Source of the DNA: an uncultured Spirochaetia bacterium
GTDB taxonomy: Bacteria; Spirochaetota; Spirochaetia; JABEVK01
NCBI GenBank assembly: GCA_937960645.1
Contig: CALGPJ010000006.1
Span: 146,868 to 210,867 of the forward strand
Length of the DNA stretch: 64,000 nucleotides
Reading direction: 5' to 3'
Both the position numbers and the translations under genes were made by a program. Positions 1-64,000 of this stretch are shown here, in pieces. Numbering within the stretch: the stretch's first letter is position 1; every line of letters starts with the position of its first letter. The notes below the pieces were generated by a model. That model did not search any database. It had not been told where the DNA came from and worked only from the letters and a program-made list of their open reading frames with translations.

Positions 1-539
1 TCATCACGCTGTTGAGCGGGGCAATTCTCGGTTTTCTTTATCAGATGACCGCTCCTGTCATTCAAGCGAACGAAGAAACCCGGTTGAAAAAAAACCTTAC
101 GGACCTCCTCGATTCCTTCGACAACAATCCCCTGGAAGATGCGTTTACCCTGGAAGAGTTCCCCAATCTCCGTTTCCTTCCCGCATGGAGGGAAGGCCGA
201 TTGAGCGCTCTTGCCGTAGAGGCGACGTCGACCAAGGGTTACGCGGGAGCTGTCACCCTTCTTGTCGGTTTCAAAGGCACGGGAGAGGTGCTCAAAGTGG
301 CTGTCCTCCGGCAGAAGGAAACTCCAGGGCTCGGAACGAGAATGACCGAAGAATCTTTTCTGAAACAGTTCGTGAACCGTTTACCCGACGCTTTCCCCTT
401 GAAAGTGAAAAAAGATGGCGGCGCCATCGATGCCCTGACTGCAGCGACCATCTCGAGCCGAGCCTTCCTCGATGCCCTGAACCTTGCCCAGGCCGGGGCT
501 TCCAAGGCCCTGGCACGATTAAAGGAGAGGCTTCCATGA
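1..539 (+). CDS. rnfG: Rnf electron-transport complex subunit G (FMN-binding), 5'-partial; the ORF continues upstream of the window
   Basis: FMN_bind-like motif (…ETPGLGTRM…) and an N-terminal TM segment; the reading frame is open to position 1; followed by rnfE and rnfA with stop/start overlap. Confidence 0.7.
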   Translation, partial: ITLLSGAILGFLYQMTAPVIQANEETRLKKNLTDLLDSFDNNPLEDAFTLEEFPNLRFLPAWREGRLSALAVEATSTKGYAGAVTLLVGFKGTGEVLKVAVLRQKETPGLGTRMTEESFLKQFVNRLPDAFPLKVKKDGGAIDALTAATISSRAFLDALNLAQAGASKALARLKERLP

Positions 540-1147
540 ACAGATACTGGAAAGAGTTTTCCAAAGGACTCATCCACAACAACCCCGTTTTCGTGATTCT
601 CCTGGGAATGTGCCCCACCCTCGCGACGACCACCAATGCCCTCAATGGTTTCAGTATGGGATTAGCGACGATGGCAGTTTTGGTGGGCTCGAACCTCACC
701 ATCAGTCTGATTAGAAAACTCATCCCGGATACCATACGGATCCCGGCCTTTATCGTGGTGATCGCCACCTTCGTCACGACCATCCAGCGGGTCATGGAGG
801 CTTGGGCCCCTCCCGCCATCAACGAGTCACTCGGCATTTTTATTCCTCTCATCGTGGTGAACTGCATCATCCTGGGAAGGGCCGAAGCCTTCGCCTCCAA
901 GAACACGCCGCTTTTGAGCGTTCTCGATGGCTTGGGCATGGGTTTGGGATTCACCTTTGCCCTAACCCTCCTGGGCAGCCTGAGGGAAATTTTAGGCAAC
1001 GGCACCCTTTTTGGTTTTCGGTTTCTGCCCACCGATTTTTCGATGCTGACCTTTATTTTGGCCCCTGGAGGGTTTTTGGTCCTAGGACTGATTATCGCGG
1101 TACTCCAAAAACTGAACTCGAAAAAAGATACGGGGGTGAGTGCATGA
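536..1147 (+). CDS. rnfE: Rnf complex subunit E
   Basis: Polytopic membrane protein with RnfE/NqrD-family conserved blocks (NPVFVILLGMCP…, LGIFIPLIVVNCIILGRAEAFAS); the ATG overlaps the rnfG stop (ATGA). The track ORF 185..1147 is a 5' over-extension. Confidence 0.75.
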   Translation: MNRYWKEFSKGLIHNNPVFVILLGMCPTLATTTNALNGFSMGLATMAVLVGSNLTISLIRKLIPDTIRIPAFIVVIATFVTTIQRVMEAWAPPAINESLGIFIPLIVVNCIILGRAEAFASKNTPLLSVLDGLGMGLGFTFALTLLGSLREILGNGTLFGFRFLPTDFSMLTFILAPGGFLVLGLIIAVLQKLNSKKDTGVSA

Positions 1148-1716
1148 CCTACCTCTTGTTGATCATCGGTGCCGTTCTGGTGAACAACGTTGTCCTCACC
1201 CAGTTTTTGGGAATCTGTCCATTCCTGGGAGTCAGCAAACGACTGGAAACGAGTTTCGGCATGGCCGCGGCAGTGCTTTTCGTCATGACCCTGGCTACCC
1301 TGGTGACCTCCTTGCTGCAATACATCCTGGTGTCCTGGAACATCACCTTTCTCCAGACGATCACCTTCATCCTGGTTATTGCCAGTCTGGTACAAATGGT
1401 AGAAATCGTGATGAAGAAAATCGCCCCACCTCTTTACCAGGCATTGGGAATATTTTTGCCCCTTATCACCACCAACTGCGCGGTTTTGGGGGTCGCGATT
1501 CTTTCGACTCAAAAGTTTTCCAGCGTTTTGGAATCGGTGGTTTACGCGGCAGCGACGGCCCTGGGTTTTGGTCTGGCCCTGGTGCTTTTTTCGGGACTCC
1601 GGGAGCAATCCGAGCTCTATGACATTCCCAAACCCATGCGGGGAGCACCCCTGGCCTTGATCACCGCGGGACTCCTGAGTTTGGCCTTCATGGGATTTTC
1701 CGGCCTGGTCCGATAG
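1144..1716 (+). CDS. rnfA: Rnf complex subunit A
   Basis: RnfA/NqrE-family motifs (NNVVLTQFLGICPFLGVS…, LGIFLPLITTNCAVLGVA); the start overlaps the rnfE stop. Confidence 0.75.
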   Translation: MTYLLLIIGAVLVNNVVLTQFLGICPFLGVSKRLETSFGMAAAVLFVMTLATLVTSLLQYILVSWNITFLQTITFILVIASLVQMVEIVMKKIAPPLYQALGIFLPLITTNCAVLGVAILSTQKFSSVLESVVYAAATALGFGLALVLFSGLREQSELYDIPKPMRGAPLALITAGLLSLAFMGFSGLVR

Positions 1717-1751
1717 TTTTCGGATAGAAAACAGCTTCCTGAACCGATATA

Positions 1752-3152
1752 ATGAACATGATGAAGCGTGCTCCACTTTGGTGGCTTTTCATGGCTTTGC
1801 CGCTATGCGTCTACGCGCAGGAAACTCAAACGAACCTCGAGGCCAATTTTGTCAGCAGGATCCGAGTGGAACTCGAGGAAGGGAGTGTCCGATTGTATTG
1901 GAAAGACTCTCCAAGCCCTGAAATCAAGACGTACCAGGTTTACCGATCGATTATCCCATTCACCAAGGAGAGTTTGGAAAAGGCCGAGCTAGTTGCCAGG
2001 GTCGATTCCGGAGTCGAAGGCTACACCGACAAACCCCAACAGCCTGGCGAATATTTTTACGCCGTGCTGGGTGTCAAGGAAAGTGGTGAAATCGTCAAAA
2101 CCTTTGTGCCATTTCGAAACTACACATCCTCGCCCATCGCTTACACTCCCCCGGTTCCATCCGGGCAGGTACTCAACGTCAGCGCTCGGGTGGTATCCGA
2201 CAGAGTATTCATCACATTTCAGGCAACGGACGCCACCGAAAACGTCATCATCATTCGTACCACAGAATATCCCGAAACACGGGAAGCCCTCGCCAACGGC
2301 GTTATGATCGCGACCCTGCCCGGAACTGCGACAACCTATCAGGACTTGCCCCCCCAGGGACTGCCTTTTTATTACACCGTTGTGAATGCCAGGTCCTATT
2401 CCATCGGCCAGAACCTGTTTTCGGCCTCGAACAGAACGCCCGATCCTGTCGGGGTCCAGCTCACTCAGGTTCAGGCACGGCCCCAGGTCATCGGTCCCCA
2501 ACCCTTCGCGAGTCTGGCGGTCCCCGAGGTCGAAATCATCCTTCCGAATGTCAGCCAACTTCTTGCCCAACGTCAGCGGCAGGTGACTCCGTCCCCCACC
2601 GAATCATCCCTTCCGACCGCCTCGAATCAGACCTCTCCAGCACCTACCATCAGCTTATTGGACCTGGGTTATCGAGAACGCATTCTACGAGTACTCCCCC
2701 TCCCTCGATTGATCGTCAAAGAGGATATCCTTACCGGGAATCCCGTCAGTCGCTTCGAAAGTGGCCTTCCCACCCCTCGGAATATTGGACCTGAGACACT
2801 CAAGATCCTCGATAACATCGCCAAGGGGGCGCCCGTGCCCACCCTGCCCGGTTCCGTCATCCTGCCGGAGGAAAAAACGGCGGCGAGCGGACTCGCAGAA
2901 AGATTATCCAACATCATCAACAGCAATTGGCCGGACAACAACTGGTCCAGGGCCATTCAGGAACTCACCAGTTTTTTGCAGCTCGAAATCGATCAAAAAG
3001 TTAAAGAGCGGGCCTATTTTTATCGAGCTCAAGCCTACCTGTTTTCCGGTCAAAGGGAGCGTTCGAGCATGGATTTCATCCTGGCCCTCCCCTCCTACCG
3101 AACTCAGGTTTCCCCTTTTTTGGATTACCTGCTTTTGAAAAATCGCAACTAG
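1752..3152 (+). CDS. Secreted protein with two fibronectin-III-like domains, a Pro/Ser-rich linker and a TPR-like C-terminus
   Basis: Signal peptide (…ALPLCVYA|QE); two FN3-like segments (VRLYWKDSPSPEIKTYQVYRS…EYFYAVLGV; VFITFQATDA…PFYYTVVNAR). Confidence 0.4.
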   Translation: MNMMKRAPLWWLFMALPLCVYAQETQTNLEANFVSRIRVELEEGSVRLYWKDSPSPEIKTYQVYRSIIPFTKESLEKAELVARVDSGVEGYTDKPQQPGEYFYAVLGVKESGEIVKTFVPFRNYTSSPIAYTPPVPSGQVLNVSARVVSDRVFITFQATDATENVIIIRTTEYPETREALANGVMIATLPGTATTYQDLPPQGLPFYYTVVNARSYSIGQNLFSASNRTPDPVGVQLTQVQARPQVIGPQPFASLAVPEVEIILPNVSQLLAQRQRQVTPSPTESSLPTASNQTSPAPTISLLDLGYRERILRVLPLPRLIVKEDILTGNPVSRFESGLPTPRNIGPETLKILDNIAKGAPVPTLPGSVILPEEKTAASGLAERLSNIINSNWPDNNWSRAIQELTSFLQLEIDQKVKERAYFYRAQAYLFSGQRERSSMDFILALPSYRTQVSPFLDYLLLKNRN

Positions 3153-5191
3153 TTGAACACTCGTTGATTGAGTGGGGCAAAGAAGCCCGATTCATTTCTC
3201 CCGCTCTTTCGAAAAACATTGACCTCGACGCTGACCGGTATGTAACGCAAGCCGTTTTCCGGCGGTGTAATCGTGTTGTATTGAAGCACATAGTTCGGGG
3301 TCGGGCGGCTCCTCACCTCTCGTAAAAACTGGTCGATTAAAACATTGCTGACTTCAACAACCTTACCGTCGGTGTCTTCTGCAAGGTACCGCAAATCTTC
3401 GGCCAGTGGCCCCTGCCCTAACTTAATCACGTAAAAAGCTATCATGTTGTTCTTGTAAAACTGGGCCAATTCGATAAGGTCGTACTGTTTGAAGGTGTCG
3501 GAACGGATGTTTCCTGTAGTGATCAAGATCACGGCACGTTTCCCGATACCGGATAGCAAGGCATTGCCCCCCAGACGTAAAGCGATGTCCAAACGTCCGC
3601 GGTCTGTTTGCCTCAACGGATTGAGGGCGAGTTGAGCGGCCTGACCGGGGTTTGTCCAACGGTTTTCCACCTGAACAGGTGTCTCGTTGGCTTCGAGGAG
3701 CCAGATACCGCCATCGTTTTGAAGGTTCGCCACGAGTGATCGGAGGAATTCAGCTCCCTGAGCGGCATTTTGACCCAGGAACATGAACGGAAGACGATCG
3801 AGGACGACGGCGATGTCGATTTTCTGTTGAGCCCAGCCGGCTGTATCGACCCTGAATTCTCTGATGGGAAGATCGCTTTCCTTGATGAAAAAGTTCTTGG
3901 TCTCGAGCCCGACGACCGGCCTCCCTGCTCGATCCTCAACGCACACCTCGAGAAAGATTTTGGGATATTGCTGGATGCTGATGCGTTGAACTCGTACCGC
4001 AAGAGCCGAATACAAACTTCCTCCGGGAGCATAGAGCCTGAAGGTGTTGTCGAGGATATCGGAAACGACAACGTGACCGTTTTGGTCCTTGATTGCGTAA
4101 TTTAAGCGAGCGCCCTGTTCCCACCCCTGATCCAGGGGCTCCAACCGCTTGGACTCGAAATCGTAGAGAAGTACCCTTCGTCCCGCCGCCACCCAAACCA
4201 GTCCCGTGGAATCGGTCCAGATCCCTTCAGCTTCGCGCAGGCGCGAATCATCGAGACGATCCAGCCTGTTGCCGTTGAGATCGTAGATGAACAGGGAGCC
4301 TAATTCTTTGTCGGCCACCAGCAAACGTTCCCTGTCCTTACCCGCCAGGGTCACGCCGCTGGGACGGCGAAGTTCCCCGACGCCGATGTGAAACAAAAAT
4401 TCAGCCTGCCTACCCGAGCGAAATTTGCTGACCCGCCGGTTCCCCCACTCGGAGACATAAAGACCACCATATTTGTCGATGGTGAGAAATTGAGGTCCCA
4501 GTAATTGCCCCGGACCCCGCCCCCGTTCTCCGATCAGCCCCATCCTGATGCCGAGGTCATTGACTACGGCAATGCGGTCGGCCCGAAACTCGGTGATGTA
4601 GTAATAGTCCTGATATTTTTCGATATCCATGGGCCCGAGAAATCCTTCAACGCTCCCCGGAAACCTACGGATGATGTCACCATTCAGGCTTATCTGTAAG
4701 ATGTCCTGGGAAGAAAATACCGCCGCCAGAAACCCACCATTGGGAAGGGGACGGAGCCCCGATGGACCATTGAATCGGATTCGGTTGGGAACATCCCCCG
4801 GAAAATCGCTGAGCGGCAACATTCTGTCGCGGGGTAGAACCAGGGACCCCACTCCCCGACGAAAACGAATGGTTTCTACCCATGCTTGAAGTGCGGTGTT
4901 CTGGGGATTGATCCGTAATACATTTTCCCACTCGTTCAGTCCGGAATTGACAAATCCACTGAAAAATAGCGTGTTGCCAAGCCAGTACCTCGTGAGCAGC
5001 TGGTCGGGCCGAAAATTGAGCGACCTCTCGAAAGCGATGATCGCCCGATTGTAAAAACCATTGTGGAAAGCGACCACCCCGGTTCGAAACTCTTCTTCGG
5101 CACTGACACGATTGAAATCCAGGGGTTGGGCTTCAAGATGCATGGTCATCAGAAGAATTTCAGAAATAAATGCCCAATGACTTCTCTTCAT
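3149..5191 (-). CDS. TPR + NHL-repeat beta-propeller + vWA-like domain protein
   Basis: N-terminal hydrophobic segment and TPR-like helices; repeated NHL-type motifs (YVSEWGNRRVSKF, LLVADKELGSLFIYDLNGN, VWVAAGRRVLLYDF); C-terminus resembles a vWA fold (AVILITTGNIRSD…). Confidence 0.45.
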   Translation of the reverse strand: MKRSHWAFISEILLMTMHLEAQPLDFNRVSAEEEFRTGVVAFHNGFYNRAIIAFERSLNFRPDQLLTRYWLGNTLFFSGFVNSGLNEWENVLRINPQNTALQAWVETIRFRRGVGSLVLPRDRMLPLSDFPGDVPNRIRFNGPSGLRPLPNGGFLAAVFSSQDILQISLNGDIIRRFPGSVEGFLGPMDIEKYQDYYYITEFRADRIAVVNDLGIRMGLIGERGRGPGQLLGPQFLTIDKYGGLYVSEWGNRRVSKFRSGRQAEFLFHIGVGELRRPSGVTLAGKDRERLLVADKELGSLFIYDLNGNRLDRLDDSRLREAEGIWTDSTGLVWVAAGRRVLLYDFESKRLEPLDQGWEQGARLNYAIKDQNGHVVVSDILDNTFRLYAPGGSLYSALAVRVQRISIQQYPKIFLEVCVEDRAGRPVVGLETKNFFIKESDLPIREFRVDTAGWAQQKIDIAVVLDRLPFMFLGQNAAQGAEFLRSLVANLQNDGGIWLLEANETPVQVENRWTNPGQAAQLALNPLRQTDRGRLDIALRLGGNALLSGIGKRAVILITTGNIRSDTFKQYDLIELAQFYKNNMIAFYVIKLGQGPLAEDLRYLAEDTDGKVVEVSNVLIDQFLREVRSRPTPNYVLQYNTITPPENGLRYIPVSVEVNVFRKSGRNESGFFAPLNQRVFN

Positions 5192-5488
5192 ACCCGCACT
5201 CCCAATGGCACCCTTTCTATTTCATCCATCGTAAAAAGGCTGTTGAAGCGATTTGCAAAAACGTATCTTACGGTCACAAAATAAAAGATGATAATCGACC
5301 GGCAACATTTCATTGTATGATAAACCTTTTTGGAAACATCGAGATACACGATGCTTTTTTAGACCCTGACGGAACCGGGGAAAAGACTTCGACCCGTGTA
5401 ACCATCCCGACGAGCGGCTGAGGACATGGATCGAACCGCGCAGGGGCAAAAGAAAAGTGAGCAGTTGATTCATGAGGGTCAAAAATAA

Positions 5489-6199
5489 TCATTTGCGAAA
5501 AATACTGGGCTGACAAAGCACCCGGGAAATCGAAGGATGTCCACCCTTGACAATGGAGCCGTCGGTATCATCCGAGGACTCGAGAGCCGTCTCGATAGAA
5601 CCCACGACGAAACAATAGCGTTCTCCATTGGGCGCCAGAAAACTTTCGATTCTATCCATGTATTTTCGCACACATAGGGATGCTTCCTTCAACTCGGTTC
5701 CCAGTAAAACCGGTGGCACATTGATATTCCAGAAAAAGCCCGGTTCCCAGTCCCTGATCAGCTTTTCGATGTTTTGGGCCAGCAGCATCGCCGTAGGTTC
5801 AAAATCGCTATCGAAGCCATAACGATCCAAACTGATGGCGATGGCGGGAATTCCCATCAGCGCCGCCTGTCGTGCTGCGGCCACCGTCCCTGAATACAGC
5901 ACATCGGTTCCCAGATTGGGACCTGCATTGATTCCGGAAACCACGACATCCGGTTTGGGGATAAACCCCCCTTTGATGGCGACGATGGAACAATCAGCCG
6001 GTGTTCCATTGATGGCAAACTTACGATCGGCAACCTGAACCACCTTGATCGCCTCAAAAAAGGTGATACACTGGCTCACACCGCTGCGCTCCCGGTCGGG
6101 TGCCACGACCCAAACCTCGTGGGCCTCGGAAAAAACCTTTTCCAGAGCATGTAGACCCGGGCTGAAAATTCCATCGTCGTTGGCTAGCAAGATACGCAT
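5489..6199 (-). CDS. surE: 5'/3'-nucleotidase SurE
   Basis: N-terminus MRILLANDDGIFSPG and SGINAGPNLGTDVLYSGTVAAA match the SurE family. Confidence 0.8.
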   Translation of the reverse strand: MRILLANDDGIFSPGLHALEKVFSEAHEVWVVAPDRERSGVSQCITFFEAIKVVQVADRKFAINGTPADCSIVAIKGGFIPKPDVVVSGINAGPNLGTDVLYSGTVAAARQAALMGIPAIAISLDRYGFDSDFEPTAMLLAQNIEKLIRDWEPGFFWNINVPPVLLGTELKEASLCVRKYMDRIESFLAPNGERYCFVVGSIETALESSDDTDGSIVKGGHPSISRVLCQPSIFRK

Positions 6200-6210
6200 G
6201 TTTTATCCTT

Positions 6211-7359
6211 TTAATGAAATTCGACCTTATGTGCAGGTTGTGTAATCAACATTGTCGGGTGGAAACTGAATATCCTCTCGTATTCTTCGAGCATATTTTG
6301 AAGAGGCGCGATCGCCTCTTCTTCCGCAAGGACCAGGACGCTCGCCCCTGATCCATTGGTGATCATGCGGGCCCCATAAACCCCTACCGTATCGGCAGCT
6401 CGTTTGACAAGCCAGTCGATTTCCGGGCAGCTGATTTCGAGAAGATCTCTCAAGCTCTCGTGAGACCGAATTAGGCTTTTTCCTAGATTTTTCCAATCCT
6501 TGTTTTTGATCATGTTGACGCATTCTTTTGCCCGGGCAATTTCCTCGACAAGAAACAATGCGCGACGCCGGTGTTCCTCCGGTATCTGTCCCAGAAGGTT
6601 TTTGACATCTATTCTGTCATAATCGCGTACCGTGGATTGGGGCCGGAGGCCTTCCAGGAAACGTATGGACTTGTTGAGATCGTCCCGAACGCCATGGAAT
6701 AAATCATCGAAGACGCTGAGCGGAACGTTGGTCTGCAGCAACAATATGTGGGGAAAATCGGTAGCCTCCAGGGGCCCTGCCTTTCCCTCTTTCAAATCCT
6801 GAACCAAAAGTTCATACGGATGGGAACGGACGATGGGATAAAACGAGGCCGGGTGACAATTGTTTTTGACAAAATCCTTCTCCACGTTGTAGGCCATCCG
6901 TGCCGCCTCATCGTATTCCAACCGAAAACCTTTGATTTCCGAGATGGCGAGGACAGACGCAAGAGTGAGTGCCTGACTGGATGAATAGCCACCGCCGATG
7001 GGAATATCGCTGAGGATAGACACGTTGAAGCCGGTGGTGGTCTGTTCGTCGATCTGATGATAAATAGCCCCTTTGACGAAATTCGCCCACCGATCTTCCT
7101 TTCGGTATTTCAGCGTTTGAAGGGTACACCGTTTTTTTTCGTTGAATTCTCGGGAAAAAAACCTGATCTGATTGTCGCTTCTCGGACTGAGACTGACTAC
7201 CATTCTTTGAGAGATAGCGAATTGAACGAGTATGCCGCTGGCCTGTTCGGTCAAATCCCCAAAGAGGTTGACGACTCCGGGAGCCGAGACAACGACAAAG
7301 GGCCCCTCGCCGTACTGCTTTTTGTGGAATTCCCGCGCATCCGTCAACAATTGAGTCAA
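6211..7359 (-). CDS. GHMP-family sugar kinase (galactokinase-like)
   Basis: GHMP ATP-binding motif PIGGGYSSSQALTLA; N-terminal galactokinase-like signature SAPGVVNLFGDLTEQ; 12 bp upstream of surE, so an operon is likely. Confidence 0.55.
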   Translation of the reverse strand: MTQLLTDAREFHKKQYGEGPFVVVSAPGVVNLFGDLTEQASGILVQFAISQRMVVSLSPRSDNQIRFFSREFNEKKRCTLQTLKYRKEDRWANFVKGAIYHQIDEQTTTGFNVSILSDIPIGGGYSSSQALTLASVLAISEIKGFRLEYDEAARMAYNVEKDFVKNNCHPASFYPIVRSHPYELLVQDLKEGKAGPLEATDFPHILLLQTNVPLSVFDDLFHGVRDDLNKSIRFLEGLRPQSTVRDYDRIDVKNLLGQIPEEHRRRALFLVEEIARAKECVNMIKNKDWKNLGKSLIRSHESLRDLLEISCPEIDWLVKRAADTVGVYGARMITNGSGASVLVLAEEEAIAPLQNMLEEYERIFSFHPTMLITQPAHKVEFH

Positions 7360-7440
7360 TCCAATCCCCCATTCTCGTTCTATTGAACTATCTTAAAGGA
7401 AAACCTTACTTCAAGCAATAAAAATCGCTATAATCACCCC

Positions 7441-9084
7441 ATGCTTTTAGCCAACATTGAAAACATCGAAAATCGTCAAAAATTTCGGTTGTTGCTCGCT
7501 TCTGTGTTGACGTCTCTTGCCTCCTTTCTTTCCCAGGCAAACGCCTTCTTTCCTTTTGGAAACCCCTTACTCGGCCTGATCAGTCTCATCCCGTTGCTCT
7601 GGGCCCTTCGACACAGCCCCAACAATCGTTGGGCGAGCCTCATTCTTGGACTCAGTTTGGCCCTATCCAGCCCCTTGCAATACTTTTGGTTGGCGAGCTT
7701 CCAGGATTATTCTACATGGACTATCGGTAGTGTGACCTTGGGTTTTTGGCTCTATGGATGGACCTTCGGTCCCGCATTGCGGTTAGCTCTGCGACAGGAA
7801 CCGGGCCCTGCGGTCTTTTTAGGGGCCATGGTTTGGGCCCTCTACGAGTTTCTGCGCTCGAATGGTTTTTTGGGCTTTCCCTGGGGGAATCTGCCCTATC
7901 CATTTTATGATTGGCAGGCCCTGATTCAGGCAACTGATTGGGGCGGAACGACCTGGATCAGCTTTTTGATCGCCAGTTGGATGATCCTCGCGATGATCTG
8001 GTCCACGGAACCTGAGAATCGTTCGAAGCTGACGCACACCGCCCTGTCTTTTTCCCTGATTGTTCTGGTCCACTTTACTTATGCTTCCTGGACCACCGAG
8101 GTGGAATACGATCAAAAGGGGAGATTAAAGGTCCTCCTCATTCAACAAAACGCGGACCCCTGGGTCCGAGGACAGGAGGCCCTGGGACTTGAGACAAGCG
8201 TTCGCTTGAGTGTGGAAGGGCTACAACGTCATCCGGACACCGACCTCGTCGTTTGGAGCGAAAACAGCCTCAGACGACCACTGCAAATCAGAAAATTTTA
8301 TGAAGAAAATCCCAAAGACCGGCCCCTCTTCGACGTGATTCGAGGAAGCAGACAACACTGGCTTTTCGGCAACCCTTATATTGCCGACCAAAACGCTACC
8401 CGCATCATGAACGCCGCCATCTTGATGGGCCCTAACACGAATATACTCGAGGTCTACGGCAAGAACCATCTCGTTCCTATTGCGGAATTTATTCCGTTTT
8501 TCGAATGGCCACCGATTAGGGATTTTTTCCGAAACACCGTAGGACTTCAAGCGACCTGGGTTCCCAATGATCGGATTTCCCCCCTCACCCTCCGAAGCTC
8601 TACCGGACAGGAAATTCGCCTGGGTGTCCAAATCTGTTTTGAGGATGCTTTTCCGTACATCAGCCGTTCCCTGAGCGCTCAAGGTGCCAAGCTCTTCATC
8701 GTACTTTCAAACGATTCTTGGTCCAAAACGGATAGCGCCCAAATCCAGCATTTTCTTGTGGCGTTGTTTCGTGCCCTGGAAACTCGCACACCGATGATTC
8801 GCAGCACGAACAGCGGTTTCACCGGAGCCGTCGACCCCAGGGGAAAAATTGTGGCGGGGCCCCTGCCCTTTTTCGAGCCGGGCTGGCTCTATCATGATTT
8901 GAAGTTTAGCCTCGAACGACCTTACACACCCTTAAGCCAACTGCTCGGGGATTGGGTCGGTTGGCTGTTCTGGTGGTTGACCGTATTTTTTCTGGCCATG
9001 AAGGGCGGGGCTTTTAGATCTGGGTTGTATTCATACTTCGCAAAAAGGCTTCGTTGGTCTTCGTCTTCCTCATCCGGTCGATGA
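7441..9084 (+). CDS. lnt: Apolipoprotein N-acyltransferase (paralogue 1)
   Basis: About 8 N-terminal TM helices plus a C-terminal CN-hydrolase domain ([22 protein letters not shown]). Confidence 0.75.
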
Positions 9085-10594
9085 TCATTTCGGCAACCTC
9101 AAGATCGTCCATGGGATTCAACACCTTTCGGAGGACCCAAAGCTTGTTCATCTCGTCCTCAGAGAGGAGAAGTTCTTCGCGCCGAGTGCCGCTCTTCTTG
9201 ATATTGACGGCCGGGAAAATTCGTCGATCGGAGAGCCTTCGGTCAAGGTGGATCTCCATGTTGCCCGTGCCTTTGAATTCCTCGAAGATGACCTCGTCCA
9301 TACGTGAGCCGGTTTCGATAAGGGCTGTGGCCACGATGGTGAGGCTTCCACCGCCTTCGATGTTTCGTGCCGCACCGAAAAAACGCTTGGGTTTGTGCAA
9401 GGCGTTCGAATCAACACCACCGGAGAGGATTTTGCCCGAGGTGGGGACCGTTTGATTGTAGGCACGGGCCAGCCTCGTGATCGAGTCCAGGAGGATGACC
9501 ACGTCTTTTTTGTGCTCCACCAACCTTCGAGCTTTCTCGAGTACCATCTCGGCGACCTGAACATGACGGCTGGCCTGCTCGTCGAAGGTCGACGCGATAA
9601 CCTCTCCCTTGACCGAACGCTGCATGTCGGTGACTTCCTCTGGCCGTTCGTCGATCAACAACACAATGAGGATCACCTCGGGGTGGTTCTCGGTGATGGC
9701 GTTGGCAATCTTTTGGAGCAAGATCGTCTTGCCGGTCCGCGGCGGTGACACGATGAGCCCGCGCTGGCCCTTACCGATCGGGCAAAAAAGATTGATCAGT
9801 CGGGTGGAGACATCCCCGCTTTCGGTCTCCATGTTCAACCGCGTATTCGGATAGAGCGGGGTAAGGTTATCGAAGCTGATGCGGTTTTGCGCAACGATGG
9901 GATCGTCGTAGTTGACTGTCTCCACTCGCAAAAGGGCAAAAAACCGTTCGGACTCCTTGGGGGGGCGGATTTGACCGTAAACAGTGTCCCCTGTCTTTAA
10001 ATTGAATAAACGAATTTGGGACGGGCTGATATAGATGTCGTCGTTTCCTGCAAGGTAGGAGTTTTGCGGAAAACGCAGGAAGCCGAAGTTCTCCGGCATG
10101 ATTTCCAGGGCCCCGTAAGCGTAAATCACCCCGCGCCGGTCCGAATGAGCCTTGAGAATGTTGAAGATCACGTCCTGCTTTTTCATGGGCGCGAGATCTT
10201 CGGCCGAAATCCCCAGTTCGATGGCGAGCCCCTTGAGCTCGGTCATGCTCATGGAGTTGAGGTCGTTGATAAGGATTTTATTGTTTTCGTCAAACTGACT
10301 GGGATCGTAACGAGTATTGGCGTTACGATCGATTCCAGGACGATTGTCCTTGTTGGCGCGGTGGTCTTTTCGAAAATTATTTCGATCACCTCGCCGATGC
10401 GATGATCCCTGAAACCGCTCCTCATTTTCCTGAGGACGGGTCTCTTCGGGAACATCCTGCAACACCTCTTTGACCAGCTCGACCTTGACCTTTCGTTTGG
10501 GTCTCTCGGGCTCCGGGACTGGGTCGTTCGCAGGAGGAGTGAGATCTAAAATAGGATCTTGCGGAAGGTTTTCTTCTTCGTTATCGAAACTCAT
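9014..10594 (-). CDS. rho: Transcription termination factor Rho with an N-terminal insertion domain
   Basis: RecA-like core with Walker A ([17 protein letters not shown]), Q- and R-loops, and C-terminus …[12 protein letters not shown]; about 110 extra charged R/N/D-rich residues at the N-terminus. Confidence 0.9.
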
Positions 10595-10637
10595 GAAATC
10601 TCCGGGATTTTTTTGATGGTATCAGGGATGGAGTACT

Positions 10638-11129
10638 TCATCCTAACCCTAATTTTTTGCATCTGTCAAGACAACTTCTCCAAAGTTCCAGGGCCCTGTG
10701 TGACGCTTGAGCTCGAACACGCTGCCTGGAGCCGACGAAGTGGAACCGTCTGAGTGTGCGGATGGGACCACAGACGGCAATGTAGACGGTGCCGACAGGA
10801 TTGAGGGCAGTTCCCCCTTCCGGCCCGGCAAAACCGGTTAGGCCCAACCCCCAGGTACTGGAAAAAAGTCCGCAAGCGGAGCGAGCCATGAGATAAGCTG
10901 TTTTGGAATTGACAGCATCTTCACCGAGAACATCAGCGGGGATATTCAACAATATTTGTTTGGATGCAAGCCGATAAGCGACCACCGACCCACTAAAAAC
11001 CTTGCTGGCGCCGGGAACCCCTGCGATCAAGGCACTGACGAGCCCGCCAGTGAGGGATTCGGCTAAGGAGACTGTATGCCCTAACTCCTGACATGTGTCC
11101 AGGATATCGGTCAATTCACCAGGTCTCAA
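10638..11129 (-). CDS. CinA C-terminal domain protein (nicotinamide-nucleotide amidase PncC-like)
   Basis: CinA_C signature LAESLTGGL…GASKVFSGSVVAY. Confidence 0.65.
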   Translation of the reverse strand: MRPGELTDILDTCQELGHTVSLAESLTGGLVSALIAGVPGASKVFSGSVVAYRLASKQILLNIPADVLGEDAVNSKTAYLMARSACGLFSSTWGLGLTGFAGPEGGTALNPVGTVYIAVCGPIRTLRRFHFVGSRQRVRAQASHRALELWRSCLDRCKKLGLG

Positions 11130-11529
11130 GGCTTTGTTTTAACTGTTGGTTGGATGCGGAAAGGACGTTGACGCCCGAGGGGTCCTTCAGCATCTCCACC
11201 TTTCCCTCAAAGACCACTCCTTCGGCCATGCGCAATTTACCGGCGCGGATATTGCCGATCACGCAACTGCCTTCCAGCATTTCCAGCTGTTCGGTAGCGA
11301 CAATATTCCCCCTGACTGTTCCACCGATGATGATGGTGCCAATCTTGACATCGGCGTTCACTTCGGCGCCTTTTTCGACATACAAAAAACCTTCGGACTC
11401 GATCTTCCCCTCGTAACGGCCGTTGATTTTCAAACTCTTGCTGAACTTCAAGGTGCCGTTAAAACTCGTTCCTTTTCCAAAAGTTGTATGGACGTCGGAA
11501 ATTTTATAACGTAATCGCCATTCGCTCAA
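11116..11529 (-). CDS. Bactofilin (polymer-forming cytoskeletal protein)
   Basis: Repeated beta-helix-type motifs typical of the bactofilin/DUF583 domain (GKIESEGFLYVEKGAEVNADVKIGTIIIGGTVRGNI…). Confidence 0.7.
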   Translation of the reverse strand: MSEWRLRYKISDVHTTFGKGTSFNGTLKFSKSLKINGRYEGKIESEGFLYVEKGAEVNADVKIGTIIIGGTVRGNIVATEQLEMLEGSCVIGNIRAGKLRMAEGVVFEGKVEMLKDPSGVNVLSASNQQLKQSLETW

Positions 11530-11547
11530 GAAAATCCTTCCTTTTGA

Positions 11548-11769
11548 CTATTTGGTTTTCATCACATAGACCCCATCCCAATTGGTGGGTGGTGGATCGG
11601 TCAAATAATGTTCACAACGCTCGACATAGGTTTGACTCGGGCCATCCTCAGGGTCTACCGCGAGAGCCTCTTTGAAGTACTTGAGGGCAGTCTCAAACTC
11701 TTGAAGCTTGTAGTGCTCGCGGCCCTTGGAAAACAATTCGAGAACTTTTCTCTTTTTCTCGTCAATCAT
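11548..11769 (-). CDS. Small hypothetical protein with a single TPR-like helix pair
   Basis: ORF with internal start MIDEKKR…; the 5' part of the track ORF overlaps the receiver gene, so the shorter start was chosen. Confidence 0.3.
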   Translation of the reverse strand: MIDEKKRKVLELFSKGREHYKLQEFETALKYFKEALAVDPEDGPSQTYVERCEHYLTDPPPTNWDGVYVMKTK

Positions 11770-11776
11770 AAAAACC

Positions 11777-12490
11777 TCAGGATGTTTGGTTCCAACTCTG
11801 GAAATGCTTCTGGAACTTTTCTTCGAGCTCATCCATATCCGATTCATCGTTTGTATCGGGCTGACGCCCTTTCAACTGTTCCACTTCTTCCTCGAGACTG
11901 TTGAGCGCCGAAAGGACTTTTTCTGACTCTTCAATCACATGTTTTTTCAAATTTTCAACAGCGTCCGGAGAGCTTATATCGAGGTTTTTTGCCTCCTGCA
12001 GCAACTTTTCCATGGGATCCTTGAGGTGTTGCGCAAAAAACGTGTAACTCTTGACCATCCCTTCAATGACGTTGAGGCGTCTTTCCCGATTGGCCACCTT
12101 TTTGGAAAGTTCCCTGTTGCGAAGAACCGCCCGGATTCTCGCCAGCACCTCAGAGAAATTGAAGGGCTTGGTGATGTAATCCTCGATACCTAATTCAAAA
12201 CCCTCGATTTTGTCTTTTACAGCATCCATGGCGCTGAACATGATGATGGGAATGTCGGCAAACTGTTCATAGGCCTTGCTCTTCTTGAGGAGGCGTGTAA
12301 ACTCCCACCCCGTCATCTTGGGCATGATGTTATCCAGGATGATGAGGTCAGGCTTTTCCTCCTGAACGAGGTCGAGCGCCTCCTCCCCATCCTCGGCCAT
12401 TTCCACTTGAAATCCCAGGCGCGAGAGCATCACGTCAAAAAAATCGAGATTGATCGGCTCGTCGTCAACGATCAAAATTTTTCGTTTCAT
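11777..12490 (-). CDS. Response-regulator receiver domain protein with a coiled-coil C-terminus and no DNA-binding domain
   Basis: CheY-like residues DD (LIVDDEP), phospho-acceptor D in LIILDNIMP, and K in ITKPF; the start overlaps the lnt2 stop (ATGA). Confidence 0.7.
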   Translation of the reverse strand: MKRKILIVDDEPINLDFFDVMLSRLGFQVEMAEDGEEALDLVQEEKPDLIILDNIMPKMTGWEFTRLLKKSKAYEQFADIPIIMFSAMDAVKDKIEGFELGIEDYITKPFNFSEVLARIRAVLRNRELSKKVANRERRLNVIEGMVKSYTFFAQHLKDPMEKLLQEAKNLDISSPDAVENLKKHVIEESEKVLSALNSLEEEVEQLKGRQPDTNDESDMDELEEKFQKHFQSWNQTS

Positions 12491-14088
12491 GCAGGGCTAT
12501 CCTTCTCATTTATAGTGAACCAGCAACTTCCTTTTGTCAATCTTAGAACGACAAGTATCGACACACCTCCCAGGGATATGACAAGACAGAGTACGGCGAA
12601 CCAATCCCCATGTTGTGTATAGAATGTTAGTGATTTATCTATTGGTATTGGAACATCGGCAATCAAATACCCCTCCATGAGAGGCGGCAATTCGGCGATT
12701 ACCCCGCCGTTGGGATCGAAGGCGGCTGTCCAGCCCCCATTGGTCGCTCGAACCAGGCTCCGGCGATTTTCGATGGCCCGAAACACGGCCATCGAGTAAT
12801 GCTGCCTCATGTTCGCCAGGCTACGTGCCCAGGAGTCGTTCGTGAGGTTGATGAGAGCCACCGCACCCCGGGAAACGAACTCGCGGCTGATATAACCAAA
12901 AGTGTCCTCGAAGCACACGGGCGTACCCACGCGCACTCCCTCGATGTCTAAATTGGTCCATTCCGATCCGGGCTTCCAAAAATGGACATCGTTTGCCAAC
13001 AAAAATTTTTCGAACCAGGGGAAAACATCACCGTAGGGAAAATGCTCCGTAAAAGGAACGAGGTGAACTTTTTTATAAATGCCACGCAATTCGCCCCGAT
13101 GAAAAAGAAGGACGGCATTCGAATCCTCCCTGACGGGGCCATCGGGTCCGGGAACCCGTTCCCCGTGGCCATTGCCCAACACCAGGGGAACGGGAAAACG
13201 AGAGCTAAAATCCAAAAATTCGCTGACGAGCTCCCAGGTCAAGGGATCTGGCCGATAACGCCGATGGTACTCGATGGAGGGGACAAAGGCCGTCTCGCTC
13301 CAAATAACAGCCTGAGGTTTTTCGTTCAAGGCCGCATTGCTCAGCCGTTTCAGGCGCTCGAATCCCTCTCGGTACATCGGCAGACCACCACGCCAGGGAT
13401 CGACGTCGTGTTGAATCAGGGCAACACGCCACCGGGTATTTTCGGTGAAATCTCTTTGAGAAATTATGCCCCATCCGATGTTGACAGCGGCCAGGCTCCC
13501 CAACACCAGTCCCTGCACCAGGGTACGATGCGCCTGGGAATCCAGAAACAAGCGATTCAGCCAAAAAGCGGGAACGACGGTCAAAAAGGAGACGATCCAC
13601 ACCCCAGCCCATTCGGCGGATTGGATCCAGGGCAAAAATTCATACTGGGTATAGCCGAGGATTCCATAGCTGTACCCCAGGTAGCCGTAATGACGAAGGT
13701 ACTCATAGGCCACCCAAACGAAGGCGGCCAGCCAAACCGACCATCCCGATTTCCACCGTAGCACCAGGGAAAGGATGGGAAAGAGGATCATATGGTAGAG
13801 CATGAAAAAAAGAGGAACGATGATCCAGGCCAGAGGGTCAAACACGGCTAGCCAGTGATTGAACAGGGCATAAGACAACCAGCCGAAATAGGCCCCATAA
13901 AAAAGATTCAAGCGTAAGGAAGAACGACTCAAGACCCAGGAAACGGGAAGGAGGATAAAATATGCCAGACCGCCAGCACCCCTGGTAAAAACGGGATTGG
14001 GATGGGCCAGGGTGAAGAGCAAGGCCGCCAGGGTCAGAAAAAGGAGATCGATCCAGAATCGCTTGAAGGTTGTCAATGAAAATTTCAA
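12487..14088 (-). CDS. lnt: Apolipoprotein N-acyltransferase (paralogue 2)
   Basis: Polytopic N-terminus plus CN-hydrolase motifs (AVIWSETAF, VCFEDTFGYISREF, NDSWARS). Confidence 0.7.
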   Translation of the reverse strand: MKFSLTTFKRFWIDLLFLTLAALLFTLAHPNPVFTRGAGGLAYFILLPVSWVLSRSSLRLNLFYGAYFGWLSYALFNHWLAVFDPLAWIIVPLFFMLYHMILFPILSLVLRWKSGWSVWLAAFVWVAYEYLRHYGYLGYSYGILGYTQYEFLPWIQSAEWAGVWIVSFLTVVPAFWLNRLFLDSQAHRTLVQGLVLGSLAAVNIGWGIISQRDFTENTRWRVALIQHDVDPWRGGLPMYREGFERLKRLSNAALNEKPQAVIWSETAFVPSIEYHRRYRPDPLTWELVSEFLDFSSRFPVPLVLGNGHGERVPGPDGPVREDSNAVLLFHRGELRGIYKKVHLVPFTEHFPYGDVFPWFEKFLLANDVHFWKPGSEWTNLDIEGVRVGTPVCFEDTFGYISREFVSRGAVALINLTNDSWARSLANMRQHYSMAVFRAIENRRSLVRATNGGWTAAFDPNGGVIAELPPLMEGYLIADVPIPIDKSLTFYTQHGDWFAVLCLVISLGGVSILVVLRLTKGSCWFTINEKDSPA

Positions 14089-14089
14089 G

Positions 14090-14398
14090 TCAGCTCAGGA
14101 CGGACCAGGCCTGAGCGCGAAGCTCCTTGCCCGGCCGAAAAACCACGACTCCATGGTTGGAAACCTTGACCGGCTCACCGGTTCTGGGGTTACGTGCCCT
14201 GACACGCCCCTTGCGCGTTTTGACAGCAAATGTTCCAAATCCACGCAGCTCCACCACCCTGCCCTCGACCAAGGCCGTCTTGATTTCCTTGAAGAATTCC
14301 CCATAAAGCGAAAAGGCGGTTTCGCTGTCCACACCAGCGACTTCCTGGATTTTACGCAGAAGATCGGCCTTGGTCAGTTTGTTTTTTTTCTCGGGCAC
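14090..14398 (-). CDS. HU/IHF-family DNA-binding protein
   Basis: GFGTFAVKTRKGRVRARNPRTGEPVKV matches the beta-arm motif of the HU/IHF family. Confidence 0.8.
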   Translation of the reverse strand: MPEKKNKLTKADLLRKIQEVAGVDSETAFSLYGEFFKEIKTALVEGRVVELRGFGTFAVKTRKGRVRARNPRTGEPVKVSNHGVVVFRPGKELRAQAWSVLS

Positions 14399-14406
14399 TT
14401 TTACCC

Positions 14407-14679
14407 CTATTTTGTTGTATGGGTTTTCTTGAGCAGATTCGACAACCGGCTCTTTTTTCGGGCGGCGTTGTTGCGGTGCAATATGCCCTTGGCCGTTGCG
14501 GTATCCAACAATTTTTGAACCTGCACGAATTTTTCCTGGGCGGTCACCGTTTCGCCCGCCCCAACGGCCTCCCGGAAGGACCTGATGGCCGTCTTGATCC
14601 GACTCTTGGCCATTCTATTTCGTAAACGTGCCTTGAGATTTGTTTTGATCCGCTTTTTAGCGGATTTGATGTTTGCCAC
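14407..14679 (-). CDS. rpsT: 30S ribosomal protein S20
   Basis: MANIKSAKKRIKT… full-length match to the S20 family. Confidence 0.9.
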   Translation of the reverse strand: MANIKSAKKRIKTNLKARLRNRMAKSRIKTAIRSFREAVGAGETVTAQEKFVQVQKLLDTATAKGILHRNNAARKKSRLSNLLKKTHTTK

Positions 14680-14815
14680 GTCGACTCCTTAAGTTTAGGA
14701 TAGATCGCAATTTATATGTTTTGATCGGTGATGTCAAGACGAGTACATCGAGTTCCTTATCACTGGCAATTCGGCTATCCTCGTTCGGGAGCCTAAGAGA
14801 TGAAATCTTGACTTT

Positions 14816-14958
14816 TAGGACAGGATTTCTCGCTTCGCTCCGTTGAATCGAGTGTTAAGATTTCTCGCTTTGCTCGAAATGACAGGAGCGCTTATTGGGT
14901 TCGAGTGTTAAGATTTCTCGCTTCGCTCGAAATGACAGGGGGCTCGAAATGACAGGGG
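14816..14958. repeat. Degenerate tandem direct repeat of about 53 bp (2 full copies plus 2 partial copies; conserved core gatttctcgcttYgctcgaaatgacagg)
   Basis: Copies at 14849-14889 and 14902-14940, plus partial copies at 14816-14848 and 14941-14958; lies between the rpsT start and the CPBP gene 3' end. Confidence 0.6.
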
Positions 14959-15873
14959 CACTACCCCTAAAAGGATCACCACGGTAAAGAGACTGCCCAG
15001 AACGAAAATGCCTTGCCATTGCCCGAGAGATTCAACGAACTCTGCCAAAGGTGGGGTACTCAGGAGAACCAGGGCCGAGTTGTAGGTGAAATGAAATACC
15101 ATGGACACGGGCAGACTCTGAAAGCGGTCATAGAAAAAGGCAATTAGAAGTCCTACAGGTAGAAGGGCAAACAGCCCCAGAGCGTTCATGTGGATCAGAG
15201 CGAAAAAGACACCGCTGAAGAGGATCGTTTTTTGAGGGCTCCAAACGCGGCGGAGGGTCTGCTGCAGGTAGCCCCGAAACAACATTTCTTCGCAGACAGC
15301 CGGGGTCAGACCGATGGCAAAAAGATACAACACCCATTTTCCGGACTCACCAAAGTCCAGGGCACCGAGAGGGTCAAGTTCTTTCAAAAACTCGAGCTGG
15401 GGAAAAATCCAAAACCAGATTTCTCCCAGGTAAAGGGCCAGGGGCACAACCGACAACGCCGTCAGAGCCGCTACCAGCATCCCCCTGGGTCGGATCTCGA
15501 GGAGTCGGGAATTGATCAACAGGGAACGTTGATGAAGGTAGGTGTATCCCCAGATGCTTCCTCCCAGAAAGATCAACCATTGAAGGAGGGAACTGACCGC
15601 CAAAATCCACGGCCCTTGTTGACGCATGGTCGATCGGAGGCTCTCCAGCCAATCAGAGCCTGCCTGGCCAGGCTGCTCGGAATGAAGCAGGATCTCGATG
15701 GAATAAGGCACCGAGAGCACAACAGCACCGAGAGAGGTGTAGACGCCCAGCAGCACGATCACCCAGGCGATGACGGCAACGACGCGTGGTTTACCCTCGC
15801 GTTCAAAGACCGGAGACGACATCTTCCCCTTCGGAGGTTGGCTTTCCTGTTTCAAGCCTGGCCTTGAGATCAT
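14908..15873 (-). CDS. CPBP-family (CAAX/Abi) intramembrane metalloprotease
   Basis: Motifs EEMLFRGYL and FALIH…; multiple TM helices; the last roughly 15 codons are encoded by the repeat array, so the 3' end is uncertain. Confidence 0.65.
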   Translation of the reverse strand: MISRPGLKQESQPPKGKMSSPVFEREGKPRVVAVIAWVIVLLGVYTSLGAVVLSVPYSIEILLHSEQPGQAGSDWLESLRSTMRQQGPWILAVSSLLQWLIFLGGSIWGYTYLHQRSLLINSRLLEIRPRGMLVAALTALSVVPLALYLGEIWFWIFPQLEFLKELDPLGALDFGESGKWVLYLFAIGLTPAVCEEMLFRGYLQQTLRRVWSPQKTILFSGVFFALIHMNALGLFALLPVGLLIAFFYDRFQSLPVSMVFHFTYNSALVLLSTPPLAEFVESLGQWQGIFVLGSLFTVVILLGVVPLSFRAPCHFERSEKS

Positions 15874-16810
15874 GATAAAATAACATCTCGATGATAGGTG
15901 TGAAGAAGAGACTGGCCAAATAACTCAGGCTACCTAAGACGAGAAGCTGATAAAAAACCTGATGGAAAAACTTCTGGAAAAGCTGCAGGGCCTCGGGACT
16001 TTGAGCATTTCCCAGGGACATCAATTCCTGGGTATAGGGTGCGAAAATAAGGAAGGAGGGCAAAAAAACGATCAAACCCAAAAGGATGCTAAAGACCATG
16101 CCGCTCACGAGCCTCAGCCCCAACAGTCTCCAAAAGTGGGCTTTGACGAGCTGCAAGCTAACCTGAAGAGAATCCCAGGGCTTTTTCCCATCCACAACCG
16201 CCGGCAGGGCGAGGCTGATGAAGTGGCTAATGGCCACAAGTGCGGCTACAAAAATCAGGTAAGCCACAAAGCCCAGGAAAAGAATCAAATTCTGAAGTCC
16301 CAGGGTGAACAGCAGGGCCCCCACGATCATTCCCAAAATCCCCAGGCAGAGACTCAAAGCAAAAAGGGCCAGGGTTAAAATCACACCGCTGAGAATAACA
16401 ACAATCAGGGCCCTAAGAAAAATACTGGGCAATACTGAAATCAGGGTATGGGCGAGGGGCTTGTCTTCTCCCAAACCCAGGTCTTGCATTCGCTTTTGAA
16501 TGGTTAAACTCGAATAAAGAAGACCCAGTTGAGACAACAAAATCGCCAAAACCAACTGTCCGAAGATCCCGAGGAATTCCTTCAAAGCGTCCCAGAGGTA
16601 TTCCAAATCGGCGGATTCGGCTTTTTCCGCCCATCCGACCCAGTCATCGAAGATCACCCGCATCGAATCGACAACCTTCCAGGAAAGGAGGGCGGGTAAA
16701 AGAAAGCCGAGAATGCCCGAGACAATCACCACCGGGGCAAGCCTTTTCGCCCAACCCCACCAATCTTCAGCGTAGTCGGCCAGGCTTCTGGGCCGGGTCA
16801 ATGTGTTCAT
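15803..16810 (-). CDS. Polytopic membrane protein, unknown function
   Basis: At least 7 predicted TM helices; no recognisable catalytic motif. Confidence 0.4.
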   Translation of the reverse strand: MNTLTRPRSLADYAEDWWGWAKRLAPVVIVSGILGFLLPALLSWKVVDSMRVIFDDWVGWAEKAESADLEYLWDALKEFLGIFGQLVLAILLSQLGLLYSSLTIQKRMQDLGLGEDKPLAHTLISVLPSIFLRALIVVILSGVILTLALFALSLCLGILGMIVGALLFTLGLQNLILFLGFVAYLIFVAALVAISHFISLALPAVVDGKKPWDSLQVSLQLVKAHFWRLLGLRLVSGMVFSILLGLIVFLPSFLIFAPYTQELMSLGNAQSPEALQLFQKFFHQVFYQLLVLGSLSYLASLFFTPIIEMLFYHDLKARLETGKPTSEGEDVVSGL

Positions 16811-16831
16811 GATGAACCCCCCAAGCCCAGT

Positions 16832-19288
16832 TTAATGCCTGACCCGAATCAAGACAAGTTCTACCAGTTTTCCGCCTTGTAGCCCCCGGGTGACACCTGA
16901 CGGTTTGGGTCGTTTTGATCGATTTCCCAGCGCAATGGTAAGAGCGATGGACGAGGTGTTTGGCCCCTGGTTTCCCGCCTGATCGGTCTGTCGAGCTATA
17001 ACCGAATAGACACCATCGGTCAGGGTCACCGGTGTGGTGTAAGCGGACCAGCTGAGGCCCCCGTTGATGGTGTACTCGATGGTAGCTCCCGCCTCTCCGC
17101 TGATGCTGAAGGTCTGATAGGAGCCAAAGGTGCCGCTACTAATCCCCGAGACCGTGGGGGCTGCTGGGGCAGTGGTGTCGATGACGATGCTTTTGCTGTT
17201 GAGGCCGCTCGATGCCGGGTTGGGAAGGGTCAGGTCAGCGGCATTGCCGGCCGCGTCGGCAAGGGTTCCTGTCAGGGAAGTCGTTGCCGGATAGTTGAGT
17301 TTGCTGCTGTTATGGCCCGAGGCCACCACGTAGAGAAAGTTCAGGGCGGATGTCCCCGTCCCGCTCATGTAGATCGCCTTGGAACCCCCACCGGCATTGA
17401 GGGCAAGCTCGGGGCTTCCCGTGACAAAGACGGGTTCGGAGAAAACGATCTGGATCAGCACAGACTGGCCCTGGCGGTAATGACCGTCAGAGGTAGAACT
17501 GGAGACGGTGGGGACCGTGGGAGCCGTGGTATCGACCACTAGGTACTTGTTTCCAAGGTAGTTGGGGGTAGGGAGCTGCAACAGCGCGTTGAAGCCCCAG
17601 GCATCCTTGATGGTCCCGCCGTTGAGTTCCAGTGAATTTATGGTGTCGTAGTCCAGACGGATCGAGGTCTGTGAGGCGCCCACGGTGTAGGTGAAGGTCA
17701 GGGCCGAGGTCCCGCTACCCGCGGTGTAGGTGGCATAGGCTGCCGCCCCGCTGTTGAGTTTGATCCGCGGCGTGCCAGTCACCGTGACCGGGCCGGTAAA
17801 GGTGACGACGACGGTGATCTGCTGAGCGGCCTTGTACGAGCCGTCCAGGGTGGTGCTGACCACCGTGCTCACCGAGGGTTGGGTGAGTGCCAACACAACC
17901 TGGATTTCGGTACTCATCGTGCTGAAGTTGCCGGCGGCATCCTGCTGGCGGGCCCGAATCTTGTAGGTCCCGCTGGTGGTGAGGCTGACGGTGGAGGTGT
18001 ACGTGGTCCATGTGGCGCCCCCATCCAGACTGTACTGGGCCGTGGCACCCGTTTCAATGCCAGTGAGGGTGAAGTTTTGGGTGCTATTGTAGTTACCCGG
18101 TGTGATGCCGGAAACCGTGGGGGCAAGCGGCGGCTGTGCGTCGATGACGAGGTTTTTGGCGTGCCCCAGGCTCCCGGCCGTGTTCGGTGCTGCCAGGGTT
18201 AACACGGCGTCGTTGGTGGCGATATCCTGGATACTGCCACCGTTGAGCTCCAGGGCGGATGTCGAATAATAATCGAGGTCGGCGGAAAGATCGTTGGCCT
18301 GCACCGTGTACACGAAGCTCAAAACCGCGGTCGATGTCCCGGACTGATACAGGGCGTGGCGGGTGGTTGGTCCCACGTTTAGCTGGATGCGCGGACTGCC
18401 AGAGACGAGGACAGCCTCTGAAAAGCTGACCTGAACGAGGATCTGATCCCCGGCCCGGTAGTAACCGTCGCTGTTGGTCGAACCCACCGAAACCACAGTG
18501 GGCGCGGCAGTATCCACCTTGATGTCTTTGTTGGCACCCAGGCTCCCCGGCTGTCCGGCCGTTGGGAGGTTGAGCACCGCATCGACGGAAGAGTCGTTTT
18601 GATCCTTGATCGTTCCCCCGTTCAAATCGCTGAGACTGGCAACGGTGTAATCTAGGTCAGCGGTCTGATCGCCGTTCAGTACGGTGTAATGGAAAATCAG
18701 GATGTTGGTTCCCGTTCCCGAGTTGTAAACAGCGTAGCGTCCCGAACCGACGTTGAGGGCGATGCGGGGACTGCCCGTCACCGCGACGGCCTTGTTGAAG
18801 CTCAAACGGATGGGGATTGTCTGCGTTGCCTTGTACCAGCCGTTGGCGGAAAGGGAGGTCACGTCGGTGACGAACACATCGCCGTTGTCGATGACGATGT
18901 GACGCGTGGCATAGTTCGTGTTGCCCGACCCGTCGGTGATGGTGACCAGAAAGTTTTGCGAACCGCTGGAAAGGCTTCCCAGATTAAAGGCCTGGAGGAT
19001 GTCCAGGGACCAGGTCTTACCCGAGATTTGCGCATTCTGGGTAAGGTTGCCCTCGATCCAACGCACCTTGACGATGGGCACCTTGTACGCCTGATTGTCA
19101 TCCCAGGTACCGGCCAATAGCAGGCTGCTGGCGTCCTTGGTTCGAAAGCTCTCGCCGTTGTTGGCAGGCTGGGTGATGGCGATCTCCGGAGGGGTGATGT
19201 CCGGCGCCTCTCCCAGGCCGCCGCTGATAGGGTTTTCACAGGAAACGGTGAACATCATCAAAACCAAAATTCGCGTAAAATGGCGCAT
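16832..19288 (-). CDS. Large surface lipoprotein with tandem Ig-like repeats (818 aa), a paralogue of the upstream gene
   Basis: Lipobox …MMFTVSC; repeated modules of about 100 aa (…TGSPRIxLNxG…YTV…DLDY…LNGGTIKD…) alternating with chitobiase-C-like modules (…YSLDGGATWTTY…). Confidence 0.6.
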   Translation of the reverse strand: MRHFTRILVLMMFTVSCENPISGGLGEAPDITPPEIAITQPANNGESFRTKDASSLLLAGTWDDNQAYKVPIVKVRWIEGNLTQNAQISGKTWSLDILQAFNLGSLSSGSQNFLVTITDGSGNTNYATRHIVIDNGDVFVTDVTSLSANGWYKATQTIPIRLSFNKAVAVTGSPRIALNVGSGRYAVYNSGTGTNILIFHYTVLNGDQTADLDYTVASLSDLNGGTIKDQNDSSVDAVLNLPTAGQPGSLGANKDIKVDTAAPTVVSVGSTNSDGYYRAGDQILVQVSFSEAVLVSGSPRIQLNVGPTTRHALYQSGTSTAVLSFVYTVQANDLSADLDYYSTSALELNGGSIQDIATNDAVLTLAAPNTAGSLGHAKNLVIDAQPPLAPTVSGITPGNYNSTQNFTLTGIETGATAQYSLDGGATWTTYTSTVSLTTSGTYKIRARQQDAAGNFSTMSTEIQVVLALTQPSVSTVVSTTLDGSYKAAQQITVVVTFTGPVTVTGTPRIKLNSGAAAYATYTAGSGTSALTFTYTVGASQTSIRLDYDTINSLELNGGTIKDAWGFNALLQLPTPNYLGNKYLVVDTTAPTVPTVSSSTSDGHYRQGQSVLIQIVFSEPVFVTGSPELALNAGGGSKAIYMSGTGTSALNFLYVVASGHNSSKLNYPATTSLTGTLADAAGNAADLTLPNPASSGLNSKSIVIDTTAPAAPTVSGISSGTFGSYQTFSISGEAGATIEYTINGGLSWSAYTTPVTLTDGVYSVIARQTDQAGNQGPNTSSIALTIALGNRSKRPKPSGVTRGLQGGKLVELVLIRVRH

Positions 19289-19297
19289 CTTCCCCTC

Positions 19298-22200
19298 CTA
19301 CCTTGTATACGTTCCGGATTCAAAGCTTGGGCTGGCATGGTGGCGGTACCCACCAGGTTGAATCTCCAGGGTCTCGAAGAGTTGCCAGCGCCACTGCTGC
19401 GGCCCGTTGGTGGCCCAATCGGCGGGCTTGTCACCAATCAGGGCCTTGTAGCGTGCGGGCACCGTGATGGCCCAGGTTACCCACCGCCAGTTGTTACTGT
19501 CGTTTTTGGCGAGTTTCACGAAGCCGTATTGCGTCTGATCCCAGGTGAGTGGAAAACCGGGTGCCACGGGCGGACCGGCAGGTGCGTCCCCCCCGCGGTA
19601 CCAGAGGGAATTGAAGCCCGTTGGAAAGGCACTGAAGTTGGAGGAAAACACGGTCTTGAAGGCCACCTCCTCGGCCACGGCGGAGTCCGACAGACCGCTT
19701 TTGAAGGCCCGGGCCTTGATCCTGTAGATATACCCACCGTCCAGATCCACCGTCCCAATGGTGATTTCCGTGGAATAAGGTGTTGAAGCTCCGGTGGGTG
19801 TCCCCGGATCAGCCGGAAGCGCGGGATTGTTCACGGTGGTCTTTCCGGAATTGCTGCTGGTGTAACGAATCGTGGCTCCCTCGGTTTCCGAGCTGATCTT
19901 CAGGGTGGTCGTGGTGGGTTGAGAATTTTCGCTCCCGCTCTGCTTTCGGATACGGATCACCGGAGTGGCAACCGGCCCAGTGGTGAAACGGTAAACCGCA
20001 CTGCTGGCGATACCGGCGTAGTTGTAACCCGCAGCATCCTTGAACGCGGTACCGTCGATGAGCACGTACCAGAGGACTCCTGGGGGAATCCCCGCAGACG
20101 GGGTGATGGTGATGGTCGCACTCCCCGCCCCCGTCACCTGAGCCGATTGAACATCGACCTCGATCTTGTTGTAACCCAAGGCATCAAAAATCGTCAAAAG
20201 GGAGGCGTTGTCGGGATCCAGGTTGTAGTTAAGCACCCAAAGGCCCTGGGTGTTGGGTACCCCGGCGACGGCCCCGTTGGTAGTGTAGGAGAACGAGTTG
20301 TCGAAGGTGGTCAAATTGGCACCACTCAACTGTCCCCGATATTCATCCCTCTGCACCTGGCTCATCAACACCGGGAATCTCTGGTGGACGCGGTGGAAGG
20401 TGATCTTGCCTGTGCCCTTGAACACGGGCTCACTGAAGGTCAGGTTCACCGAACTGCTGGTGACGTTCAACTGATTGTGGGTGGGATTGGTGGATATCAA
20501 GGTTGGGGCCACCGCGTCGATCACCAGGTTTTTGTTGTAGCCGAGGCTCTGTGGAGACCCGGGGTTGGCCAGGGTGAGGTTGGCGTTGTTGGAGAAGGCG
20601 TCCCGAATCGTTCCCCCGTTCAGATCGAGGGCGCCCGTGTTGGCATAGTCCAGATCGGCGCTGGCATCGTTGACCTGGACCACGTAGTGAAAGGTTAAGC
20701 TCGAGGTCCCGCTTCCACTCTGATAGTTAGCCGACCGAGCCGGACTGGTATTGAGGTTGAGCTTCGGTGCTCCGGTCACGGTTACGTTTTCGGAGAATTG
20801 CACGAGGATGACGATGGTGGAGCCGTGCGTGTGAATACCGTTGACCGTCGAACTGGTGACGTTGGTCACGACCGGTGCTGTCAGATCCAGGTTGAGGTTG
20901 ACGGCGGAACTTGCCGATCCCAGGTTACCGGCCTGATCGGTTTGCCGTGCCCGAACCGCGTACGCGCCATCCGTGTTCAGAGTTACGGGCCCTGTGTACG
21001 GCTGCCACGTGGTTCCCCCATTGACGGTGTATTCCAAGGAGGCTCCGAGCTCGCCGGATACAGTGAAGGTTTGCACGGTGTTGAAATTTCCGCCGCTGAT
21101 GCCACTCACCGTCGGGGCCGATGGGGGCGTGGTGTCGACCACCAGGGTAACGACGCCGGGAAGGCTGCTGGGACCGCTCGTCGGCTGGTTCAGGTTGGCG
21201 GTGTTGGTGGCGAGGTCGGTGATGGTCCCCGTTAAAGCGGTGGCCGAGTGGACATTCAGGGGATTGGCGTTGTCCCCGGCCTGCACGAGATAGGTAAAGG
21301 TGAGGACATTGGTTCCGGAGCCGAAAGCGTAGGTAGCGTTACGGACCGAGGCGCTGGTGTTCATCCGCAGCACCGGCGAGCCGGAGACGACCACAGGCTC
21401 GGAGAAAGTGACGGTAATACCGATGTTCTTGTTTTCGTTGTAGTGCCCGGGGGTGGTGCTGGAACTGACCGAGATAACCGTTGGAGCCACGGTGTCGATC
21501 ACGATGTTTTTGTTGTATCCCAGGCTGCCCGTCGAGGCCACCGCGGGAAGGGTCAGGGTGGCATTTAACCCGAGACTGTCCTTGATGGAGCCTCCGCTAA
21601 GCGATAGCGCCGTGGTGCTGGTGTAATCCAGGTCGGCTGTGTTGTGCCCGGATGCTACCGTGTACCGGAAGACCAGGATGTTGCTCCCGCTGCCGGACAG
21701 ATACGAGGCCGAACCGCCCGTATTCAGAGCGAGCGTGGGCGTGCCCGTCACGAAGGCCGACTTGGTGAACTGAACCGTGATATCGACGTTTTGCCCGGCT
21801 TTGTACGATCCGCTTGCGGTGAGGCTGTCCACGTTCGAAACGACAAAAGCCAGTCCATCGATCACGACGGTGACCGAGGCACTGACCGAAGACGTATTGC
21901 CTGCCACATCGGTCTGACGGCTCTGGATGATGTAGGTCCCGTTCGTGATCAGATTGACCATCACCGAGTACGCGTTCCAGGTACTTCCCCCGTCTAAGGT
22001 ATAGAAGGCACTGGCGCCCGGTTCGATACCGGTGAGAGTGAAACTCTGCGGCGTGTTGTAGTTTCCGCTGACCACACCGGTGATGGTTGGGGCCACAGGG
22101 GGAACCGCATCGACGACGATGGCCTTGTTGTGCCCCAGGCTGTTGGGTGCTCCGGGATTGGCCAGGGTCAAAACGGCGTCGTTTCCCGCCGGGTCTCGGA

Positions 22201-23299
22201 TGGTCCCGCCGTTGAGGTCCAGGGCCGTGGTGGAGGCATAGTCCAGATCGGGGCTGGCGTCACCGGCGGCCACCGTGTAGAGGAAGTTCAACGTGCTCGA
22301 GCCGCTGCCGTGGGTGTAGGTGGCGAATTTTCCGGCGATGTTGAGTTCCAGACGCGGGACACCCGTGACGAGGACGGGCTCGTTGAATTGGACCTGGATG
22401 GAGAGGGCCGAGCCGGTGCTGTACGAACCGTTGGCCGTCGAAGAATGAACGTTGTTTACCGAGGGTGGAACCGTGTCCACGTAAAAATTCTTGTTTGCCC
22501 CCAGGGAACCGCCCAGTCCTGGGCTGCCCAGACTGAGCACGGCGTCGGTGCCAGTGTTATCTTTGATGGTCCCCCCGTTGAGCTCCAGAGCTGTGGTGGA
22601 ATCGTAATCCAGCTCGGCGCTTTCGGGAGCGTTTTCTCCGGTCTGGATCAGGTAGTGGAAGACCAAAACATTGGTCCCGGAACCGGACACATATTGGGCA
22701 TAGACCGATGGCCCACTGTTGAGTTTGAGCCGGGGTGTGCCGGTCACCGTGGCCTGTTTGGTGAAGATCACGCGCAGGGGAAGGGTCTGTCCGGCCCGGT
22801 ACCAGCCGTTGTCCGCCAGGCTGGTCACCTCGACGACGCTCAAGCTGTTGTTGTCGGCAAGGAGAAATCGGCTTGCATGGTTCTTGTTGCCGGCCGCGTC
22901 GGTCACGATGACCCGAAAGTTCTGCGCTCCTGCGGCCGAAGCGAAGGCCGCCCCGAAGGCGGTGTTGAGGTTGACGGACCAGGAGGGCCCGGTGAAGTTT
23001 CCCAGGCTGAATTCCTGATTCTGTTCCATCCACCGAACGACGATGCTCGCTCCCTTGTTCGCCTGATTATCCGACCAGGTACCGCTCAAAAGGACGGGTT
23101 GAAGGGGATTGTTGGTCTTGAACGCCAGCCCGTCCTCGTTCGGCAATTGGATCGTGATCGCAGGGGGCAGGTAGTCCACCCCCTCCCCCAACCCTGGTGA
23201 GATCAGGTTCTCATCACAGGAAAAGAGCAGAAACACGAGAAAAACACGAATTAATAACGTTTCCAAAAAGGAAAATTGAAATTTTTTCAAATTGCCCAT
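19298..23299 (-). CDS. Giant surface lipoprotein with tandem Ig-like repeats (1333 aa)
   Basis: Lipobox …LLFSC; at least 5 copies of the same repeat module as in 16832..19288, two CHB_HEX_C-like modules, a Big_5-like segment and a distinct C-terminal domain of about 350 aa; 9-bp gap to the downstream paralogue. Confidence 0.6.
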   Translation of the reverse strand: MGNLKKFQFSFLETLLIRVFLVFLLFSCDENLISPGLGEGVDYLPPAITIQLPNEDGLAFKTNNPLQPVLLSGTWSDNQANKGASIVVRWMEQNQEFSLGNFTGPSWSVNLNTAFGAAFASAAGAQNFRVIVTDAAGNKNHASRFLLADNNSLSVVEVTSLADNGWYRAGQTLPLRVIFTKQATVTGTPRLKLNSGPSVYAQYVSGSGTNVLVFHYLIQTGENAPESAELDYDSTTALELNGGTIKDNTGTDAVLSLGSPGLGGSLGANKNFYVDTVPPSVNNVHSSTANGSYSTGSALSIQVQFNEPVLVTGVPRLELNIAGKFATYTHGSGSSTLNFLYTVAAGDASPDLDYASTTALDLNGGTIRDPAGNDAVLTLANPGAPNSLGHNKAIVVDAVPPVAPTITGVVSGNYNTPQSFTLTGIEPGASAFYTLDGGSTWNAYSVMVNLITNGTYIIQSRQTDVAGNTSSVSASVTVVIDGLAFVVSNVDSLTASGSYKAGQNVDITVQFTKSAFVTGTPTLALNTGGSASYLSGSGSNILVFRYTVASGHNTADLDYTSTTALSLSGGSIKDSLGLNATLTLPAVASTGSLGYNKNIVIDTVAPTVISVSSSTTPGHYNENKNIGITVTFSEPVVVSGSPVLRMNTSASVRNATYAFGSGTNVLTFTYLVQAGDNANPLNVHSATALTGTITDLATNTANLNQPTSGPSSLPGVVTLVVDTTPPSAPTVSGISGGNFNTVQTFTVSGELGASLEYTVNGGTTWQPYTGPVTLNTDGAYAVRARQTDQAGNLGSASSAVNLNLDLTAPVVTNVTSSTVNGIHTHGSTIVILVQFSENVTVTGAPKLNLNTSPARSANYQSGSGTSSLTFHYVVQVNDASADLDYANTGALDLNGGTIRDAFSNNANLTLANPGSPQSLGYNKNLVIDAVAPTLISTNPTHNQLNVTSSSVNLTFSEPVFKGTGKITFHRVHQRFPVLMSQVQRDEYRGQLSGANLTTFDNSFSYTTNGAVAGVPNTQGLWVLNYNLDPDNASLLTIFDALGYNKIEVDVQSAQVTGAGSATITITPSAGIPPGVLWYVLIDGTAFKDAAGYNYAGIASSAVYRFTTGPVATPVIRIRKQSGSENSQPTTTTLKISSETEGATIRYTSSNSGKTTVNNPALPADPGTPTGASTPYSTEITIGTVDLDGGYIYRIKARAFKSGLSDSAVAEEVAFKTVFSSNFSAFPTGFNSLWYRGGDAPAGPPVAPGFPLTWDQTQYGFVKLAKNDSNNWRWVTWAITVPARYKALIGDKPADWATNGPQQWRWQLFETLEIQPGGYRHHASPSFESGTYTR

Positions 23300-23454
23300 G
23301 GTTCATCTTACACCAATGGAAACGTTTCTGTCAACATCAAATTGAAAAAAATTTTGTCATGTTTTAGGCACTTTTCTGCGGCATTCGAATTCATACGAAA
23401 GACATAGCCAGAGACGCCGACGGCAAAGTCCCTCAAAACAGTCCCCACCTGAGC

Positions 23455-25434
23455 TCACCCCGTTTTCAGGCGCTGGATTTCATCTCGAATGAGGGCAGCT
23501 TGCTCGAATTCCAGGTTTTTGGCATGTTCCAGCATCTCTTTTTCCAGGACCTTGATCAGGGCACGACGCTGTTCGGGTACCAGGAGGTTGTAGCGGGACT
23601 TGAGCTCCTCGATGGTCTGGGCCTTGATGGTTTCCGCGGTGGGTTGCTCCCGTTCGAGGATGTCCTGGATGGCCTTGCGGATGGTGGTCGGGGTAATGCC
23701 ATGCTCCCTGTTGTACGCCTCCTGGATGCTTCGACGCCGCTGGGTCTCCTCGATGGCCTCCTTCATGGCCTCGCTCATCCGATCCGCGTACATGATCACC
23801 CGTCCCTCGTTGTGACGTGCAGCCCGGCCAATGATCTGGATCAGGCTGGTGGCGCTTCGAAGAAACCCAATCTTGTCCGCGTCCAGAATGGCAACCAGGC
23901 TGACTTCCGGAATGTCCAGCCCTTCCCGGAGGAGGTTGATGCCCACCAGGACGTCGAAGATCCCCTTGCGCAGGTCCCGGATCAGCTCCACCCGCTCCAC
24001 GGTCTCGACCTCGGAATGAAGGTAGCGGGTCTTGATGCCCATTTCCAGGAGGTACTCGGTGAGTTTCTCCGCCATACGCTTGGTGAGGGTGGTGATCATC
24101 ACCCTCTGGTTTTTGGCGATGACCTGCTGGATTTCTTTGTAGAGGTCCTCGATCTGGCCTTCGGTAGGGCGCACCTCCACCAGGGGGTCCAGAAGCCCGG
24201 TGGGCCGAGCGATTTGCTCCACCACCTGCTGGCTTTTTTCGAGTTCTTCCTTGCCCGGCGTGGCGCTCACGTAAACGGCACGCGTCACCATAGCCTCGAA
24301 CTCCTCGTAAAAGAGGGGCCGGTTGTCCAGGGCGCTGGGCAGACGAAAGCCGAAATCGACCAGGACTTGCTTGCGGGCCCGGTCCCCGTTGTACATGCCC
24401 CGAATCTGGCTCAAGCTCACGTGGGACTCGTCGACGAAGAGCAAAAAATCCTTGGGGAAATAATCCAGAAGCACTGCCGGCCTCTCCCCGGGCTTGCGAC
24501 CGGTCAGCTGCCGGGAGTAGTTCTCGATACCCGAGCAATACCCCATTTCGGAGAGCATTTCCAGGTCGTACTCGGTGCGGGCCTTGAGGCGTTCCGCCTC
24601 GACGATTTTTCCCTGGTCCAGAAGCTCCTGGTACCTGTCCTTGAGTTCCTCTCGGATCGATTCGATGGCCCTGTTGATCTGATCCTGGGGCATGACGAAG
24701 TGTTTGGCCGGAAAGATGGTACACTCCTCCACCTCCTCCAGCGTTTCCCGCGTCACGCCGTGGATACGTTTGATCCGGGAAATCTCCCCCCAGTCCAGCT
24801 CGATCCGAAACGCCTCCTCCATGTAGGCCGGCATGACCTCGAGGGTTTCCCCGATCACCCGGAAATTTCCACGTTCCAATACTTGATCGTTGCGCTCGTA
24901 CTGCAGGTCCACCAACCGGTGCTTGAATTCGTTCAGGTTGAGTTTCTGGCCGACCCTCAACGGGACCCGCATCTCGATGTAGTCCACCGGGGATCCCAGG
25001 CCGTAGATGGCGCTGACGGTCGCTACGACGATCACATCCTTGCGGCTGGCCAGGCTGGTGGTGGCGGCCAGCCTCAGCCGTTCGATTTCTTCGTTGATGT
25101 CGGCGTCCTTTTCGATATAGAGGTCCTTGCTCGGTACGTAGGCCTCGGGCTGATAGTAATCGTAGTAGCTGACGAAGTATTCCACCGCGTTCTTTGGGAA
25201 AAAATCACGAAACTCCCGATAAAGCTGGGCGGCCAGGGTCTTGTTGTGGCTCATTACCAGGGTAGGGAGTTGGATTTGTTCGATGACCTTGGCCATGGTG
25301 AACGTTTTTCCCGAGCCGGTGACCCCCTTGAGGGTTTGGAACCGGTACCCTTTCCGAAGCCCTTCCACCAAACGGGCGATGGCCTTGGGCTGGTCCCCGG
25401 AGGGCTGGTAAGGGGAATGGACCTCGAACCTCAT
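23455..25434 (-). CDS. uvrB: Excinuclease ABC subunit B
   Basis: Walker [11 protein letters not shown], the beta-hairpin region, and a C-terminal UVR domain (…[11 protein letters not shown]). Confidence 0.95.
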
Positions 25435-25447
25435 AGACTGTCTTTCC

Positions 25448-26707
25448 TCAAAAGTTCAGATCCTTGGGACGCTCGGAGAGGGTTAGGGTGACTTCCTGCC
25501 GCTGCCCGTTGGGTCGAACGATTCCGACCTTCAGACGATCACCCGGTTTTGTCGTTTCGAGGGCAGTGAAAAGCTGCCCAATGGTGCTAACCTCCTGGCC
25601 GGCGACACTGACGATGATGTCGCCACCCAGGTAAATGATGGTTCGACCGTAACGCACTCCCCGGTCGCGGCTCCCCCCCCGAATGCCGGCCTTGTCGGCC
25701 GCCCCGCCGGGGGTCACCTGACTCACCAGGAGGCCGCTGGTGACGGGCAAGCGTCCCACCCGAACCAGGGCCGGGAAAATCTGGACAGGGACCACATCGA
25801 TCCAGCCCCTCTGAACCTTACCGAACTGGATGAGGTCGGGCACCACCCTCTTGGCCGTGTTCACCGGCACGGCGAATCCGATGCCGACGCTGCCCCCGCT
25901 GGTGCTGTAGATCATGGTGTTGATACCGATCATCTCGCCCCGGGAATTGAGCAGGGGGCCGCCCGAGTTGCCGGGATTGATGCTGGCATCGGTCTGAATC
26001 ATGCCCTGGATGACAATCCCGTTTCGCCCCTGGATGGGCCTCCCCAGGGCCGAGACGATTCCCGTGGTCAGGGTTCGATCGAAGCCGAAGGGATTGCCGA
26101 TGGCCAGCACCTTTTGCCCGACTCTCAATCCATCGCTGGTTCCCAGAGGAATGGTGGGCAGCTGTCGACTGCCAGGATTGAACTTGATGACCGCCAGGTC
26201 GCTTTCGGGGTCGGTGCCGACCACCTCGGCCTCAAACTGGGTGCCATCCGCCAGATTGACGAAGAGCCTTGAGGCTCTCTCCACGACGTGATTGTTGGTA
26301 AGTACGTAGCCACGGGTATCGATGATGCTGCCACTGCCGCTGCCCCCCTCGGAGGGAACGGGTTCGAGGAACCAGTTGAGCCTGACGACCTCGGTCGTGA
26401 TATGGACAACGGCCTCATTGACCCGCTCATACACGGCGATGCTGTTCTGTTCATCGGGACTGTACTCCAAGCCCGCCTGCACCGGTGTCAGGGCGAGGGG
26501 GGAGGACTCGGCCGTCTGAAGCACGGTCCTTTCTTCAAGTTGCAGGACTTTCTCGGACTCGGACTGGGCATTCGATGCCGCTGTCTGCTGATTGTCTTGA
26601 GAATCGAAACCAGAAAAAACCTGAACAGCGAGAAGCATTGTTAGGAGGCCGAGGAAAAAGCCCAGCGATAAAAATCCTACGAGCGAGCGGCCGGTGTAGA
26701 GTTTCAT
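25448..26707 (-). CDS. htrA: HtrA/DegP-family periplasmic serine protease (trypsin-like domain plus PDZ)
   Basis: Catalytic triad context (TNNHVV, …DLAVIK, GNSGGPL); C-terminal PDZ; N-terminal TM/signal segment. Confidence 0.85.
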
Positions 26708-26715
26708 GCCTTAAA

Positions 26716-28245
26716 TTACCTTAAAAACGACGGAATGTCCAAGTGCTCCCTGCCAAACCCGAGCTCCCCGTAGAGTCGAAGACGAATGGCCTCCTCCAGG
26801 TCCCCGGCACCGACATCCGATCGTTGTCCGAGATCAGCCAGGGTCCGCGCCACTTTCAGGATGCCCAGTCGTGCCCGGCCGCTCCACCCCCATCGGTTCG
26901 CACTATCCGAAAACTTTTTACTCAAATGGGGCTCCAACCGTACCACCTCGAGGATCTCTTCCAGATCCAGATGAGCGTTGAGCTTCCCGCCGGGATTCCT
27001 GACCCTCTGCCGATCCACGGCCATTACGATGCTCCTCCTCAGGCTTGCCAAATCGACCGAATCCGTCCGGAGAAGGTCTTCCGATTCCAATGGGGAACAC
27101 CAGATTCTGATATCCACCCGATCGAGCATCGGTCCGCCGAGGGTTTTCCAGTACTGATGGATCTCGGAGGGGGAACAAAAACAGGTCCCCTGGGCCAGAC
27201 CCAGGCGTCCGCAGGGACAGGGATTGGCCGTCATCACCAGTTGGAACTTTGCCGGATATCGGTACGAACGCCCCGAGCGCACCACGTACACTTCTCCGTC
27301 CTGGGCGGGATGACGGAGGCTTTGGAGGGCCGCACTCGAAAATTCCAGAACCTCGTCCAGAATGAGCAGTCCCCCGTGGCTGCGCGTGACCTCGCCGGGT
27401 TTCAAATCACCGCCACCACAAAGTCCCTCTCGGGAGGCCCCGGGACTGACGAAACGCACGGGGCGCCGGTCGATCCACCCCTCCTCGGGCTTCCACTCTC
27501 CCGCGAGGCTGGCAATTCGATTGATGTCGATCTCTTCTTCCTCTGTCGGTGGTGGAAGAAGGGCGGCCAGGGACCGCGCCGCCAGCGTCTTTCCTGTACC
27601 CGGGGGTCCAACCAGGAGGACGTGGTGACTGCCGGCCGCAGCGGCGGCAAGACTGTAAACCTGGGGGCCGCGAACCCGAAAATCGGCGTTCTTTTTCTCG
27701 CAATATCCGGACATCCTGGTCATGACGGGTGCCGGCTTCTTGTCCGCCATGTCGCGAAACACCTGAGCGGCCTCGGAGAGGTGGCGGATGGGAAACACAT
27801 CGACCCCGGGAACCGAAGCCGCTTCGTTGAGTTGTTCCAGAGGAACCAAAAGTTGTTTGACCCCCAGATCGCGGGCCAGCAGGGCAGCCCCCAACACTCC
27901 GGGAACGGGACGGGTCAATCCTTCCAGGGAAAGCTCGCCGAGCGCCAGAATGGGTCTCTCGACGGCGGGCAGCTGTCCCATGGCCTCCAGGATGGATAGC
28001 GCCAAAGCCAGATCGTAACCCCCGCCGTTTTTTCGCAAGTCCGCGGGCGCCAGGGAGAGGAGCACCCTCCCCTCCCAAAGCGCAAAACCACTTCGGCGGA
28101 GGGCAACCCGAATCCTCTCCCGCGCCTCCTGGACCGCCTGGTTCGCCATCCCGATGAGGTCCATGCCGGGAATCCCCCGCCTCAGGTCCACCTCGATCCG
28201 AACCAATTCTCCCTGAAACCCCAACGGGGCATAGCCATAAATCAT
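26716..28245 (-). CDS. comM: YifB/ComM-family Mg-chelatase-like AAA+ ATPase
   Basis: N-terminal Lon-like ChlI domain, Walker A GPPGTGKT, Walker B LLILDEV, C4 zinc motif CPCG…C…C. The true start was reassigned to MIYGYAPLG; the track ORF extends 396 nt further as R/S-rich junk. Confidence 0.8.
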   Translation of the reverse strand: MIYGYAPLGFQGELVRIEVDLRRGIPGMDLIGMANQAVQEARERIRVALRRSGFALWEGRVLLSLAPADLRKNGGGYDLALALSILEAMGQLPAVERPILALGELSLEGLTRPVPGVLGAALLARDLGVKQLLVPLEQLNEAASVPGVDVFPIRHLSEAAQVFRDMADKKPAPVMTRMSGYCEKKNADFRVRGPQVYSLAAAAAGSHHVLLVGPPGTGKTLAARSLAALLPPPTEEEEIDINRIASLAGEWKPEEGWIDRRPVRFVSPGASREGLCGGGDLKPGEVTRSHGGLLILDEVLEFSSAALQSLRHPAQDGEVYVVRSGRSYRYPAKFQLVMTANPCPCGRLGLAQGTCFCSPSEIHQYWKTLGGPMLDRVDIRIWCSPLESEDLLRTDSVDLASLRRSIVMAVDRQRVRNPGGKLNAHLDLEEILEVVRLEPHLSKKFSDSANRWGWSGRARLGILKVARTLADLGQRSDVGAGDLEEAIRLRLYGELGFGREHLDIPSFLR

Positions 28246-28333
28246 AATGAGTCTCCGGGTTAATAACGCAAACCTCGAGGATTTTGTCCCGATTCGGTGG
28301 AAAACTCTGTCCTGAATCAGTAATTTGGTAGGC

Positions 28334-29143
28334 ATGAATCGATTCGACCTGATTGCCCTCGACCTGGACGACACCCTTCTGCGCAGCGACCTGACCATCG
28401 GCGACGAGGATCGAGAGGCCCTGATTCGTGCCGAGGAGCGCGGCATCCTGCTGGTGCTGGCCACCGGCAGGGGGCCGGAGGGGATGCGGCGTTTCTGGCA
28501 GGTCCTGGGCATGGACCGCCGTCCGGGCTGGGCCATTGGGTATAACGGCGCCCTGGTGGTACGCACCGACACCGGGGAGGAACTCATCCGGCACGAGCTC
28601 ACCTCGGATGTGGCTCGGCTGGTGGTGGAGATTTGCCACACCCAGGATTTCGCGGTCCAAACCTACCGCGACGGGCAAATCAAGGTGTCGCGGGAGAACG
28701 ATTGGACCCACCACGACTCCTACCTGACCGGTCTGCCCAACGTGGTGGTCTCGGATGCCGAATTGGTGCAGCCCGCACCGGTAAAGCTGGTCATCCCCGG
28801 AGACCCCGCTCGCCTGCCCGACCTGAAACTCAAGATCGTCAAAAAACTCGGTGAACAGGCCGATGTGGTGATCTCCAAGCCATACTTTTTGGAAGTCCTG
28901 CCCCCGGGCGTCAACAAGGGCAGGTCCCTGGAAAGGCTTTGCGGCATCCTCGGAATCGAGCGGCATCGGGTGATGGCCCTGGGAGACGCGATGAACGACG
29001 CCGAGATGCTTGAGTGGGCAGGCTTCGGGGTGGCGATGGCCAACTCCGTTCCCGCCATCAAGAGCCTGGCCCAGGCGGTCACGGAACGCGACCACGACCA
29101 TGGCGGGGTGGCCGAGGCCCTTCACCGCTGGGTGCTGACATGA
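28334..29143 (+). CDS. Cof-type HAD-IIB phosphatase
   Basis: Motif I DLDDTLL, LVLATGR, and C-terminal GDAMNDAEML. Confidence 0.75.
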   Translation: MNRFDLIALDLDDTLLRSDLTIGDEDREALIRAEERGILLVLATGRGPEGMRRFWQVLGMDRRPGWAIGYNGALVVRTDTGEELIRHELTSDVARLVVEICHTQDFAVQTYRDGQIKVSRENDWTHHDSYLTGLPNVVVSDAELVQPAPVKLVIPGDPARLPDLKLKIVKKLGEQADVVISKPYFLEVLPPGVNKGRSLERLCGILGIERHRVMALGDAMNDAEMLEWAGFGVAMANSVPAIKSLAQAVTERDHDHGGVAEALHRWVLT

Positions 29144-30483
29144 AGGACCTGTACGTCGACACCGAGGAGCCGATCTGCGCCATCGCCACCCCCCTGGCGC
29201 CGAGCGCCTTGGGGATCGTGCGGTTCTGCGGAAAAAACTCCCTCCAGTTGTTTTCCCAGGTGTTCAGCCGTCCCCAGGCCCTGCGGAACACGCCGCACCG
29301 GGGAGCCTGCCACGGCAGCATCCGAGACCAAACGGGTGCGGATGTGGATGACGTCGTCGTTCTGGTCTGGCGGGAGGGGGGCGGGTACACCGGCCAGGAG
29401 GGCGGGGACATCATGGCCCACGGCAACCCGACCATCCTCCTCGGTATCGTGGAAGTCCTGACGCGTTCGGGATTTCGGAGCGCGGGGCCCGGGGAATTCA
29501 CCCTGAGGGCCTTTCTGAACGGCAAATTGGACCTGACCCAGGCCGAGGCCGTCGATTCCCTGATCAAGGCCCGTACAACTCGGGCCGCCGGGCTGGCCCT
29601 GAAGCGGCTTCATGGGGGAATCCGCAGGGAAATCGAGGAAGCTAAACAGGCCATCCTCGATCAGCTGGCTCAGGTCAACATCCAGCTCGATTATGCGGAA
29701 GACGACGTCGAGACCATGAAGCTGGACCGGGTCAGGCTACGTGCCGTCCTGGAAAGGCTGGAATCCCTCGTGGCCACCTCCCGACGCGGCAGCCTCTACC
29801 AGGAAGGGCTTCGGGTGGCTTTGGTCGGTCCGGTGAATGCCGGAAAAAGTTCTCTGTTCAACCGATTCCTCCAGGAGGAAAGGAGCATCGTCAGCGAGGA
29901 AGCCGGAACCACCCGAGACTTCCTCGAGGGGTGGATCAGCCTCGAAGGAATCCCCCTGAAACTTTTTGACACTGCGGGACTGCGGGAAACCGACAACCGG
30001 GTCGAACACGAGGGGATCCGCCGAAGCCGCGACCTGGCTGCCGCTGCCGACCTGGTGCTCTTTGTATGGGACGGTCTGCGGGGCCTCCCCAAAACCGAGG
30101 AGAGCTTCGAAAAACCCACGATCAAGGTCTGGAACAAGGTGGATGTGGCTCCCGAGGTACCCGAAACCTGGATCGGCGTCTCGGCCAAAAACGGACTGGG
30201 CTGGAGGGATTTGATCGACGCCCTCAAAACGAAGTTGAAGGAGCTGGAGGGTGGAGGGGCTCAGGGGGACCTATCCCTGGACAGCCAGCGCCAGGCCGAA
30301 CTCCTGTCCCGTGCCGCCCGGTCTCTGCACGACGCCCTCGACGCCGAGGACCTCGACCTGCCCCACGACATGATCGCCCTGGACCTTCAGGACGCCCTGG
30401 ATGCCCTGGGGGAGATTACAGGAGAAGTAACCACCGCCGATGTGCTGAACCGCATGTTCGGAAGTTTCTGCGTGGGGAAGTGA
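29140..30483 (+). CDS. mnmE: tRNA modification GTPase MnmE
   Basis: G1-G4 motifs (GPVNAGKSSLFN, DTAG, NKVD) and C-terminal …FCVGK; the start overlaps the HAD stop (ATGA). Confidence 0.9.
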   Translation: MKDLYVDTEEPICAIATPLAPSALGIVRFCGKNSLQLFSQVFSRPQALRNTPHRGACHGSIRDQTGADVDDVVVLVWREGGGYTGQEGGDIMAHGNPTILLGIVEVLTRSGFRSAGPGEFTLRAFLNGKLDLTQAEAVDSLIKARTTRAAGLALKRLHGGIRREIEEAKQAILDQLAQVNIQLDYAEDDVETMKLDRVRLRAVLERLESLVATSRRGSLYQEGLRVALVGPVNAGKSSLFNRFLQEERSIVSEEAGTTRDFLEGWISLEGIPLKLFDTAGLRETDNRVEHEGIRRSRDLAAAADLVLFVWDGLRGLPKTEESFEKPTIKVWNKVDVAPEVPETWIGVSAKNGLGWRDLIDALKTKLKELEGGGAQGDLSLDSQRQAELLSRAARSLHDALDAEDLDLPHDMIALDLQDALDALGEITGEVTTADVLNRMFGSFCVGK

Positions 30484-30975
30484 TCAGGCCTGAGGCAAAT
30501 CGGGCAATCCGTTTTGATGCCCCTGCCAATGGTGGAAAAAATAGCTCTCTACCACGGAGGCCTTGTAGGGGCGGCCCTGAAAGGTGTGGCGGCAGCCCAT
30601 GTAGGCCCCGCACTCGTACGGTTTGACCGCGTGGATGGTACACAGCCCTTGTTCGGAAAGGAAAACACAGGTACCCTTTTCCGTATCGTGGTAATCCCGG
30701 GCACGGTGCCCCGGCAGGGTCACGTAGCGAAAACGGGTTTTGAATTTCGCGGGAGCGGGTACCCAGATACTGCTTCCCTTGTGTTGGAGCCTCTTCAAAA
30801 TCAGGTAGTCCCGCCACAGCTGCTCGACGTTGATTTTCAGAAAATCGGCCAGACGCTCCACCTCCCCGGGCAGGAAACGCCCCGGGTCCGTGCGGCAAGC
30901 CGAGGTACAGGCGTCACAGGAACAGGATTCCATGAGGGCACTCCCAAACTCAGTAGGAAAAACGTTCAAACACAA
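30484..30975 (-). CDS. YkgJ/UPF0153-family Cys-cluster (putative Fe-S or Zn chelating) protein
   Basis: ESCSCDACTSAC… plus CVFLSEQGLCTIHAVKPYEC; the start may be the internal MESCSC (30933), since the 5' end overlaps the upstream gene. Confidence 0.55.
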   Translation of the reverse strand: MCLNVFPTEFGSALMESCSCDACTSACRTDPGRFLPGEVERLADFLKINVEQLWRDYLILKRLQHKGSSIWVPAPAKFKTRFRYVTLPGHRARDYHDTEKGTCVFLSEQGLCTIHAVKPYECGAYMGCRHTFQGRPYKASVVESYFFHHWQGHQNGLPDLPQA

Positions 30976-32287
30976 TCCGCGCGGGACGGACCCCCTGGCG
31001 CAATAGTTCCTTTACCAGAGATTCCATCTGGGCAACAGGCCCACAGAGATAGTACATGCTGGGGCGGGAGATGTCCACCAGATCCGAGAGAACCTTTGGG
31101 GTCAACCGAGCCCTCCTCGCTTCGGGGTGATCTTCCCTGCTGAGAAGCAGGGTGTAGGAAAACCGCTTCTCCCCGGAGGCCAGTTTCTTGAGCTCATCGT
31201 GGGCAAAGGCGTCTTCGAACCGCGACGTGTTCCATATCAGCTGAATGTCCCGATCGAAGCCGTCCCGCAAGGACCGCAACATGCTCAGAAAGGGGGTGAT
31301 GCCGATCCCCCCGGCCAAAAAAACGACCGGCAGCCCCGGAGGGGAGCGCCGAAGAGTGAACAAACCGTACGGGCCATCGATCGTTGCTCGGGATCCAACA
31401 GCAAGTTCCCCAAGACGGGCCGTGAACACGCCGGACTTTTTGGCCGTGATCGTCAACGGGGCTCCCGGTGCGGAGGCAAGGGTGAAGGGGTGCTCCTCGG
31501 AGGGAAATCCTTTTTGCTGGAAGGACACGTAGACGAACTGACCTGCCCGAAAATCGAAATGCGCGGGAGCTTGTAGCGTCACACTGACCACGGCGGGCGA
31601 TTCCTCTCGGACCGCAGAAACGGTCCACGGCCGAGCGCGAAGGAAAAGCCCCTTGATCAGGCGGTGGTAAAGGTAAAAGCCAAACCCGACGACGAACCAC
31701 CCCAGCATGTAACCCATCCGCAACTCGTTTTCGGAGGTGGAACTTGCTAACAAGACATGAATCACGGCGAGAATCCCCGCCACGCTCACCAGGTTATGCA
31801 CCAGCCTGAGGGTATTGTACCGAAGTCGAAGTTTATGTGCGGTCCACCGCCTCAGCTCGACCAGGGGGGACCAGCGCGCCAGGATGACAGGACTCATCAA
31901 CAGGGCGCTGAGGACGATGATGGTATTGAACATCGCCCCTGCCCCCATTCCCAAAAAAACCTGAAGGTTGAGCTCATAGGTGCTCAGGTTTTTGCTGATG
32001 ACGTGCCCCCCAATGCCCAGCAAAATCACCAGGCCCAGGAAACCATGGAAACGGATGACCTTGTCCTGGCCAAAGGCGCGATCGAGCAATTTGATGCGGG
32101 ATCCCAGAAAAAACTGGGTGACGACAGCGGAAAATACCAGGATGCCAAAGATCATCCCGAGGCTCCACGTATGCGCCAATGTCTCCCAACCAAAGAAGGG
32201 GCCCCAGGGCTCGAAATATAGCAGGAAGGCGCCGATGGGAAGGCTGATGAAAAACAGGATGATCGACAATCGGAACAACAGGGTCAT
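30950..32287 (-). CDS. NOX/FRE-family flavocytochrome (ferric-reductase bis-haem TM domain plus FAD- and NAD(P)H-binding domains)
   Basis: Two His pairs spaced about 13 residues apart in TM helices (HGFLGLVILLGIGGH; HNLVSVAGILAVIH); FAD motif HPFTLAS; NADPH motifs GGIGITPF and CGP. Confidence 0.7.
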   Translation of the reverse strand: MTLLFRLSIILFFISLPIGAFLLYFEPWGPFFGWETLAHTWSLGMIFGILVFSAVVTQFFLGSRIKLLDRAFGQDKVIRFHGFLGLVILLGIGGHVISKNLSTYELNLQVFLGMGAGAMFNTIIVLSALLMSPVILARWSPLVELRRWTAHKLRLRYNTLRLVHNLVSVAGILAVIHVLLASSTSENELRMGYMLGWFVVGFGFYLYHRLIKGLFLRARPWTVSAVREESPAVVSVTLQAPAHFDFRAGQFVYVSFQQKGFPSEEHPFTLASAPGAPLTITAKKSGVFTARLGELAVGSRATIDGPYGLFTLRRSPPGLPVVFLAGGIGITPFLSMLRSLRDGFDRDIQLIWNTSRFEDAFAHDELKKLASGEKRFSYTLLLSREDHPEARRARLTPKVLSDLVDISRPSMYYLCGPVAQMESLVKELLRQGVRPARIVFERFSY

Positions 32288-32766
32288 AAGAGTTTTTTGA
32301 TGCGCTCGACGTATTCCTGAGCCAGCCGGCGAACGGCGCCCATGTCCGAGGCCGAGGTTACACTGTCCACCTTGACCGGCGGGGTCCACACCGTTGTTTG
32401 GGTGGTGTGCAGGATGATGTTTTGATCAAAATCCTTGACACGATTCAAAAACTGTAGGACCCAGGGGCGTACCTGGGCCGTTGCCCCGCTGTTGGAGATG
32501 AAGACAGCCTTGAACTGCCGCGGATCGATGTCATTCAGCCCGTTACGCGAATGATTCACGATGAGAATGTAGGTCTGACCATCGTTGAGAAGCCGAATCA
32601 TTTCCTGAATCAGGGCGTCTTTGAAACGCGTGGGTTCGGTTGCCAGGAGCACTTTTCGCTCCGACGTCTTGGGTCCCAATTCCTGCAGGAAGCCCGGTTG
32701 ATTGGCGTTAAGGTGAACGACACTTGCGAGGAAGAAAATCCCCGATAAAATGATTTTGGTTATCAT
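32284..32766 (-). CDS. Small secreted protein, unknown function; first gene of the NOX-like operon
   Basis: Signal peptide MITKIILSGIFFLASVVHLNA|NQ; the stop overlaps the NOX start (ATGA). Confidence 0.35.
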   Translation of the reverse strand: MITKIILSGIFFLASVVHLNANQPGFLQELGPKTSERKVLLATEPTRFKDALIQEMIRLLNDGQTYILIVNHSRNGLNDIDPRQFKAVFISNSGATAQVRPWVLQFLNRVKDFDQNIILHTTQTTVWTPPVKVDSVTSASDMGAVRRLAQEYVERIKKLL

Positions 32767-32820
32767 TATGTACCTCTGCAATAAAATCAGTAAAATTTAC
32801 TCGATCGGCAAGAGAACTCG

Positions 32821-33753
32821 ATGGCTGATCTCCCCTTGAATTTCGTTGCCCTGGATTTCGAGACCGCCAACCGCCACCCCAACAGTGCCTGCGCATTGGG
32901 CCTGGTCACGGTCGCGGATGGCCAGCTCGTCGACGAGGTCAGTTTTCTCATTCGCCCCGAACCCCTGGTGTTCGAATCGGGCAATATTCGGGTGCATGGT
33001 ATCACGCCCGAAAAGGTACGCAGCATGCCCACCTGGGACCAGCTTTGGCCCACTATCCTTCCCTACCTCGATAGCAAAATCTGGGTGGCCCACAATGCCG
33101 GTTTCGACATGAAAGTGTTAGGTTCGAGTCTTCGGGCCCACGCCCTTCCCATCCCAAGGGGCCGTTTTTTTTGTTCCTGGCGCCTCGCTAAAAAGGTTTT
33201 TCCGGGCCTTTCGAGCTACAGCCTGGGGGCCCTGGCCGCGCACTTTGATTGGGAGCTTCAGCACCACGACGCCCTCAGCGACGCCCGGGTCTGCGCCTTT
33301 CTTTGCCTGGAAGCATTCCAAAAGGCGGAAATCACGAACCTTGCCCAGTTCCAGGCTTTGGGTCTCAAACTTCAGACCTTTAGCCTGGATACGATCGCCT
33401 CGCAGACGGCAAGTCTCCAGACCCTCGAGGTCCGTTTCGATACCATCGTAGAGGATGAGAGCCTGAACTCCCGCACCGTGGTATTCTCTGGGGACCTCGT
33501 TCATTTTACCCGCGACGATGCCGAGTACCGAGCCTGGCAATCGGGGGCCAGGGTCGTCACTCGGGTGGACGAGGGCGTCGATTACCTCGTCGTGGGTCAA
33601 AAACACGGCGGGTATCCCATCCTGACGCCCAAGCTCCAAGCCGCTTTGCGATTGAAACAGGAGGGCAGCTCTCTGAAAATCATCGACGAAAAATGTTTTC
33701 GGGATCTGGTAAATCGCTCGTCCTGGGATATGATGGTAAAGGTTACCGAGTGA
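32821..33753 (+). CDS. DnaQ-like DEDDh 3'-5' exonuclease fused to a C-terminal BRCT domain
   Basis: Exo motifs ALDFETAN, WVAHNAGFDMKVL, HDALSDAR; BRCT-like VVFSGDL…DYLVVGQ. Confidence 0.7.
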   Translation: MADLPLNFVALDFETANRHPNSACALGLVTVADGQLVDEVSFLIRPEPLVFESGNIRVHGITPEKVRSMPTWDQLWPTILPYLDSKIWVAHNAGFDMKVLGSSLRAHALPIPRGRFFCSWRLAKKVFPGLSSYSLGALAAHFDWELQHHDALSDARVCAFLCLEAFQKAEITNLAQFQALGLKLQTFSLDTIASQTASLQTLEVRFDTIVEDESLNSRTVVFSGDLVHFTRDDAEYRAWQSGARVVTRVDEGVDYLVVGQKHGGYPILTPKLQAALRLKQEGSSLKIIDEKCFRDLVNRSSWDMMVKVTE

Positions 33754-33776
33754 ATAAATCCTGTCGGGGAGGTCTC

Positions 33777-34805
33777 ATGAAGAGTTTTTGGATTGGAGTG
33801 ATCGTGGTATTTTTGGGATCGAGTCTCATAGCCCAGGAACCTCAAATCACCGACACGCTGACCATTCAGGGTTTTTATGCCCTGGATAACAACGAGGGCT
33901 GGGGCCAGACCGGAGGCTTCATCCCGCTCTCCTATTCCCCTGTTCTCAAAGACACCGGCTCGCTCACTGCCCCGGACACGGGCAGAAATCTTGGATCGGG
34001 CTGGGGAGGTGTGGGTCTCGAGGCGGTGTTGACCCGCAACATCCGTTTTCCCTTCCTGACCGGTGAGGGAGCCCTCGTTCAGGGGAACAACATCACGTAC
34101 AACCTTCGTGCCGGTCTGGCCCCGGTGGCCCTTCGCCTGGAAGCCGAAGCCGTTCTGACTCCCATCGCCTTCCTTCAGTTCGGTCTCGGTGCTCAGCTCG
34201 GTACCGGCTGGGACCTTGTGGTCTTCAACGGCCTGGGGCTCAACACCAACCCCACCGGCGAAATCGAGAAGACGCCCTTTGGCGGTGCGGTTGTTCGAGT
34301 GTGGGCATTCGGCGTCTTTCAATTCGATTTGGCGGCCCTGATCCCCGGCGAGTGGAATCACGTGGTCGTGCTCAGCCGCGGAAGTCTGGCCTACCAGCAC
34401 TTCACACGGGCAGGCTCCAACGAGGCCTGGCAATGGGCAGCCGACGAGGGTAAAAACTTTAACGGACCGAAGCTTGTCAGCGTTCACTTTCTGGGGTATC
34501 AGATGCCCCTGGTGCTCAACACCCTGGGTCTTCTGTTGGAAACGGAGGTTTACCTCGATCCCATTTTCAGCCTCAGCAGATGGAATGATGGGGGTTGGGG
34601 CAGCGACTTTTTAAGCCTCAGACCCAGCTTCCTCACCAATTGGACTCTGGCAGAAAACCAGAGCCTGGCCGTGCTGGTCAGCTTCAGCAATTTCATCGAC
34701 TATTCCGACGCCACCATCTTCAATCGTTATTACCTGCACCGAAGTGCCGAGGCTGTCGGATGGAAGTGGGACAAAATCAATTTTCAATGGAACATGAAGT
34801 TTTAG
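33777..34805 (+). CDS. Putative outer-membrane beta-barrel protein
   Basis: Signal peptide; alternating amphipathic beta-strand pattern; C-terminal …QWNMKF with a terminal Phe. Confidence 0.4.
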   Translation: MKSFWIGVIVVFLGSSLIAQEPQITDTLTIQGFYALDNNEGWGQTGGFIPLSYSPVLKDTGSLTAPDTGRNLGSGWGGVGLEAVLTRNIRFPFLTGEGALVQGNNITYNLRAGLAPVALRLEAEAVLTPIAFLQFGLGAQLGTGWDLVVFNGLGLNTNPTGEIEKTPFGGAVVRVWAFGVFQFDLAALIPGEWNHVVVLSRGSLAYQHFTRAGSNEAWQWAADEGKNFNGPKLVSVHFLGYQMPLVLNTLGLLLETEVYLDPIFSLSRWNDGGWGSDFLSLRPSFLTNWTLAENQSLAVLVSFSNFIDYSDATIFNRYYLHRSAEAVGWKWDKINFQWNMKF

Positions 34806-34845
34806 GTGTTTGATATTTAATTCCACAGCAGTATTTTTTACTGCG

Positions 34846-35478
34846 ATGGAAAAGTTTTTGCCTCTGTTTCCCTTACCCGTGGTGGTTTTCCCGGGGTCTC
34901 CTCTGCCCCTGCACATTTTTGAACCGCGCTATAGGGAAATGATCGGTGAATGTCTGGAAAATCGGTCCGAATTCGGTGTGATCCTTGTCCTTGGCAATCA
35001 CCTTCACCGCATCGGCACCACCGTAAAAATCGAAAACGTCCTCCAAAGGTTCGAAGACGGGCGGCTGAACATTTTGACCATCGGGAAAAAACGATTCGAG
35101 GTGTTGGGTTTTAACGAAGATCGGGCCTTTCTTCAGGGGAGGGTGCGGCCCTTCGATGATACGGACCTCGATTCGGTAAACTTGCGCACCCTGTTGAAAG
35201 ACAGCAGCTCGATCGTCAAAGAATACATGCAACTCACGGAAAAGCGCATCTATCAGGATTTGGAGGAGACCGATCCTCAGGCCGTCAGCTTTTTCCTCGC
35301 CGAGCTGGTTCCCTTTGAGCTCAGTTGGCGTCAAAAGATCCTGGAATACACCAGCTGCGAGGCGCGGCTTCGTCGGGTCAACGAGAGTGTGTTGAGGTTC
35401 GTCAACAATTTGAAAGTCGCCAGAAAATTGAAAGAATTTTTTAAAATCGATGCTGATTTTATCAACCTGGTCAATTAG
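34846..35478 (+). CDS. Stand-alone LON N-terminal (substrate-binding) domain protein
   Basis: LPLFPLPVVVFPGSPLPLHIFEPRYREM matches the start of the Lon N-domain. Confidence 0.6.
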   Translation: MEKFLPLFPLPVVVFPGSPLPLHIFEPRYREMIGECLENRSEFGVILVLGNHLHRIGTTVKIENVLQRFEDGRLNILTIGKKRFEVLGFNEDRAFLQGRVRPFDDTDLDSVNLRTLLKDSSSIVKEYMQLTEKRIYQDLEETDPQAVSFFLAELVPFELSWRQKILEYTSCEARLRRVNESVLRFVNNLKVARKLKEFFKIDADFINLVN

Positions 35479-35516
35479 AATGTTCTGGAGCGACTGATTC
35501 CAAAAGGAAGGATTCA

Positions 35517-35963
35517 ATGGATGATTCTCTATTTTCGATCGAGGGGCTTTCCCTCGAGGCCGCGCAGCAACACATTTTGACGATTCTCACCGAACTCAAA
35601 CTCCGGGAGAAGGAACTCAAGAACCTTCTCGAACAGGAAAATACCTGGTCACAAAGGCTCGAATTGGCGCAGAAGCACAACAGGGATGATCTGATCCAGG
35701 CAGCACAAACCGAATTGACCCAAATTGCTGAAAAAAAGCACCGCGTGCGGCAGGAGCTTCAGGAGTTTCAACTTGGAATGGAAAGGCTCAAAAGCCAGAT
35801 GAACCGCCTGCCCGGGGAACTTTCCCTTCAGTCATCCGACCAGCTGATCGCAGAACTGTCCCTGCTCGTGGGCGAGGAACCCAAACCAGATGACTCGGCA
35901 TTCGATGAACTGGAAGCCCAGCAGGCACTCGAGAAGATGAAATCCGAAAACCAAGGTCAGTGA
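35517..35963 (+). CDS. Coiled-coil protein (weak PspA/IM30-like C-terminal resemblance)
   Basis: Heptad-rich, acidic C-terminus …DDSAFDELEAQQALEKMK. Confidence 0.3.
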   Translation: MDDSLFSIEGLSLEAAQQHILTILTELKLREKELKNLLEQENTWSQRLELAQKHNRDDLIQAAQTELTQIAEKKHRVRQELQEFQLGMERLKSQMNRLPGELSLQSSDQLIAELSLLVGEEPKPDDSAFDELEAQQALEKMKSENQGQ

Positions 35964-38413
35964 ATGTCGAGATCGATCTCGGTGATTTCGCCGCTGTAAC
36001 CCAGAACCCCCAGTTGTCCCACGGATCTCCAGGCCAGTGCGGTGATCGGCTCATCGAGCCGCACCACCCGGGACAGGAGCCGAAGGTCGGGAAGCATCCA
36101 GGCCTTGACCTCTCCGTCCCGGCCCGCAGAAATCAGATACCGGCCCTGCGGATCGGCCACACAGGCCGCCACCCCTTGGGCATGAGCCTTGACCTCCCAA
36201 TGACCACTCGATCCCGGCACACCCCAGGCCTGAATCTCGGGTGAGCCGTCCCAACCCACCAGAATCCGACCGCAGGATAACAGCCCTTTCAAGGGGGAAC
36301 CACCGGTTTTGAGAATTTCCAGGGCTCGGAGATGATCCCAATCCCACACCAGAAGGCGGCCGTCCTCCCCCGTGGAGGCGACGAAGGTTGTGGAATCACA
36401 GGCCGGGTATCGAGTCTGCCGAGGCAATACGACTAGATGCTGTACCGCCTTGAGGTGCTGATAGGACAATGGGGCAAGATCGTTTTCGAAAAGTCGATAC
36501 ATCGATCCCTTGGCGCTTCCCAGGGCAAAGTCATCTCCCACCTGAAGTGCTGCCGTAATCCAGTCTTCGGGGTCCAGAAGGTTCCACCCCTTACCCGCCT
36601 GATCTTCCAACCGGCCCTGCCGGGCAAAGTAAGGCTTCCCATTCAGGAGATAAAATCCCTGGGTCCCCGAGACGGTCGTGCGCCCCCCCGGAAAAAGGTA
36701 TTCCCCACTGAGGCTCAGGAGGTGCAACCCGCCGCCCACCATGCCCTGAGAAAGCCAGGGATCACCAAACCCCAGGATTTCAGGATTTTTGGGTCCCTGG
36801 GCCCAACTCAGACCGAGGCGGTGCCACCCATCTCCCCAATAAAGTCGCAGTGCTCCTTTTTGACCGTAAATGTCTCGAAGTTTCAGGGCACCGAAATCCC
36901 AGACCGAAACCTGCCCATCCAAACTGGAAACGTACAGATTTCCGTTCGATTTATCGTAAGCAAAATCCGTGACCCAGTCGGTGTGGTGACGCATAACACG
37001 CTCCCGAACCTTGCCGGACAAGTCGATAACCCGAAAACTCCAATCCTGAGATCCGACAAGGAGTTTGTTCGACACCCAGGAGAGAGCGGTAGGTTGTATT
37101 CCTTCCCACTTTCGGACCTGCGTGTCCTGGTCGTAGACGATCAGGGCACCTTGAACCACCCAGGCACTCATTCGCTTCGGCCCCAGGGCGCCTTTTTCCG
37201 GCTGGGCGGAGAGGTGAATCGTCCATTCATGTCCGACTTCATCCCTGAAAAACACGGAGTTTCCCGACACCTGGGCCAGGCTACTCTTGCCTGTCAGGAC
37301 CCAGTCCCCCCCGGATCCCCTTTTGAACACTTGCCCTTCAGGCTCCCGGATTTCCCAAATCCCCTTGGGATTCCAGGTCCAAAACGACCCGTTCCAGAAA
37401 ACCAAACCTTGAAGAGGGGCCGAGTCCACCCGTTGTGTCCCCTTGAAAAACCCGTCTTCGTCCACCCAGCCAAGATCACGCCCCCAGGCAAGACCGGTCA
37501 CGGGACGTCGGCTCAGAATCTTTTCCATTCCCGAAGGTTTGACGATATCGATCCGATGACGTTTTTCATCTCCGACCAGGGCCAATGTCTCTTTTTCTTC
37601 CGACCAGGCGTGGTGGCGAACCAGTTGGGCATGGTGGCGTCTGTCCGGTTTAAACTCCACTCGATGGTCGCAGGTCAACCAGCCCAGGGTCTGCCGCCCC
37701 AAAAAGAGAGCCTTGATCCCCCCGCGACCGTAAGGATTATCGTTGATCTTACACATCGGGGCCCTGAAATGGATCGAACGATGGGCAGCCTCGTCCTCGA
37801 AGGCAGGCCCGATGGATTCGAGAATCTGTGTGAATTGCCGTTCCTTTTCTTTACCCCACCAGGCACGAGCTTTTTGCCTCTCGTCGCGATTGAGGGTGGT
37901 CCAAACAAGAGCCAGGTCCTCCACAGCCCCCTTTTTGCCGGCAAGAGACCGGACAAAGGTGATGAGAGACCCATCCGGATCGTAAATCCAGGTCGATTCC
38001 AGGGCGGCTTCGAAAAGCACCTTGTGAACTGAAAAATATTCACTGTCGCAGAAGGTTTGAAGTGCGTGGCGTAAATGGGGGCTTTGGGGAGGTGGCAGCT
38101 TTTCCAACAGCGCCAGATTTCTGAGCGCCCGGATTCGGATACGATCGAGCCACTCGCTGCGCGCAACCGCCAACTCGTAAGCCACCCAATTCCAATCCTG
38201 GAGAGCCTTTTGGGATTCGCCCTGGTTAAAGGAAACCACGCCCCGGTTGACTCGAGCACGAAGAACCTGAAACAGGTCGTTTTCCGACAGGTCAAGCGAC
38301 TCGTGGGAGATTACCTCTGTGTACAAGGTTAAAGCCAGATCGGTATCGCCGTCGCGGCTGGCTGCCCGAGCTTTTTCAATGAGATCTTCGAATCGAGGTT
38401 GCGACATGGACAT
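35957..38413 (-). CDS. Large TPR (N-terminal) plus WD40-like beta-propeller (C-terminal) protein
   Basis: N-terminal TPR-like helices; C-terminal repeated …DG.V.VWD/…W motifs (LDGQVSVWDF, EDGRLLVWDW, RDGEVKAWML). Confidence 0.5.
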   Translation of the reverse strand: MSMSQPRFEDLIEKARAASRDGDTDLALTLYTEVISHESLDLSENDLFQVLRARVNRGVVSFNQGESQKALQDWNWVAYELAVARSEWLDRIRIRALRNLALLEKLPPPQSPHLRHALQTFCDSEYFSVHKVLFEAALESTWIYDPDGSLITFVRSLAGKKGAVEDLALVWTTLNRDERQKARAWWGKEKERQFTQILESIGPAFEDEAAHRSIHFRAPMCKINDNPYGRGGIKALFLGRQTLGWLTCDHRVEFKPDRRHHAQLVRHHAWSEEKETLALVGDEKRHRIDIVKPSGMEKILSRRPVTGLAWGRDLGWVDEDGFFKGTQRVDSAPLQGLVFWNGSFWTWNPKGIWEIREPEGQVFKRGSGGDWVLTGKSSLAQVSGNSVFFRDEVGHEWTIHLSAQPEKGALGPKRMSAWVVQGALIVYDQDTQVRKWEGIQPTALSWVSNKLLVGSQDWSFRVIDLSGKVRERVMRHHTDWVTDFAYDKSNGNLYVSSLDGQVSVWDFGALKLRDIYGQKGALRLYWGDGWHRLGLSWAQGPKNPEILGFGDPWLSQGMVGGGLHLLSLSGEYLFPGGRTTVSGTQGFYLLNGKPYFARQGRLEDQAGKGWNLLDPEDWITAALQVGDDFALGSAKGSMYRLFENDLAPLSYQHLKAVQHLVVLPRQTRYPACDSTTFVASTGEDGRLLVWDWDHLRALEILKTGGSPLKGLLSCGRILVGWDGSPEIQAWGVPGSSGHWEVKAHAQGVAACVADPQGRYLISAGRDGEVKAWMLPDLRLLSRVVRLDEPITALAWRSVGQLGVLGYSGEITEIDLDIH

Positions 38414-38464
38414 TCGGGAGTATACACAAGTTGACAGAGGTGAAAAATCACTATATCAAAAGCT

Positions 38465-39949
38465 ATGGCTAAAAAGATCGAAAAATCACCAGAGCCAACA
38501 AAGGCAGAAAAGAATCTCAACATCGCCAGTACCATCATCCTGGCCATCATCGTAGTCACCTTCATCGCGGCCCCGACCGTTACCGGCCTACTGGGTCAGG
38601 GAGCGGTGAGCTTCGGTACCTATGCCGGCCGGTCCATCGATCACACCAACGAAAACTTTTTTGGAAACCAGGTCAGGGAACTTGCCCAATATCGATCCGA
38701 TCAGTTCCCTCCCGAGTCCCTTTGGAGGCAGGCCTTTCAAAACGCCGCTTTCCGGGTGGCCCTGCAGGTCGAAGCCGAGGAGGGGGGGCTGTTGATCAGC
38801 AATCCTTTGATCGATCATCAATTGCGTCAATTCGGTCCCTACCTCGACAACGAGGGAAATTTCAGCCCCCAACTTTTCCGAGAGACCCCCGACGCGGACA
38901 AGGCGCGATACCGCCAGGACATCCAGGAATCCTTGCTGCAATCGGAATGGCTTGCCGTTCGCATCACCGGCCCCAAAATCCCCGACTTCGTCCTGCGCAA
39001 AACGCTCGAGATTGCCTATCCCCAGCGGAAATTCGAATATGTCTCCTTCTCTGACGACGACTTCCCCACCGCAGAGGCGGCTTCCTGGGGAAAGGACAAC
39101 GCCCGGCTCTTTCAATCCATGGTATTGAGCCGAATCACCATTACCACCAGTGAAAAAGATGCTCAACAGGTTCGGGAGGAAGCCCAAAAAGGCGGGAGAA
39201 CCTTCGAGAGTCTGGCCGAGGCCTATTCCAAGGATCAATACAACCAGGTGGGCGGCAGTATGGGACGTGTCCATTATCACGAGCTGATGGGGGATTTCTC
39301 CCAACAGACAGACCTCGATGCCCTGTTCAACTTGCGAGCCGGAACCCTATCCCCCGTTTACAAGACGCCCCTGGGTTGGGCCTTCTATCGTGTCCAGGAG
39401 GATTCCAAACCCGCGAATCTCGAAGAAGAGGCTACCCAGAAAGCAGTCCGCCAGTACCTGCTCAACAACGAACGCGGCTTTGTGGAAGATTACCTCAAAA
39501 AGAAAGCCGCCGAATTTCGGGACCTGGCCCTCGGTGCCGGCTGGGATACCGCCCTAAGGCGTTTCAACAAATCCAGCACCTCGACAGAGTACGTCTCGAT
39601 CAACTTCGGAAACCACCCCTTGCTGCCGGTTTTTAACCTGGGCCAGGGCGGAGAATTGTCCAGTTTGAACAACTCGGAAGATTTTTATCGACAGGCTTTT
39701 CGTCTTGCCCCGGATCAGGTGAGCAGCCCCATCTCGGCTAACCGGCGTTTCGTTTTGTTTCGCCTCAAAGAAATCAAGGAAAAGGCTGGAGACTCGGACC
39801 CCTCCCTCGATGCCCTCGTTCAGCAGGCCAGCTTTTACCTTCCAAATCAACGGGTTCGCCAGTATCAAAACCTTTTGCTCAGTTCCTACAAATTCAAGGA
39901 TAACTTCGAAGAGGGATACCGGCAGCGGCTTCGAACCTTTCAGGAGTAG
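38465..39949 (+). CDS. PpiD/SurA-like periplasmic chaperone with a parvulin-type PPIase domain
   Basis: N-terminal TM anchor; parvulin block …FESLAEAYSKDQ…GGSMGRVHYHEL…. Confidence 0.5.
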   Translation: MAKKIEKSPEPTKAEKNLNIASTIILAIIVVTFIAAPTVTGLLGQGAVSFGTYAGRSIDHTNENFFGNQVRELAQYRSDQFPPESLWRQAFQNAAFRVALQVEAEEGGLLISNPLIDHQLRQFGPYLDNEGNFSPQLFRETPDADKARYRQDIQESLLQSEWLAVRITGPKIPDFVLRKTLEIAYPQRKFEYVSFSDDDFPTAEAASWGKDNARLFQSMVLSRITITTSEKDAQQVREEAQKGGRTFESLAEAYSKDQYNQVGGSMGRVHYHELMGDFSQQTDLDALFNLRAGTLSPVYKTPLGWAFYRVQEDSKPANLEEEATQKAVRQYLLNNERGFVEDYLKKKAAEFRDLALGAGWDTALRRFNKSSTSTEYVSINFGNHPLLPVFNLGQGGELSSLNNSEDFYRQAFRLAPDQVSSPISANRRFVLFRLKEIKEKAGDSDPSLDALVQQASFYLPNQRVRQYQNLLLSSYKFKDNFEEGYRQRLRTFQE

Positions 39950-39960
39950 GCGGTTCGGTT

Positions 39961-41376
39961 TTGTTTTACAAGGGGCGAAGGCTTCTCCCCGACGGAGACT
40001 TGAGACCTTACTTCCTACGTAAAATCCAGCAGGCTGATCTCCGGGGAGACAGCCTCATTTTTTTGACCAGCCCACTCACCGAGATTTGCTTTCAAGTCCT
40101 CCTCGAAACCCTCGACGAAAAGGCCGTGGTGGTATGGATGGAGGCCGAGGACGATTTACGTTCCTCCCTTGTCGTTCCCCGGGATCAGCGACTGATCGAA
40201 TGGCCCAAGGAAAAGGACTGCGGCGATCTGTCACTCCCCTTTCACCGATTTCGCCGGGTGATCGAGCTCAGCCTGACGGGAGGGCGCAACTTACAGGCAC
40301 GCTTCTATGCGGATCGACTTCGGGATTTGGACAACTCGTTGCGGCTCTACTGGAGAAACCGCCTGACCTGGCGCGAACTGGGTCCTCGATGGGTCTCCAA
40401 TCTCTGGAAAAACCTCCCCTGCCTGAAGATGCCCCACCCCTTGCCGCGGCCCGCTTCTCATACGGTACCCGTCGTGCTGGGGGCCGGCCCCGGAGTGGAA
40501 GATCACCTGGAGAACATCGCCAAAAATCGAGAAAACCTCTGGGTCCTCGCCTGTGACAGCATCCTTCCGGCCTGCCTCGATTGGGGTATTCGTCCCGACA
40601 TGATCGCCTGCCTCGAAGCACAACACCATAACCTGAAAGACTTCGCCTCGGCCGTGGATAGTGGCCTGGGAGTTTTTCTGGACCTGAGCGCCCACCCTTC
40701 ACAAAAAGAGGTCACCGGCGGTCCGGTTTACTGGACCCTGACGGAGTTTGCGCCCCTTCGGATTTTCGATCGATTACGGCAATTTAACCTTTTCGTGATG
40801 AAGCTGCCGGCTCTGGGCTCGGTGGGCAATTATGCCTTGCAAATCGCCCTGGAGCTCTGGGAGGGGTCTGTTTTGGTGGCTGGTTTGGACTTCCGCTTCC
40901 CCCTTGGCAAGACCCACGCCCGAGGCAGCGCCCACCATCGCCACCTCTTATCCCGATCGAACCGCCTCACCCCCGCCGAGACCTTTGGTTTGACCTATCC
41001 CGGCCGAGCAATCTCTCCTCCAGGCTGGCGGACCACCCCAAACCTGGAGGAGTATCGGAACTTGTTTTTTCAACAGGGACAGGGGCGTGTGATCCCATTT
41101 TCTTTAGAAAATCTATCGCACGCCACCTCCGTATGGAAGAATTATCACCCCTGGGACTCGTCAGAAGGAAAACCCTTGAGTGGGTTTCTCGAAGAAATCC
41201 AGCAAGACGTCCTCAAACTCCGTGACCAACTCCTGCAGGAAAGTCCTGACCTTAAATTATTACACGATCTGGATTTCCTTTGGTTCTGGGATGCCTCTTA
41301 CCCTGACCCCCTCCTGACAAAAGGTTTTTTGAGGTGGCTTTTGACGGAGATACGTCGTTTTTTAAAAGAAGTTTAA
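39961..41376 (+). CDS. MptE-like / DUF115 (motility-accessory-factor-type) domain protein
   Basis: Central block VVLGAGPGVEDHL…LWVLACDSIL…IACLEAQH resembles the PF01973 core. Confidence 0.4.
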   Translation: MFYKGRRLLPDGDLRPYFLRKIQQADLRGDSLIFLTSPLTEICFQVLLETLDEKAVVVWMEAEDDLRSSLVVPRDQRLIEWPKEKDCGDLSLPFHRFRRVIELSLTGGRNLQARFYADRLRDLDNSLRLYWRNRLTWRELGPRWVSNLWKNLPCLKMPHPLPRPASHTVPVVLGAGPGVEDHLENIAKNRENLWVLACDSILPACLDWGIRPDMIACLEAQHHNLKDFASAVDSGLGVFLDLSAHPSQKEVTGGPVYWTLTEFAPLRIFDRLRQFNLFVMKLPALGSVGNYALQIALELWEGSVLVAGLDFRFPLGKTHARGSAHHRHLLSRSNRLTPAETFGLTYPGRAISPPGWRTTPNLEEYRNLFFQQGQGRVIPFSLENLSHATSVWKNYHPWDSSEGKPLSGFLEEIQQDVLKLRDQLLQESPDLKLLHDLDFLWFWDASYPDPLLTKGFLRWLLTEIRRFLKEV

Positions 41377-41434
41377 TCACAATCTGACAGAATCCTAACA
41401 TATTTTGTAGATTGTATCACACAGGAGGCCGAGA

Positions 41435-42550
41435 GTGTCACGTCGAGACTCCCTCTTGTTTTTCTTGTTTCTCGCGGGCCTTGTATTTGCCCAGACGTCC
41501 GGACCCACACAAAAAATCGGTTTAGCCTTCGCTTCAGGCGGTCGTGGTGATCGTTGTGACAACGATCTTGCGTATGAGGGGCTGATAGAAATCGCCAAAA
41601 ACTTCAATGGTTACTTCACCACATCCGCGGATCCCAGGCATGGCGGAGAATTGGAGATCAAATACCTGACCCCCTCCCAGGATACACCCCAGGAAAGACT
41701 CCGAGTGTTGCGCCAACTCGGACAGGAAGGGTATCGACTTGTCTTCGCGGTGGGCTTTCTCTTTAGCGACGTCTTGCCTGTGGCCGCACAAGAGTATCCC
41801 AACACTCATTTCGTATTGATCGACGGTTACCTGGCCGGTGTTCAACCGCAGGACAACATCACCGTTGTGGATTTCAGGGTGCACGAGGGCTCCTTCCTGG
41901 CCGGTATGATTGCGGGATTGAAAACCGAAGGGAACAAGGTTGGCTTTATCGGAGGAATGAACACAGAACGTATTCAAAGGTACGAGTCCGGATTTCGAGC
42001 CGGCGCCGTTTATGCCAATCCCATGCTCAAGAGACCAGGTCAATTTCTTGTGGAGTACATCGGGGACGATCCCCGTGCGTTCAACAACCCCAACCGTGCC
42101 TACCGAATCGCACAGCGGATGTATCGTGCGGGTGCCGGTGTCGTTTTCCATGTTGCAGGGGCGTCGGGAATGGGGGTTTTCCGGGCAGCCAAGGAGTCGC
42201 AGCGGTGGGCCATCGGTTCGGGTTCTGACCAGGGTGCGGTGCTTGCCTTCGACAGGAATCCACAAATCCTGGAACAGGCCAGGTGGGTCTTGACCTCCAT
42301 GCTCAAGCGTATCGATCGCTCTATATTTTTAATGACGAGAGATTTCCTCCTCAAAGGTAGAATAGCGGATCGTTACCATATTCTTGGCTTTAATGCTGAT
42401 TCCGTCGGTTTTGCTGTTAACCAACTGAACAAAGATCTATTGGGACAGGCGCTCATTCAACAAATCATCAATACACGAATCAGGATCATGGATCAAGAAA
42501 TCATCGTTCCCGCCAACTATCGGGAACTGGAACAATTTTTAAGGAATTAA
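41435..42550 (+). CDS. BMP-family (PnrA/TmpC-like) ABC substrate-binding protein
   Basis: KIGLAFASGG…GFLFSDVL…GFIGGM… pattern of basic membrane proteins; SPase-I-type signal peptide. Confidence 0.75.
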   Translation: MSRRDSLLFFLFLAGLVFAQTSGPTQKIGLAFASGGRGDRCDNDLAYEGLIEIAKNFNGYFTTSADPRHGGELEIKYLTPSQDTPQERLRVLRQLGQEGYRLVFAVGFLFSDVLPVAAQEYPNTHFVLIDGYLAGVQPQDNITVVDFRVHEGSFLAGMIAGLKTEGNKVGFIGGMNTERIQRYESGFRAGAVYANPMLKRPGQFLVEYIGDDPRAFNNPNRAYRIAQRMYRAGAGVVFHVAGASGMGVFRAAKESQRWAIGSGSDQGAVLAFDRNPQILEQARWVLTSMLKRIDRSIFLMTRDFLLKGRIADRYHILGFNADSVGFAVNQLNKDLLGQALIQQIINTRIRIMDQEIIVPANYRELEQFLRN

Positions 42551-42560
42551 AGGAATTGAT

Positions 42561-44414
42561 ATGAAAATCGGCCCTAAACTTATTTTGACACTTTTTATCG
42601 TAATCACCCTGGGAAGTGTCGCACAGGTGGCCTACCGATTCATCGTGGACCGCAACCAATTGGAACTCGAGTTGCAGACTCAGGCCGATAACGCAATGAA
42701 AAGAATCCTGAACGGTTTGGCCCAGCCAATCTGGAACTTCGATACCTCCATGATCGAAACCATCATGAGGCTGGAATTAGCCGATTTTAATCTTCAGGCC
42801 ATCCAGATGACCAACAGTCTCGGAAAACTCACGCATTTTTTGGGGCGCCGAAAAAACAACATCCAGGTTCAAGATTTGGTCCTTGCGGATCCCTCGGTCC
42901 GACAGGGGATCATCGACAGCGCCTATCTCACCCTCACCGAGAAATTGGAATACGATGGCTATTTTCTTGGCAACGTCACCCTCTATTACACCAACGAAAT
43001 TATCAACCGGAAGACCTGGAATCAGGCATTTTCTTTGATTTTTCAATCTCTGGTGGTGGCATTGGTCCTGATGCTCGTCCTTTGGTATGCATTGCAGAAG
43101 ATCATCGTCGAGCCTATCGTGGAGCTGACCACCGTGGTACTCAAAATATTCAAAAACGGCGATCTTTCCATTCGTTCCCCTATTCGATCTAAAGATGAAA
43201 TCGGAATTCTTTCCAAGCAGTACAATAAAATGTTGGAAATCATCGAAGAACATACCAAAAACCTGGAAAACAAGGTCTCGGAGAGGACCCGAGATCTGGC
43301 AGCGGCCAATACAGTGCTCAAACAACAAAAAGACGAGATCGATCGAAACCTTCAGATGGCCCAAAAAATCCAGCTCAACCTCATTCCCAACGAAAAAACC
43401 TATCCCACTCGCCAGGAACTGCACTTCAACGGCCTTTACAAGGCCATGGACGCTATCGGCGGGGATATTTTCGATGTCATCCGTTGCGGAAGAAACTCCT
43501 ACGGCATTTTGATGGCCGACGTATCGGGACATGGAATACCCGCGGCCCTCGTCACGGCCATGGCCAAGGTAAGTTTCAACACCCACGCCCAACAGTACGG
43601 CATCCGCACCTCGGAAGTTTGCTCTCGAGTCAACAAGGATATTACCCAACTTCTAGGCAATGATTTCAGTCACTATCTCACGGCCTTTTTTGGAATCATC
43701 GATTTGGAGAAGAGGACCTTCAACTACACCAACTGTGGTCACCACCCCGCCCTTCTGATCCGAAACGAGACAATTCTCTCGTTGGGAAGTCCCGGGCCCT
43801 TCATTGGTTTCATTGAAAACGCCACATTCTACGACGAGTCGATCGAGCTCCAGGAAGAGGATCGATTGATCCTTTTCACGGACGGCATCGTAGAAGCGAA
43901 GAACGAAAAAGGTGATTTGTACGACACTCCCCGCCTGATCAATCTTTGCCGAACCCATGCCAAAAGCTCGTCCAAAGAACTCATTCAGGCTGTGCTCAAC
44001 GATCTGAAAAGTTTTTGTGGAGAGATGGAAGCTGACGATGATCGGGCTGTTCTCATCGTGGACTATTTGCGAGATCAGACCAGTAAAGAGCAGGAGCTGG
44101 ATTTCCAGGGAGGCAAAATTTTCAAATCAGAAAAGAAAGAGATCAAGGTCCACCTCCAGGAGGCGGTCCTCCTGGCACGCCAGGGCCACCTTCCCGAAGC
44201 GCTCAACCTCCTCGAGGAACTTTACGAGTCCCATCCCTCGAATGTGAAGGTCGTCATCAACCTGAGTCTGGTACTGTACAAAACCGGCAACTCCGAGAGA
44301 GCTCTCTCGATTCTCAAAAAGGCGTACGATGAGAACAAGGACAGCGCCGTTAAGGAGTTTATGGAGCGGCTTGAAGCGAGAATTCAGAGCGGAAACGTCA
44401 ATTACGTCGATTGA
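42561..44414 (+). CDS. Membrane sensor with HAMP domain, PP2C/SpoIIE-type phosphatase domain and C-terminal TPR
   Basis: TM – periplasmic region – TM – HAMP (IVEPIVELTTVV…) – SpoIIE motifs (GGDIFDV, ADVSGHG, FTDGIVEA) – TPR. Confidence 0.8.
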   Translation: MKIGPKLILTLFIVITLGSVAQVAYRFIVDRNQLELELQTQADNAMKRILNGLAQPIWNFDTSMIETIMRLELADFNLQAIQMTNSLGKLTHFLGRRKNNIQVQDLVLADPSVRQGIIDSAYLTLTEKLEYDGYFLGNVTLYYTNEIINRKTWNQAFSLIFQSLVVALVLMLVLWYALQKIIVEPIVELTTVVLKIFKNGDLSIRSPIRSKDEIGILSKQYNKMLEIIEEHTKNLENKVSERTRDLAAANTVLKQQKDEIDRNLQMAQKIQLNLIPNEKTYPTRQELHFNGLYKAMDAIGGDIFDVIRCGRNSYGILMADVSGHGIPAALVTAMAKVSFNTHAQQYGIRTSEVCSRVNKDITQLLGNDFSHYLTAFFGIIDLEKRTFNYTNCGHHPALLIRNETILSLGSPGPFIGFIENATFYDESIELQEEDRLILFTDGIVEAKNEKGDLYDTPRLINLCRTHAKSSSKELIQAVLNDLKSFCGEMEADDDRAVLIVDYLRDQTSKEQELDFQGGKIFKSEKKEIKVHLQEAVLLARQGHLPEALNLLEELYESHPSNVKVVINLSLVLYKTGNSERALSILKKAYDENKDSAVKEFMERLEARIQSGNVNYVD

Positions 44415-44423
44415 AAATCGGTA

Positions 44424-44497
44424 TGGAGATAAGGGGATTCGAACCCCTGACCTACTGATTGCGAACCAGTCGCTCTAGCCAACTGAGCTATATCCCC
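44424..44497 (-). tRNA. tRNA-Ala (anticodon CGC)
   Basis: Cloverleaf folded by hand: acceptor GGGGATA/TATCTCC with the G3:U70 Ala identity pair, anticodon loop TTCGCAA, T-loop GGTTCGAATCC; CCA is not encoded. Confidence 0.85.
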
Positions 44498-44509
44498 GAC
44501 AACATTACT

Positions 44510-44722
44510 TTAGGCTAACCAGCCGCCTTTGTCCAGTTCCCTTTCGCTTTTACGGGCGGGTTTTCTTTGGTAGACAGGACAATGGTGTCCCGTAGCAAGA
44601 AAAACTTCCTGTGAGGGGTAGCGGGCCGATTTGATTTCGAATTGAAGACAGGCATAGGGCAGGCTGGGGTCACCGGTGATCTTGAAAAAAATGCAGGTCC
44701 GGCAATCAGGAGCCTTGTTCAA
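44510..44722 (-). CDS. Small Cys/His-containing protein (possible metal-binding), co-transcribed with the CDF transporter
   Basis: C-x2-C …C… HHCP pattern in 70 aa; 4-bp overlap with the CDF gene stop. Confidence 0.3.
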   Translation of the reverse strand: MNKAPDCRTCIFFKITGDPSLPYACLQFEIKSARYPSQEVFLATGHHCPVYQRKPARKSERELDKGGWLA

Positions 44723-45648
44723 ATCTCCCTCCGGCTAAGACCATACCGTTCCCCCTCCTCCGAATTATTCCTTGGCTCGAGGTGGAGCATGATGTCATAG
44801 ACCTGAGGCAGAGCCTTTTTGATTGCCGATTCGATCGAGCAACCAAGCCGATGAGCCTCTTCGAGCCTCATTTTCCCTTCCATTTCAACGTCGAGATCGA
44901 TGAGATAACGATCTGCAAACCGGCGAATCCGGACACGATGGGGATTGTACGCTCCCTCAACCGACTCGACCGCGTCAAACACCTTCTGGTAAAGTTCCGG
45001 CTGTTTGAGCCCATCCATCAATTCCAAATTGGTCTTGTTGAATCCATGGATCGAATGGGCGATGATCCAAATACCGACAATTCCTGCCATAGCGGCATCG
45101 ATAGCACTGTTTTGGAGAAAGAACGAGAGGCCGACCCCGACCATGACGGAGAAACTGATCATTACATCGTTGGCCATATTCTCGGCGTTGGTCGTCAACA
45201 TCAGACTATTTTCGTTTTTCCCGGTGCGGCGCTGGTAGAAAGCCAACAGCACCTTGATCACGATGTTGATCGACAGGACGACGATTCCCAGGGGACTGGG
45301 GGGAACATTGTCCTTTTGATTCAGCAGGGATTCCACCGCCTTGATCAACAACTGTGTCCCCATAAAAAACATGAAAAAATTGATGAACTTCGATGCCAGG
45401 GTGTCAGCACGGTCATGGCCCCAGGGATGGTCTTTATCAGGAGGTTTCTGAAGCCAATGGGCTGCAATCAACAAGACCCCCGTTGCCAGCACGTCACCCA
45501 GGCTGTCCAGTCCATCTCCGAGGATCCCGAGGCTGTGGAACATCAGACCACTGACAATCTTTAACGTTGCAAGAAGGGCATTGACAAAAAATACCCAAAG
45601 AGTTGCCCGAAATATGTCTCGATATCGCTGGGTTGCCGAGGAGGTCAT
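44719..45648 (-). CDS. Cation diffusion facilitator family transporter
   Basis: 6 TM helices with HSLGILGDGLDSLGD and HW…D motifs; C-terminal cytoplasmic CTD. The start was chosen at MTSSATQ so that it does not overlap the divergent gene. Confidence 0.8.
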   Translation of the reverse strand: MTSSATQRYRDIFRATLWVFFVNALLATLKIVSGLMFHSLGILGDGLDSLGDVLATGVLLIAAHWLQKPPDKDHPWGHDRADTLASKFINFFMFFMGTQLLIKAVESLLNQKDNVPPSPLGIVVLSINIVIKVLLAFYQRRTGKNENSLMLTTNAENMANDVMISFSVMVGVGLSFFLQNSAIDAAMAGIVGIWIIAHSIHGFNKTNLELMDGLKQPELYQKVFDAVESVEGAYNPHRVRIRRFADRYLIDLDVEMEGKMRLEEAHRLGCSIESAIKKALPQVYDIMLHLEPRNNSEEGERYGLSRREI

Positions 45649-45694
45649 TACATCAATATATTGTCTTATTGTTTTTTTCTTCAAGGGGGAAAAT

Positions 45695-46489
45695 ATGCGA
45701 TTGACGCTCATGTTTTTGATTTTGTCAAACTTTGTAGCATTTGCCCAACCCCGTCTTATGGCTATCCTGGGCTCCGAGACCGAATTATTGCAAATCTTTC
45801 CCGCGGAAGAAAAACTGACCTATCGAACCGATCAGTTTGTTCAGTCGACGAACCAGCGAAGACAGTTTGAAGGTACCATCGAGACCACTCGGCAACAAAA
45901 TACATTGCGTCAGCTTGCGTCGAATCCCAACAGCTCAACGACCCTAAGCCTCGAGGGAACAGTGCGTTTCGGATCTGTCGAAAATCGATTTCGAGACCCG
46001 GAGGCGGTCAAACGTTTGGGCTACGATCGAATCGTCACCCGACTCTCCGGCCGTGAACTGCGATCTCAAAAGTTCGAAAACGGTCGAGAAGTAGGCAACC
46101 ACAGGTGGCAAATGGAGAATAACGCCGTGGATGGTGACATGATCGCGATTTTGCTTCGTACGTTGTCGTCACGACCGAGTATTCAAACCTTCCTTGCTCA
46201 GGTTTTCACCAAATGGGACGGCGGCAATTACGAAATGCAGTTTACCCGTGAAAAACTCAAAACTGTCATCGAGCGGGAACGGCAAACTCCCTTTCCCGCA
46301 GCTATGCGCCGTTTTCTAAACCAATTTCCGGACGCCGTTTCCTGGTCCATGGGCCTGACCGGTCCCGCGGCCTTGTTTTTTCCTCATAAATTTTATTTCG
46401 TTTTTGAAGAATCCGCGCCGCACCGCTTGCTGGGAACCTGGGGAGGACCACCCGAACGCTCCAGTTTCACGTGGCTGGTTTCACCATAA
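45695..46489 (+). CDS. Secreted hypothetical protein
   Basis: Signal peptide MRLTLMFLILSNFVAFA|QP; no recognisable domain. Confidence 0.35.
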   Translation: MRLTLMFLILSNFVAFAQPRLMAILGSETELLQIFPAEEKLTYRTDQFVQSTNQRRQFEGTIETTRQQNTLRQLASNPNSSTTLSLEGTVRFGSVENRFRDPEAVKRLGYDRIVTRLSGRELRSQKFENGREVGNHRWQMENNAVDGDMIAILLRTLSSRPSIQTFLAQVFTKWDGGNYEMQFTREKLKTVIERERQTPFPAAMRRFLNQFPDAVSWSMGLTGPAALFFPHKFYFVFEESAPHRLLGTWGGPPERSSFTWLVSP

Positions 46490-46534
46490 AGCCCCGAATA
46501 CAACTTGACATTGGACATCACCGTCATGAGGGTC

Positions 46535-46563
46535 TTGATATTCGCCTTCCGTTCGTCTATACT
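46535..46563 (+). promoter_or_regulatory. Putative sigma70-type promoter of the infC operon (TTGATA-N17-TATACT), with RBS AGGAGG at 46584-46589
   Basis: Hexamers and spacing read directly from the sequence, about 30 nt upstream of the infC ATG. Confidence 0.35.
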
Positions 46564-46592
46564 CGAGTTTATATTATTTTTTCAGGAGGTAT

Positions 46593-47111
46593 ATGACACC
46601 TAAGGACCTTCGTGTAAATGAAATGATACGCGTAAGAGAAGTTCGATTGGTTTCCGACGACGGTGTTCAGCAAATTCTTTCGACGGCCGAGGCCCTGAGA
46701 ATGGCTCGGGAGATCGGTCTCGATCTCGTCGAAGTCTCGCCGAATGCGGTACCTCCCGTATGCAAGATCCTGGATTTTGGTAAGTATCGTTTTGATTTGG
46801 AAAAGAAATCACGTGAATCCAAAAAAAAGCAAAAGGTCACCAAGATCAAAGAAGTGCGAATGCAGCCCAAGATCGACAAGCACGATCTCGAGGTGAAAGT
46901 GAAGCAGATCATCGATTTTTTACAGGAGGGTAACAAGGTTAAGGTCGCTATCCGATTTCGGGGAAGGGAGTTGGCCCACGTCGACTATCTTGGAAAAATG
47001 GTGATGGACAAGCTCCTGGAGCACCTCGGTGAGGTCTGCAACATCGATTCACCCCCAAAAATGGAAGGCAGGTCCTTGTTCATGATTCTTTCTTTAAAGA
47101 AAAAGACATAA
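46593..47111 (+). CDS. infC: Translation initiation factor IF-3
   Basis: EVRLV.DDG…LDLVEVSP…PPVCKI… family match. Confidence 0.9.
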   Translation: MTPKDLRVNEMIRVREVRLVSDDGVQQILSTAEALRMAREIGLDLVEVSPNAVPPVCKILDFGKYRFDLEKKSRESKKKQKVTKIKEVRMQPKIDKHDLEVKVKQIIDFLQEGNKVKVAIRFRGRELAHVDYLGKMVMDKLLEHLGEVCNIDSPPKMEGRSLFMILSLKKKT

Positions 47112-47135
47112 ACTTTTGTTTCAAGGAGTGGCTCT

Positions 47136-47336
47136 ATGCCTAAAATGAAGACCCGGCGCGCCGCCGCCAAACGTTATTCCCTGACGGGGAATGGGAAGGT
47201 TAAATATAAGAAAAAGGGACTCCGGCACATCCTGACCAAAAAAAGCGGGAATCGTAAGCGAAAACTGGGAAAACCGGGAATCCTGAGTCCTGTGGAAACC
47301 AAGCGGATCAAGATTTTATTACCCTACTTGAATTGA
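47136..47336 (+). CDS. rpmI: 50S ribosomal protein L35
   Basis: [13 protein letters not shown]…. Confidence 0.9.
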
Positions 47337-47355
47337 AACCGATAAGGAGCGAACA

Positions 47356-47721
47356 ATGCCGCGCGCAGTAGATGGAACGAGGCGTTCTGACCGACGCCGC
47401 AAAATCCTTAAAATGGCCAAAGGCTTCAAAAGCCGAAGGAAGAACGTCTTTCGAACAGCCAAAGATGCAGTCCGAAAGTCCTTGCAATATGCCTACCGAG
47501 ACCGCCGACAGAAGAAACGCGACTTCCGACGTCTGTGGATTACCCGACTTTCCGCGGCCCTCAGACCCTTTGACCTCAGCTACAGCAAGTTCATCCATGG
47601 TTTGAAGCTGGCCAACGTCAGCCTGGATCGGCTTTCCCTCTCCAACATGGCCATCGAGGACAGCCAAGCGTTTTCGGAAGTGGTCAATCTTGCCAAAAAG
47701 TCCCTGGGAGTGATTGCTTGA
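47356..47721 (+). CDS. rplT: 50S ribosomal protein L20
   Basis: MPRAV…RRRKILKMAKGF…. Confidence 0.9.
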   Translation: MPRAVDGTRRSDRRRKILKMAKGFKSRRKNVFRTAKDAVRKSLQYAYRDRRQKKRDFRRLWITRLSAALRPFDLSYSKFIHGLKLANVSLDRLSLSNMAIEDSQAFSEVVNLAKKSLGVIA

Positions 47722-48092
47722 TGGCAAGCGAAAACATTCAATTGCTGGACCAGAAAATCAAGTCAGCCGTGAACCTGATCCAGCAATTGCGTCAGGAAAA
47801 CATCATTCTCAGGAAAAAACTGGGAGAATACGAGTCCCGAATTGCGGAGCTGGAAGAGGTTCTTTACAGTTTGAAAAGTAACCAGAAAGCCATCGAAGAT
47901 GGGTTACTCCAGGCCATCCACGAATTGGACAAACTCGATACCGAACCCTCGGCCGCATCTTGGGAATCTTCACCGATTTCCGAAAAGACTCAGGACAGGG
48001 GGGCGGCACCCAGCCTTATCGCAAGCGAAGAAAATCAGGACAGCCATTCCCCCCCTGATTCGCATAAGGACCCGGGCCTGGACATCTTTTGA
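47718..48092 (+). CDS. ZapB-like coiled-coil cell-division protein (tentative)
   Basis: Leucine-zipper-like N-terminal half (LLDQKIKSAVNLIQQLRQENIILRKKLGEYESRIAELEE); the start overlaps the rplT stop. Confidence 0.3.
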   Translation: MMASENIQLLDQKIKSAVNLIQQLRQENIILRKKLGEYESRIAELEEVLYSLKSNQKAIEDGLLQAIHELDKLDTEPSAASWESSPISEKTQDRGAAPSLIASEENQDSHSPPDSHKDPGLDIF

Positions 48093-48093
48093 C

Positions 48094-48360
48094 ATGAGCG
48101 AGGTACCTTTTCATGTTTTGGGAGTGAGCTTCAAACTCCAGACAGACGAGGACCCGCAAAAACTACTCGATGCCATCCGCTATCTTCAACAAAAAATCGA
48201 CGAGACCCGAATGAACTTCGGCCTCAGCAGTGCCCTCGAAATTGCCTTGATTGCCGGTCTGAAATTGGCGGAAGAAGTTCAAATGGTGCGCCCCAAATCT
48301 GACCAGGATATCGAGAAATGGACAAAACTCCTTATTGACCGCATCGATGAAGTGCTTTAG
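48094..48360 (+). CDS. zapA: Cell division protein ZapA
   Basis: Size and pattern (…VLGVSFKLQTDEDPQKLLDAIRYLQQKI…) typical of ZapA; begins 1 nt after the preceding stop. Confidence 0.6.
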   Translation: MSEVPFHVLGVSFKLQTDEDPQKLLDAIRYLQQKIDETRMNFGLSSALEIALIAGLKLAEEVQMVRPKSDQDIEKWTKLLIDRIDEVL

Positions 48361-48373
48361 TCTTTAGCTCAGA

Positions 48374-49177
48374 ATGAGCTTCTTAACTTCCCAGACGATT
48401 CAAAAATACTACGACATGTTCTCCAAGATCGAGGTTACCTACAGCAAGGAGGTGAGTAGGGCCGTAGGACTGAACCAGGACGACGTATTGCTCAAAGTCG
48501 CCGGAATCCAATGGCCATGCATCCTGTATTCTTCCAGTTTTGAGAGTGCCAAGGTAATCATTAGCCTCAAACCGGAGCAGTTTGAAAAAATCAAGCAGGA
48601 GAGCACCAGCGGTATGCTTCGTCTGGGGTTCAAGGTTCCGGAAAAAGTCGATTCCCTGACGTTTTTTATCAATATCAAAGTTAGGGGTTTCAATCGTTAC
48701 AGCAATCAGCGGCAGGATTTGTATTTTCTACAGTTAGACTTTACGCAAAGGCCACCGGAGGACTTCATCGCGATCATCGGTCAGTTTCTCGAGGTCAACA
48801 TCAATTCTAAAAAAAGAGCCGATGAACGTATTGCAATCAGAGAGGATGTCATCAAAAAAATCGGTTTTGTTTCCGCCACCTGCGTTGTTTATCTGGACAA
48901 GGTCCCCAGAAAGTGCATCATCAGAGATCTGAGTTTTGGTGGGGCGCAGTTGCTCATCCCCGGATTGGCCAAGTTCATGCAATCCAAGTCAGCGATACTT
49001 CGACTGATCAGAATCGACAACGGCGATAACGTCGACATAGGCGGAGTTGTGGTACGTGCGACGGAACTCGAAGGCCGCAAAGACATAGCCATCGCCGGTG
49101 TCCAGTTCAATCCGGCCGAAGTTCCGATGGTTTTTAAAACCAAGCTGAACACGTATCTCAATACCCACAAAGGTTAA
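48374..49177 (+). CDS. PilZ-domain (c-di-GMP-binding) protein
   Basis: C-terminal RxxxR (RADER) … DxSxxG (DLSFGG) PilZ signature. Confidence 0.6.
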   Translation: MSFLTSQTIQKYYDMFSKIEVTYSKEVSRAVGLNQDDVLLKVAGIQWPCILYSSSFESAKVIISLKPEQFEKIKQESTSGMLRLGFKVPEKVDSLTFFINIKVRGFNRYSNQRQDLYFLQLDFTQRPPEDFIAIIGQFLEVNINSKKRADERIAIREDVIKKIGFVSATCVVYLDKVPRKCIIRDLSFGGAQLLIPGLAKFMQSKSAILRLIRIDNGDNVDIGGVVVRATELEGRKDIAIAGVQFNPAEVPMVFKTKLNTYLNTHKG

Positions 49178-49181
49178 ACAC

Positions 49182-50264
49182 ATGCAGCTCTACTTCATCC
49201 GATGGGATAAACTGAAGATGAGTCAGTTTGCCGATTGGGATTTACCGGAGGACTTTCTGATGCCGATCGCCTCGGCTCAAAACTTCGAAGACTTGTTCCC
49301 GAACATTACGAAGGAGCATATCATCATGGGTCTTGTTGTCGCCACAACGACACAACGCGACCATCCTTTTCATCGTGAGTGGATAAAAATTCTAGAAAAA
49401 ATGTCTTCCGATGTCCTCGATTTCTTTTTGCAAAAGACCAGCGATTTCCTTGATACACAAGATTTAAAAAATGCGGAACTTACTTTAAACTTTCTAAAAA
49501 ATATTGCACCAGACTATCACTATGTCACCCTGCTGGAAGCCAGGATTCATGAGGAAAAGTCTCTGGAACATGCTCGCAACGAACGATGGGACGAGGCCCA
49601 AAGCGAGAAAAAGATAGCCCTGGATTTGTATTCCGGTCTCCTTAAAGCCGATCCCTCCCCGCCCGAAGTGCTGAAATACCTGGGATTATTCTATTTCAAG
49701 TTGGGTGACAAAACAAAGGCCCTGGAATTTTTACAAAAATATCTGGAAATTTTTCCCAACGAGGAGTGGCTTGCCACACTGGTGCAGCAGGAGCTGGAAA
49801 GAAAGAAGATAACGGAACTTTTTCATACCGCCTATGACAAAATCATGATGGGAGACGAGGAGTCCAGTCTCGGGGTTTTGGAGGAGCTACTCGAACTGGA
49901 AAAAGGGTCATGGGAAATTTGGTTCATGAAAGGCTGGGCGCACAGGAGGCTGGAGCAATTCGATCTTGCACTGCCGGCATTCGACCACGCGCTCGAACTC
50001 AAGCCCGACCACGTGGACATTCTGAACGAGAAGGCCCTGTGCCTCTACGGTTTGGAGCGACTCGATGAGGCGGAACAGGTTTGGACTCGGACTTTGGAGT
50101 GGGAACCCATGAATGTCAAGATCCTTTCCAACCTCGCCATTCTCCATCTACGTTGGAACAACGCGGATGATGCCCGATACTATCTGAAAGCGGTTCTCGA
50201 CATCGAACCCGATAATGCGCTCATGCGTAAACTCCTCGACGATCTCGAAGCCCTCGATCCTTGA
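49182..50264 (+). CDS. TPR-repeat protein
   Basis: Multiple 34-residue TPR-like helix pairs. Confidence 0.5.
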   Translation: MQLYFIRWDKLKMSQFADWDLPEDFLMPIASAQNFEDLFPNITKEHIIMGLVVATTTQRDHPFHREWIKILEKMSSDVLDFFLQKTSDFLDTQDLKNAELTLNFLKNIAPDYHYVTLLEARIHEEKSLEHARNERWDEAQSEKKIALDLYSGLLKADPSPPEVLKYLGLFYFKLGDKTKALEFLQKYLEIFPNEEWLATLVQQELERKKITELFHTAYDKIMMGDEESSLGVLEELLELEKGSWEIWFMKGWAHRRLEQFDLALPAFDHALELKPDHVDILNEKALCLYGLERLDEAEQVWTRTLEWEPMNVKILSNLAILHLRWNNADDARYYLKAVLDIEPDNALMRKLLDDLEALDP

Positions 50265-50297
50265 CCAAGCCGTAACGCTTTTCTACACTGATTTACT

Positions 50298-52466
50298 ATG
50301 AAAAAGCGCCTCGTCACCTCCGCCTTGCCCTATGTCAACAATGTTCCACACCTCGGCAACCTCATCCAGGTCCTCTCCGCCGATGTGTTCGCCCGATGGT
50401 GCCGCATCTATGGTTATGAAACCCTCTACATTTGCGGGACCGACGAGTACGGTACCGCCACGGAAACTCGCGCCATGGAGGAAGGCATCAGTCCCCAGGA
50501 GCTATGCGACCGCTACTACAAAATTCACAAGGAAATCTACGACTGGTTCGGCATCGCCTTCGACAATTTTGGCAGGACCAGCCGCCCCATCCACACCGAA
50601 ATCACCCAGTCCCTTTTTCTGGATAACGAAAAGGCTGGCTATCTGTTGGAAGAGGAATCCAACCAAATCTACTGTCCCGACAAGGACATGTTCCTGGCCG
50701 ACCGTTTTGTTCGAGGGACCTGTCCCTACTGTGGATACAAGGAGGCCAGGGGGGATCAGTGCGAAAACTGCGGGAAGCTCCTGGACCCCACGGACCTGAT
50801 TGCCCCCTACTCCCCGATCTGTCCCGGAGAGCTCACCGTTAGACCAACGCGACACCTTTACATCGACCTGCCCTCGATCAAGCCCCTCCTCCAGGAGTGG
50901 GTCGAGAAAACCAGCGTCCAGGGATTTTGGAGCACCAACGCCATCAAAATGACGGAAGCCTGGATGCGAGATGGACTCAAGCCCCGGGCTATTACCCGTG
51001 ATTTGCGGTGGGGTATCCCTGTTCCGAAAGTCGGTTACGAGAAAAAGGTGTTTTACGTCTGGTTCGATGCACCGATCGGATACATCAGTATGACTGCAGA
51101 CCTCAGACCAGATTGGAAGACCTGGTGGCAAAACCCCGATGAGGTGGAACTTTTTCAGTTCATCGGGAAGGACAACATTCCCTTCCACACCGTGGTTTTT
51201 CCGTCCACCCTTCTGGGCAGCGAAAGGGGGAGCGGCGTCCGCTGGACCAAGCTCTTCCATATGAGTGCCACCGAGTATCTCAATTACGAAAGCGGAAAGT
51301 TTTCAAAAAGTCAGGGGGTGGGCGTCTTCGGTAACGACGTCCAGGAAACCGGTATTCCCGCCGATGTGTGGCGTTTTTACCTTTTTTATAACAGACCGGA
51401 AACCAGCGATACCCTCTTTACCTGGAATGACTTCGCCGAAAAAGTAAACAGCGAGCTGATCGGCAACTTTGGCAACCTCGTCAACCGCGTCCTGCTCTTC
51501 CTGTTGAAAAACTTTCAGGATTACTCGTTCGATTCCCCCGATCCTGCCTGGGGAAAAACTTCCCGGGAATATATCGAGAAAATCAAGAATCATTACGAGA
51601 GAGCCGACCTGCGGGACGCTCTCAAAACCTGCCTGGAGTGGAGCGCCATCGGCAACAAAAGGTTTCAAGAATCGGAGCCGTGGAAGCTCATCAAAACCGA
51701 TCGAGCTAAAACTCATACACTTGTGAGCGAATTGTGTCGTCAGGTGAGGGACCTGGCCATCCTGCTCTTTCCGGTGATGCCGCAAAGTTGTACCCAAATC
51801 CTGGGGTTTTTTGGTTACACCACCCATCCTTCCTGGTCATGGTTGCAGGAGAGTCCCCCCTTTGCGACCAAAGTCGATATTCTTTTTCAAAAGCTGGAAA
51901 AGGACAGGATCGAAGAGTTGCGTCTTCGCTATTCCGGCAAACAAAGCGAACGAAAAACTTCCGAAGAGCAGCCAAGCCTCGAATCCGAATTTTCGAACAA
52001 GGTCCAGCTGGTTACAGCGCGAATCACCCGGGTTGAACGACACCCGAGTGCCGACAAACTCTACATCGAAGAAATCGACCTGGGACCACTGGGAAATCGA
52101 ATCATCGTCAGTGGACTGGTCCATCACTACACCCCGGAAGAGCTCCTCGGCAAAAACATCGTGGTCGTCGCAAACCTGAAACCCGCCAAACTTCGGGGGG
52201 TCGTGAGTCAGGGTATGCTCCTGGCCGCTAGTAAGGATGATCGACTCGAGGTCTTGAGCCCCGATGCCGAACCGGGAACGAGCGTCTTCCTGGATGGTCA
52301 GCAGGAGAGTCCCCAGCCTGCGTCCTTTCCCGAATTGACCGTTGACCAGTTTTTCGCAATTCCTCTCAAAGCGATAGGCGGTGAAGTCTATTGCGGCAAC
52401 AAAAAACTCGTTGTCGGGAAAAGCCCGATCAGGACACTGAAGGTCCTGGACGGAGACATCGGATAA
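50298..52466 (+). CDS. metG: Methionyl-tRNA synthetase with a C-terminal tRNA-binding (EMAP/Trbp111-like) domain
   Basis: HLGN (HIGH-type) motif, KFSKS (KMSKS-type), zinc knuckle CPYCGY…CENCG; C-terminal OB-fold. Confidence 0.95.
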   Translation: MKKRLVTSALPYVNNVPHLGNLIQVLSADVFARWCRIYGYETLYICGTDEYGTATETRAMEEGISPQELCDRYYKIHKEIYDWFGIAFDNFGRTSRPIHTEITQSLFLDNEKAGYLLEEESNQIYCPDKDMFLADRFVRGTCPYCGYKEARGDQCENCGKLLDPTDLIAPYSPICPGELTVRPTRHLYIDLPSIKPLLQEWVEKTSVQGFWSTNAIKMTEAWMRDGLKPRAITRDLRWGIPVPKVGYEKKVFYVWFDAPIGYISMTADLRPDWKTWWQNPDEVELFQFIGKDNIPFHTVVFPSTLLGSERGSGVRWTKLFHMSATEYLNYESGKFSKSQGVGVFGNDVQETGIPADVWRFYLFYNRPETSDTLFTWNDFAEKVNSELIGNFGNLVNRVLLFLLKNFQDYSFDSPDPAWGKTSREYIEKIKNHYERADLRDALKTCLEWSAIGNKRFQESEPWKLIKTDRAKTHTLVSELCRQVRDLAILLFPVMPQSCTQILGFFGYTTHPSWSWLQESPPFATKVDILFQKLEKDRIEELRLRYSGKQSERKTSEEQPSLESEFSNKVQLVTARITRVERHPSADKLYIEEIDLGPLGNRIIVSGLVHHYTPEELLGKNIVVVANLKPAKLRGVVSQGMLLAASKDDRLEVLSPDAEPGTSVFLDGQQESPQPASFPELTVDQFFAIPLKAIGGEVYCGNKKLVVGKSPIRTLKVLDGDIG

Positions 52467-52512
52467 CTTGATTTTCCCAACGTTTTTTGCTAATTTTCAA
52501 CGGAGGTGCACG

Positions 52513-52752
52513 ATGCCGACATATGAATACTATTGTGAACAGTGCGGGGTGTTCGACGTTTTTCAAAACATGAGCGACCCGCCCCTTACCTCCTGTCCCA
52601 CCTGTTCCCTGGAGGTAAGACGGCTGATCAGCGGCGGCACGGGTGTGATCTTCAAAGGAAGTGGCTTTTTCAACACCGATCGCCGCAAAGAGGCAAAAAC
52701 TCAATCAAAGGCCGAAACCAGCAAAGAAACACCCCAAAAAGAGGCCGTTTAG
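52513..52752 (+). CDS. FmdB-family zinc-ribbon protein
   Basis: MPTYEYYCEQCG…SCPTC matches the FmdB consensus. Confidence 0.7.
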   Translation: MPTYEYYCEQCGVFDVFQNMSDPPLTSCPTCSLEVRRLISGGTGVIFKGSGFFNTDRRKEAKTQSKAETSKETPQKEAV

Positions 52753-52757
52753 GTGGT

Positions 52758-53816
52758 ATGCTAGCCGCCATCACGAATGGGTGGTATAGTATCTTTAGGG
52801 TGAAAGCGTTCGTTGTCGGATTTTTCCTACTATCGTTGAACTCCCATGCACAGATACTTCGACTGGAGTGGGATCTACTGTCTTTGCCGTTATTGAACCT
52901 GTACATTTATCAAACCTCGCCCGAAGGAAACGTCAAAAGGATACCCACCACAATGGGATCGACACCTACCCTGGGATTTTACGAGGTGTCTCTAACCCGA
53001 GAAGATGGCCGTTACCAGGTATTTGTCGTCAATCCCTCGGTCGACGATGACTTTGCCGATTGGTCCGCCTACCGATGGTTGGAGTATGTCAAACTCACCC
53101 TCCAACGAAACAACGTGAAAATCGAAATCACCCCCAAGCCCAACAATGGGGGTGTGTGGCATGCAATCGACCTGTTGGGACAGGAGCTCGAACCCGTCAT
53201 CGTCAACCAAATTTTACCGCGACGGCTGATGGTCTGGGGGCAGGTTTTTTCCGCCGACACAGCTACTCCCCTTCCCCAGGTTCTTGTTCGGGCACAATCC
53301 AACCAACAAAGTCTCATCCGCGATGTGACGAATCGCCGGGGACTATTCCTGCTGTTTCTCAACGAGGATCAATATCAACTGACCTTCGAGGGCAACCGCC
53401 TGGTCCCCCGAGACGCTTTTGTGGACTTAAAAACCAATCCGTTTCCCCACAGAATCGACACCACCCTATCGGCGGCAGGTAACGACAGCACTCAGGTCAT
53501 CGTGCTGACCTGGGACCTTTATCCCGAAGATCTCAACATGGAGCTGCAGAGCGACGAGACGACGATCCGGGCCTCTTCACCCAACCCCGACTGGGCATTC
53601 AAAAAATTGGTCTTCACCCCGGAAAGCTCGAAAACCTACCGTCTGGTGGTCAACCCAGACAAAGTTTCCGACGAGCTATTATTTGCCTACTCACAGGCCC
53701 GTGTCACGATTCACAACGGTTCTCGGATTATCACACGTCAGATGCCCCTGGGTAATCGTTCCGAGTGGGCGGTTCTCAATTACCAGCCTGAACTGGGTTG
53801 GGTCGAAACGGAATAA
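52758..53816 (+). CDS. Secreted hypothetical protein
   Basis: N-terminal signal/TM segment; no recognisable domain; the start was reassigned to MLAAITNG. Confidence 0.35.
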   Translation: MLAAITNGWYSIFRVKAFVVGFFLLSLNSHAQILRLEWDLLSLPLLNLYIYQTSPEGNVKRIPTTMGSTPTLGFYEVSLTREDGRYQVFVVNPSVDDDFADWSAYRWLEYVKLTLQRNNVKIEITPKPNNGGVWHAIDLLGQELEPVIVNQILPRRLMVWGQVFSADTATPLPQVLVRAQSNQQSLIRDVTNRRGLFLLFLNEDQYQLTFEGNRLVPRDAFVDLKTNPFPHRIDTTLSAAGNDSTQVIVLTWDLYPEDLNMELQSDETTIRASSPNPDWAFKKLVFTPESSKTYRLVVNPDKVSDELLFAYSQARVTIHNGSRIITRQMPLGNRSEWAVLNYQPELGWVETE

Positions 53817-54870
53817 CTGGACGCACCCGGGAGTTTGGGACCTCGATGGTTCCCGTTGGCAGTTTGATTCGGGATGAAGATGCATTCCGACTGACAATTT
53901 CCACCAGACTTTCATCTTCGAAAATGCCCATGACTGGGACCCACTCGGTGGAAAGCTCGGCGTGTCGGAATCGAGCTGCCCCTTCCTCGGAAATGCCCCA
54001 TTCTTTCAAGCCGGAAAGCGCCTCCTGCCAGCTTCCCAGTAAATCTTTGAGTATTTGCCCCCGGGCGGCATCCTGAACGAGCAGATGCCAGAGCGATTCG
54101 TGAAGCTCACCCGTACGAGGATGACGGATGGGAACGGCGTTCAGGTAGACGATACGGCGATCTGCCATCACGAGATGATCGCCAATCGGAAAGGAGTCCG
54201 GATCTCCGGCAAATAGGGCATCGAACCTTTCCTGAAACCCCAGTCCATCGCAGGTAATCACGAGAGGGCGGCGTCCCTTGGCCGGCACCCGGGCCCAGAA
54301 AAGTCCGTCGAGGAAGGCAAACCATTTTTCATCGCTAAAGGTGGTGGTGATCCCAAAGGGGAAATCTCGATTGCGGTCTGTCTCCGTTAACGGCAGGGAG
54401 AGTGCCAGCGCTCGTTGAGCCTCGAAGTCCAGACTGTAGGCTGCACCGACTTCACATCCCCCGCCGAAGGCCGCACAACTATAAAGATTCAACCTTTTGT
54501 TGTCGCCTGGTCCTGATAAAAAGCCGAGACGCAGCATCGGCAACGGCCAATCTTTATCATCCAGGAGGGTGATTTCTCGCTCTCCATCCCAGGCACGCAG
54601 CTCGCGATATTCGGAAAGGTTTTGGATCCATACCACCCAGCCCATGACCAGCCGGGCCCCGCCGACCGGTATTCCCCGATCCGACCAAAAGTCGTTGGAG
54701 AGGTCGCGGAGGCTGGACAACGAACCGGGCCCATCCATCGGATGCACAAACGGATAAATCACGGCTTGGGAGGAGGAACTGAAGCCCTCTGAGGCCGACG
54801 ATTCGGATACTTTCTCCTGCGCAGAACAGGCAAGAAGGAGGACCAGAATCAGGGTTTTGAGTGGCCTCAT
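53776..54870 (-). CDS. Lipoprotein, unknown function; last gene of the aaRS operon
   Basis: Lipobox LLLACS; 1 nt downstream of tyrS. Confidence 0.4.
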   Translation of the reverse strand: MRPLKTLILVLLLACSAQEKVSESSASEGFSSSSQAVIYPFVHPMDGPGSLSSLRDLSNDFWSDRGIPVGGARLVMGWVVWIQNLSEYRELRAWDGEREITLLDDKDWPLPMLRLGFLSGPGDNKRLNLYSCAAFGGGCEVGAAYSLDFEAQRALALSLPLTETDRNRDFPFGITTTFSDEKWFAFLDGLFWARVPAKGRRPLVITCDGLGFQERFDALFAGDPDSFPIGDHLVMADRRIVYLNAVPIRHPRTGELHESLWHLLVQDAARGQILKDLLGSWQEALSGLKEWGISEEGAARFRHAELSTEWVPVMGIFEDESLVEIVSRNASSSRIKLPTGTIEVPNSRVRPVIPFRPNPVQAGN

Positions 54871-56097
54871 TCAATCCACAATCAGGCGGACACGGCGTTT
54901 TTTGCCGGCTTTGAGAAGGATCGGCTCCTGAAGATTTAGGGCCCGATTGACCAAAAACTCGATCGAATCGATTTTGAGATGGTTGAGGCTCACCCCGCCC
55001 TGCTGAATGAGCCGCCGAGCTTCTGTTTTGCTGGGGGCAAGTTCAGTCCTGACCAAAAGATCGATCACCCCCACCCCCTTCTCCCATTCCTCCGGGCCGA
55101 TGCGGCAGGAGGGCAGGCCACTGAGGTCGCCCTCTCCGCCAAAAGCGGCCCGGGCGGCCTCCCGGCAGCGGTCTGCCTCGTCCTGACCATGAACCAATCG
55201 GGTGATTTCCCAGGCCAACCTCTCCTTGGCGAGATTGATGCGCTCGTCGCGGTGGTCGGTGAGCCCCCGGATCTCCTGAAGTTCCATCTCGGTGTAGATC
55301 TTCATCAACGATGCGACGTCATCATCGGGTACGTTTCGCCAGTATTGGAAAAACTCGTAGGGCGGTGTGAGTTCCGGATCGAGAAAGAGGCTGCCTTTTT
55401 CGGTCTTCCCCATCTTTTTGCCGTCGCTACGGGTAATCAGTGGAACCGTCAAGCCGTAGGTTTCCTCCTGCCGCAATCGACGGATCAGGTCGATCCCCGC
55501 CACGATGTTACCCCATTGATCATCGCCGCCCACCTGGAGCCGGCATCGGTAGCGGTCGTAGAGCTGAAGGTAGTCATAACTTTGAAGGAGCTGATAGTTG
55601 AATTCCAAAAAGGTAAGCCCGGTCTCCAATCTGAGTTTGTAGGTTTCGAAGGAAAGCATCCGGTTCACCGAAAAATGCCGGCCGATGTCTCGAAGAAAAT
55701 CCAGGTACTTGAGAGGAGCCAACCACTCGGCGTTGTTAACGATGATCCCGCTTTCTCCGTCCAAAACAAGAAACCTTCCCAGCTGTTTGGCCAAGGAAGC
55801 CGCGTTACGATCGATTTCCTCGATGTCCAGCATCTTGCGGGTCTCGGTCTTTCCGGAAGGATCCCCGATCCGGGCCGTACCGCCGCCCACGATGACGATG
55901 ACCCTGTGGCCCCGTCGCTGTAGCCGCCGGAGCAGGAGGTAGGGAAAAAGATGCCCGACATGCAGGCTTCTGGCCGTGGGATCGACTCCACAGTAGACCG
56001 TAATCTGGCCCTCATCCAAAAGGGGAATCAAGGCATCCCGATCTGTGACTTGCTTTACGAACCCCCGTTCTTCGAGGGTCTGAAACAGTGACATCAT
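54871..56097 (-). CDS. tyrS: Tyrosyl-tRNA synthetase
   Basis: HVGH (HIGH) and KMGKT (KMSKS) motifs; C-terminal S4 domain. Confidence 0.9.
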   Translation of the reverse strand: MMSLFQTLEERGFVKQVTDRDALIPLLDEGQITVYCGVDPTARSLHVGHLFPYLLLRRLQRRGHRVIVIVGGGTARIGDPSGKTETRKMLDIEEIDRNAASLAKQLGRFLVLDGESGIIVNNAEWLAPLKYLDFLRDIGRHFSVNRMLSFETYKLRLETGLTFLEFNYQLLQSYDYLQLYDRYRCRLQVGGDDQWGNIVAGIDLIRRLRQEETYGLTVPLITRSDGKKMGKTEKGSLFLDPELTPPYEFFQYWRNVPDDDVASLMKIYTEMELQEIRGLTDHRDERINLAKERLAWEITRLVHGQDEADRCREAARAAFGGEGDLSGLPSCRIGPEEWEKGVGVIDLLVRTELAPSKTEARRLIQQGGVSLNHLKIDSIEFLVNRALNLQEPILLKAGKKRRVRLIVD

Positions 56098-57422
56098 TGC
56101 CCCCGGGTGTAATCCTTCATGAAGGCCCGAATACGCTGTGCGGCCTCGGCCATAGGAATTCTTTCCTGCCGCATACTGTCCCGAAAACGAATGGTCACGG
56201 TACGGTCTTCTTTCGTTTGATAGTCCACGGTGAGGCAGTAAGGGGTGCCGATCTCATCCTGGCGGCGGTAATTTTTCCCGATGTTTCCCGTCATTTCGAG
56301 TTGGGTGGTCATTTCCTCCCGCAAACCTTTTTCCAATTCCTGGGCAATCTCGGCCAACCCATCCTTCTTGACCACCGCCATCACCGCCACCTTGACCGGA
56401 GAAAGGTGAGGATGCAAGTGAAGCACAGTCCTGACGTCTCCCTCCCCCAGGTTTTGCTCCTCGTAGGCATCGCACAAGGCCATGAGGACACTGCGGGTGA
56501 GGCCGGCACTGGTTTCGATCACGAAGGGGATGTAACGCTCGTTGGTCTCCTGATCGAGGTACTCCATTTTTTCGCCCGAGAACTCGGCATGACGTCTGAG
56601 GTCGTAGTCCGAACGGCTATGGATTCCCTCGAGTTCCTGCCAGCCCATCGGGAAGAGGAACTGAATGTCGAAGGCATCGATGGCGTAGTGCGCCAGTTCA
56701 TCGGGACCATGCTGATGAAACCGGAGGTGTTCAGGATGGATTCCGAGCTTTTGGTAATACTTGATCCGTTCTTCTTTCCAGAACTCGAACCACTTACCCG
56801 CCTCAGAGGGCTTGACAAAAAATTGCATCTCCATTTGCTCGAACTCGACTGTCCGAAAAATGAAATTCTTGGTGGTGATCTCGTTTCGAAACGCCTTGCC
56901 GACCTGAGCGATACCAAAGGGTATCTTGACCCGAGTCGAGTTCACCACATTTTTGAAATTTACGAAGATCCCCTGGGCCGTCTCGGGTCGAAGATAGAGG
57001 AGGCTGGAATCGTCCTGAACCGGACCGAGGTGGGTGGTGAACATGAGGTTGAACTTTCGGGGCTCCGTAAAACTGTTTTTGGCCCCGCAGACGGGACAGG
57101 GCGCCGTAAGGTCGATCTGATCGGCTCGAAATCGCGATTTGCAGTTTTTGCAGTCCACCATCGGATCGGTGAAATTTTCGACATGGCCCGAAGCGTGCCA
57201 GGTTTTTGGATGCATAAGAATGGCAGCATCCAAACCCACGATGTTATCGTGGAGTTGGGTCATTTCTCGCCACCAAAAGTTTTGTATGTTTTTTTTCAGC
57301 TCGATGCCCAGGGGACCGTAGTCCCATGATCCGGAAAGGCCACCGTAGATTTCTGAACTTTGGTAAACAAAACCTCGCCTTTTGCTCAAGCTGACAATTT
57401 TTTCCATGGTGACGTCACTCAT
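56094..57422 (-). CDS. glyQS: Glycyl-tRNA synthetase, dimeric class II (alpha2) type
   Basis: N-terminus …FVYQSSEIYGGLSGSWDYGPLG… typical of alpha2-type GlyRS; zinc-knuckle insertion; C-terminal anticodon-binding domain. Confidence 0.9.
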   Translation of the reverse strand: MSDVTMEKIVSLSKRRGFVYQSSEIYGGLSGSWDYGPLGIELKKNIQNFWWREMTQLHDNIVGLDAAILMHPKTWHASGHVENFTDPMVDCKNCKSRFRADQIDLTAPCPVCGAKNSFTEPRKFNLMFTTHLGPVQDDSSLLYLRPETAQGIFVNFKNVVNSTRVKIPFGIAQVGKAFRNEITTKNFIFRTVEFEQMEMQFFVKPSEAGKWFEFWKEERIKYYQKLGIHPEHLRFHQHGPDELAHYAIDAFDIQFLFPMGWQELEGIHSRSDYDLRRHAEFSGEKMEYLDQETNERYIPFVIETSAGLTRSVLMALCDAYEEQNLGEGDVRTVLHLHPHLSPVKVAVMAVVKKDGLAEIAQELEKGLREEMTTQLEMTGNIGKNYRRQDEIGTPYCLTVDYQTKEDRTVTIRFRDSMRQERIPMAEAAQRIRAFMKDYTRGQ

Positions 57423-58885
57423 GTGCGCTCCTTGTCCGTTAAAAAGTCGATAGCACAGCCCACGCGTCTCAGAACCTCTTCCTTGCCCAGGACCTTGGCA
57501 AAGGGGAACAGTGGCAGACTGACTTTTTTTCCAATGATAGCGATCCTCAGAGGCATCAGTACATCTCCGAGTTTGACATCGTTACTATCGCACCATTCCC
57601 GAAAGCGTCGTTCGAGAACTTCCTCCTCCACCTGCTCAAGATCCTGCATCAATTCCAGGGACATCCGTAAAAGCTGGGCGGTTTTTTCAGGGTTGGATTT
57701 TTTTGTGACGATTTCCGGCCATTCCTCCGGCCTTTCCCAGAGAGGAGCGATCCAATCGACCACCTGATTGAGGTAAACCACCCTCTCCCGAAGATGGGGC
57801 AAAAGGTAGCGAACCTGGGCTTTGACGGTATCGCAACGATCCAGGTTCTGATGCTCTTTCATATATTGGCAAAACTCCTCGAGAAGGACATCGTCCGCCA
57901 GATTCTTGATATGCAGAGTGTTGAAGTGTTCGAGTTTTTTGTAATCCAGAACAGCGGGACTCTTGTTCAGTTTTTCCAGGGTAAAAATCGCCTCCAATTC
58001 ATTCAGGGAAAAATATTCCCGCGAATCGTCGTACGACCAACCGAGGAGGGCCAATCCGTTGACCAGGGCCTGCGGTAAAAAGCCCTGCTCGACAAACTGC
58101 CGAACGGAGGTGGCCCCGTGGCGTTTCGAAAGTTTCTGGCCGTCGGGCCCCAACACCAGGGGTAGATGTAAATAATGGGGCGGCTTGAGATCCAGGGCTT
58201 CGAAAAGCCAGGCATGCAATCCGAGGCTTGATAACCATTCCTGGGATCTGATGACATGGGTGGTTTGCATGAGATGGTCATCCACCACGTGGGCCAGATG
58301 ATAGGTCGGAAAACCATCGCTCTTGAAAAGGACGGGATCGACCGGTAGGTCCTTAAAAGCAAATTCCATCGAACCCAGAAGCAGGTCGTGGATCATGATG
58401 GAGCCCTCCAGGGGAAGGGCTGCGCGGATCACGAAGGGCTCTCCGTTCGCTGCACGCGCGTTCGACTCGTCTGCCGAGAGGGAGCGACAACGGCGGTCGT
58501 AACCGGTGGGTTGTCCTGCTGCTTCCTGTTGCTTGCGCAGCTCCTCTAATCTCTGGGGAGAACAAAAACAGCGGTAAGCTTTTCCTGCCTCGAGAAGACG
58601 CTGCGTGTACCGTCGATACAGGTCCAGCCTTTGGGATTGCACATAGGGCCCGTATGGACCACCGATATCAGGCCCCTCGTCCCAACTGATACCAGCCCAG
58701 CGGAGGCTTTGGTACAGATCCTTTTCTGAATCGGGATTGTAGCGGGAGCGGTCTGTGTCTTCGATCCGGAGATAAAAAACACCGTGGTTGGCTCTGGCAA
58801 AAAGGTAGTTGAACAGGGCTGTCCGCAATCCGCCGACATGTTGTAAACCCGTCGGGGAAGGGGCGTAACGGACTCTGACTGACAT
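57419..58885 (-). CDS. gltX: Glutamyl-tRNA synthetase
   Basis: PSPTGLQHVGG (HIGH-type) and KLSKR motifs; the start was set at MSVRVRYAPSPTG. Confidence 0.9.
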   Translation of the reverse strand: MSVRVRYAPSPTGLQHVGGLRTALFNYLFARANHGVFYLRIEDTDRSRYNPDSEKDLYQSLRWAGISWDEGPDIGGPYGPYVQSQRLDLYRRYTQRLLEAGKAYRCFCSPQRLEELRKQQEAAGQPTGYDRRCRSLSADESNARAANGEPFVIRAALPLEGSIMIHDLLLGSMEFAFKDLPVDPVLFKSDGFPTYHLAHVVDDHLMQTTHVIRSQEWLSSLGLHAWLFEALDLKPPHYLHLPLVLGPDGQKLSKRHGATSVRQFVEQGFLPQALVNGLALLGWSYDDSREYFSLNELEAIFTLEKLNKSPAVLDYKKLEHFNTLHIKNLADDVLLEEFCQYMKEHQNLDRCDTVKAQVRYLLPHLRERVVYLNQVVDWIAPLWERPEEWPEIVTKKSNPEKTAQLLRMSLELMQDLEQVEEEVLERRFREWCDSNDVKLGDVLMPLRIAIIGKKVSLPLFPFAKVLGKEEVLRRVGCAIDFLTDKERT

Positions 58886-58975
58886 GAGCGGGATTATAGT
58901 GTCATCACAGCCGAGGGTCAAGGCAAGTCACCTGCCCACCCTCGGCTTTGACGATTAGTCTAGAGGACTCTACTC

Positions 58976-59581
58976 TTAGTTCCTTTGCTGATCCGCAGGA
59001 AGCACCCTCTCGGAAGTGTTGAGGAACTTTTCGACATCCTCGATGTAGGAGTTGAGACGTCGCTGCTGGTTCTCGGTCTTGGAGATCGCTGCGTTGAGAA
59101 TGACGATCTCATCCTTGTTCCGCTGGATTTTGGCGTTATTCACGCTGATTTGGCGGTCGTTTTGATTGATCTGGTTTTGGTTCTGCTGGTTGGCACGATT
59201 GAGGTCCTGACGGCGCGCCTCGAGACGGCGTTCCAGCTCGCGGTTACGATCCAGGCTTTCCTGAGCCTGACGGCGGAGATTTTGGTCGCGGATGGTCGGG
59301 ATGATCGAGAAAAGCTCTGCTCCTTTGGCCTTGACATTTTCGATGATGGGCGCGATTTCACTGAGTTGCTGCTGATTCTTGACGATGTCCGCTCGGAGGT
59401 CGGCATTTTTCTTGGCCAAATCATCGTTTTCTTTTTCCAGGGTGTCTACCTCTTGTTGCAAAGCCGCAACACGGGACTTTGCCTGCTCCAAATCGACGAA
59501 CGGAATGTTTTGCTGCGTAGCCTGCTGGGCATAGCTCGAGAAAACGAGTCCGAGCCCCATCAATAGAACCCATTTATTCAT
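58976..59581 (-). CDS. Secreted coiled-coil protein, Q/N/R-rich
   Basis: Signal peptide followed by continuous heptad-like sequence. Confidence 0.35.
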   Translation of the reverse strand: MNKWVLLMGLGLVFSSYAQQATQQNIPFVDLEQAKSRVAALQQEVDTLEKENDDLAKKNADLRADIVKNQQQLSEIAPIIENVKAKGAELFSIIPTIRDQNLRRQAQESLDRNRELERRLEARRQDLNRANQQNQNQINQNDRQISVNNAKIQRNKDEIVILNAAISKTENQQRRLNSYIEDVEKFLNTSERVLPADQQRN

Positions 59582-59656
59582 GGCGATTCTCCTTTATAAT
59601 TTGGTTCACTCAACAATAACTTTAGCCTTGCCCCGTCAGTTTGTCAAACAGAATTT

Positions 59657-60889
59657 TCACGATTTTGGAGTTCCCGCAACAGCCGTGGCACGGCGTTCGA
59701 AAAAGTTTTCCAACCCGTCCATGGCTTCTTTGAGATCAATGAGGTTGGGCAAGAAAACGATACGGAAATGATCGGGATGCGGCCAATTGAATCCTGTACC
59801 CTGAACGAGGAGGATTTTTTTGGATCGGAGAATGTCCCGGATGAGCTCCAGATCGCTGTCATAGGCGAATTTCCGTGTGTCGAATTTCGGGAAAAGGTAA
59901 AGGGCCCCCTTGGGTTTGACCGCCGAAAGGCCGGCGATGGAATTGATTCGATGCCAGGCGTATTCCATTTGGTCGTGCAGGCGGCCACCGGGCCTTATCA
60001 GATCATTAATGCTCTGATACCCCCCAAGGCTGGTTTGAATGGCGTACTGTGCCGGGACGTTGGCGCAAAGCCGCATACTCGCCAGGAGGTCCAATCCCTC
60101 CCGGTATCCCGTGGCCTTTTTCTGATCGCCGGAAAGCACCAACCAGCCCGCTCGCAACCCCGCGGCCCTGTAATTTTTCGAGAGTCCATTGAGAGTGACG
60201 ACAAAAACATCCGGGGCCAGGGCGCCCAGGCTGTGATGTACTGCACCGTTGTAGAGAATTTTGTCATAGATTTCATCTGCAAAAAGAACCAGGTGATGTT
60301 GGCGGGCGATTTCTGCAATTCCCAGGAGGATGTCTTTATCGTAAACCGCCCCGGTGGGATTGTTGGGGTTGATCACGACCAGAGCGCGGGTCCGTGACGT
60401 CATTTTAGAGCGAATATCCTCGAGATCCGGATTCCAGTCCCCACCTTCGTCACAGAGGTAATGAACAGGCCGCCCGCCCGCCAACTTCACGGCGGCAGTC
60501 CAAAGCGGGTAATCCGGCGCCGGCACGAGAACCTCATCGCCGTCGTTCAACAGGCCCTGCATGGCCATCACGATGAGCTCGCTGACGCCATTGCCCAGGT
60601 AGATATCATCCGTATCCACGCCCTGAAATCCTTTTTGTTGGCAGTACTGCATCACGGCTTTACGTGCTACGAAAAGCCCCTTGGACTCACTGTACCCCTG
60701 GGCATTGGGCAAATTCACGATCATGTCGTGGATGACCTCGTCAGGGGCCGTGAAACCAAACGCAGCCGGGTTTCCAATGTTGAGTTTCAGGATTCGATAA
60801 CCCTCTTCCTCGAGCAGGTTGGCTTCTTTCAATACCGGGCCTCTGATGTCGTACAGGACATCTTCCAATTTTTGTGATTTATCGACCAT
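59657..60889 (-). CDS. alaA: PLP-dependent aminotransferase (AlaA-type alanine transaminase)
   Basis: …YDIRGPVLKEA…ILKLNIGNPA…FGF… and SKNYRAAGLRAGW (PLP-lysine region) resemble AlaA/YfbQ. Confidence 0.8.
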   Translation of the reverse strand: MVDKSQKLEDVLYDIRGPVLKEANLLEEEGYRILKLNIGNPAAFGFTAPDEVIHDMIVNLPNAQGYSESKGLFVARKAVMQYCQQKGFQGVDTDDIYLGNGVSELIVMAMQGLLNDGDEVLVPAPDYPLWTAAVKLAGGRPVHYLCDEGGDWNPDLEDIRSKMTSRTRALVVINPNNPTGAVYDKDILLGIAEIARQHHLVLFADEIYDKILYNGAVHHSLGALAPDVFVVTLNGLSKNYRAAGLRAGWLVLSGDQKKATGYREGLDLLASMRLCANVPAQYAIQTSLGGYQSINDLIRPGGRLHDQMEYAWHRINSIAGLSAVKPKGALYLFPKFDTRKFAYDSDLELIRDILRSKKILLVQGTGFNWPHPDHFRIVFLPNLIDLKEAMDGLENFFERRATAVAGTPKS

Positions 60890-61700
60890 CAAATGACTCT
60901 CCCCCAGTGGCGTTGCTTTGTTGCAGCCATTGTAAACAATTTTCGAAGACCCCGTCCAGAAACAAGGTAAACACGATCTCTTCCTTGTTTTTTTTCCATT
61001 GGGAAGCGAGTCTTTCGGTACCCACTTTTGCCCAACGCCGTCGAATTTCGTCGATTCGGCTCGAGGCATGCCCCTGCCGTGAAAGCAAAAAGGCGCTGAG
61101 CAAACCCACGAGTGTACGTTTTTCGAGAAGTGGCTCCAAAAGAGCCTTAGCCTCGGAGGTTCTTTCCCCAAGACTGATTCGCAAAGCCAGACACCACTGG
61201 GCCCAGCGCCAGTGGCGAACCTTTCTGCGTTCCTGGAGAAGGTACTTTAAGCGTTTTTCCAGCTCGTCATCTTCATGCCGCAACCAGAGGGGCAAGGTAA
61301 AAAGCAATCCCTCTCGAAGCCAGAGGCTCGGCTGTTTTAGGCGAAGCAATTGATCCAACTCGATCACTTTTTGGACCTCGCGACTCAGAAATCCGGCGAT
61401 CACCCACAAGCGCACTTCGGTGGAGTTGAGACGCTTGCCGGTTTTCTGGCGTTTTTCGAGATGCCCCAGAAGTCCCTTCCAATCCTCTCGGGCGATATAA
61501 TCGTGGAAACGAAACTTGAAGTAAAAAAGAAGCCAGCTGAGACCGATCAGGAAGGTTAGAATGACCAGCCAATACCATTGCCGGGACCAGTATCCAAGGG
61601 TCCAATCCCAGCCCAGCACACCCACGGGAAGCAGAAACACGAAAAGAAAGAAAACCAGCAAAATCACGTTGAAAATGAGAACAATCTGCTTATGCCCCAC
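60879..61700 (-). CDS. Membrane protein, unknown function
   Basis: Three N-terminal TM helices followed by an R/W-rich helical region. Confidence 0.35.
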   Translation of the reverse strand: MGHKQIVLIFNVILLVFFLFVFLLPVGVLGWDWTLGYWSRQWYWLVILTFLIGLSWLLFYFKFRFHDYIAREDWKGLLGHLEKRQKTGKRLNSTEVRLWVIAGFLSREVQKVIELDQLLRLKQPSLWLREGLLFTLPLWLRHEDDELEKRLKYLLQERRKVRHWRWAQWCLALRISLGERTSEAKALLEPLLEKRTLVGLLSAFLLSRQGHASSRIDEIRRRWAKVGTERLASQWKKNKEEIVFTLFLDGVFENCLQWLQQSNATGGESFDGR

Positions 61701-61753
61701 CGAAATCTCTCCAATAATTGAAATAGGCGAAATCTGAATTATAATAGAGGTAA

Positions 61754-62938
61754 GTGACTATGAAGTCTATTAGTGTCGATACGGTTCGGCCCCTGCTTCA
61801 TCCTGACGGTGTACTCTATTTGGATGAGGACTACATCCTGTGTAGTCCCGACATTCCCGTTCATGAAAACTTGCTGAAACGTCTCAAGGAGTGGAACTTC
61901 AAAACCATCCTCATCGATGAAAGTGTGAAGCCGGATATATCCAGTCTGCCTCAGAACCTGAGCGAAGGCGACGTCACCGATGTTTTCCTCGAGGATTCGA
62001 CCAAAGACATCAAGGACAAGAAAAAAACTCAGGAACTCTACGTGGAATTCCTGGAGAAACTCCAACAAAGTTTTGACGATTTTACAAAAAAAAATGCCCT
62101 CAGCGTCGACGACATCGCCAATCAGGCCAAGGCGATTTATACCGCTCTCAAGGACTATTACCGTTTTTTGCTGCAAATTACCGTTCTGGACCGTAATGGT
62201 TTCCCCTACCTGACCTGTCACTCGGTCAACACCGCCATCCTGAGCATGGCCATCGCCGAAAACATGAAAATCCCTCCGCATCGAATTATCGAAATCGGCA
62301 TGGCCGGTCTCCTTCACGAGATCGGCATGCTGCACCAATCCTATGTAAAGATTCAAACCCTCGAACGAAGCCTCACCCCGGAAGAAGTCAAAACATTGAA
62401 AGCCCACCCCGTCCTTGCGTATAAAATCCTCAAAGAAAAGGGCTTCCCCGCCAACACCTTCATGGGGGTCCTGGGGCACCACGAAAAAGAAAATGGTATG
62501 GGCTATCCGCAGGGGCTCAAGGCTGAAAACATTCCTTCCACCGCTAAAATCATTGCGGCCGTCAGTGTCTACGATGCCCTGGTGTCATCCCGATCGTTCC
62601 GTCCAGCCATGGATGGATACAGTGCCATGTTGGAATTGGTCAAGGAAATGGGCAAAACCTACCATGATCAGGTCGTCAGGCAAATGATCGCCGTGATCGG
62701 TCTGATCCCCCTGGGTACCGTGATCGAAGTGAAAAACGGGTGCTACGCCCAGGTTCACAGCCTTATCCCCGAGGCACCCAAAAAACCTCAGATCAAGGTT
62801 CTCACAAGCCCTGACAAAAAACCTCTGAAAGAACATCGGCTGGTTCAATTGGCGCATTCCCCGGATTGGGAACTTGTCAAAGCACTCTCGAGGGAGGAAA
62901 CGTTCAAGCTTCAATCCCAGGGGCTTATCGAAATTTAG
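61754..62938 (+). CDS. HD-GYP domain protein (c-di-GMP phosphodiesterase family) with a non-canonical HE in place of HD
   Basis: HSVNTAILSMAIA…LLHEIGML…HHEKENGMGYPQGL. Confidence 0.7.
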   Translation: MTMKSISVDTVRPLLHPDGVLYLDEDYILCSPDIPVHENLLKRLKEWNFKTILIDESVKPDISSLPQNLSEGDVTDVFLEDSTKDIKDKKKTQELYVEFLEKLQQSFDDFTKKNALSVDDIANQAKAIYTALKDYYRFLLQITVLDRNGFPYLTCHSVNTAILSMAIAENMKIPPHRIIEIGMAGLLHEIGMLHQSYVKIQTLERSLTPEEVKTLKAHPVLAYKILKEKGFPANTFMGVLGHHEKENGMGYPQGLKAENIPSTAKIIAAVSVYDALVSSRSFRPAMDGYSAMLELVKEMGKTYHDQVVRQMIAVIGLIPLGTVIEVKNGCYAQVHSLIPEAPKKPQIKVLTSPDKKPLKEHRLVQLAHSPDWELVKALSREETFKLQSQGLIEI

Positions 62939-62961
62939 ACATTAGGATTATAATACATCGC

Positions 62962-63936
62962 ATGAGCGACATCGACTTTCTTCTGAAGCGCTACCGTGAC
63001 GATGTTCTGAAACCAGGGTCCAGGGGTTTCGAGGAAATGCGGAAACGTCTGATCAATCCCCTCCATGTGACCAATTCTGCCCTTCTCCCCGAGGAACATC
63101 CCCTTAAAATTCAGGGCTACATCATCCTCGACGCCTTCGAAAGTGTGACCAATGGCATGGAAAACCCCCAGGCCCTCGGTGATCTCGAGACGATCGACCA
63201 TCGGTCTGTATTCTACCCGTGGAAACTCCTCGTCCTGGGACTGAAAGCCTTTTACAGCGGCGATGACACAACCTGTCGTCAGCTCCTCGGACAAATACCG
63301 CAAGATTGTGACGCTCTGCACCGGCTTGCATCCGATTTTATCAAGGAAATCTATTCTCCCCACAAGCGATTTTTCAAGGAAGTTTGGAGCCTTCCACCGG
63401 TTTTCCGCGACACCCTGGAACAGTTGGAAGCCTCGGCCACTGTGGAAACTCAGGACATTTTCCTGGAAATCCTCGAGGAATCCACACGGCTATGGCAGAA
63501 ACAACAGGATTTCGACAAAATCGTCTTTGGTACCTGGGTAATCCGTCTCACACACTCCGGCGATCTCGATCTGAGGGCCGTTATTCGTTCCCTGATGAAG
63601 ACTCTGGGACTTTACTGCGCCGAGCAATCGGTGGCCCTGGCCTTGTACCGCGAGTCCATCGAAACTGCCGTGCTGTTCTACGCCCGATCGCTTTTGGATA
63701 AACAAGAGCCGATCACATTCGAAGAGCGCACCCTGCTAAGGGAAATGTATCGGCAAACCGTGTTGTATCAACAAGATGCCGGTATCGACGATGACTTTGA
63801 ACGGGAATGGACGGTTTTGAGCACTCACCTGGGGCAGCTGGGGATAACATTTTCAGAACCATCGGCTAAACGAGAAAACAAGCGGGATAGATCCTGGAAA
63901 AAGCATTCCGCTCAACTCGATCTTTTTGCATCATAG
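62962..63936 (+). CDS. Hypothetical alpha-helical protein
   Basis: ORF with plausible start MSDIDF…; no recognisable motif. Confidence 0.3.
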   Translation: MSDIDFLLKRYRDDVLKPGSRGFEEMRKRLINPLHVTNSALLPEEHPLKIQGYIILDAFESVTNGMENPQALGDLETIDHRSVFYPWKLLVLGLKAFYSGDDTTCRQLLGQIPQDCDALHRLASDFIKEIYSPHKRFFKEVWSLPPVFRDTLEQLEASATVETQDIFLEILEESTRLWQKQQDFDKIVFGTWVIRLTHSGDLDLRAVIRSLMKTLGLYCAEQSVALALYRESIETAVLFYARSLLDKQEPITFEERTLLREMYRQTVLYQQDAGIDDDFEREWTVLSTHLGQLGITFSEPSAKRENKRDRSWKKHSAQLDLFAS

Positions 63937-63944
63937 GAGAATCT

Positions 63945-64000
63945 ATGGACACTTTTGATCCCCAATGCATCGATCGATTACTCCTCCAATATCACTACCC
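63945..64000 (+). CDS. Hypothetical protein, 3'-truncated by the window end
   Basis: ATG at 63945 with an open frame to the end of the window. Confidence 0.2.
   Translation, partial: MDTFDPQCIDRLLLQYHY

Follow-up and report, generated by a model that had tools for sequence, protein, structure and literature searches.

Paired giant lipoproteins of Ig-like and OmpL47-type modules in an uncultured Spirochaetia bacterium, one of them apparently shortened by deletion

Introduction

Two large repeat-rich genes lie side by side in the genome of an uncultured Spirochaetia bacterium (GenBank assembly GCA_937960645.1, contig CALGPJ010000006.1), and they raise the question of what kind of proteins they encode, how one came to be much shorter than the other, and whether their repeats serve to vary the cell surface. 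A sequence-only reading had described a tandem pair of paralogous lipoproteins with the architecture of a surface adhesin or S-layer-like protein, and had proposed antigenic diversification by recombination between repeats. Here, the upstream gene (B) and the downstream gene (A) were analyzed in a window of 64,000 nt (positions 146,868 to 210,867 of the contig).

Results

Organization of the locus

Genes B and A were both on the minus strand, separated by 9 nt as described before (Table 1). The sigma-70-like promoter ended 5 nt ahead of the B start codon (ATG), and neither the B/A boundary nor the stretch up to the following gene held a convincing terminator. B and A are probably co-transcribed paralogous lipoprotein genes. 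The GC content of the B/A region was 0.585-0.616, compared with 0.51-0.53 in the 14-17 kb flank and 0.58-0.64 in the 24-31 kb flank, so the higher local GC reported earlier holds against the former flank and not against the latter. The neighbouring genes were housekeeping genes encoding UvrB, HtrA, ComM, a DUF7847 protein, a CPBP protease, HU and Lnt. Two Lnt paralogues were encoded in the window, indicating that the lipoprotein modification machinery is present.

Table 1. Features of the B/A locus (window positions; aa, residues of the respective protein)
Feature	Position	Strand	Description
Sigma-70-like promoter of B	23305..23334	minus	TTGACA-18 nt-TAAGAT, 10/12 matches
Gene B	19298..23299	minus	1333 aa
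B signal peptide and lipobox	23216..23299	minus	aa 1-28, ...LLFSC, Cys28
B N-terminal Ig-like domain	22838..23215	minus	aa 29-154
B R1 and R2	22154..22837	minus	aa 155-260 and 281-382, Ig-like modules
B O1	21842..22153	minus	aa 383-486, OmpL47-type / CHB_HEX_C_1 sandwich
B R3 and R4	21176..21841	minus	aa 487-587 and 608-708
B O2	20870..21178	minus	aa 708-810, OmpL47-type / CHB_HEX_C / Big_13
B R5	20561..20869	minus	aa 811-913; absent from A
B C1	19970..20524	minus	aa 926-1110, Big_5-like sandwich with helical insert
B C2	19661..19969	minus	aa 1111-1213, FN3-like, related to CHB_HEX_C_1 and Fn3_assoc
B C3	19301..19660	minus	aa 1214-1333, Trp-rich terminal domain, family signature
B/A spacer	19289..19297	minus	9 nt, GAGGGGAAG, includes Shine-Dalgarno sequence
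Gene A	16832..19288	minus	818 aa
A R copies (n = 4)			aa 140-244, 265-368, 473-575, 592-691
Relics of the putative former C-terminus of A	16861..16941	minus	+1 frame: PLRWEIDQ(N)DPNRQVSPGGYKAENW, then stop
A tail	16835..16927	minus	aa 788-818, LGNRSKRPKPSGVTRGLQGGKLVELVLIRVRH, ~31 aa in wrong frame

Lipobox and N-terminal domain

The lipobox test demanded a positive n-region, a hydrophobic h-region and then [LVI][ASTVI][GAS]C (PROSITE PS00013-type). The lipobox previously noted at the start of both ORFs was recovered: A fitted the pattern exactly (Cys17, with R2/R6 in the n-region), and B, with KK, a hydrophobic core and L-F-S-C, fell one residue (R18) short of the strict {DERK}(6) window. This cysteine was the only one in B and in A, was invariant in 7/7 close family members and was the sole Cys in most of the seven. 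Both proteins are thus predicted to be lipid-anchored substrates of signal peptidase II. The related N-terminal motif was also present, as AGTWDDNQAYKVPIVKVRW in A and SGTWSDNQANKGASIVVRW in B; the B domain holds a GLGEGVD motif after the cysteine as well as SGTWSDNQA...VRW, and gave weak matches to Ca_tandemer and DUF4625. The RTX-type adhesin model NF033510 (NCBIfam) reached 32.8 and 29 bits, below its cut-off of 50, and aligned with the N-terminal domain only.

Modular architecture

B and A share one layout, in which the N domain is followed by (R-R-O) x2, where R is an Ig-like module of ~103 aa and O a sandwich of the OmpL47 / CHB_HEX_C type. In B these are followed by R5, C1 (Big_5-like), C2 (FN3-like) and C3. 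The paralogy proposed earlier is confirmed by the alignment of A 8-787 with B 21-806 (48.7% identity, 717 bits), while a second register (A 90-621 with B 438-960, 43.6% identity) revealed an R-R-O super-repeat. When one R copy of B was used as phmmer seed, the other eight copies were recovered (E 5e-15 to 8e-33), which makes the earlier counts of five or more and at least three exactly five in B and four in A. The periodicity is confined to the protein; in the DNA, TRF found no tandem array.

For the O modules, the model barrel_OmpL47 (NCBIfam NF047446, cut-off 40) scored 59.2 bits in A and 57.9 in B, with two units per protein, and PF03174, PF13290 and PF19077 exceeded their cut-offs in the Pfam scan. 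PF03174 and PF13290 (gathering cut-offs 23.6 and 22 bits) scored 32.7 and 26.2 bits in A, and 23.9 (borderline) and 38.6 bits in B, in agreement with the CHB_HEX_C-like units noticed before. For the R modules, no Big_2 (PF02368) match was found in B or A at E ≤ 1, and of Big_5 and Big_12 (PF19078) only the latter gave a match in B and A themselves, at 14.6 bits against a cut-off of 27. Among 47 scanned segments (14 from the family of B and A, and 33 R-R pairs of other proteins), Big_5 matched 10 (best E 9e-11) and Big_12 matched 9 at E ≤ 0.01; the R module thus seems remotely related to Big_5/Big_12, not a clean member of either. An AF2 model of R-R-O gave three beta-sandwiches at pLDDT 94.7, and its closest PDB structures were arrays of Ig/FN3 domains, among them the stem of the GhpA grappling hook. 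These results support two paralogous lipoproteins in which Ig-like modules alternate with CHB_HEX_C/OmpL47-type modules.

C-terminal cassette and protein family

The sequence-only reading had assigned the longer protein a unique C-terminal domain of about 350 aa. What follows R5 is instead ~420 aa forming three domains, and this C1-C2-C3 cassette is family-wide and was apparently once present in A too. Big_5 (PF13205) had no match in B itself at E ≤ 1, and C1 of B is called Big_5-like because it is homologous to C1 of orthologues whose scores exceed the cut-off (34.5 and 36.2 bits vs 23.6). C2, like O, exceeded the cut-offs of the chitobiase / beta-hexosaminidase accessory-domain models (PF03174, PF13290). 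C3 carries the motif W.RGGD...PGFPL.W...W.W.TW...GP and, having no detectable relative in Pfam (including its CBMs) or among PDB sequences, appears by these searches to be a new terminal domain. Its structure prediction from 6 sequences gave a pLDDT of about 30, so that a binding role for C3 is a guess.

A C3 profile search of 1.84 billion proteins returned 184 cluster representatives at E ≤ 1e-3, and C3 marks lipoproteins of 1.2-2.7 kaa in about 184 clusters. Among the 150 C3 matches listed, nearly all long proteins (at least 1000 aa) carried the R-R-O-R-C1-C2-C3 cassette, with C3 at the very C-terminus; all complete members of the family end in C3. The lipobox test was passed by 85/105 of these long proteins (those starting with M), and GLGxx[VLIM][DN] directly followed the cysteine in 65 of the 85. 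Same-strand tandem pairs were found at about 14 of the 18 compared loci, and at most of the loci with enough flank. Their spacers, which contain a Shine-Dalgarno sequence, measured 9 nt in L001 and L004, as here, and 9-15 nt among distant pairs. Upstream proteins matched other upstream proteins best and downstream proteins matched downstream ones; within the close clade, B and A were more alike (49%) than either was to any distant member. Tandem pairing could stem from repeated duplication instead of from a heteromer. Four traits were taken to define the family: a lipobox followed by GLGxxxD, the R-R-O-R-C1-C2-C3 cassette, a very C-terminus formed by C3, and a tandem partner on the same strand. 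B shows all four, and A shows the first and the last, plus relics of C3.

Truncation of gene A

The orthologues of A are ~1300 aa long; over their first ~785 aa, three of them showed 77% (P0009, 1297 aa), 75% (P0008, 1312 aa) and 70% (P0005, 1296 aa) identity with A. Its DNA was colinear with the L001 locus apart from a missing segment. By this comparison A appears to be a shortened copy of a ~1300-aa gene from which R5 to C3 were deleted. Two deletions were recognized, one of about 1.33 kb that shifts the frame and one of about 132 nt, and the larger would have come first. At junction 1 (about 16934-16941), the end of O2 is fused to a position within C3; at junction 2 (about 16910-16916), a C3 position is fused to the C-terminus. 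Both show microhomologies of a few bases. The 26-nt relic between them (16941-16916) was identical to the orthologue (nt 3682-3707) at 23/26 positions, and the former stop TAG is still readable at 16863-16861. Relative to the L001 orthologues, dN/dS was about 0.08 for A and about 0.055 for B, with dS saturated, suggesting that the retained part of A was under purifying selection through most of its history. A may now encode a lipoprotein reduced to its stalk, or it may be a gene in decay.

Could the short A be an artefact of assembly, the real genome holding a full-length ~1300-aa gene? The window does come from an assembled contig (253 kb), and genes rich in repeats are prone to misassembly. 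However, the junctions do not lie between similar repeats, two separate deletions enclose a relic that still resembles the orthologue, and the readable stop looks like decay and not like graph collapse; we regard an artefact as very unlikely. The same deletions, together with adjacent paralogous genes holding nine copies of one module, could also suggest a contingency locus in which recombination within and between both genes alters repeat number and surface epitopes. But the deletions in A join no two repeats. Among the R copies, identity is 38-60% at the protein level and 60-76% at the DNA level. No exact direct repeat in the DNA is longer than 18 nt, compared with 11-14 nt in shuffles, and all five orthologues of 50-79% identity have five R copies at conserved positions. 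The R repeats are thus old, and with the copy number fixed at five in orthologues, antigenic variation by recombination between repeats is not supported; we consider the diversification proposed earlier extremely improbable. Phase- or antigen-variable repeat proteins would have near-identical DNA repeats open to slippage or recombination and a repeat number that differs among relatives, and the pair shows neither.

Discussion

LigA and LigB of Leptospira are surface adhesins with an N-terminal lipobox and a long run of Ig-like modules of ~90-100 aa; LigB has a non-repeat C-terminal domain, which is missing from its shorter paralogue LigA. A relates to B in much the same way, as short to long paralogue. 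However, Lig repeats are Big_2, whereas B and A have Big_5/Big_12-like R modules alternating with OmpL47-type units, their C-terminal domains are unrelated to that of LigB, and the short paralogue A apparently arose by deletion of a once full-length gene. Leptospira OmpL47 (LIC13050) is abundant and surface-exposed (PMC2698987, PMC2935396) and binds host matrix proteins weakly in ELISA (PMC2935396). The O modules pass its domain model, but the whole-protein equivalog NF047441 reached only 27.2 and 28.4 bits against a cut-off of 250, and OmpL47 is about 47 kDa and has neither R modules nor the C1-C3 cassette.

The best structural matches to the R-R-O model were GhpA/SprB of Bacteroidota (PDB 9fls, 9flu, 9flp and others), outer-membrane-attached stalks of dozens of successive Ig-like repeats whose specialised distal end catches the target (bioRxiv 10.1101/2024.01.29.577165). 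At 9-15% identity there is no sequence relationship, and a PDB sequence search gave no match. GhpA is a T9SS-exported, C-terminally anchored and disulfide-rich heptamer of 5,898 aa (bioRxiv 10.1101/2024.01.29.577165), whereas B and A have an N-terminal lipid anchor and a single Cys, and their C-terminus would be distal. Widespread giant 'beta strand repeat-containing' proteins (for example P0003, P0006, P0014 and P0048) share the R module with B and A, in up to 16 copies each with a ~120-aa period and a common consensus (VTGTP.L.L..G...A.Y.SGSGT..L.F.YTV..G..S.DLDY....L.LNGGTI.D..GN.A.L.LP.). They differ in lacking the lipobox and GLG start and the C3 end, and terminate otherwise (dockerin, T9SS sorting domain, FG-GAP/VCBS, NosD, RTX).

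We think it probable, with some reserve, that B and A are co-expressed as long surface fibrils, anchored by lipid and bearing a binding cassette at the distal end, and that A has lost R5 to C3. After export by a Sec signal peptide and lipidation at the invariant lipobox cysteine, each protein would extend as a chain of some 10-11 beta-sandwiches; if an Ig module spans about 4 nm, B would reach roughly 40 nm. The stalk would consist of R and O modules, and C1-C2-C3, farthest from the membrane, would be the likely working end, probably ligand-binding. Upstream-type and downstream-type genes seem to be paired in nearly all cases with a 9-15-nt spacer, which suggests that their expression is coupled and that the two chains may assemble together. 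Beyond the architecture, lipobox, R and O fold, family, pairing and deletions reported above, we infer that the proteins are surface-exposed, rod-like and adhesive and that they form heteromers. A lipoprotein such as B or A can also face the periplasm. In E. coli, Asp after the lipobox cysteine retains lipoproteins in the inner membrane, and spirochaetes do not necessarily follow this rule; D or E stood at this position in 48 of the 85 pattern-passing long family proteins.

An adhesin-like surface role is plausible, as the sequence-only reading had it, but its S-layer alternative found no counterpart, since Pfam and NCBIfam scans detected no SLH or other S-layer anchoring or lattice domain in B or A. 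This also weighs against a structural coat, in which the two chains would be lattice subunits of a regular surface layer, part of a sheath or a periplasmic scaffold. Conserved tandem pairs with tight spacers do imply stoichiometric co-expression, and in GhpA, which is structurally closest, parallel Ig-repeat strands form a rigid stem of several chains (bioRxiv 10.1101/2024.01.29.577165); yet this organism apparently copes with one partner that lacks its C-terminal third, and we judge such a coat unlikely. A part in a chitin- or hexosamine-degrading apparatus, with the modules holding substrate for enzymes, is suggested by CHB_HEX_C and CHB_HEX_C_1 scores above the Pfam cut-offs and by the conserved aromatics of C3, which recall many carbohydrate-binding modules. 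But B and A share with chitobiase / beta-hexosaminidase the accessory sandwich only, a generic one, and have no GH20 or other catalytic domain in Pfam and NCBIfam scans (E ≤ 1). The neighbours include no glycoside hydrolases or transporters and C3 has no relative among the CBMs, so this role seems quite unlikely.

In conclusion, B and A belong to an unnamed family of giant paired lipoproteins, which is probably spirochaetal to judge from indirect hints. The truncation of A, the C3 domain with its family and the prevalence of tandem pairs are reported here as new.

Results

The giant lipoprotein gene B and its downstream neighbour A (coordinates in the table) belong to an unnamed and undescribed family of proteins with a new terminal domain, C3, and a conserved paired-gene layout. 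Both encode an ordinary kind of protein, the multi-Ig surface lipoprotein.

Features of the window considered in this analysis
Feature	Position	Strand	Description
B	19298-23299	minus	1333 aa
B-A spacer			9 nt, GAGGGGAAG, contains a Shine-Dalgarno sequence
A	16832-19288	minus	818 aa
Relic between the deletions in A	16941-16916		26 nt, 23/26 against orthologue nt 3682-3707, encodes PLRWEIDQ
Old A C-terminus	TAG at 16863-16861		...DPNRQVSPGGYKAENW + stop TAG, still readable in the +1 frame
Sigma-70-like promoter	23305-23334	minus	TTGACA-18 nt-TAAGAT, 10/12 consensus matches
DUF7847-like gene	15803-16810	minus	polytopic membrane protein, 21 nt past the A stop
CPBP gene	14908-15873	minus	Rce1-like intramembrane protease
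Lnt paralogue	7441-9084	plus	apolipoprotein N-acyltransferase
Lnt paralogue	12487-14088	minus	apolipoprotein N-acyltransferase
Unassigned ORF	3149-5191	minus	680 aa
WD40/beta-propeller repeat protein	35957-38413	minus	818 aa
PlzA-like protein	48374-49177	plus	like the Borrelia c-di-GMP receptor
MetRS	50298-52466	plus
TyrRS	54871-56097	minus
GlyRS	56094-57422	minus
GluRS	57419-58921	minus

Module layout and fold

In protein alignment, A 8-787 was 48.7% identical to B 21-806, and a second register, shifted by about 340 aa, gave 43.6% identity. Using one B copy of the Ig-like R module (about 103 aa) as seed, phmmer detected 8 further copies (E 5e-15 to 8e-33), with five copies in B and four in A. 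The O modules, of about 100 aa, are positioned between R pairs and were above threshold for the Pfam models CHB_HEX_C, CHB_HEX_C_1 and Big_13 and for barrel_OmpL47, an NCBIfam domain model (59.2 and 57.9 bits, cut-off 40) for a domain type whose name is taken from Leptospira OmpL47. An N-terminal domain followed by two R-R-O units is common to A and B; B adds R5 and then about 420 aa. The AF2 model of B R1-R2-O1 consisted of three all-beta sandwiches (pLDDT 94.7, pTM 0.85, 47-row alignment). Since sequence matches and modelled folds agree, the description of Ig-like repeats alternating with CHB_HEX_C-like modules in the sequence-only reading was correct.

R lies near Big_5 and Big_12, which were matched by 10/47 and 9/47 segments respectively (E<=0.01); the R copies of B and A themselves were below the cut-offs of both. 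No relative of R was found among PDB sequences, and profiles of R-R-O and of the C-terminal region gave nothing meaningful there. Beyond the pair, R modules with a period of about 120 aa (consensus VTGTP.L.L..G...Y.SGSGT..L.F.YTV..G..S.DLDY....L.LNGGTI.D..GN.A.L.LP) are present in as many as 16 copies per protein among the giant proteins P0003-P0120, and R-bearing giant proteins were found in many bacteria and in contigs labelled Asgard archaea ('NosD domain-containing').

The C-terminal 419 aa of B (915-1333) were modelled by AF2 from an alignment of only 6 sequences, which resolved two of three parts: C1 (926-1110), a Big_5-like sandwich with helical inserts, and C2 (1111-1213), which is FN3-like. 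The third part, C3 (1214-1333), reached a pLDDT of about 30 with these 6 sequences. It is rich in Trp, bears the conserved motif W.RGGD...PGFPL.W...W.W.TW...GP, and matched neither Pfam nor, by profile search, PDB sequences.

Lipoprotein and expression signals

The lipobox of A fits the PROSITE-type pattern exactly (Cys17). In B, KK and a hydrophobic core come before L-F-S-C (Cys28), and a single charged residue departs from the strict pattern; the lipobox cysteine is aligned in 7/7 close family members and is the sole cysteine in most. The earlier claim of a lipobox in both proteins is thereby upheld, and both are probably lipidated, judging from sequence. Two Lnt paralogues lie less than 7 kb apart near B and A; the syntenic contig L001 shows one within the stretch compared.

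The sigma-70-like promoter ends 5 nt upstream of the B ATG, so the B mRNA may lack a leader, or translation may really begin further downstream. Alignment to L001 starts at the promoter edge (window 23335). No convincing terminator was found between B and A or before the next genes.

Truncation of A

The closest relatives of A, P0009 (1297 aa, 77%), P0008 (1312 aa, 75%) and P0005 (1296 aa, 70%), match only its first ~785 residues. In L001, UvrB is followed by a B-type gene (1336 aa), a 9-nt gap, an A-type gene (1297 aa) and then DUF7847, CPBP, S20, HU and Lnt; the window is colinear with L001 apart from about 1.5 kb of the A-type gene that it lacks. One deletion, of about 1.33 kb and frame-changing, starts where O2 ends and stops within C3 (orthologue nt ~2349-3681); after the 26-nt relic, a second removed about 132 nt in frame. 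As the old C-terminus is still readable in the +1 frame, the last 31 residues of A are out-of-frame sequence. An assembly error is possible as the origin of the short A, but a pair of deletions with relics left behind has the look of genuine decay, and A appears to be a truncated gene. Microhomology at the deletion junctions is limited to a few bases, and neither deletion joined repeats. Against the L001 orthologues dS was saturated, and dN/dS came to about 0.08 for the retained part of A and 0.055 for B; against locus L004, saturation left no value. The low dN/dS of A suggests that the loss is recent relative to the divergence, or that the stump is still useful.

Age of the repeats

The R copies are 38-60% identical in protein and 60-76% in DNA. 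TRF detected no DNA-level tandem array, no exact direct repeat within the 6.5 kb exceeded 18 nt (longest in shuffles, 11-14 nt), and all 5 orthologues (50-79% identity) keep five R copies at the same positions. Diverged copies, no array and a fixed copy number argue against diversification by inter-repeat recombination, and the antigenic variation proposed earlier was therefore rejected.

Neighbouring genes

The neighbours of the pair are housekeeping genes. As listed, the DUF7847-like and CPBP ORFs share about 70 nt; L001 keeps both, and L004 has neither at this position. A conserved accessory partner gene was rejected, because these two downstream genes are shared with L001 and not with L004 or distant loci. 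Elsewhere in the window, the PlzA-like protein matched NF047404 (E 9e-20, 71 bits, cut-off 450). This match is a weak pointer to a spirochaete source, and the Leptospira name of the O-type domain and the Borreliaceae-named MAG described below hint the same way. The WD40 protein equals A in length by coincidence and is unrelated. The 680-aa ORF had no Pfam match at E<=1e-5 and a weak NHL / PEP-CTERM ScyF-like NCBIfam match (52 bits, cut-off 350). Genes for four aminoacyl-tRNA synthetases are clustered in about 9 kb (50298-58921).

The C3-ended family and its tandem pairs

An exhaustive C3 profile search of 1.84 billion representatives returned 184 proteins at E<=1e-3. Among the 150 matches listed, 107 were 1000 aa or longer (maximum 2710 aa), and in nearly all of these C3 stood at the extreme C-terminus, usually after R-R-O-R-C1-C2. 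Of the long members listed that start with M, 85/105 passed the lipobox test, and 65 of these 85 carried GLGxx[VLIM][DN] after the lipobox. Pfam and NCBIfam matches in five sampled members were generic Ig-like only. Word-indexed searches with C-terminal and C3 profiles yielded only Big_5 or short unnamed fragments and missed known full-length members; an empty word-indexed search does not mean that relatives are absent, and exhaustive HMM searching is preferred. Among genome contigs, a first scan with B alone found no relatives and the C-terminal alignment only one true family locus; the sole species-representative genome in which a member occurs is a MAG that bears a Borreliaceae name.

Pairing was surveyed at 18 loci (the window, L001, L002 and 15 metagenome loci), and same-strand tandem pairs were present at about 14, with spacers of 9-15 nt that contain a Shine-Dalgarno sequence. 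Locus L009 (32-21472) holds four family genes arranged as two tandem pairs that converge, one strand encoding 1941+1893 aa and the opposite strand 1937+1338 aa (cut). Across loci, upstream proteins best match upstream proteins and downstream proteins downstream ones. Both types end in C3, and A is the only member without C1-C3 among the loci compared. Within the close clade, B and A (49% identical) are nearer to each other than to any distant member, which points to recurrent duplication or a co-evolved pair. At L025, a third giant gene (11905-18579, plus strand, 2224 aa) follows the family pair; its product begins with the same lipobox and GLG (…LAACDVGLGMRVN), matches none of the R, C1 and C3 profiles, and may represent another branch of the family.

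Discussion

In the best-supported reading, A and B would be a co-expressed, lipid-anchored pair in which a stalk of Ig modules keeps the conserved C-terminal cassette at a distance from the membrane, with one partner, A, truncated in this genome. Adhesion is suggested by this architecture and by the analogues Lig, OmpL47 and GhpA. Lig proteins are analogues of B and A for adhesion. OmpL47 binds host matrix proteins only weakly (PMC2935396), and GhpA is a further analogue (bioRxiv 10.1101/2024.01.29.577165). The interpretation first offered, a surface adhesin or S-layer-like protein open to antigenic variation, thus survives only in part: its observations hold and the adhesin is plausible, and the S-layer was rejected along with antigenic variation, as Pfam and NCBIfam scans found no SLH or S-layer domain in A or B.

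A structural coat, a periplasmic location and a glycan-handling role are each possible for the pair. A glycosidase or other enzyme was rejected for want of a catalytic domain in A or B (Pfam, NCBIfam, E<=1), an RTX adhesin on NF033510 scores of 32.8 and 29 bits (cut-off 50), and an OmpL47 orthologue on NF047441 scores of 27.2 and 28.4 bits (cut-off 250). A more specific form of the lipid-anchored pair is speculative and, taken as a whole, rather unlikely: an obligate two-chain surface spike or fibril, spirochaete-type-specific, in which upstream and downstream chains would pair through C1-C2-C3, and C3 would be a new ligand-binding fold at the tip, for a ligand such as a glycan, in attachment to particles, hosts or partner cells.

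Since Ig-like-repeat surface proteins are common, the finding as first stated was ordinary. What is added is a coherent unnamed family of about 184 clusters at 50% identity, marked by lipobox and GLG at one end and at the other by a domain without a Pfam or PDB relative, and with genes that nearly always come in closely linked pairs. The R module occurs in thousands of giant proteins, yet has no dedicated Pfam model or solved structure. A itself offers a small but clear case of a gene decaying through successive microhomology deletions. If the pair does form a two-chain surface fibril, C3 would represent a new binding fold, the truncated A would be a natural loss-of-function of one chain, and the family would be a tractable candidate for the attachment structures of poorly studied free-living and gut spirochaetes.

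Follow-up and report, generated by a model that had tools for sequence, protein, structure and literature searches.

The closest relative of known structure to the enzyme considered here is SpNOX, the NADPH oxidase homologue of Streptococcus pneumoniae (PDB entries 8QQ7 and 8QT6; Dubach 2024, PMC11564096), a member of the large bacterial NOX family described by Hajjar 2017 (PMC5676040). SpNOX reduces O2 in vitro without a partner (PMC5676040; PMC11564096). Its outer haem is exposed and cytochrome c is reduced by it directly; the authors suspect 'a potential protein acceptor' and doubt that the enzyme physiologically serves O2 or iron (PMC11564096). The field explicitly asks what physiological role the bacterial NOX homologues play and to which acceptor they truly deliver electrons.

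The pairing of a membrane cytochrome with an extracytosolic flavoprotein has so far been tied to ApbE-linked proteins of the FMN_bind, DUF2271, DUF3570, Flavodoxin_4 and FMN_red families. MsrQ-like/NAD-binding proteins cluster with flavinylated partners (Meheust 2021, PMC8238504); in these systems a Ferric_reduct-type dihaem membrane protein carries a fused NAD-binding domain, its neighbour is an FMN_bind protein with the canonical S-G-A-T, apbE (often with VIT1) lies in the cluster and the hosts are Actinobacteria. Exported flavodoxin-fold proteins can also be ApbE substrates (Huang 2024, PMC11334425). The modified site of Flavodoxin_4 lies in extra residues inserted after strand 1 and before helix 1, and that of FMN_red in the C-terminal tail; the canonical flavin site is kept in both, apbE is co-localized and the dihaem membrane partner is a DUF4405 protein (PMC11334425). 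In E. coli MsrPQ a cytochrome of the ferric reductase superfamily passes electrons from an exposed outer haem to a soluble periplasmic protein (PMC11564096).

The locus that we have analysed lies on the minus strand of a 64 000-nucleotide stretch of DNA (the window) from an uncultured Spirochaetia bacterium. Three co-directional open reading frames fill positions 30484–32766, as a preliminary description of this DNA had it. Gene A (32284–32766) encodes a 160-residue protein, predicted to be exported and to adopt a flavodoxin fold, that has no Pfam match. Gene B (30950–32287) encodes a 445-residue SpNOX-type flavocytochrome with a six-TM bis-haem domain and an FAD/NAD(P)H dehydrogenase domain. 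Gene C (30484–30933) encodes a 149-residue cytoplasmic protein of PF03692 (CxxCxxCC, YkgJ-type) with eight cysteines. Reading the sequence, we find that the stop codon of A and the start codon of B overlap in ATGA (32284–32287), an arrangement indicative of translational coupling, and that a 16-nucleotide spacer containing GGGAG (30934–30949) separates B from C. The sole promoter-like site on the minus strand upstream of A overlaps the start codon of A, and terminator-like sites are no commoner than in shuffled sequence; neither scan was informative. Our analysis supports the idea that the functional unit is A and B, in which B would export NAD(P)H electrons to periplasmic A, probably a flavoprotein, for delivery to a further acceptor. 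We give this reading a probability of about one half.

Judged by its sequence, B is a complete SpNOX-type flavocytochrome, the activity being a predicted one. The transmembrane haem domain (approximately residues 1–210, 31658–32287, with TM segments assigned by hydropathy) carries the haem ligands as two pairs, His81 (32045–32047) and His95 (32003–32005) with 13 residues between them, and His164 (31796–31798) and His177 (31757–31759) with 12. The FAD-binding motif HPFT (residues 266–269, 31481–31492) is nearly invariant among homologues and the NAD(P)H-binding motif GGIGITPF (residues 326–333, 31289–31312) is invariant or nearly so. In the CGP motif (residues 415–417, 31037–31045) Cys415 and Gly416 are invariant and Pro417 is at least 90% conserved. 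The His pairs and all three motifs had been listed in the preliminary description, and its assignment of B as a full NOX-type bis-haem flavocytochrome is upheld by an alignment of 33 homologues, in which His81, His95 and His177 are invariant and His164 is at least 90% conserved, as well as by SpNOX being the best solved relative (phmmer E = 7e-24 against 8qt6). A profile of these 33 homologues aligns over positions 46–444 with residues 36–397 of SpNOX (E = 4e-64), matching the four haem histidines of B to His69, His83, His129 and His142 of SpNOX (PMC11564096); Phe443 near the C-terminus of B is invariant and aligns with SpNOX Phe397.

The two proteins share a single chain of about 400–445 residues with six TM helices, equally spaced His pairs in TM3 and TM5, HPFT-type, G-x-G-x-T-P and CGP motifs, and an aromatic Phe at the C-terminal end; the outer loops are short in both, those of B being predicted from the sequence at no more than 17 residues. 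Relative to SpNOX, B has some 22 additional residues between TM4 and TM5, on the cytosolic side; it also comes from a diderm spirochaete and is paired with the gene for an exported partner, none having been described for SpNOX. The filters with which Hajjar 2017 defined NOX homologues include the FAD motif H[PSA]F[TS][LIMV], two His-X12/14-His pairs in TM3 and TM5 that are separated by no fewer than 20 residues, and three to seven predicted TM helices with a dehydrogenase domain on their C-terminal side (PMC5676040). In B we find HPFTL at residues 266–270, GIGITP for the NAD(P)H-motif filter at residues 327–332, the His pairs within hydrophobic segments 80–98 and 162–180, and five segments that pass the hydropathy threshold, a sixth (about 193–210) being assigned from the SpNOX alignment. 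Three Pfam families had been proposed as a check on B. FAD_binding_8 scores above its cut-off, as does NAD_binding_1; Ferric_reduct (PF01794; 19.1 bits against a gathering threshold of 28) and NAD_binding_6 fall below theirs. We ascribe the low PF01794 score to divergence rather than to a missing domain, since several B homologues carry PF01794 in precomputed annotation and the profile aligns with the TM domain of SpNOX. The earlier remark that bacterial proteins of full NOX architecture are uncommon was overstated: B has 389 matches at E ≤ 1e-10 among 8000 candidates scored, together with 230 plasmid records.

Gene A directly adjoins B in 21 of 23 distinct lineages and lies 4.4–4.9 kb downstream in the other two. 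The lineages are spirochaetes, with one Chitinispirillaceae MAG, and span 40–64% GC; OZ271836.1 and OZ271854.1 are examples of complete genomes with the pair. The order of the two genes is reversed in locus L005, and stop/start overlaps or gaps of at most 9 nucleotides between them recur in L001, L002, L003, L024 and L025. The coupling of A to B noted earlier thus stands, both in the ATGA of the window and in the persistence of the pair, and the conserved unit is A and B, not all three genes. All-against-all clustering of the open reading frames at these loci returned no recurrent third gene. The other groupings that it gave reflect synteny among close relatives, an Alkalispirochaeta insert and scattered ankyrin genes. 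The co-divergence of A and B (Pearson 0.70; Mantel 0/2000) was set aside as evidence for the pairing, the Spearman coefficient being 0.13 and the two not congruent across sub-clades.

The product of gene A is predicted to be extracytosolic. Residues 1–21 (32704–32766) form a signal peptide, with a hydrophobic segment at residues 1–19 and predicted cleavage after Ala21, between L-N-A and Asn; here the preliminary description and our prediction agree. Ala21 is invariant among relatives of A, and 46 of 177 A-family members have a lipobox-like Cys in place of such a site. As A has no twin-arginine motif, Sec is the presumed route of export, and a flavoprotein folded beforehand and exported by Tat was ruled out on the same ground.

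Fold comparison assigns A a five-strand parallel β/α flavodoxin-like fold, although the match is generic in that flavodoxin and a TIR domain reach equally high scores. A matches no Pfam family, Flavodoxin_4 and FMN_red included; the Pfam and NCBIfam scans gave nothing usable, these and the profile searches detected no similarity to any enzyme family, and only noise (E above 0.4) came back when PDB sequences were searched with an A-family profile. Flavodoxin_5 matches occur in 11 of 34 A-family members, of which only P0200 exceeds the cut-off (31.9 against 27), and begin past the phosphate loop. The canonical FMN phosphate loop of flavodoxins, T/S-x-T-G-x-T, follows strand 1; A has A-T-E-P-T-R-F-K there, without a Gly. 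The conserved residues of A are Glu44, Thr46 and Lys49; Asn92, Ser93 and Gly94; Thr121, Thr122 and Trp127; and Asp134 to Ser140. All of these map to loops along the sheet's C-terminal edge, the place where flavodoxin-fold proteins bind their ligands, and we count them in favour of a redox carrier. Three other assignments were considered and dropped: an SGNH hydrolase, for which GDS/DxxH is not conserved; a TIR domain, for which the catalytic Glu is not; and a CheY-like protein, for which the phospho-Asp is not. The A family is large and unnamed, with hundreds of clusters, and has no Pfam model.

The hallmark of A is the motif D134-S-V-T-S-A-S140 (32347–32367), placed between strand 5 and the C-terminal helix by the DSSP string. 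The flavinylation motif recognized by ApbE is D-x-x-[S/T]-G-A-[S/T] (PMC12052999), and A agrees with it at six of seven positions, having Ser instead of Gly. The pattern D..[ST].A[ST] is present in 165 of the 177 family members (TSAS in 93, SSAS in 30), just six of which have Gly at position 5. The Ser found there in nearly all members reads as atypical of known ApbE substrates. Replacement of the Gly by Ala in one tested substrate left about 50% of flavinylation (PMC12052999). We found no apbE in the whole window or at any of about 35 loci by tblastn and phmmer with the E. coli and Streptomyces ApbE as probes, and none in Pfam scans of 28 window open reading frames, full coverage of the window coming from the tblastn probes only. 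PF02424 is likewise absent from the neighbour lists of A- and B-family loci. A thus does not show the co-localization with apbE that Meheust 2021 used as an operational criterion. A spirochaete periplasmic Ftp is known to flavinylate a soluble lipoprotein encoded elsewhere and to keep a periplasmic FMN pool; in T. pallidum the genes for Ftp (TP0796) and its substrate (TP0171) lie apart, judged by their locus numbers (PMC4436053). Both the flavodoxin fold and the flavinylation-like motif of A had escaped the preliminary description.

In the mechanism that we propose, B would take electrons from cytoplasmic NAD(P)H through FAD to two stacked b-type haems and so across the inner membrane. The outer haem, under its short loops, would hand them to A, a small Sec-exported flavodoxin-fold protein in the periplasm (lipid-anchored in some relatives) that most likely carries FMN. 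The cofactor could be linked covalently to Ser140, within D-x-x-T-S-A-S, by a periplasmic FMN transferase (ApbE/Ftp) whose gene lies elsewhere in the genome. Once reduced, A may in turn serve a further acceptor, for instance Fe(III), O2, an enzyme of the periplasm or an extracellular sink that regenerates NAD+. Among the roles put forward earlier (superoxide generator, metal reductase or electron donor to a periplasmic partner), the evidence favours the last, the transfer from B to A being a step that we infer. A is thus a candidate for the natural electron acceptor of bacterial NOX enzymes. Counting against this mechanism are the apbE searches that found nothing, the Ser at position 5 of the motif, the lack of the canonical phosphate loop and of any Pfam match in A, the generic nature of the fold match, the distant A-family members (TA06) that have no NOX-like neighbour, and the divergence of A and B, which is not congruent across sub-clades.

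The pair resembles the MsrQ-like systems in the dihaem membrane protein with its fused NAD-binding domain, in the small extracytosolic neighbour with D-x-x-[ST]-x-A-[ST] about 20 residues from its C-terminus and in the proposed flow from NAD(P)H to a flavoprotein outside the cell. It differs in the flavodoxin-like partner, in T-S-A-S, in having no linked apbE and in its hosts, spirochaetes and Fibrobacterota (Meheust 2021, PMC8238504). A shares with Flavodoxin_4 and FMN_red an extracytosolic flavodoxin fold and a dihaem membrane cytochrome partner; it has neither their site of modification, nor their canonical flavin site, nor their co-localized apbE, and their DUF4405 partner is not NOX-like. 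The parallel with MsrPQ lies in the cytochrome and its exposed haem, since MsrQ, unlike B, has no dehydrogenase domain, its electrons coming from Fre or quinol, and MsrP is a molybdoenzyme unrelated to A.

A conserved, translationally coupled pairing provides a specific and testable acceptor candidate, which the authors of the SpNOX cryo-EM work do not have (PMC11564096), and would extend the scheme of membrane cytochrome and extracytosolic flavoprotein to a new and widespread family that has no name. Should A prove to be flavinylated at T-S-A-S, the ApbE motif as now accepted would be too restrictive, and surveys of genomes based on the motif or on co-localization with apbE would undercount such systems. 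Fermentative spirochaetes may lack a quinone-based respiratory chain, and in such organisms the module would amount to a direct conduit for electrons from NAD(P)H to the periplasm. A bolder generalization, which we think unlikely, is that the A family is a new class of periplasmic flavodoxins that receive covalent FMN after Sec export at D-x-x-T-S-A-S, that A is the physiological acceptor of SpNOX-type enzymes in spirochaetes, and that many bacterial 'NADPH oxidases' are NAD(P)H:periplasmic-protein reductases with interchangeable small partners, whether flavodoxin-like, FMN_bind or cytochrome c-like; reducing power would then be exported without the need for quinones.

Several other explanations of the locus have to be considered. 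B might work by itself, either as an oxidase that makes superoxide from O2 or as a reductase of Fe(III), in both cases at its exposed outer haem, with A as a non-redox cap, stabilizer, assembly factor or regulator in the manner of p22phox, DUOXA and EROS, the accessory-type proteins of eukaryotic NOX. SpNOX needs no partner to reduce O2 in vitro (PMC5676040; PMC11564096), A is devoid of Cys or His ligands, of a canonical FMN loop and of a Pfam match, its fold match is generic, no apbE is linked to the pair, and B homologues on Rhodobacterales plasmids are without a small partner. We nonetheless regard a solitary B as somewhat improbable, given what fills the equivalent slot in other clades. 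In Streptomyces (NZ_CP107895) and Microbacterium (NZ_CP120714) the B homologue, with 28–29% identity over more than 90% of its length, adjoins a small FMN-binding protein, which has DAVSGAT 19 residues from its C-terminus, and ApbE; one more distant homologue adjoins a small exported CxxCH protein. These are small predicted redox proteins, and they are joined as arguments against an accessory role by the conserved crown of A, which resembles a ligand site and includes the ApbE-like motif, by the Flavodoxin_5 matches within the family and by the doubts of the SpNOX authors about O2 and iron (PMC11564096). The same crown could belong to a periplasmic ligand-binding or enzymatic protein, its D/S/K site holding a phosphate-containing or other small molecule, and not a flavin, for B-dependent reduction or transport. 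Lys49, Asp134 and Ser140 are conserved family-wide and sit at helix N-termini, where sites for anions or phosphate are typically found, Gly hardly ever occupies position 5 of the motif, and distant A-family members (TA06) occur without any NOX-like neighbour. Set against the lack of detected similarity between A and enzyme families, and the redox-partner parallel in other clades that it leaves unexplained, such a role seems to us distinctly unlikely.

The preliminary description had instead proposed a dedicated module of all three gene products, with C as a cytoplasmic metal-cluster partner of B. C does lie on the same strand 16 nucleotides downstream of B with its own GGGAG, it is placed next to B in L001 as in the window, and it is a bona fide member of PF03692 (28.3 bits, E = 2.8e-6, cut-off 23). 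The overlap between B and C claimed earlier does not hold, however; it needs C to start at TTG 30975, whereas the start shared with homologues, whose N-termini align there, is ATG 30933. C is present in only two other lineages, L001 and that comprising L003, L004 and L028–30, and is absent from the remaining 20 of 22 and from every more distant A–B locus. A lack of conservation of the neighbouring genes in other genomes was the observation that the preliminary description itself had named as counting against the module, and for C it is what we find. Within the L003/L028 lineage an ankyrin gene on the opposite strand separates B from C. The loci with C are syntenic over their entire neighbourhood, so that retention of the gene reflects relatedness, and B, with NAD(P)H and FAD domains of its own, has no need of a cytoplasmic metal-cluster donor. 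Synteny therefore largely refutes the three-component arrangement, to which we attach very little probability. In contrast to the A–B pair, C is a lineage-specific neighbour outside the conserved module, here possibly co-transcribed with B. The Cys cluster ascribed to it is real: C starts MESCSCDACTSAC (CxCxxCxxxC) and has four further cysteines. A weak local match to NCBIfam FliB (16.9 bits against 85) was also seen. C resembles the YkgJ/PF03692 family (UPF0153, which includes the flagellin methylase FliB) in having an N-terminal Cys cluster and a C-terminal C..FL....C.I...(K/R)P..C, and departs from it in the N-terminal spacing, which is CxCxxCxxxC rather than CxxCxxCC.

Gene A (32766–32284; 160 amino acids), which encodes an exported flavodoxin-fold protein, gene B (32287–30950; 445 amino acids), a NOX-type flavocytochrome, and gene C (most likely extent 30933–30484; 149 amino acids), a YkgJ-type (PF03692) protein with eight Cys residues in total, are all present on the minus strand in one direction. 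The coupling of A to B claimed in the preliminary description can be read directly from the sequence, in which the A stop and the B start overlap in ATGA at 32287–32284. The claimed overlap of B and C holds only with an upstream TTG at 30975, whereas an alignment of C homologues places their N-termini at the ATG at 30933 (N-terminus MESCSCDACTSAC), 16 nt past the B stop with GGGAG ahead of the start codon. At 30481–30486 the stop codon of mnmE (plus strand, ending at 30483) abuts that of C (minus strand, ending at 30484) in the palindrome TGATCA, so that these convergent genes leave zero intergenic room for terminators.

All of the motifs originally listed for B were found, namely the His pairs H81/H95 and H164/H177, HPFT at 266, GGIGITPF at 326 and CGP at 415. 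In a Pfam scan FAD_binding_8 and NAD_binding_1 exceeded their cut-offs and Ferric_reduct scored 19.1 bits against a cut-off of 28. The nearest solved structure by sequence is SpNOX, the Streptococcus pneumoniae NOX homologue (E = 7e-24). A profile built from B and 32 homologues aligns over positions 46–444 with SpNOX residues 36–397 (E = 4e-64), and both His pairs coincide with the SpNOX haem ligands (numbering from PMC11564096). Across these sequences three of the four His residues (H81, H95, H177) never vary and H164 is kept in at least 90%; conservation extends to the motifs for FAD and NAD(P)H, to CGP and to F443 near the C-terminus, the counterpart of SpNOX F397. B is retained by all the sequence filters for bacterial NOX of Hajjar et al. 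(PMC5676040). Its predicted outer loops, of at most 17 residues, are short as in SpNOX, but an insertion of about 22 residues in the TM4–TM5 interval distinguishes it. B contains a complete set for electron movement from cytoplasmic NAD(P)H to the outer haem. Bacterial proteins of full NOX architecture, called uncommon in the preliminary description, are not rare: 389 of the scored candidates matched at E ≤ 1e-10, and there were 230 plasmid records.

Linkage was examined from both sides, using B homologues at 30–70% identity and, for A, a GTDB-wide scan and a metagenome scan. Searching from B, six of seven lineages have A next to it: A precedes B in five of them and follows it in locus L005; in the seventh, L006, A starts 4.9 kb downstream. 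Searching from A, all ten metagenome loci have B directly downstream, as do seven of the nine genome loci. The non-adjacent exceptions, all of Alkalispirochaeta type, have a common 4–5 kb insertion splitting the pair (L006 6412–11401, L014 3–5737, L015 1630–5900), which encodes an aminotransferase, a 178-residue unknown protein, a Zn-ADH and FTHFS (formate-tetrahydrofolate ligase), with an M48 peptidase in L014. With near-identical loci collapsed, A directly adjoins B in 21 of 23 distinct B lineages, and the distinct A–B lineages range over 40–64% GC, several spirochaete genera and one Chitinispirillaceae MAG. Among the compared A–B loci C is present only in L001 and in the L003/L004/L028–L030 lineage; the entire neighbourhood of the L001 and L003 lineages is syntenic with the window, and in the L003 lineage an opposite-strand ankyrin gene lies between B and C. 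No other recurrent neighbour was found across the compared loci. Since A and B adjoin across lineages and C is confined to syntenic relatives, the conserved module is A plus B. The three-component module first proposed is thus largely refuted by synteny; C is a local neighbour, perhaps co-transcribed in this organism.

Pfam and NCBIfam scans of A both gave no match. By exhaustive profile search A belongs to a sizeable family that has no name, with 573 clusters at E ≤ 1e-3 and 176 at E ≤ 1e-10; almost all are 150–180 residues long. At the N-terminus of A a hydrophobic stretch leads up to an Ala that is invariant (L-N-A|N), and no twin-arginine motif is present; in 46 of 177 family members, about a quarter, a lipobox-like Cys replaces the signal-peptidase I site. 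The AF2 model of A is a five-strand beta/alpha sandwich (pLDDT 80.6), and conservation mapped on it places the conserved residues in the loops past strands 1, 3, 4 and 5, the usual ligand crown of the flavodoxin-like fold. Weak matches to Flavodoxin_5 occur in 11 of 34 members, one of which passes the threshold, and start past the canonical phosphate loop.

The hallmark of the family, D134-x-x-T-S-A-S140, lies immediately ahead of the C-terminal helix, and D..[ST].A[ST] occurs in 165 of 177 members (TSAS in 93, SSAS in 30). It is identical, save for the Gly position, to the seven-residue motif flavinylated by the FMN transferase ApbE, D-x-x-[S/T]-G-A-[S/T] (PMC12052999); replacing this Gly by Ala in one substrate kept about half of the flavinylation (PMC12052999). 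ApbE substrates include exported flavodoxin-fold proteins paired functionally with membrane cytochromes (PMC11334425), and in spirochaetes a periplasmic Ftp/ApbE both attaches flavin to a soluble lipoprotein whose gene lies elsewhere and sustains the FMN of the periplasm (PMC4436053).

Comparison with other B homologues supports a redox role for the adjacent slot. On actinobacterial plasmids they are followed by a 146-residue 'FMN-binding protein', whose DAVSGAT motif lies 19 residues from the C-terminus, and by ApbE (Streptomyces NZ_CP107895.1, L040 2800–5492; Microbacterium NZ_CP120714.1, L041 1904–5479, with a VIT family iron transporter); such clusters are what Meheust et al. (PMC8238504) call the 'MsrQ-like system'. 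Immediately upstream of P0050, a more distant NOX-like homologue 29% identical to B (4001–5281 in L026/L027), the position of A is taken by another small putative redox partner, a 115-residue exported protein (3646–3993) with CGVCH (CxxCH, haem-c type) and Pfam Temptin_C. No small partner was found beside the Rhodobacterales plasmid homologues (L038, L039).

The outer haem of SpNOX is unusually exposed, and the enzyme reduces cytochrome c directly; its ferric reduction is too slow to be meaningful, O2 is possibly not the physiological acceptor, and a protein acceptor may exist (Dubach et al., PMC11564096). For the window, the components and their linkage are what the data show. Taking this exposure together with the exported flavodoxin-fold partner, the slot comparisons and the ApbE/Ftp literature, we infer that A carries a flavin and receives electrons from B. 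NAD(P)H would reduce the FAD of B, from which electrons would pass through the inner to the outer haem and on to FMN, held covalently at S140 of A or bound non-covalently, and then to a further acceptor. Against this path count the generic fold match, the missing canonical phosphate loop, the scarcity of Gly at motif position 5 (six members) and the failure to find apbE in the window or any compared locus. The incongruent divergence of A and B across sub-clades also counts against it, as do the distant A-family members of candidate division TA06, which have ankyrin and ferredoxin-type genes next to them but no NOX-like gene. In the main rival reading A has no redox function and serves as an accessory or capping subunit, and O2 or iron is reduced by B on its own; we consider this less likely than the proposed path, though by no means remote. 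The architecture of B is already known, as is, by genomic inference in Actinobacteria, a dihaem FRD and NAD-binding domain feeding an extracytosolic flavoprotein. The novelty lies in the partner family, which has neither a name nor a Pfam entry, in a pairing with SpNOX-type proteins that is near-obligatory among spirochaetes, and in a flavinylation-like motif that departs from the canonical form. The finding makes the physiological acceptor of bacterial NOX enzymes directly testable.

Ankyrin-repeat genes recur next to A-family genes (L003 7960–8403; L017 5603–6889; L020/L021, L021 1438–2730; L007 9138–10049), and in TA06 one lies directly downstream of the stand-alone gene, followed by a 4Fe-4S ferredoxin-domain gene; this could be coincidence arising from repeat similarity. 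Locus L008 (DYOB01000024.1) is titled 'Borreliella garinii', yet this contig, of 50.5% GC, belongs to a sulfidic-cave MAG, and Borreliella is AT-rich; the organism name looks wrong.

Within the window, G+C is 0.57–0.63 over about 16–32 kb (16000–32000) and 0.47–0.54 in most of the remainder. The A–B–C genes (0.567) lie inside this block, as do two very large Ig-like/CHB_HEX_C-domain proteins on the minus strand (16832–19288 and 19298–23299). Sizeable open reading frames without a Pfam match are 33693–34805 and 1752–3152 (plus) and 35957–38413, 53776–54870 and 3149–5191 (minus). That at 33693–34805 (370 residues) has a signal-like N-terminus and that at 53776–54870 a lipoprotein-like one (LLLACS). 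The 370-residue protein and an 818-residue WD40-like protein are syntenic with the A–B locus in the closest relatives. At 41435–44414 (plus) a gene for a Bmp/PnrA-like substrate-binding lipoprotein has downstream of it not ABC transporter genes but one for a HAMP-SpoIIE(PP2C)-TPR membrane protein, an arrangement that suggests a ligand-sensing pair.
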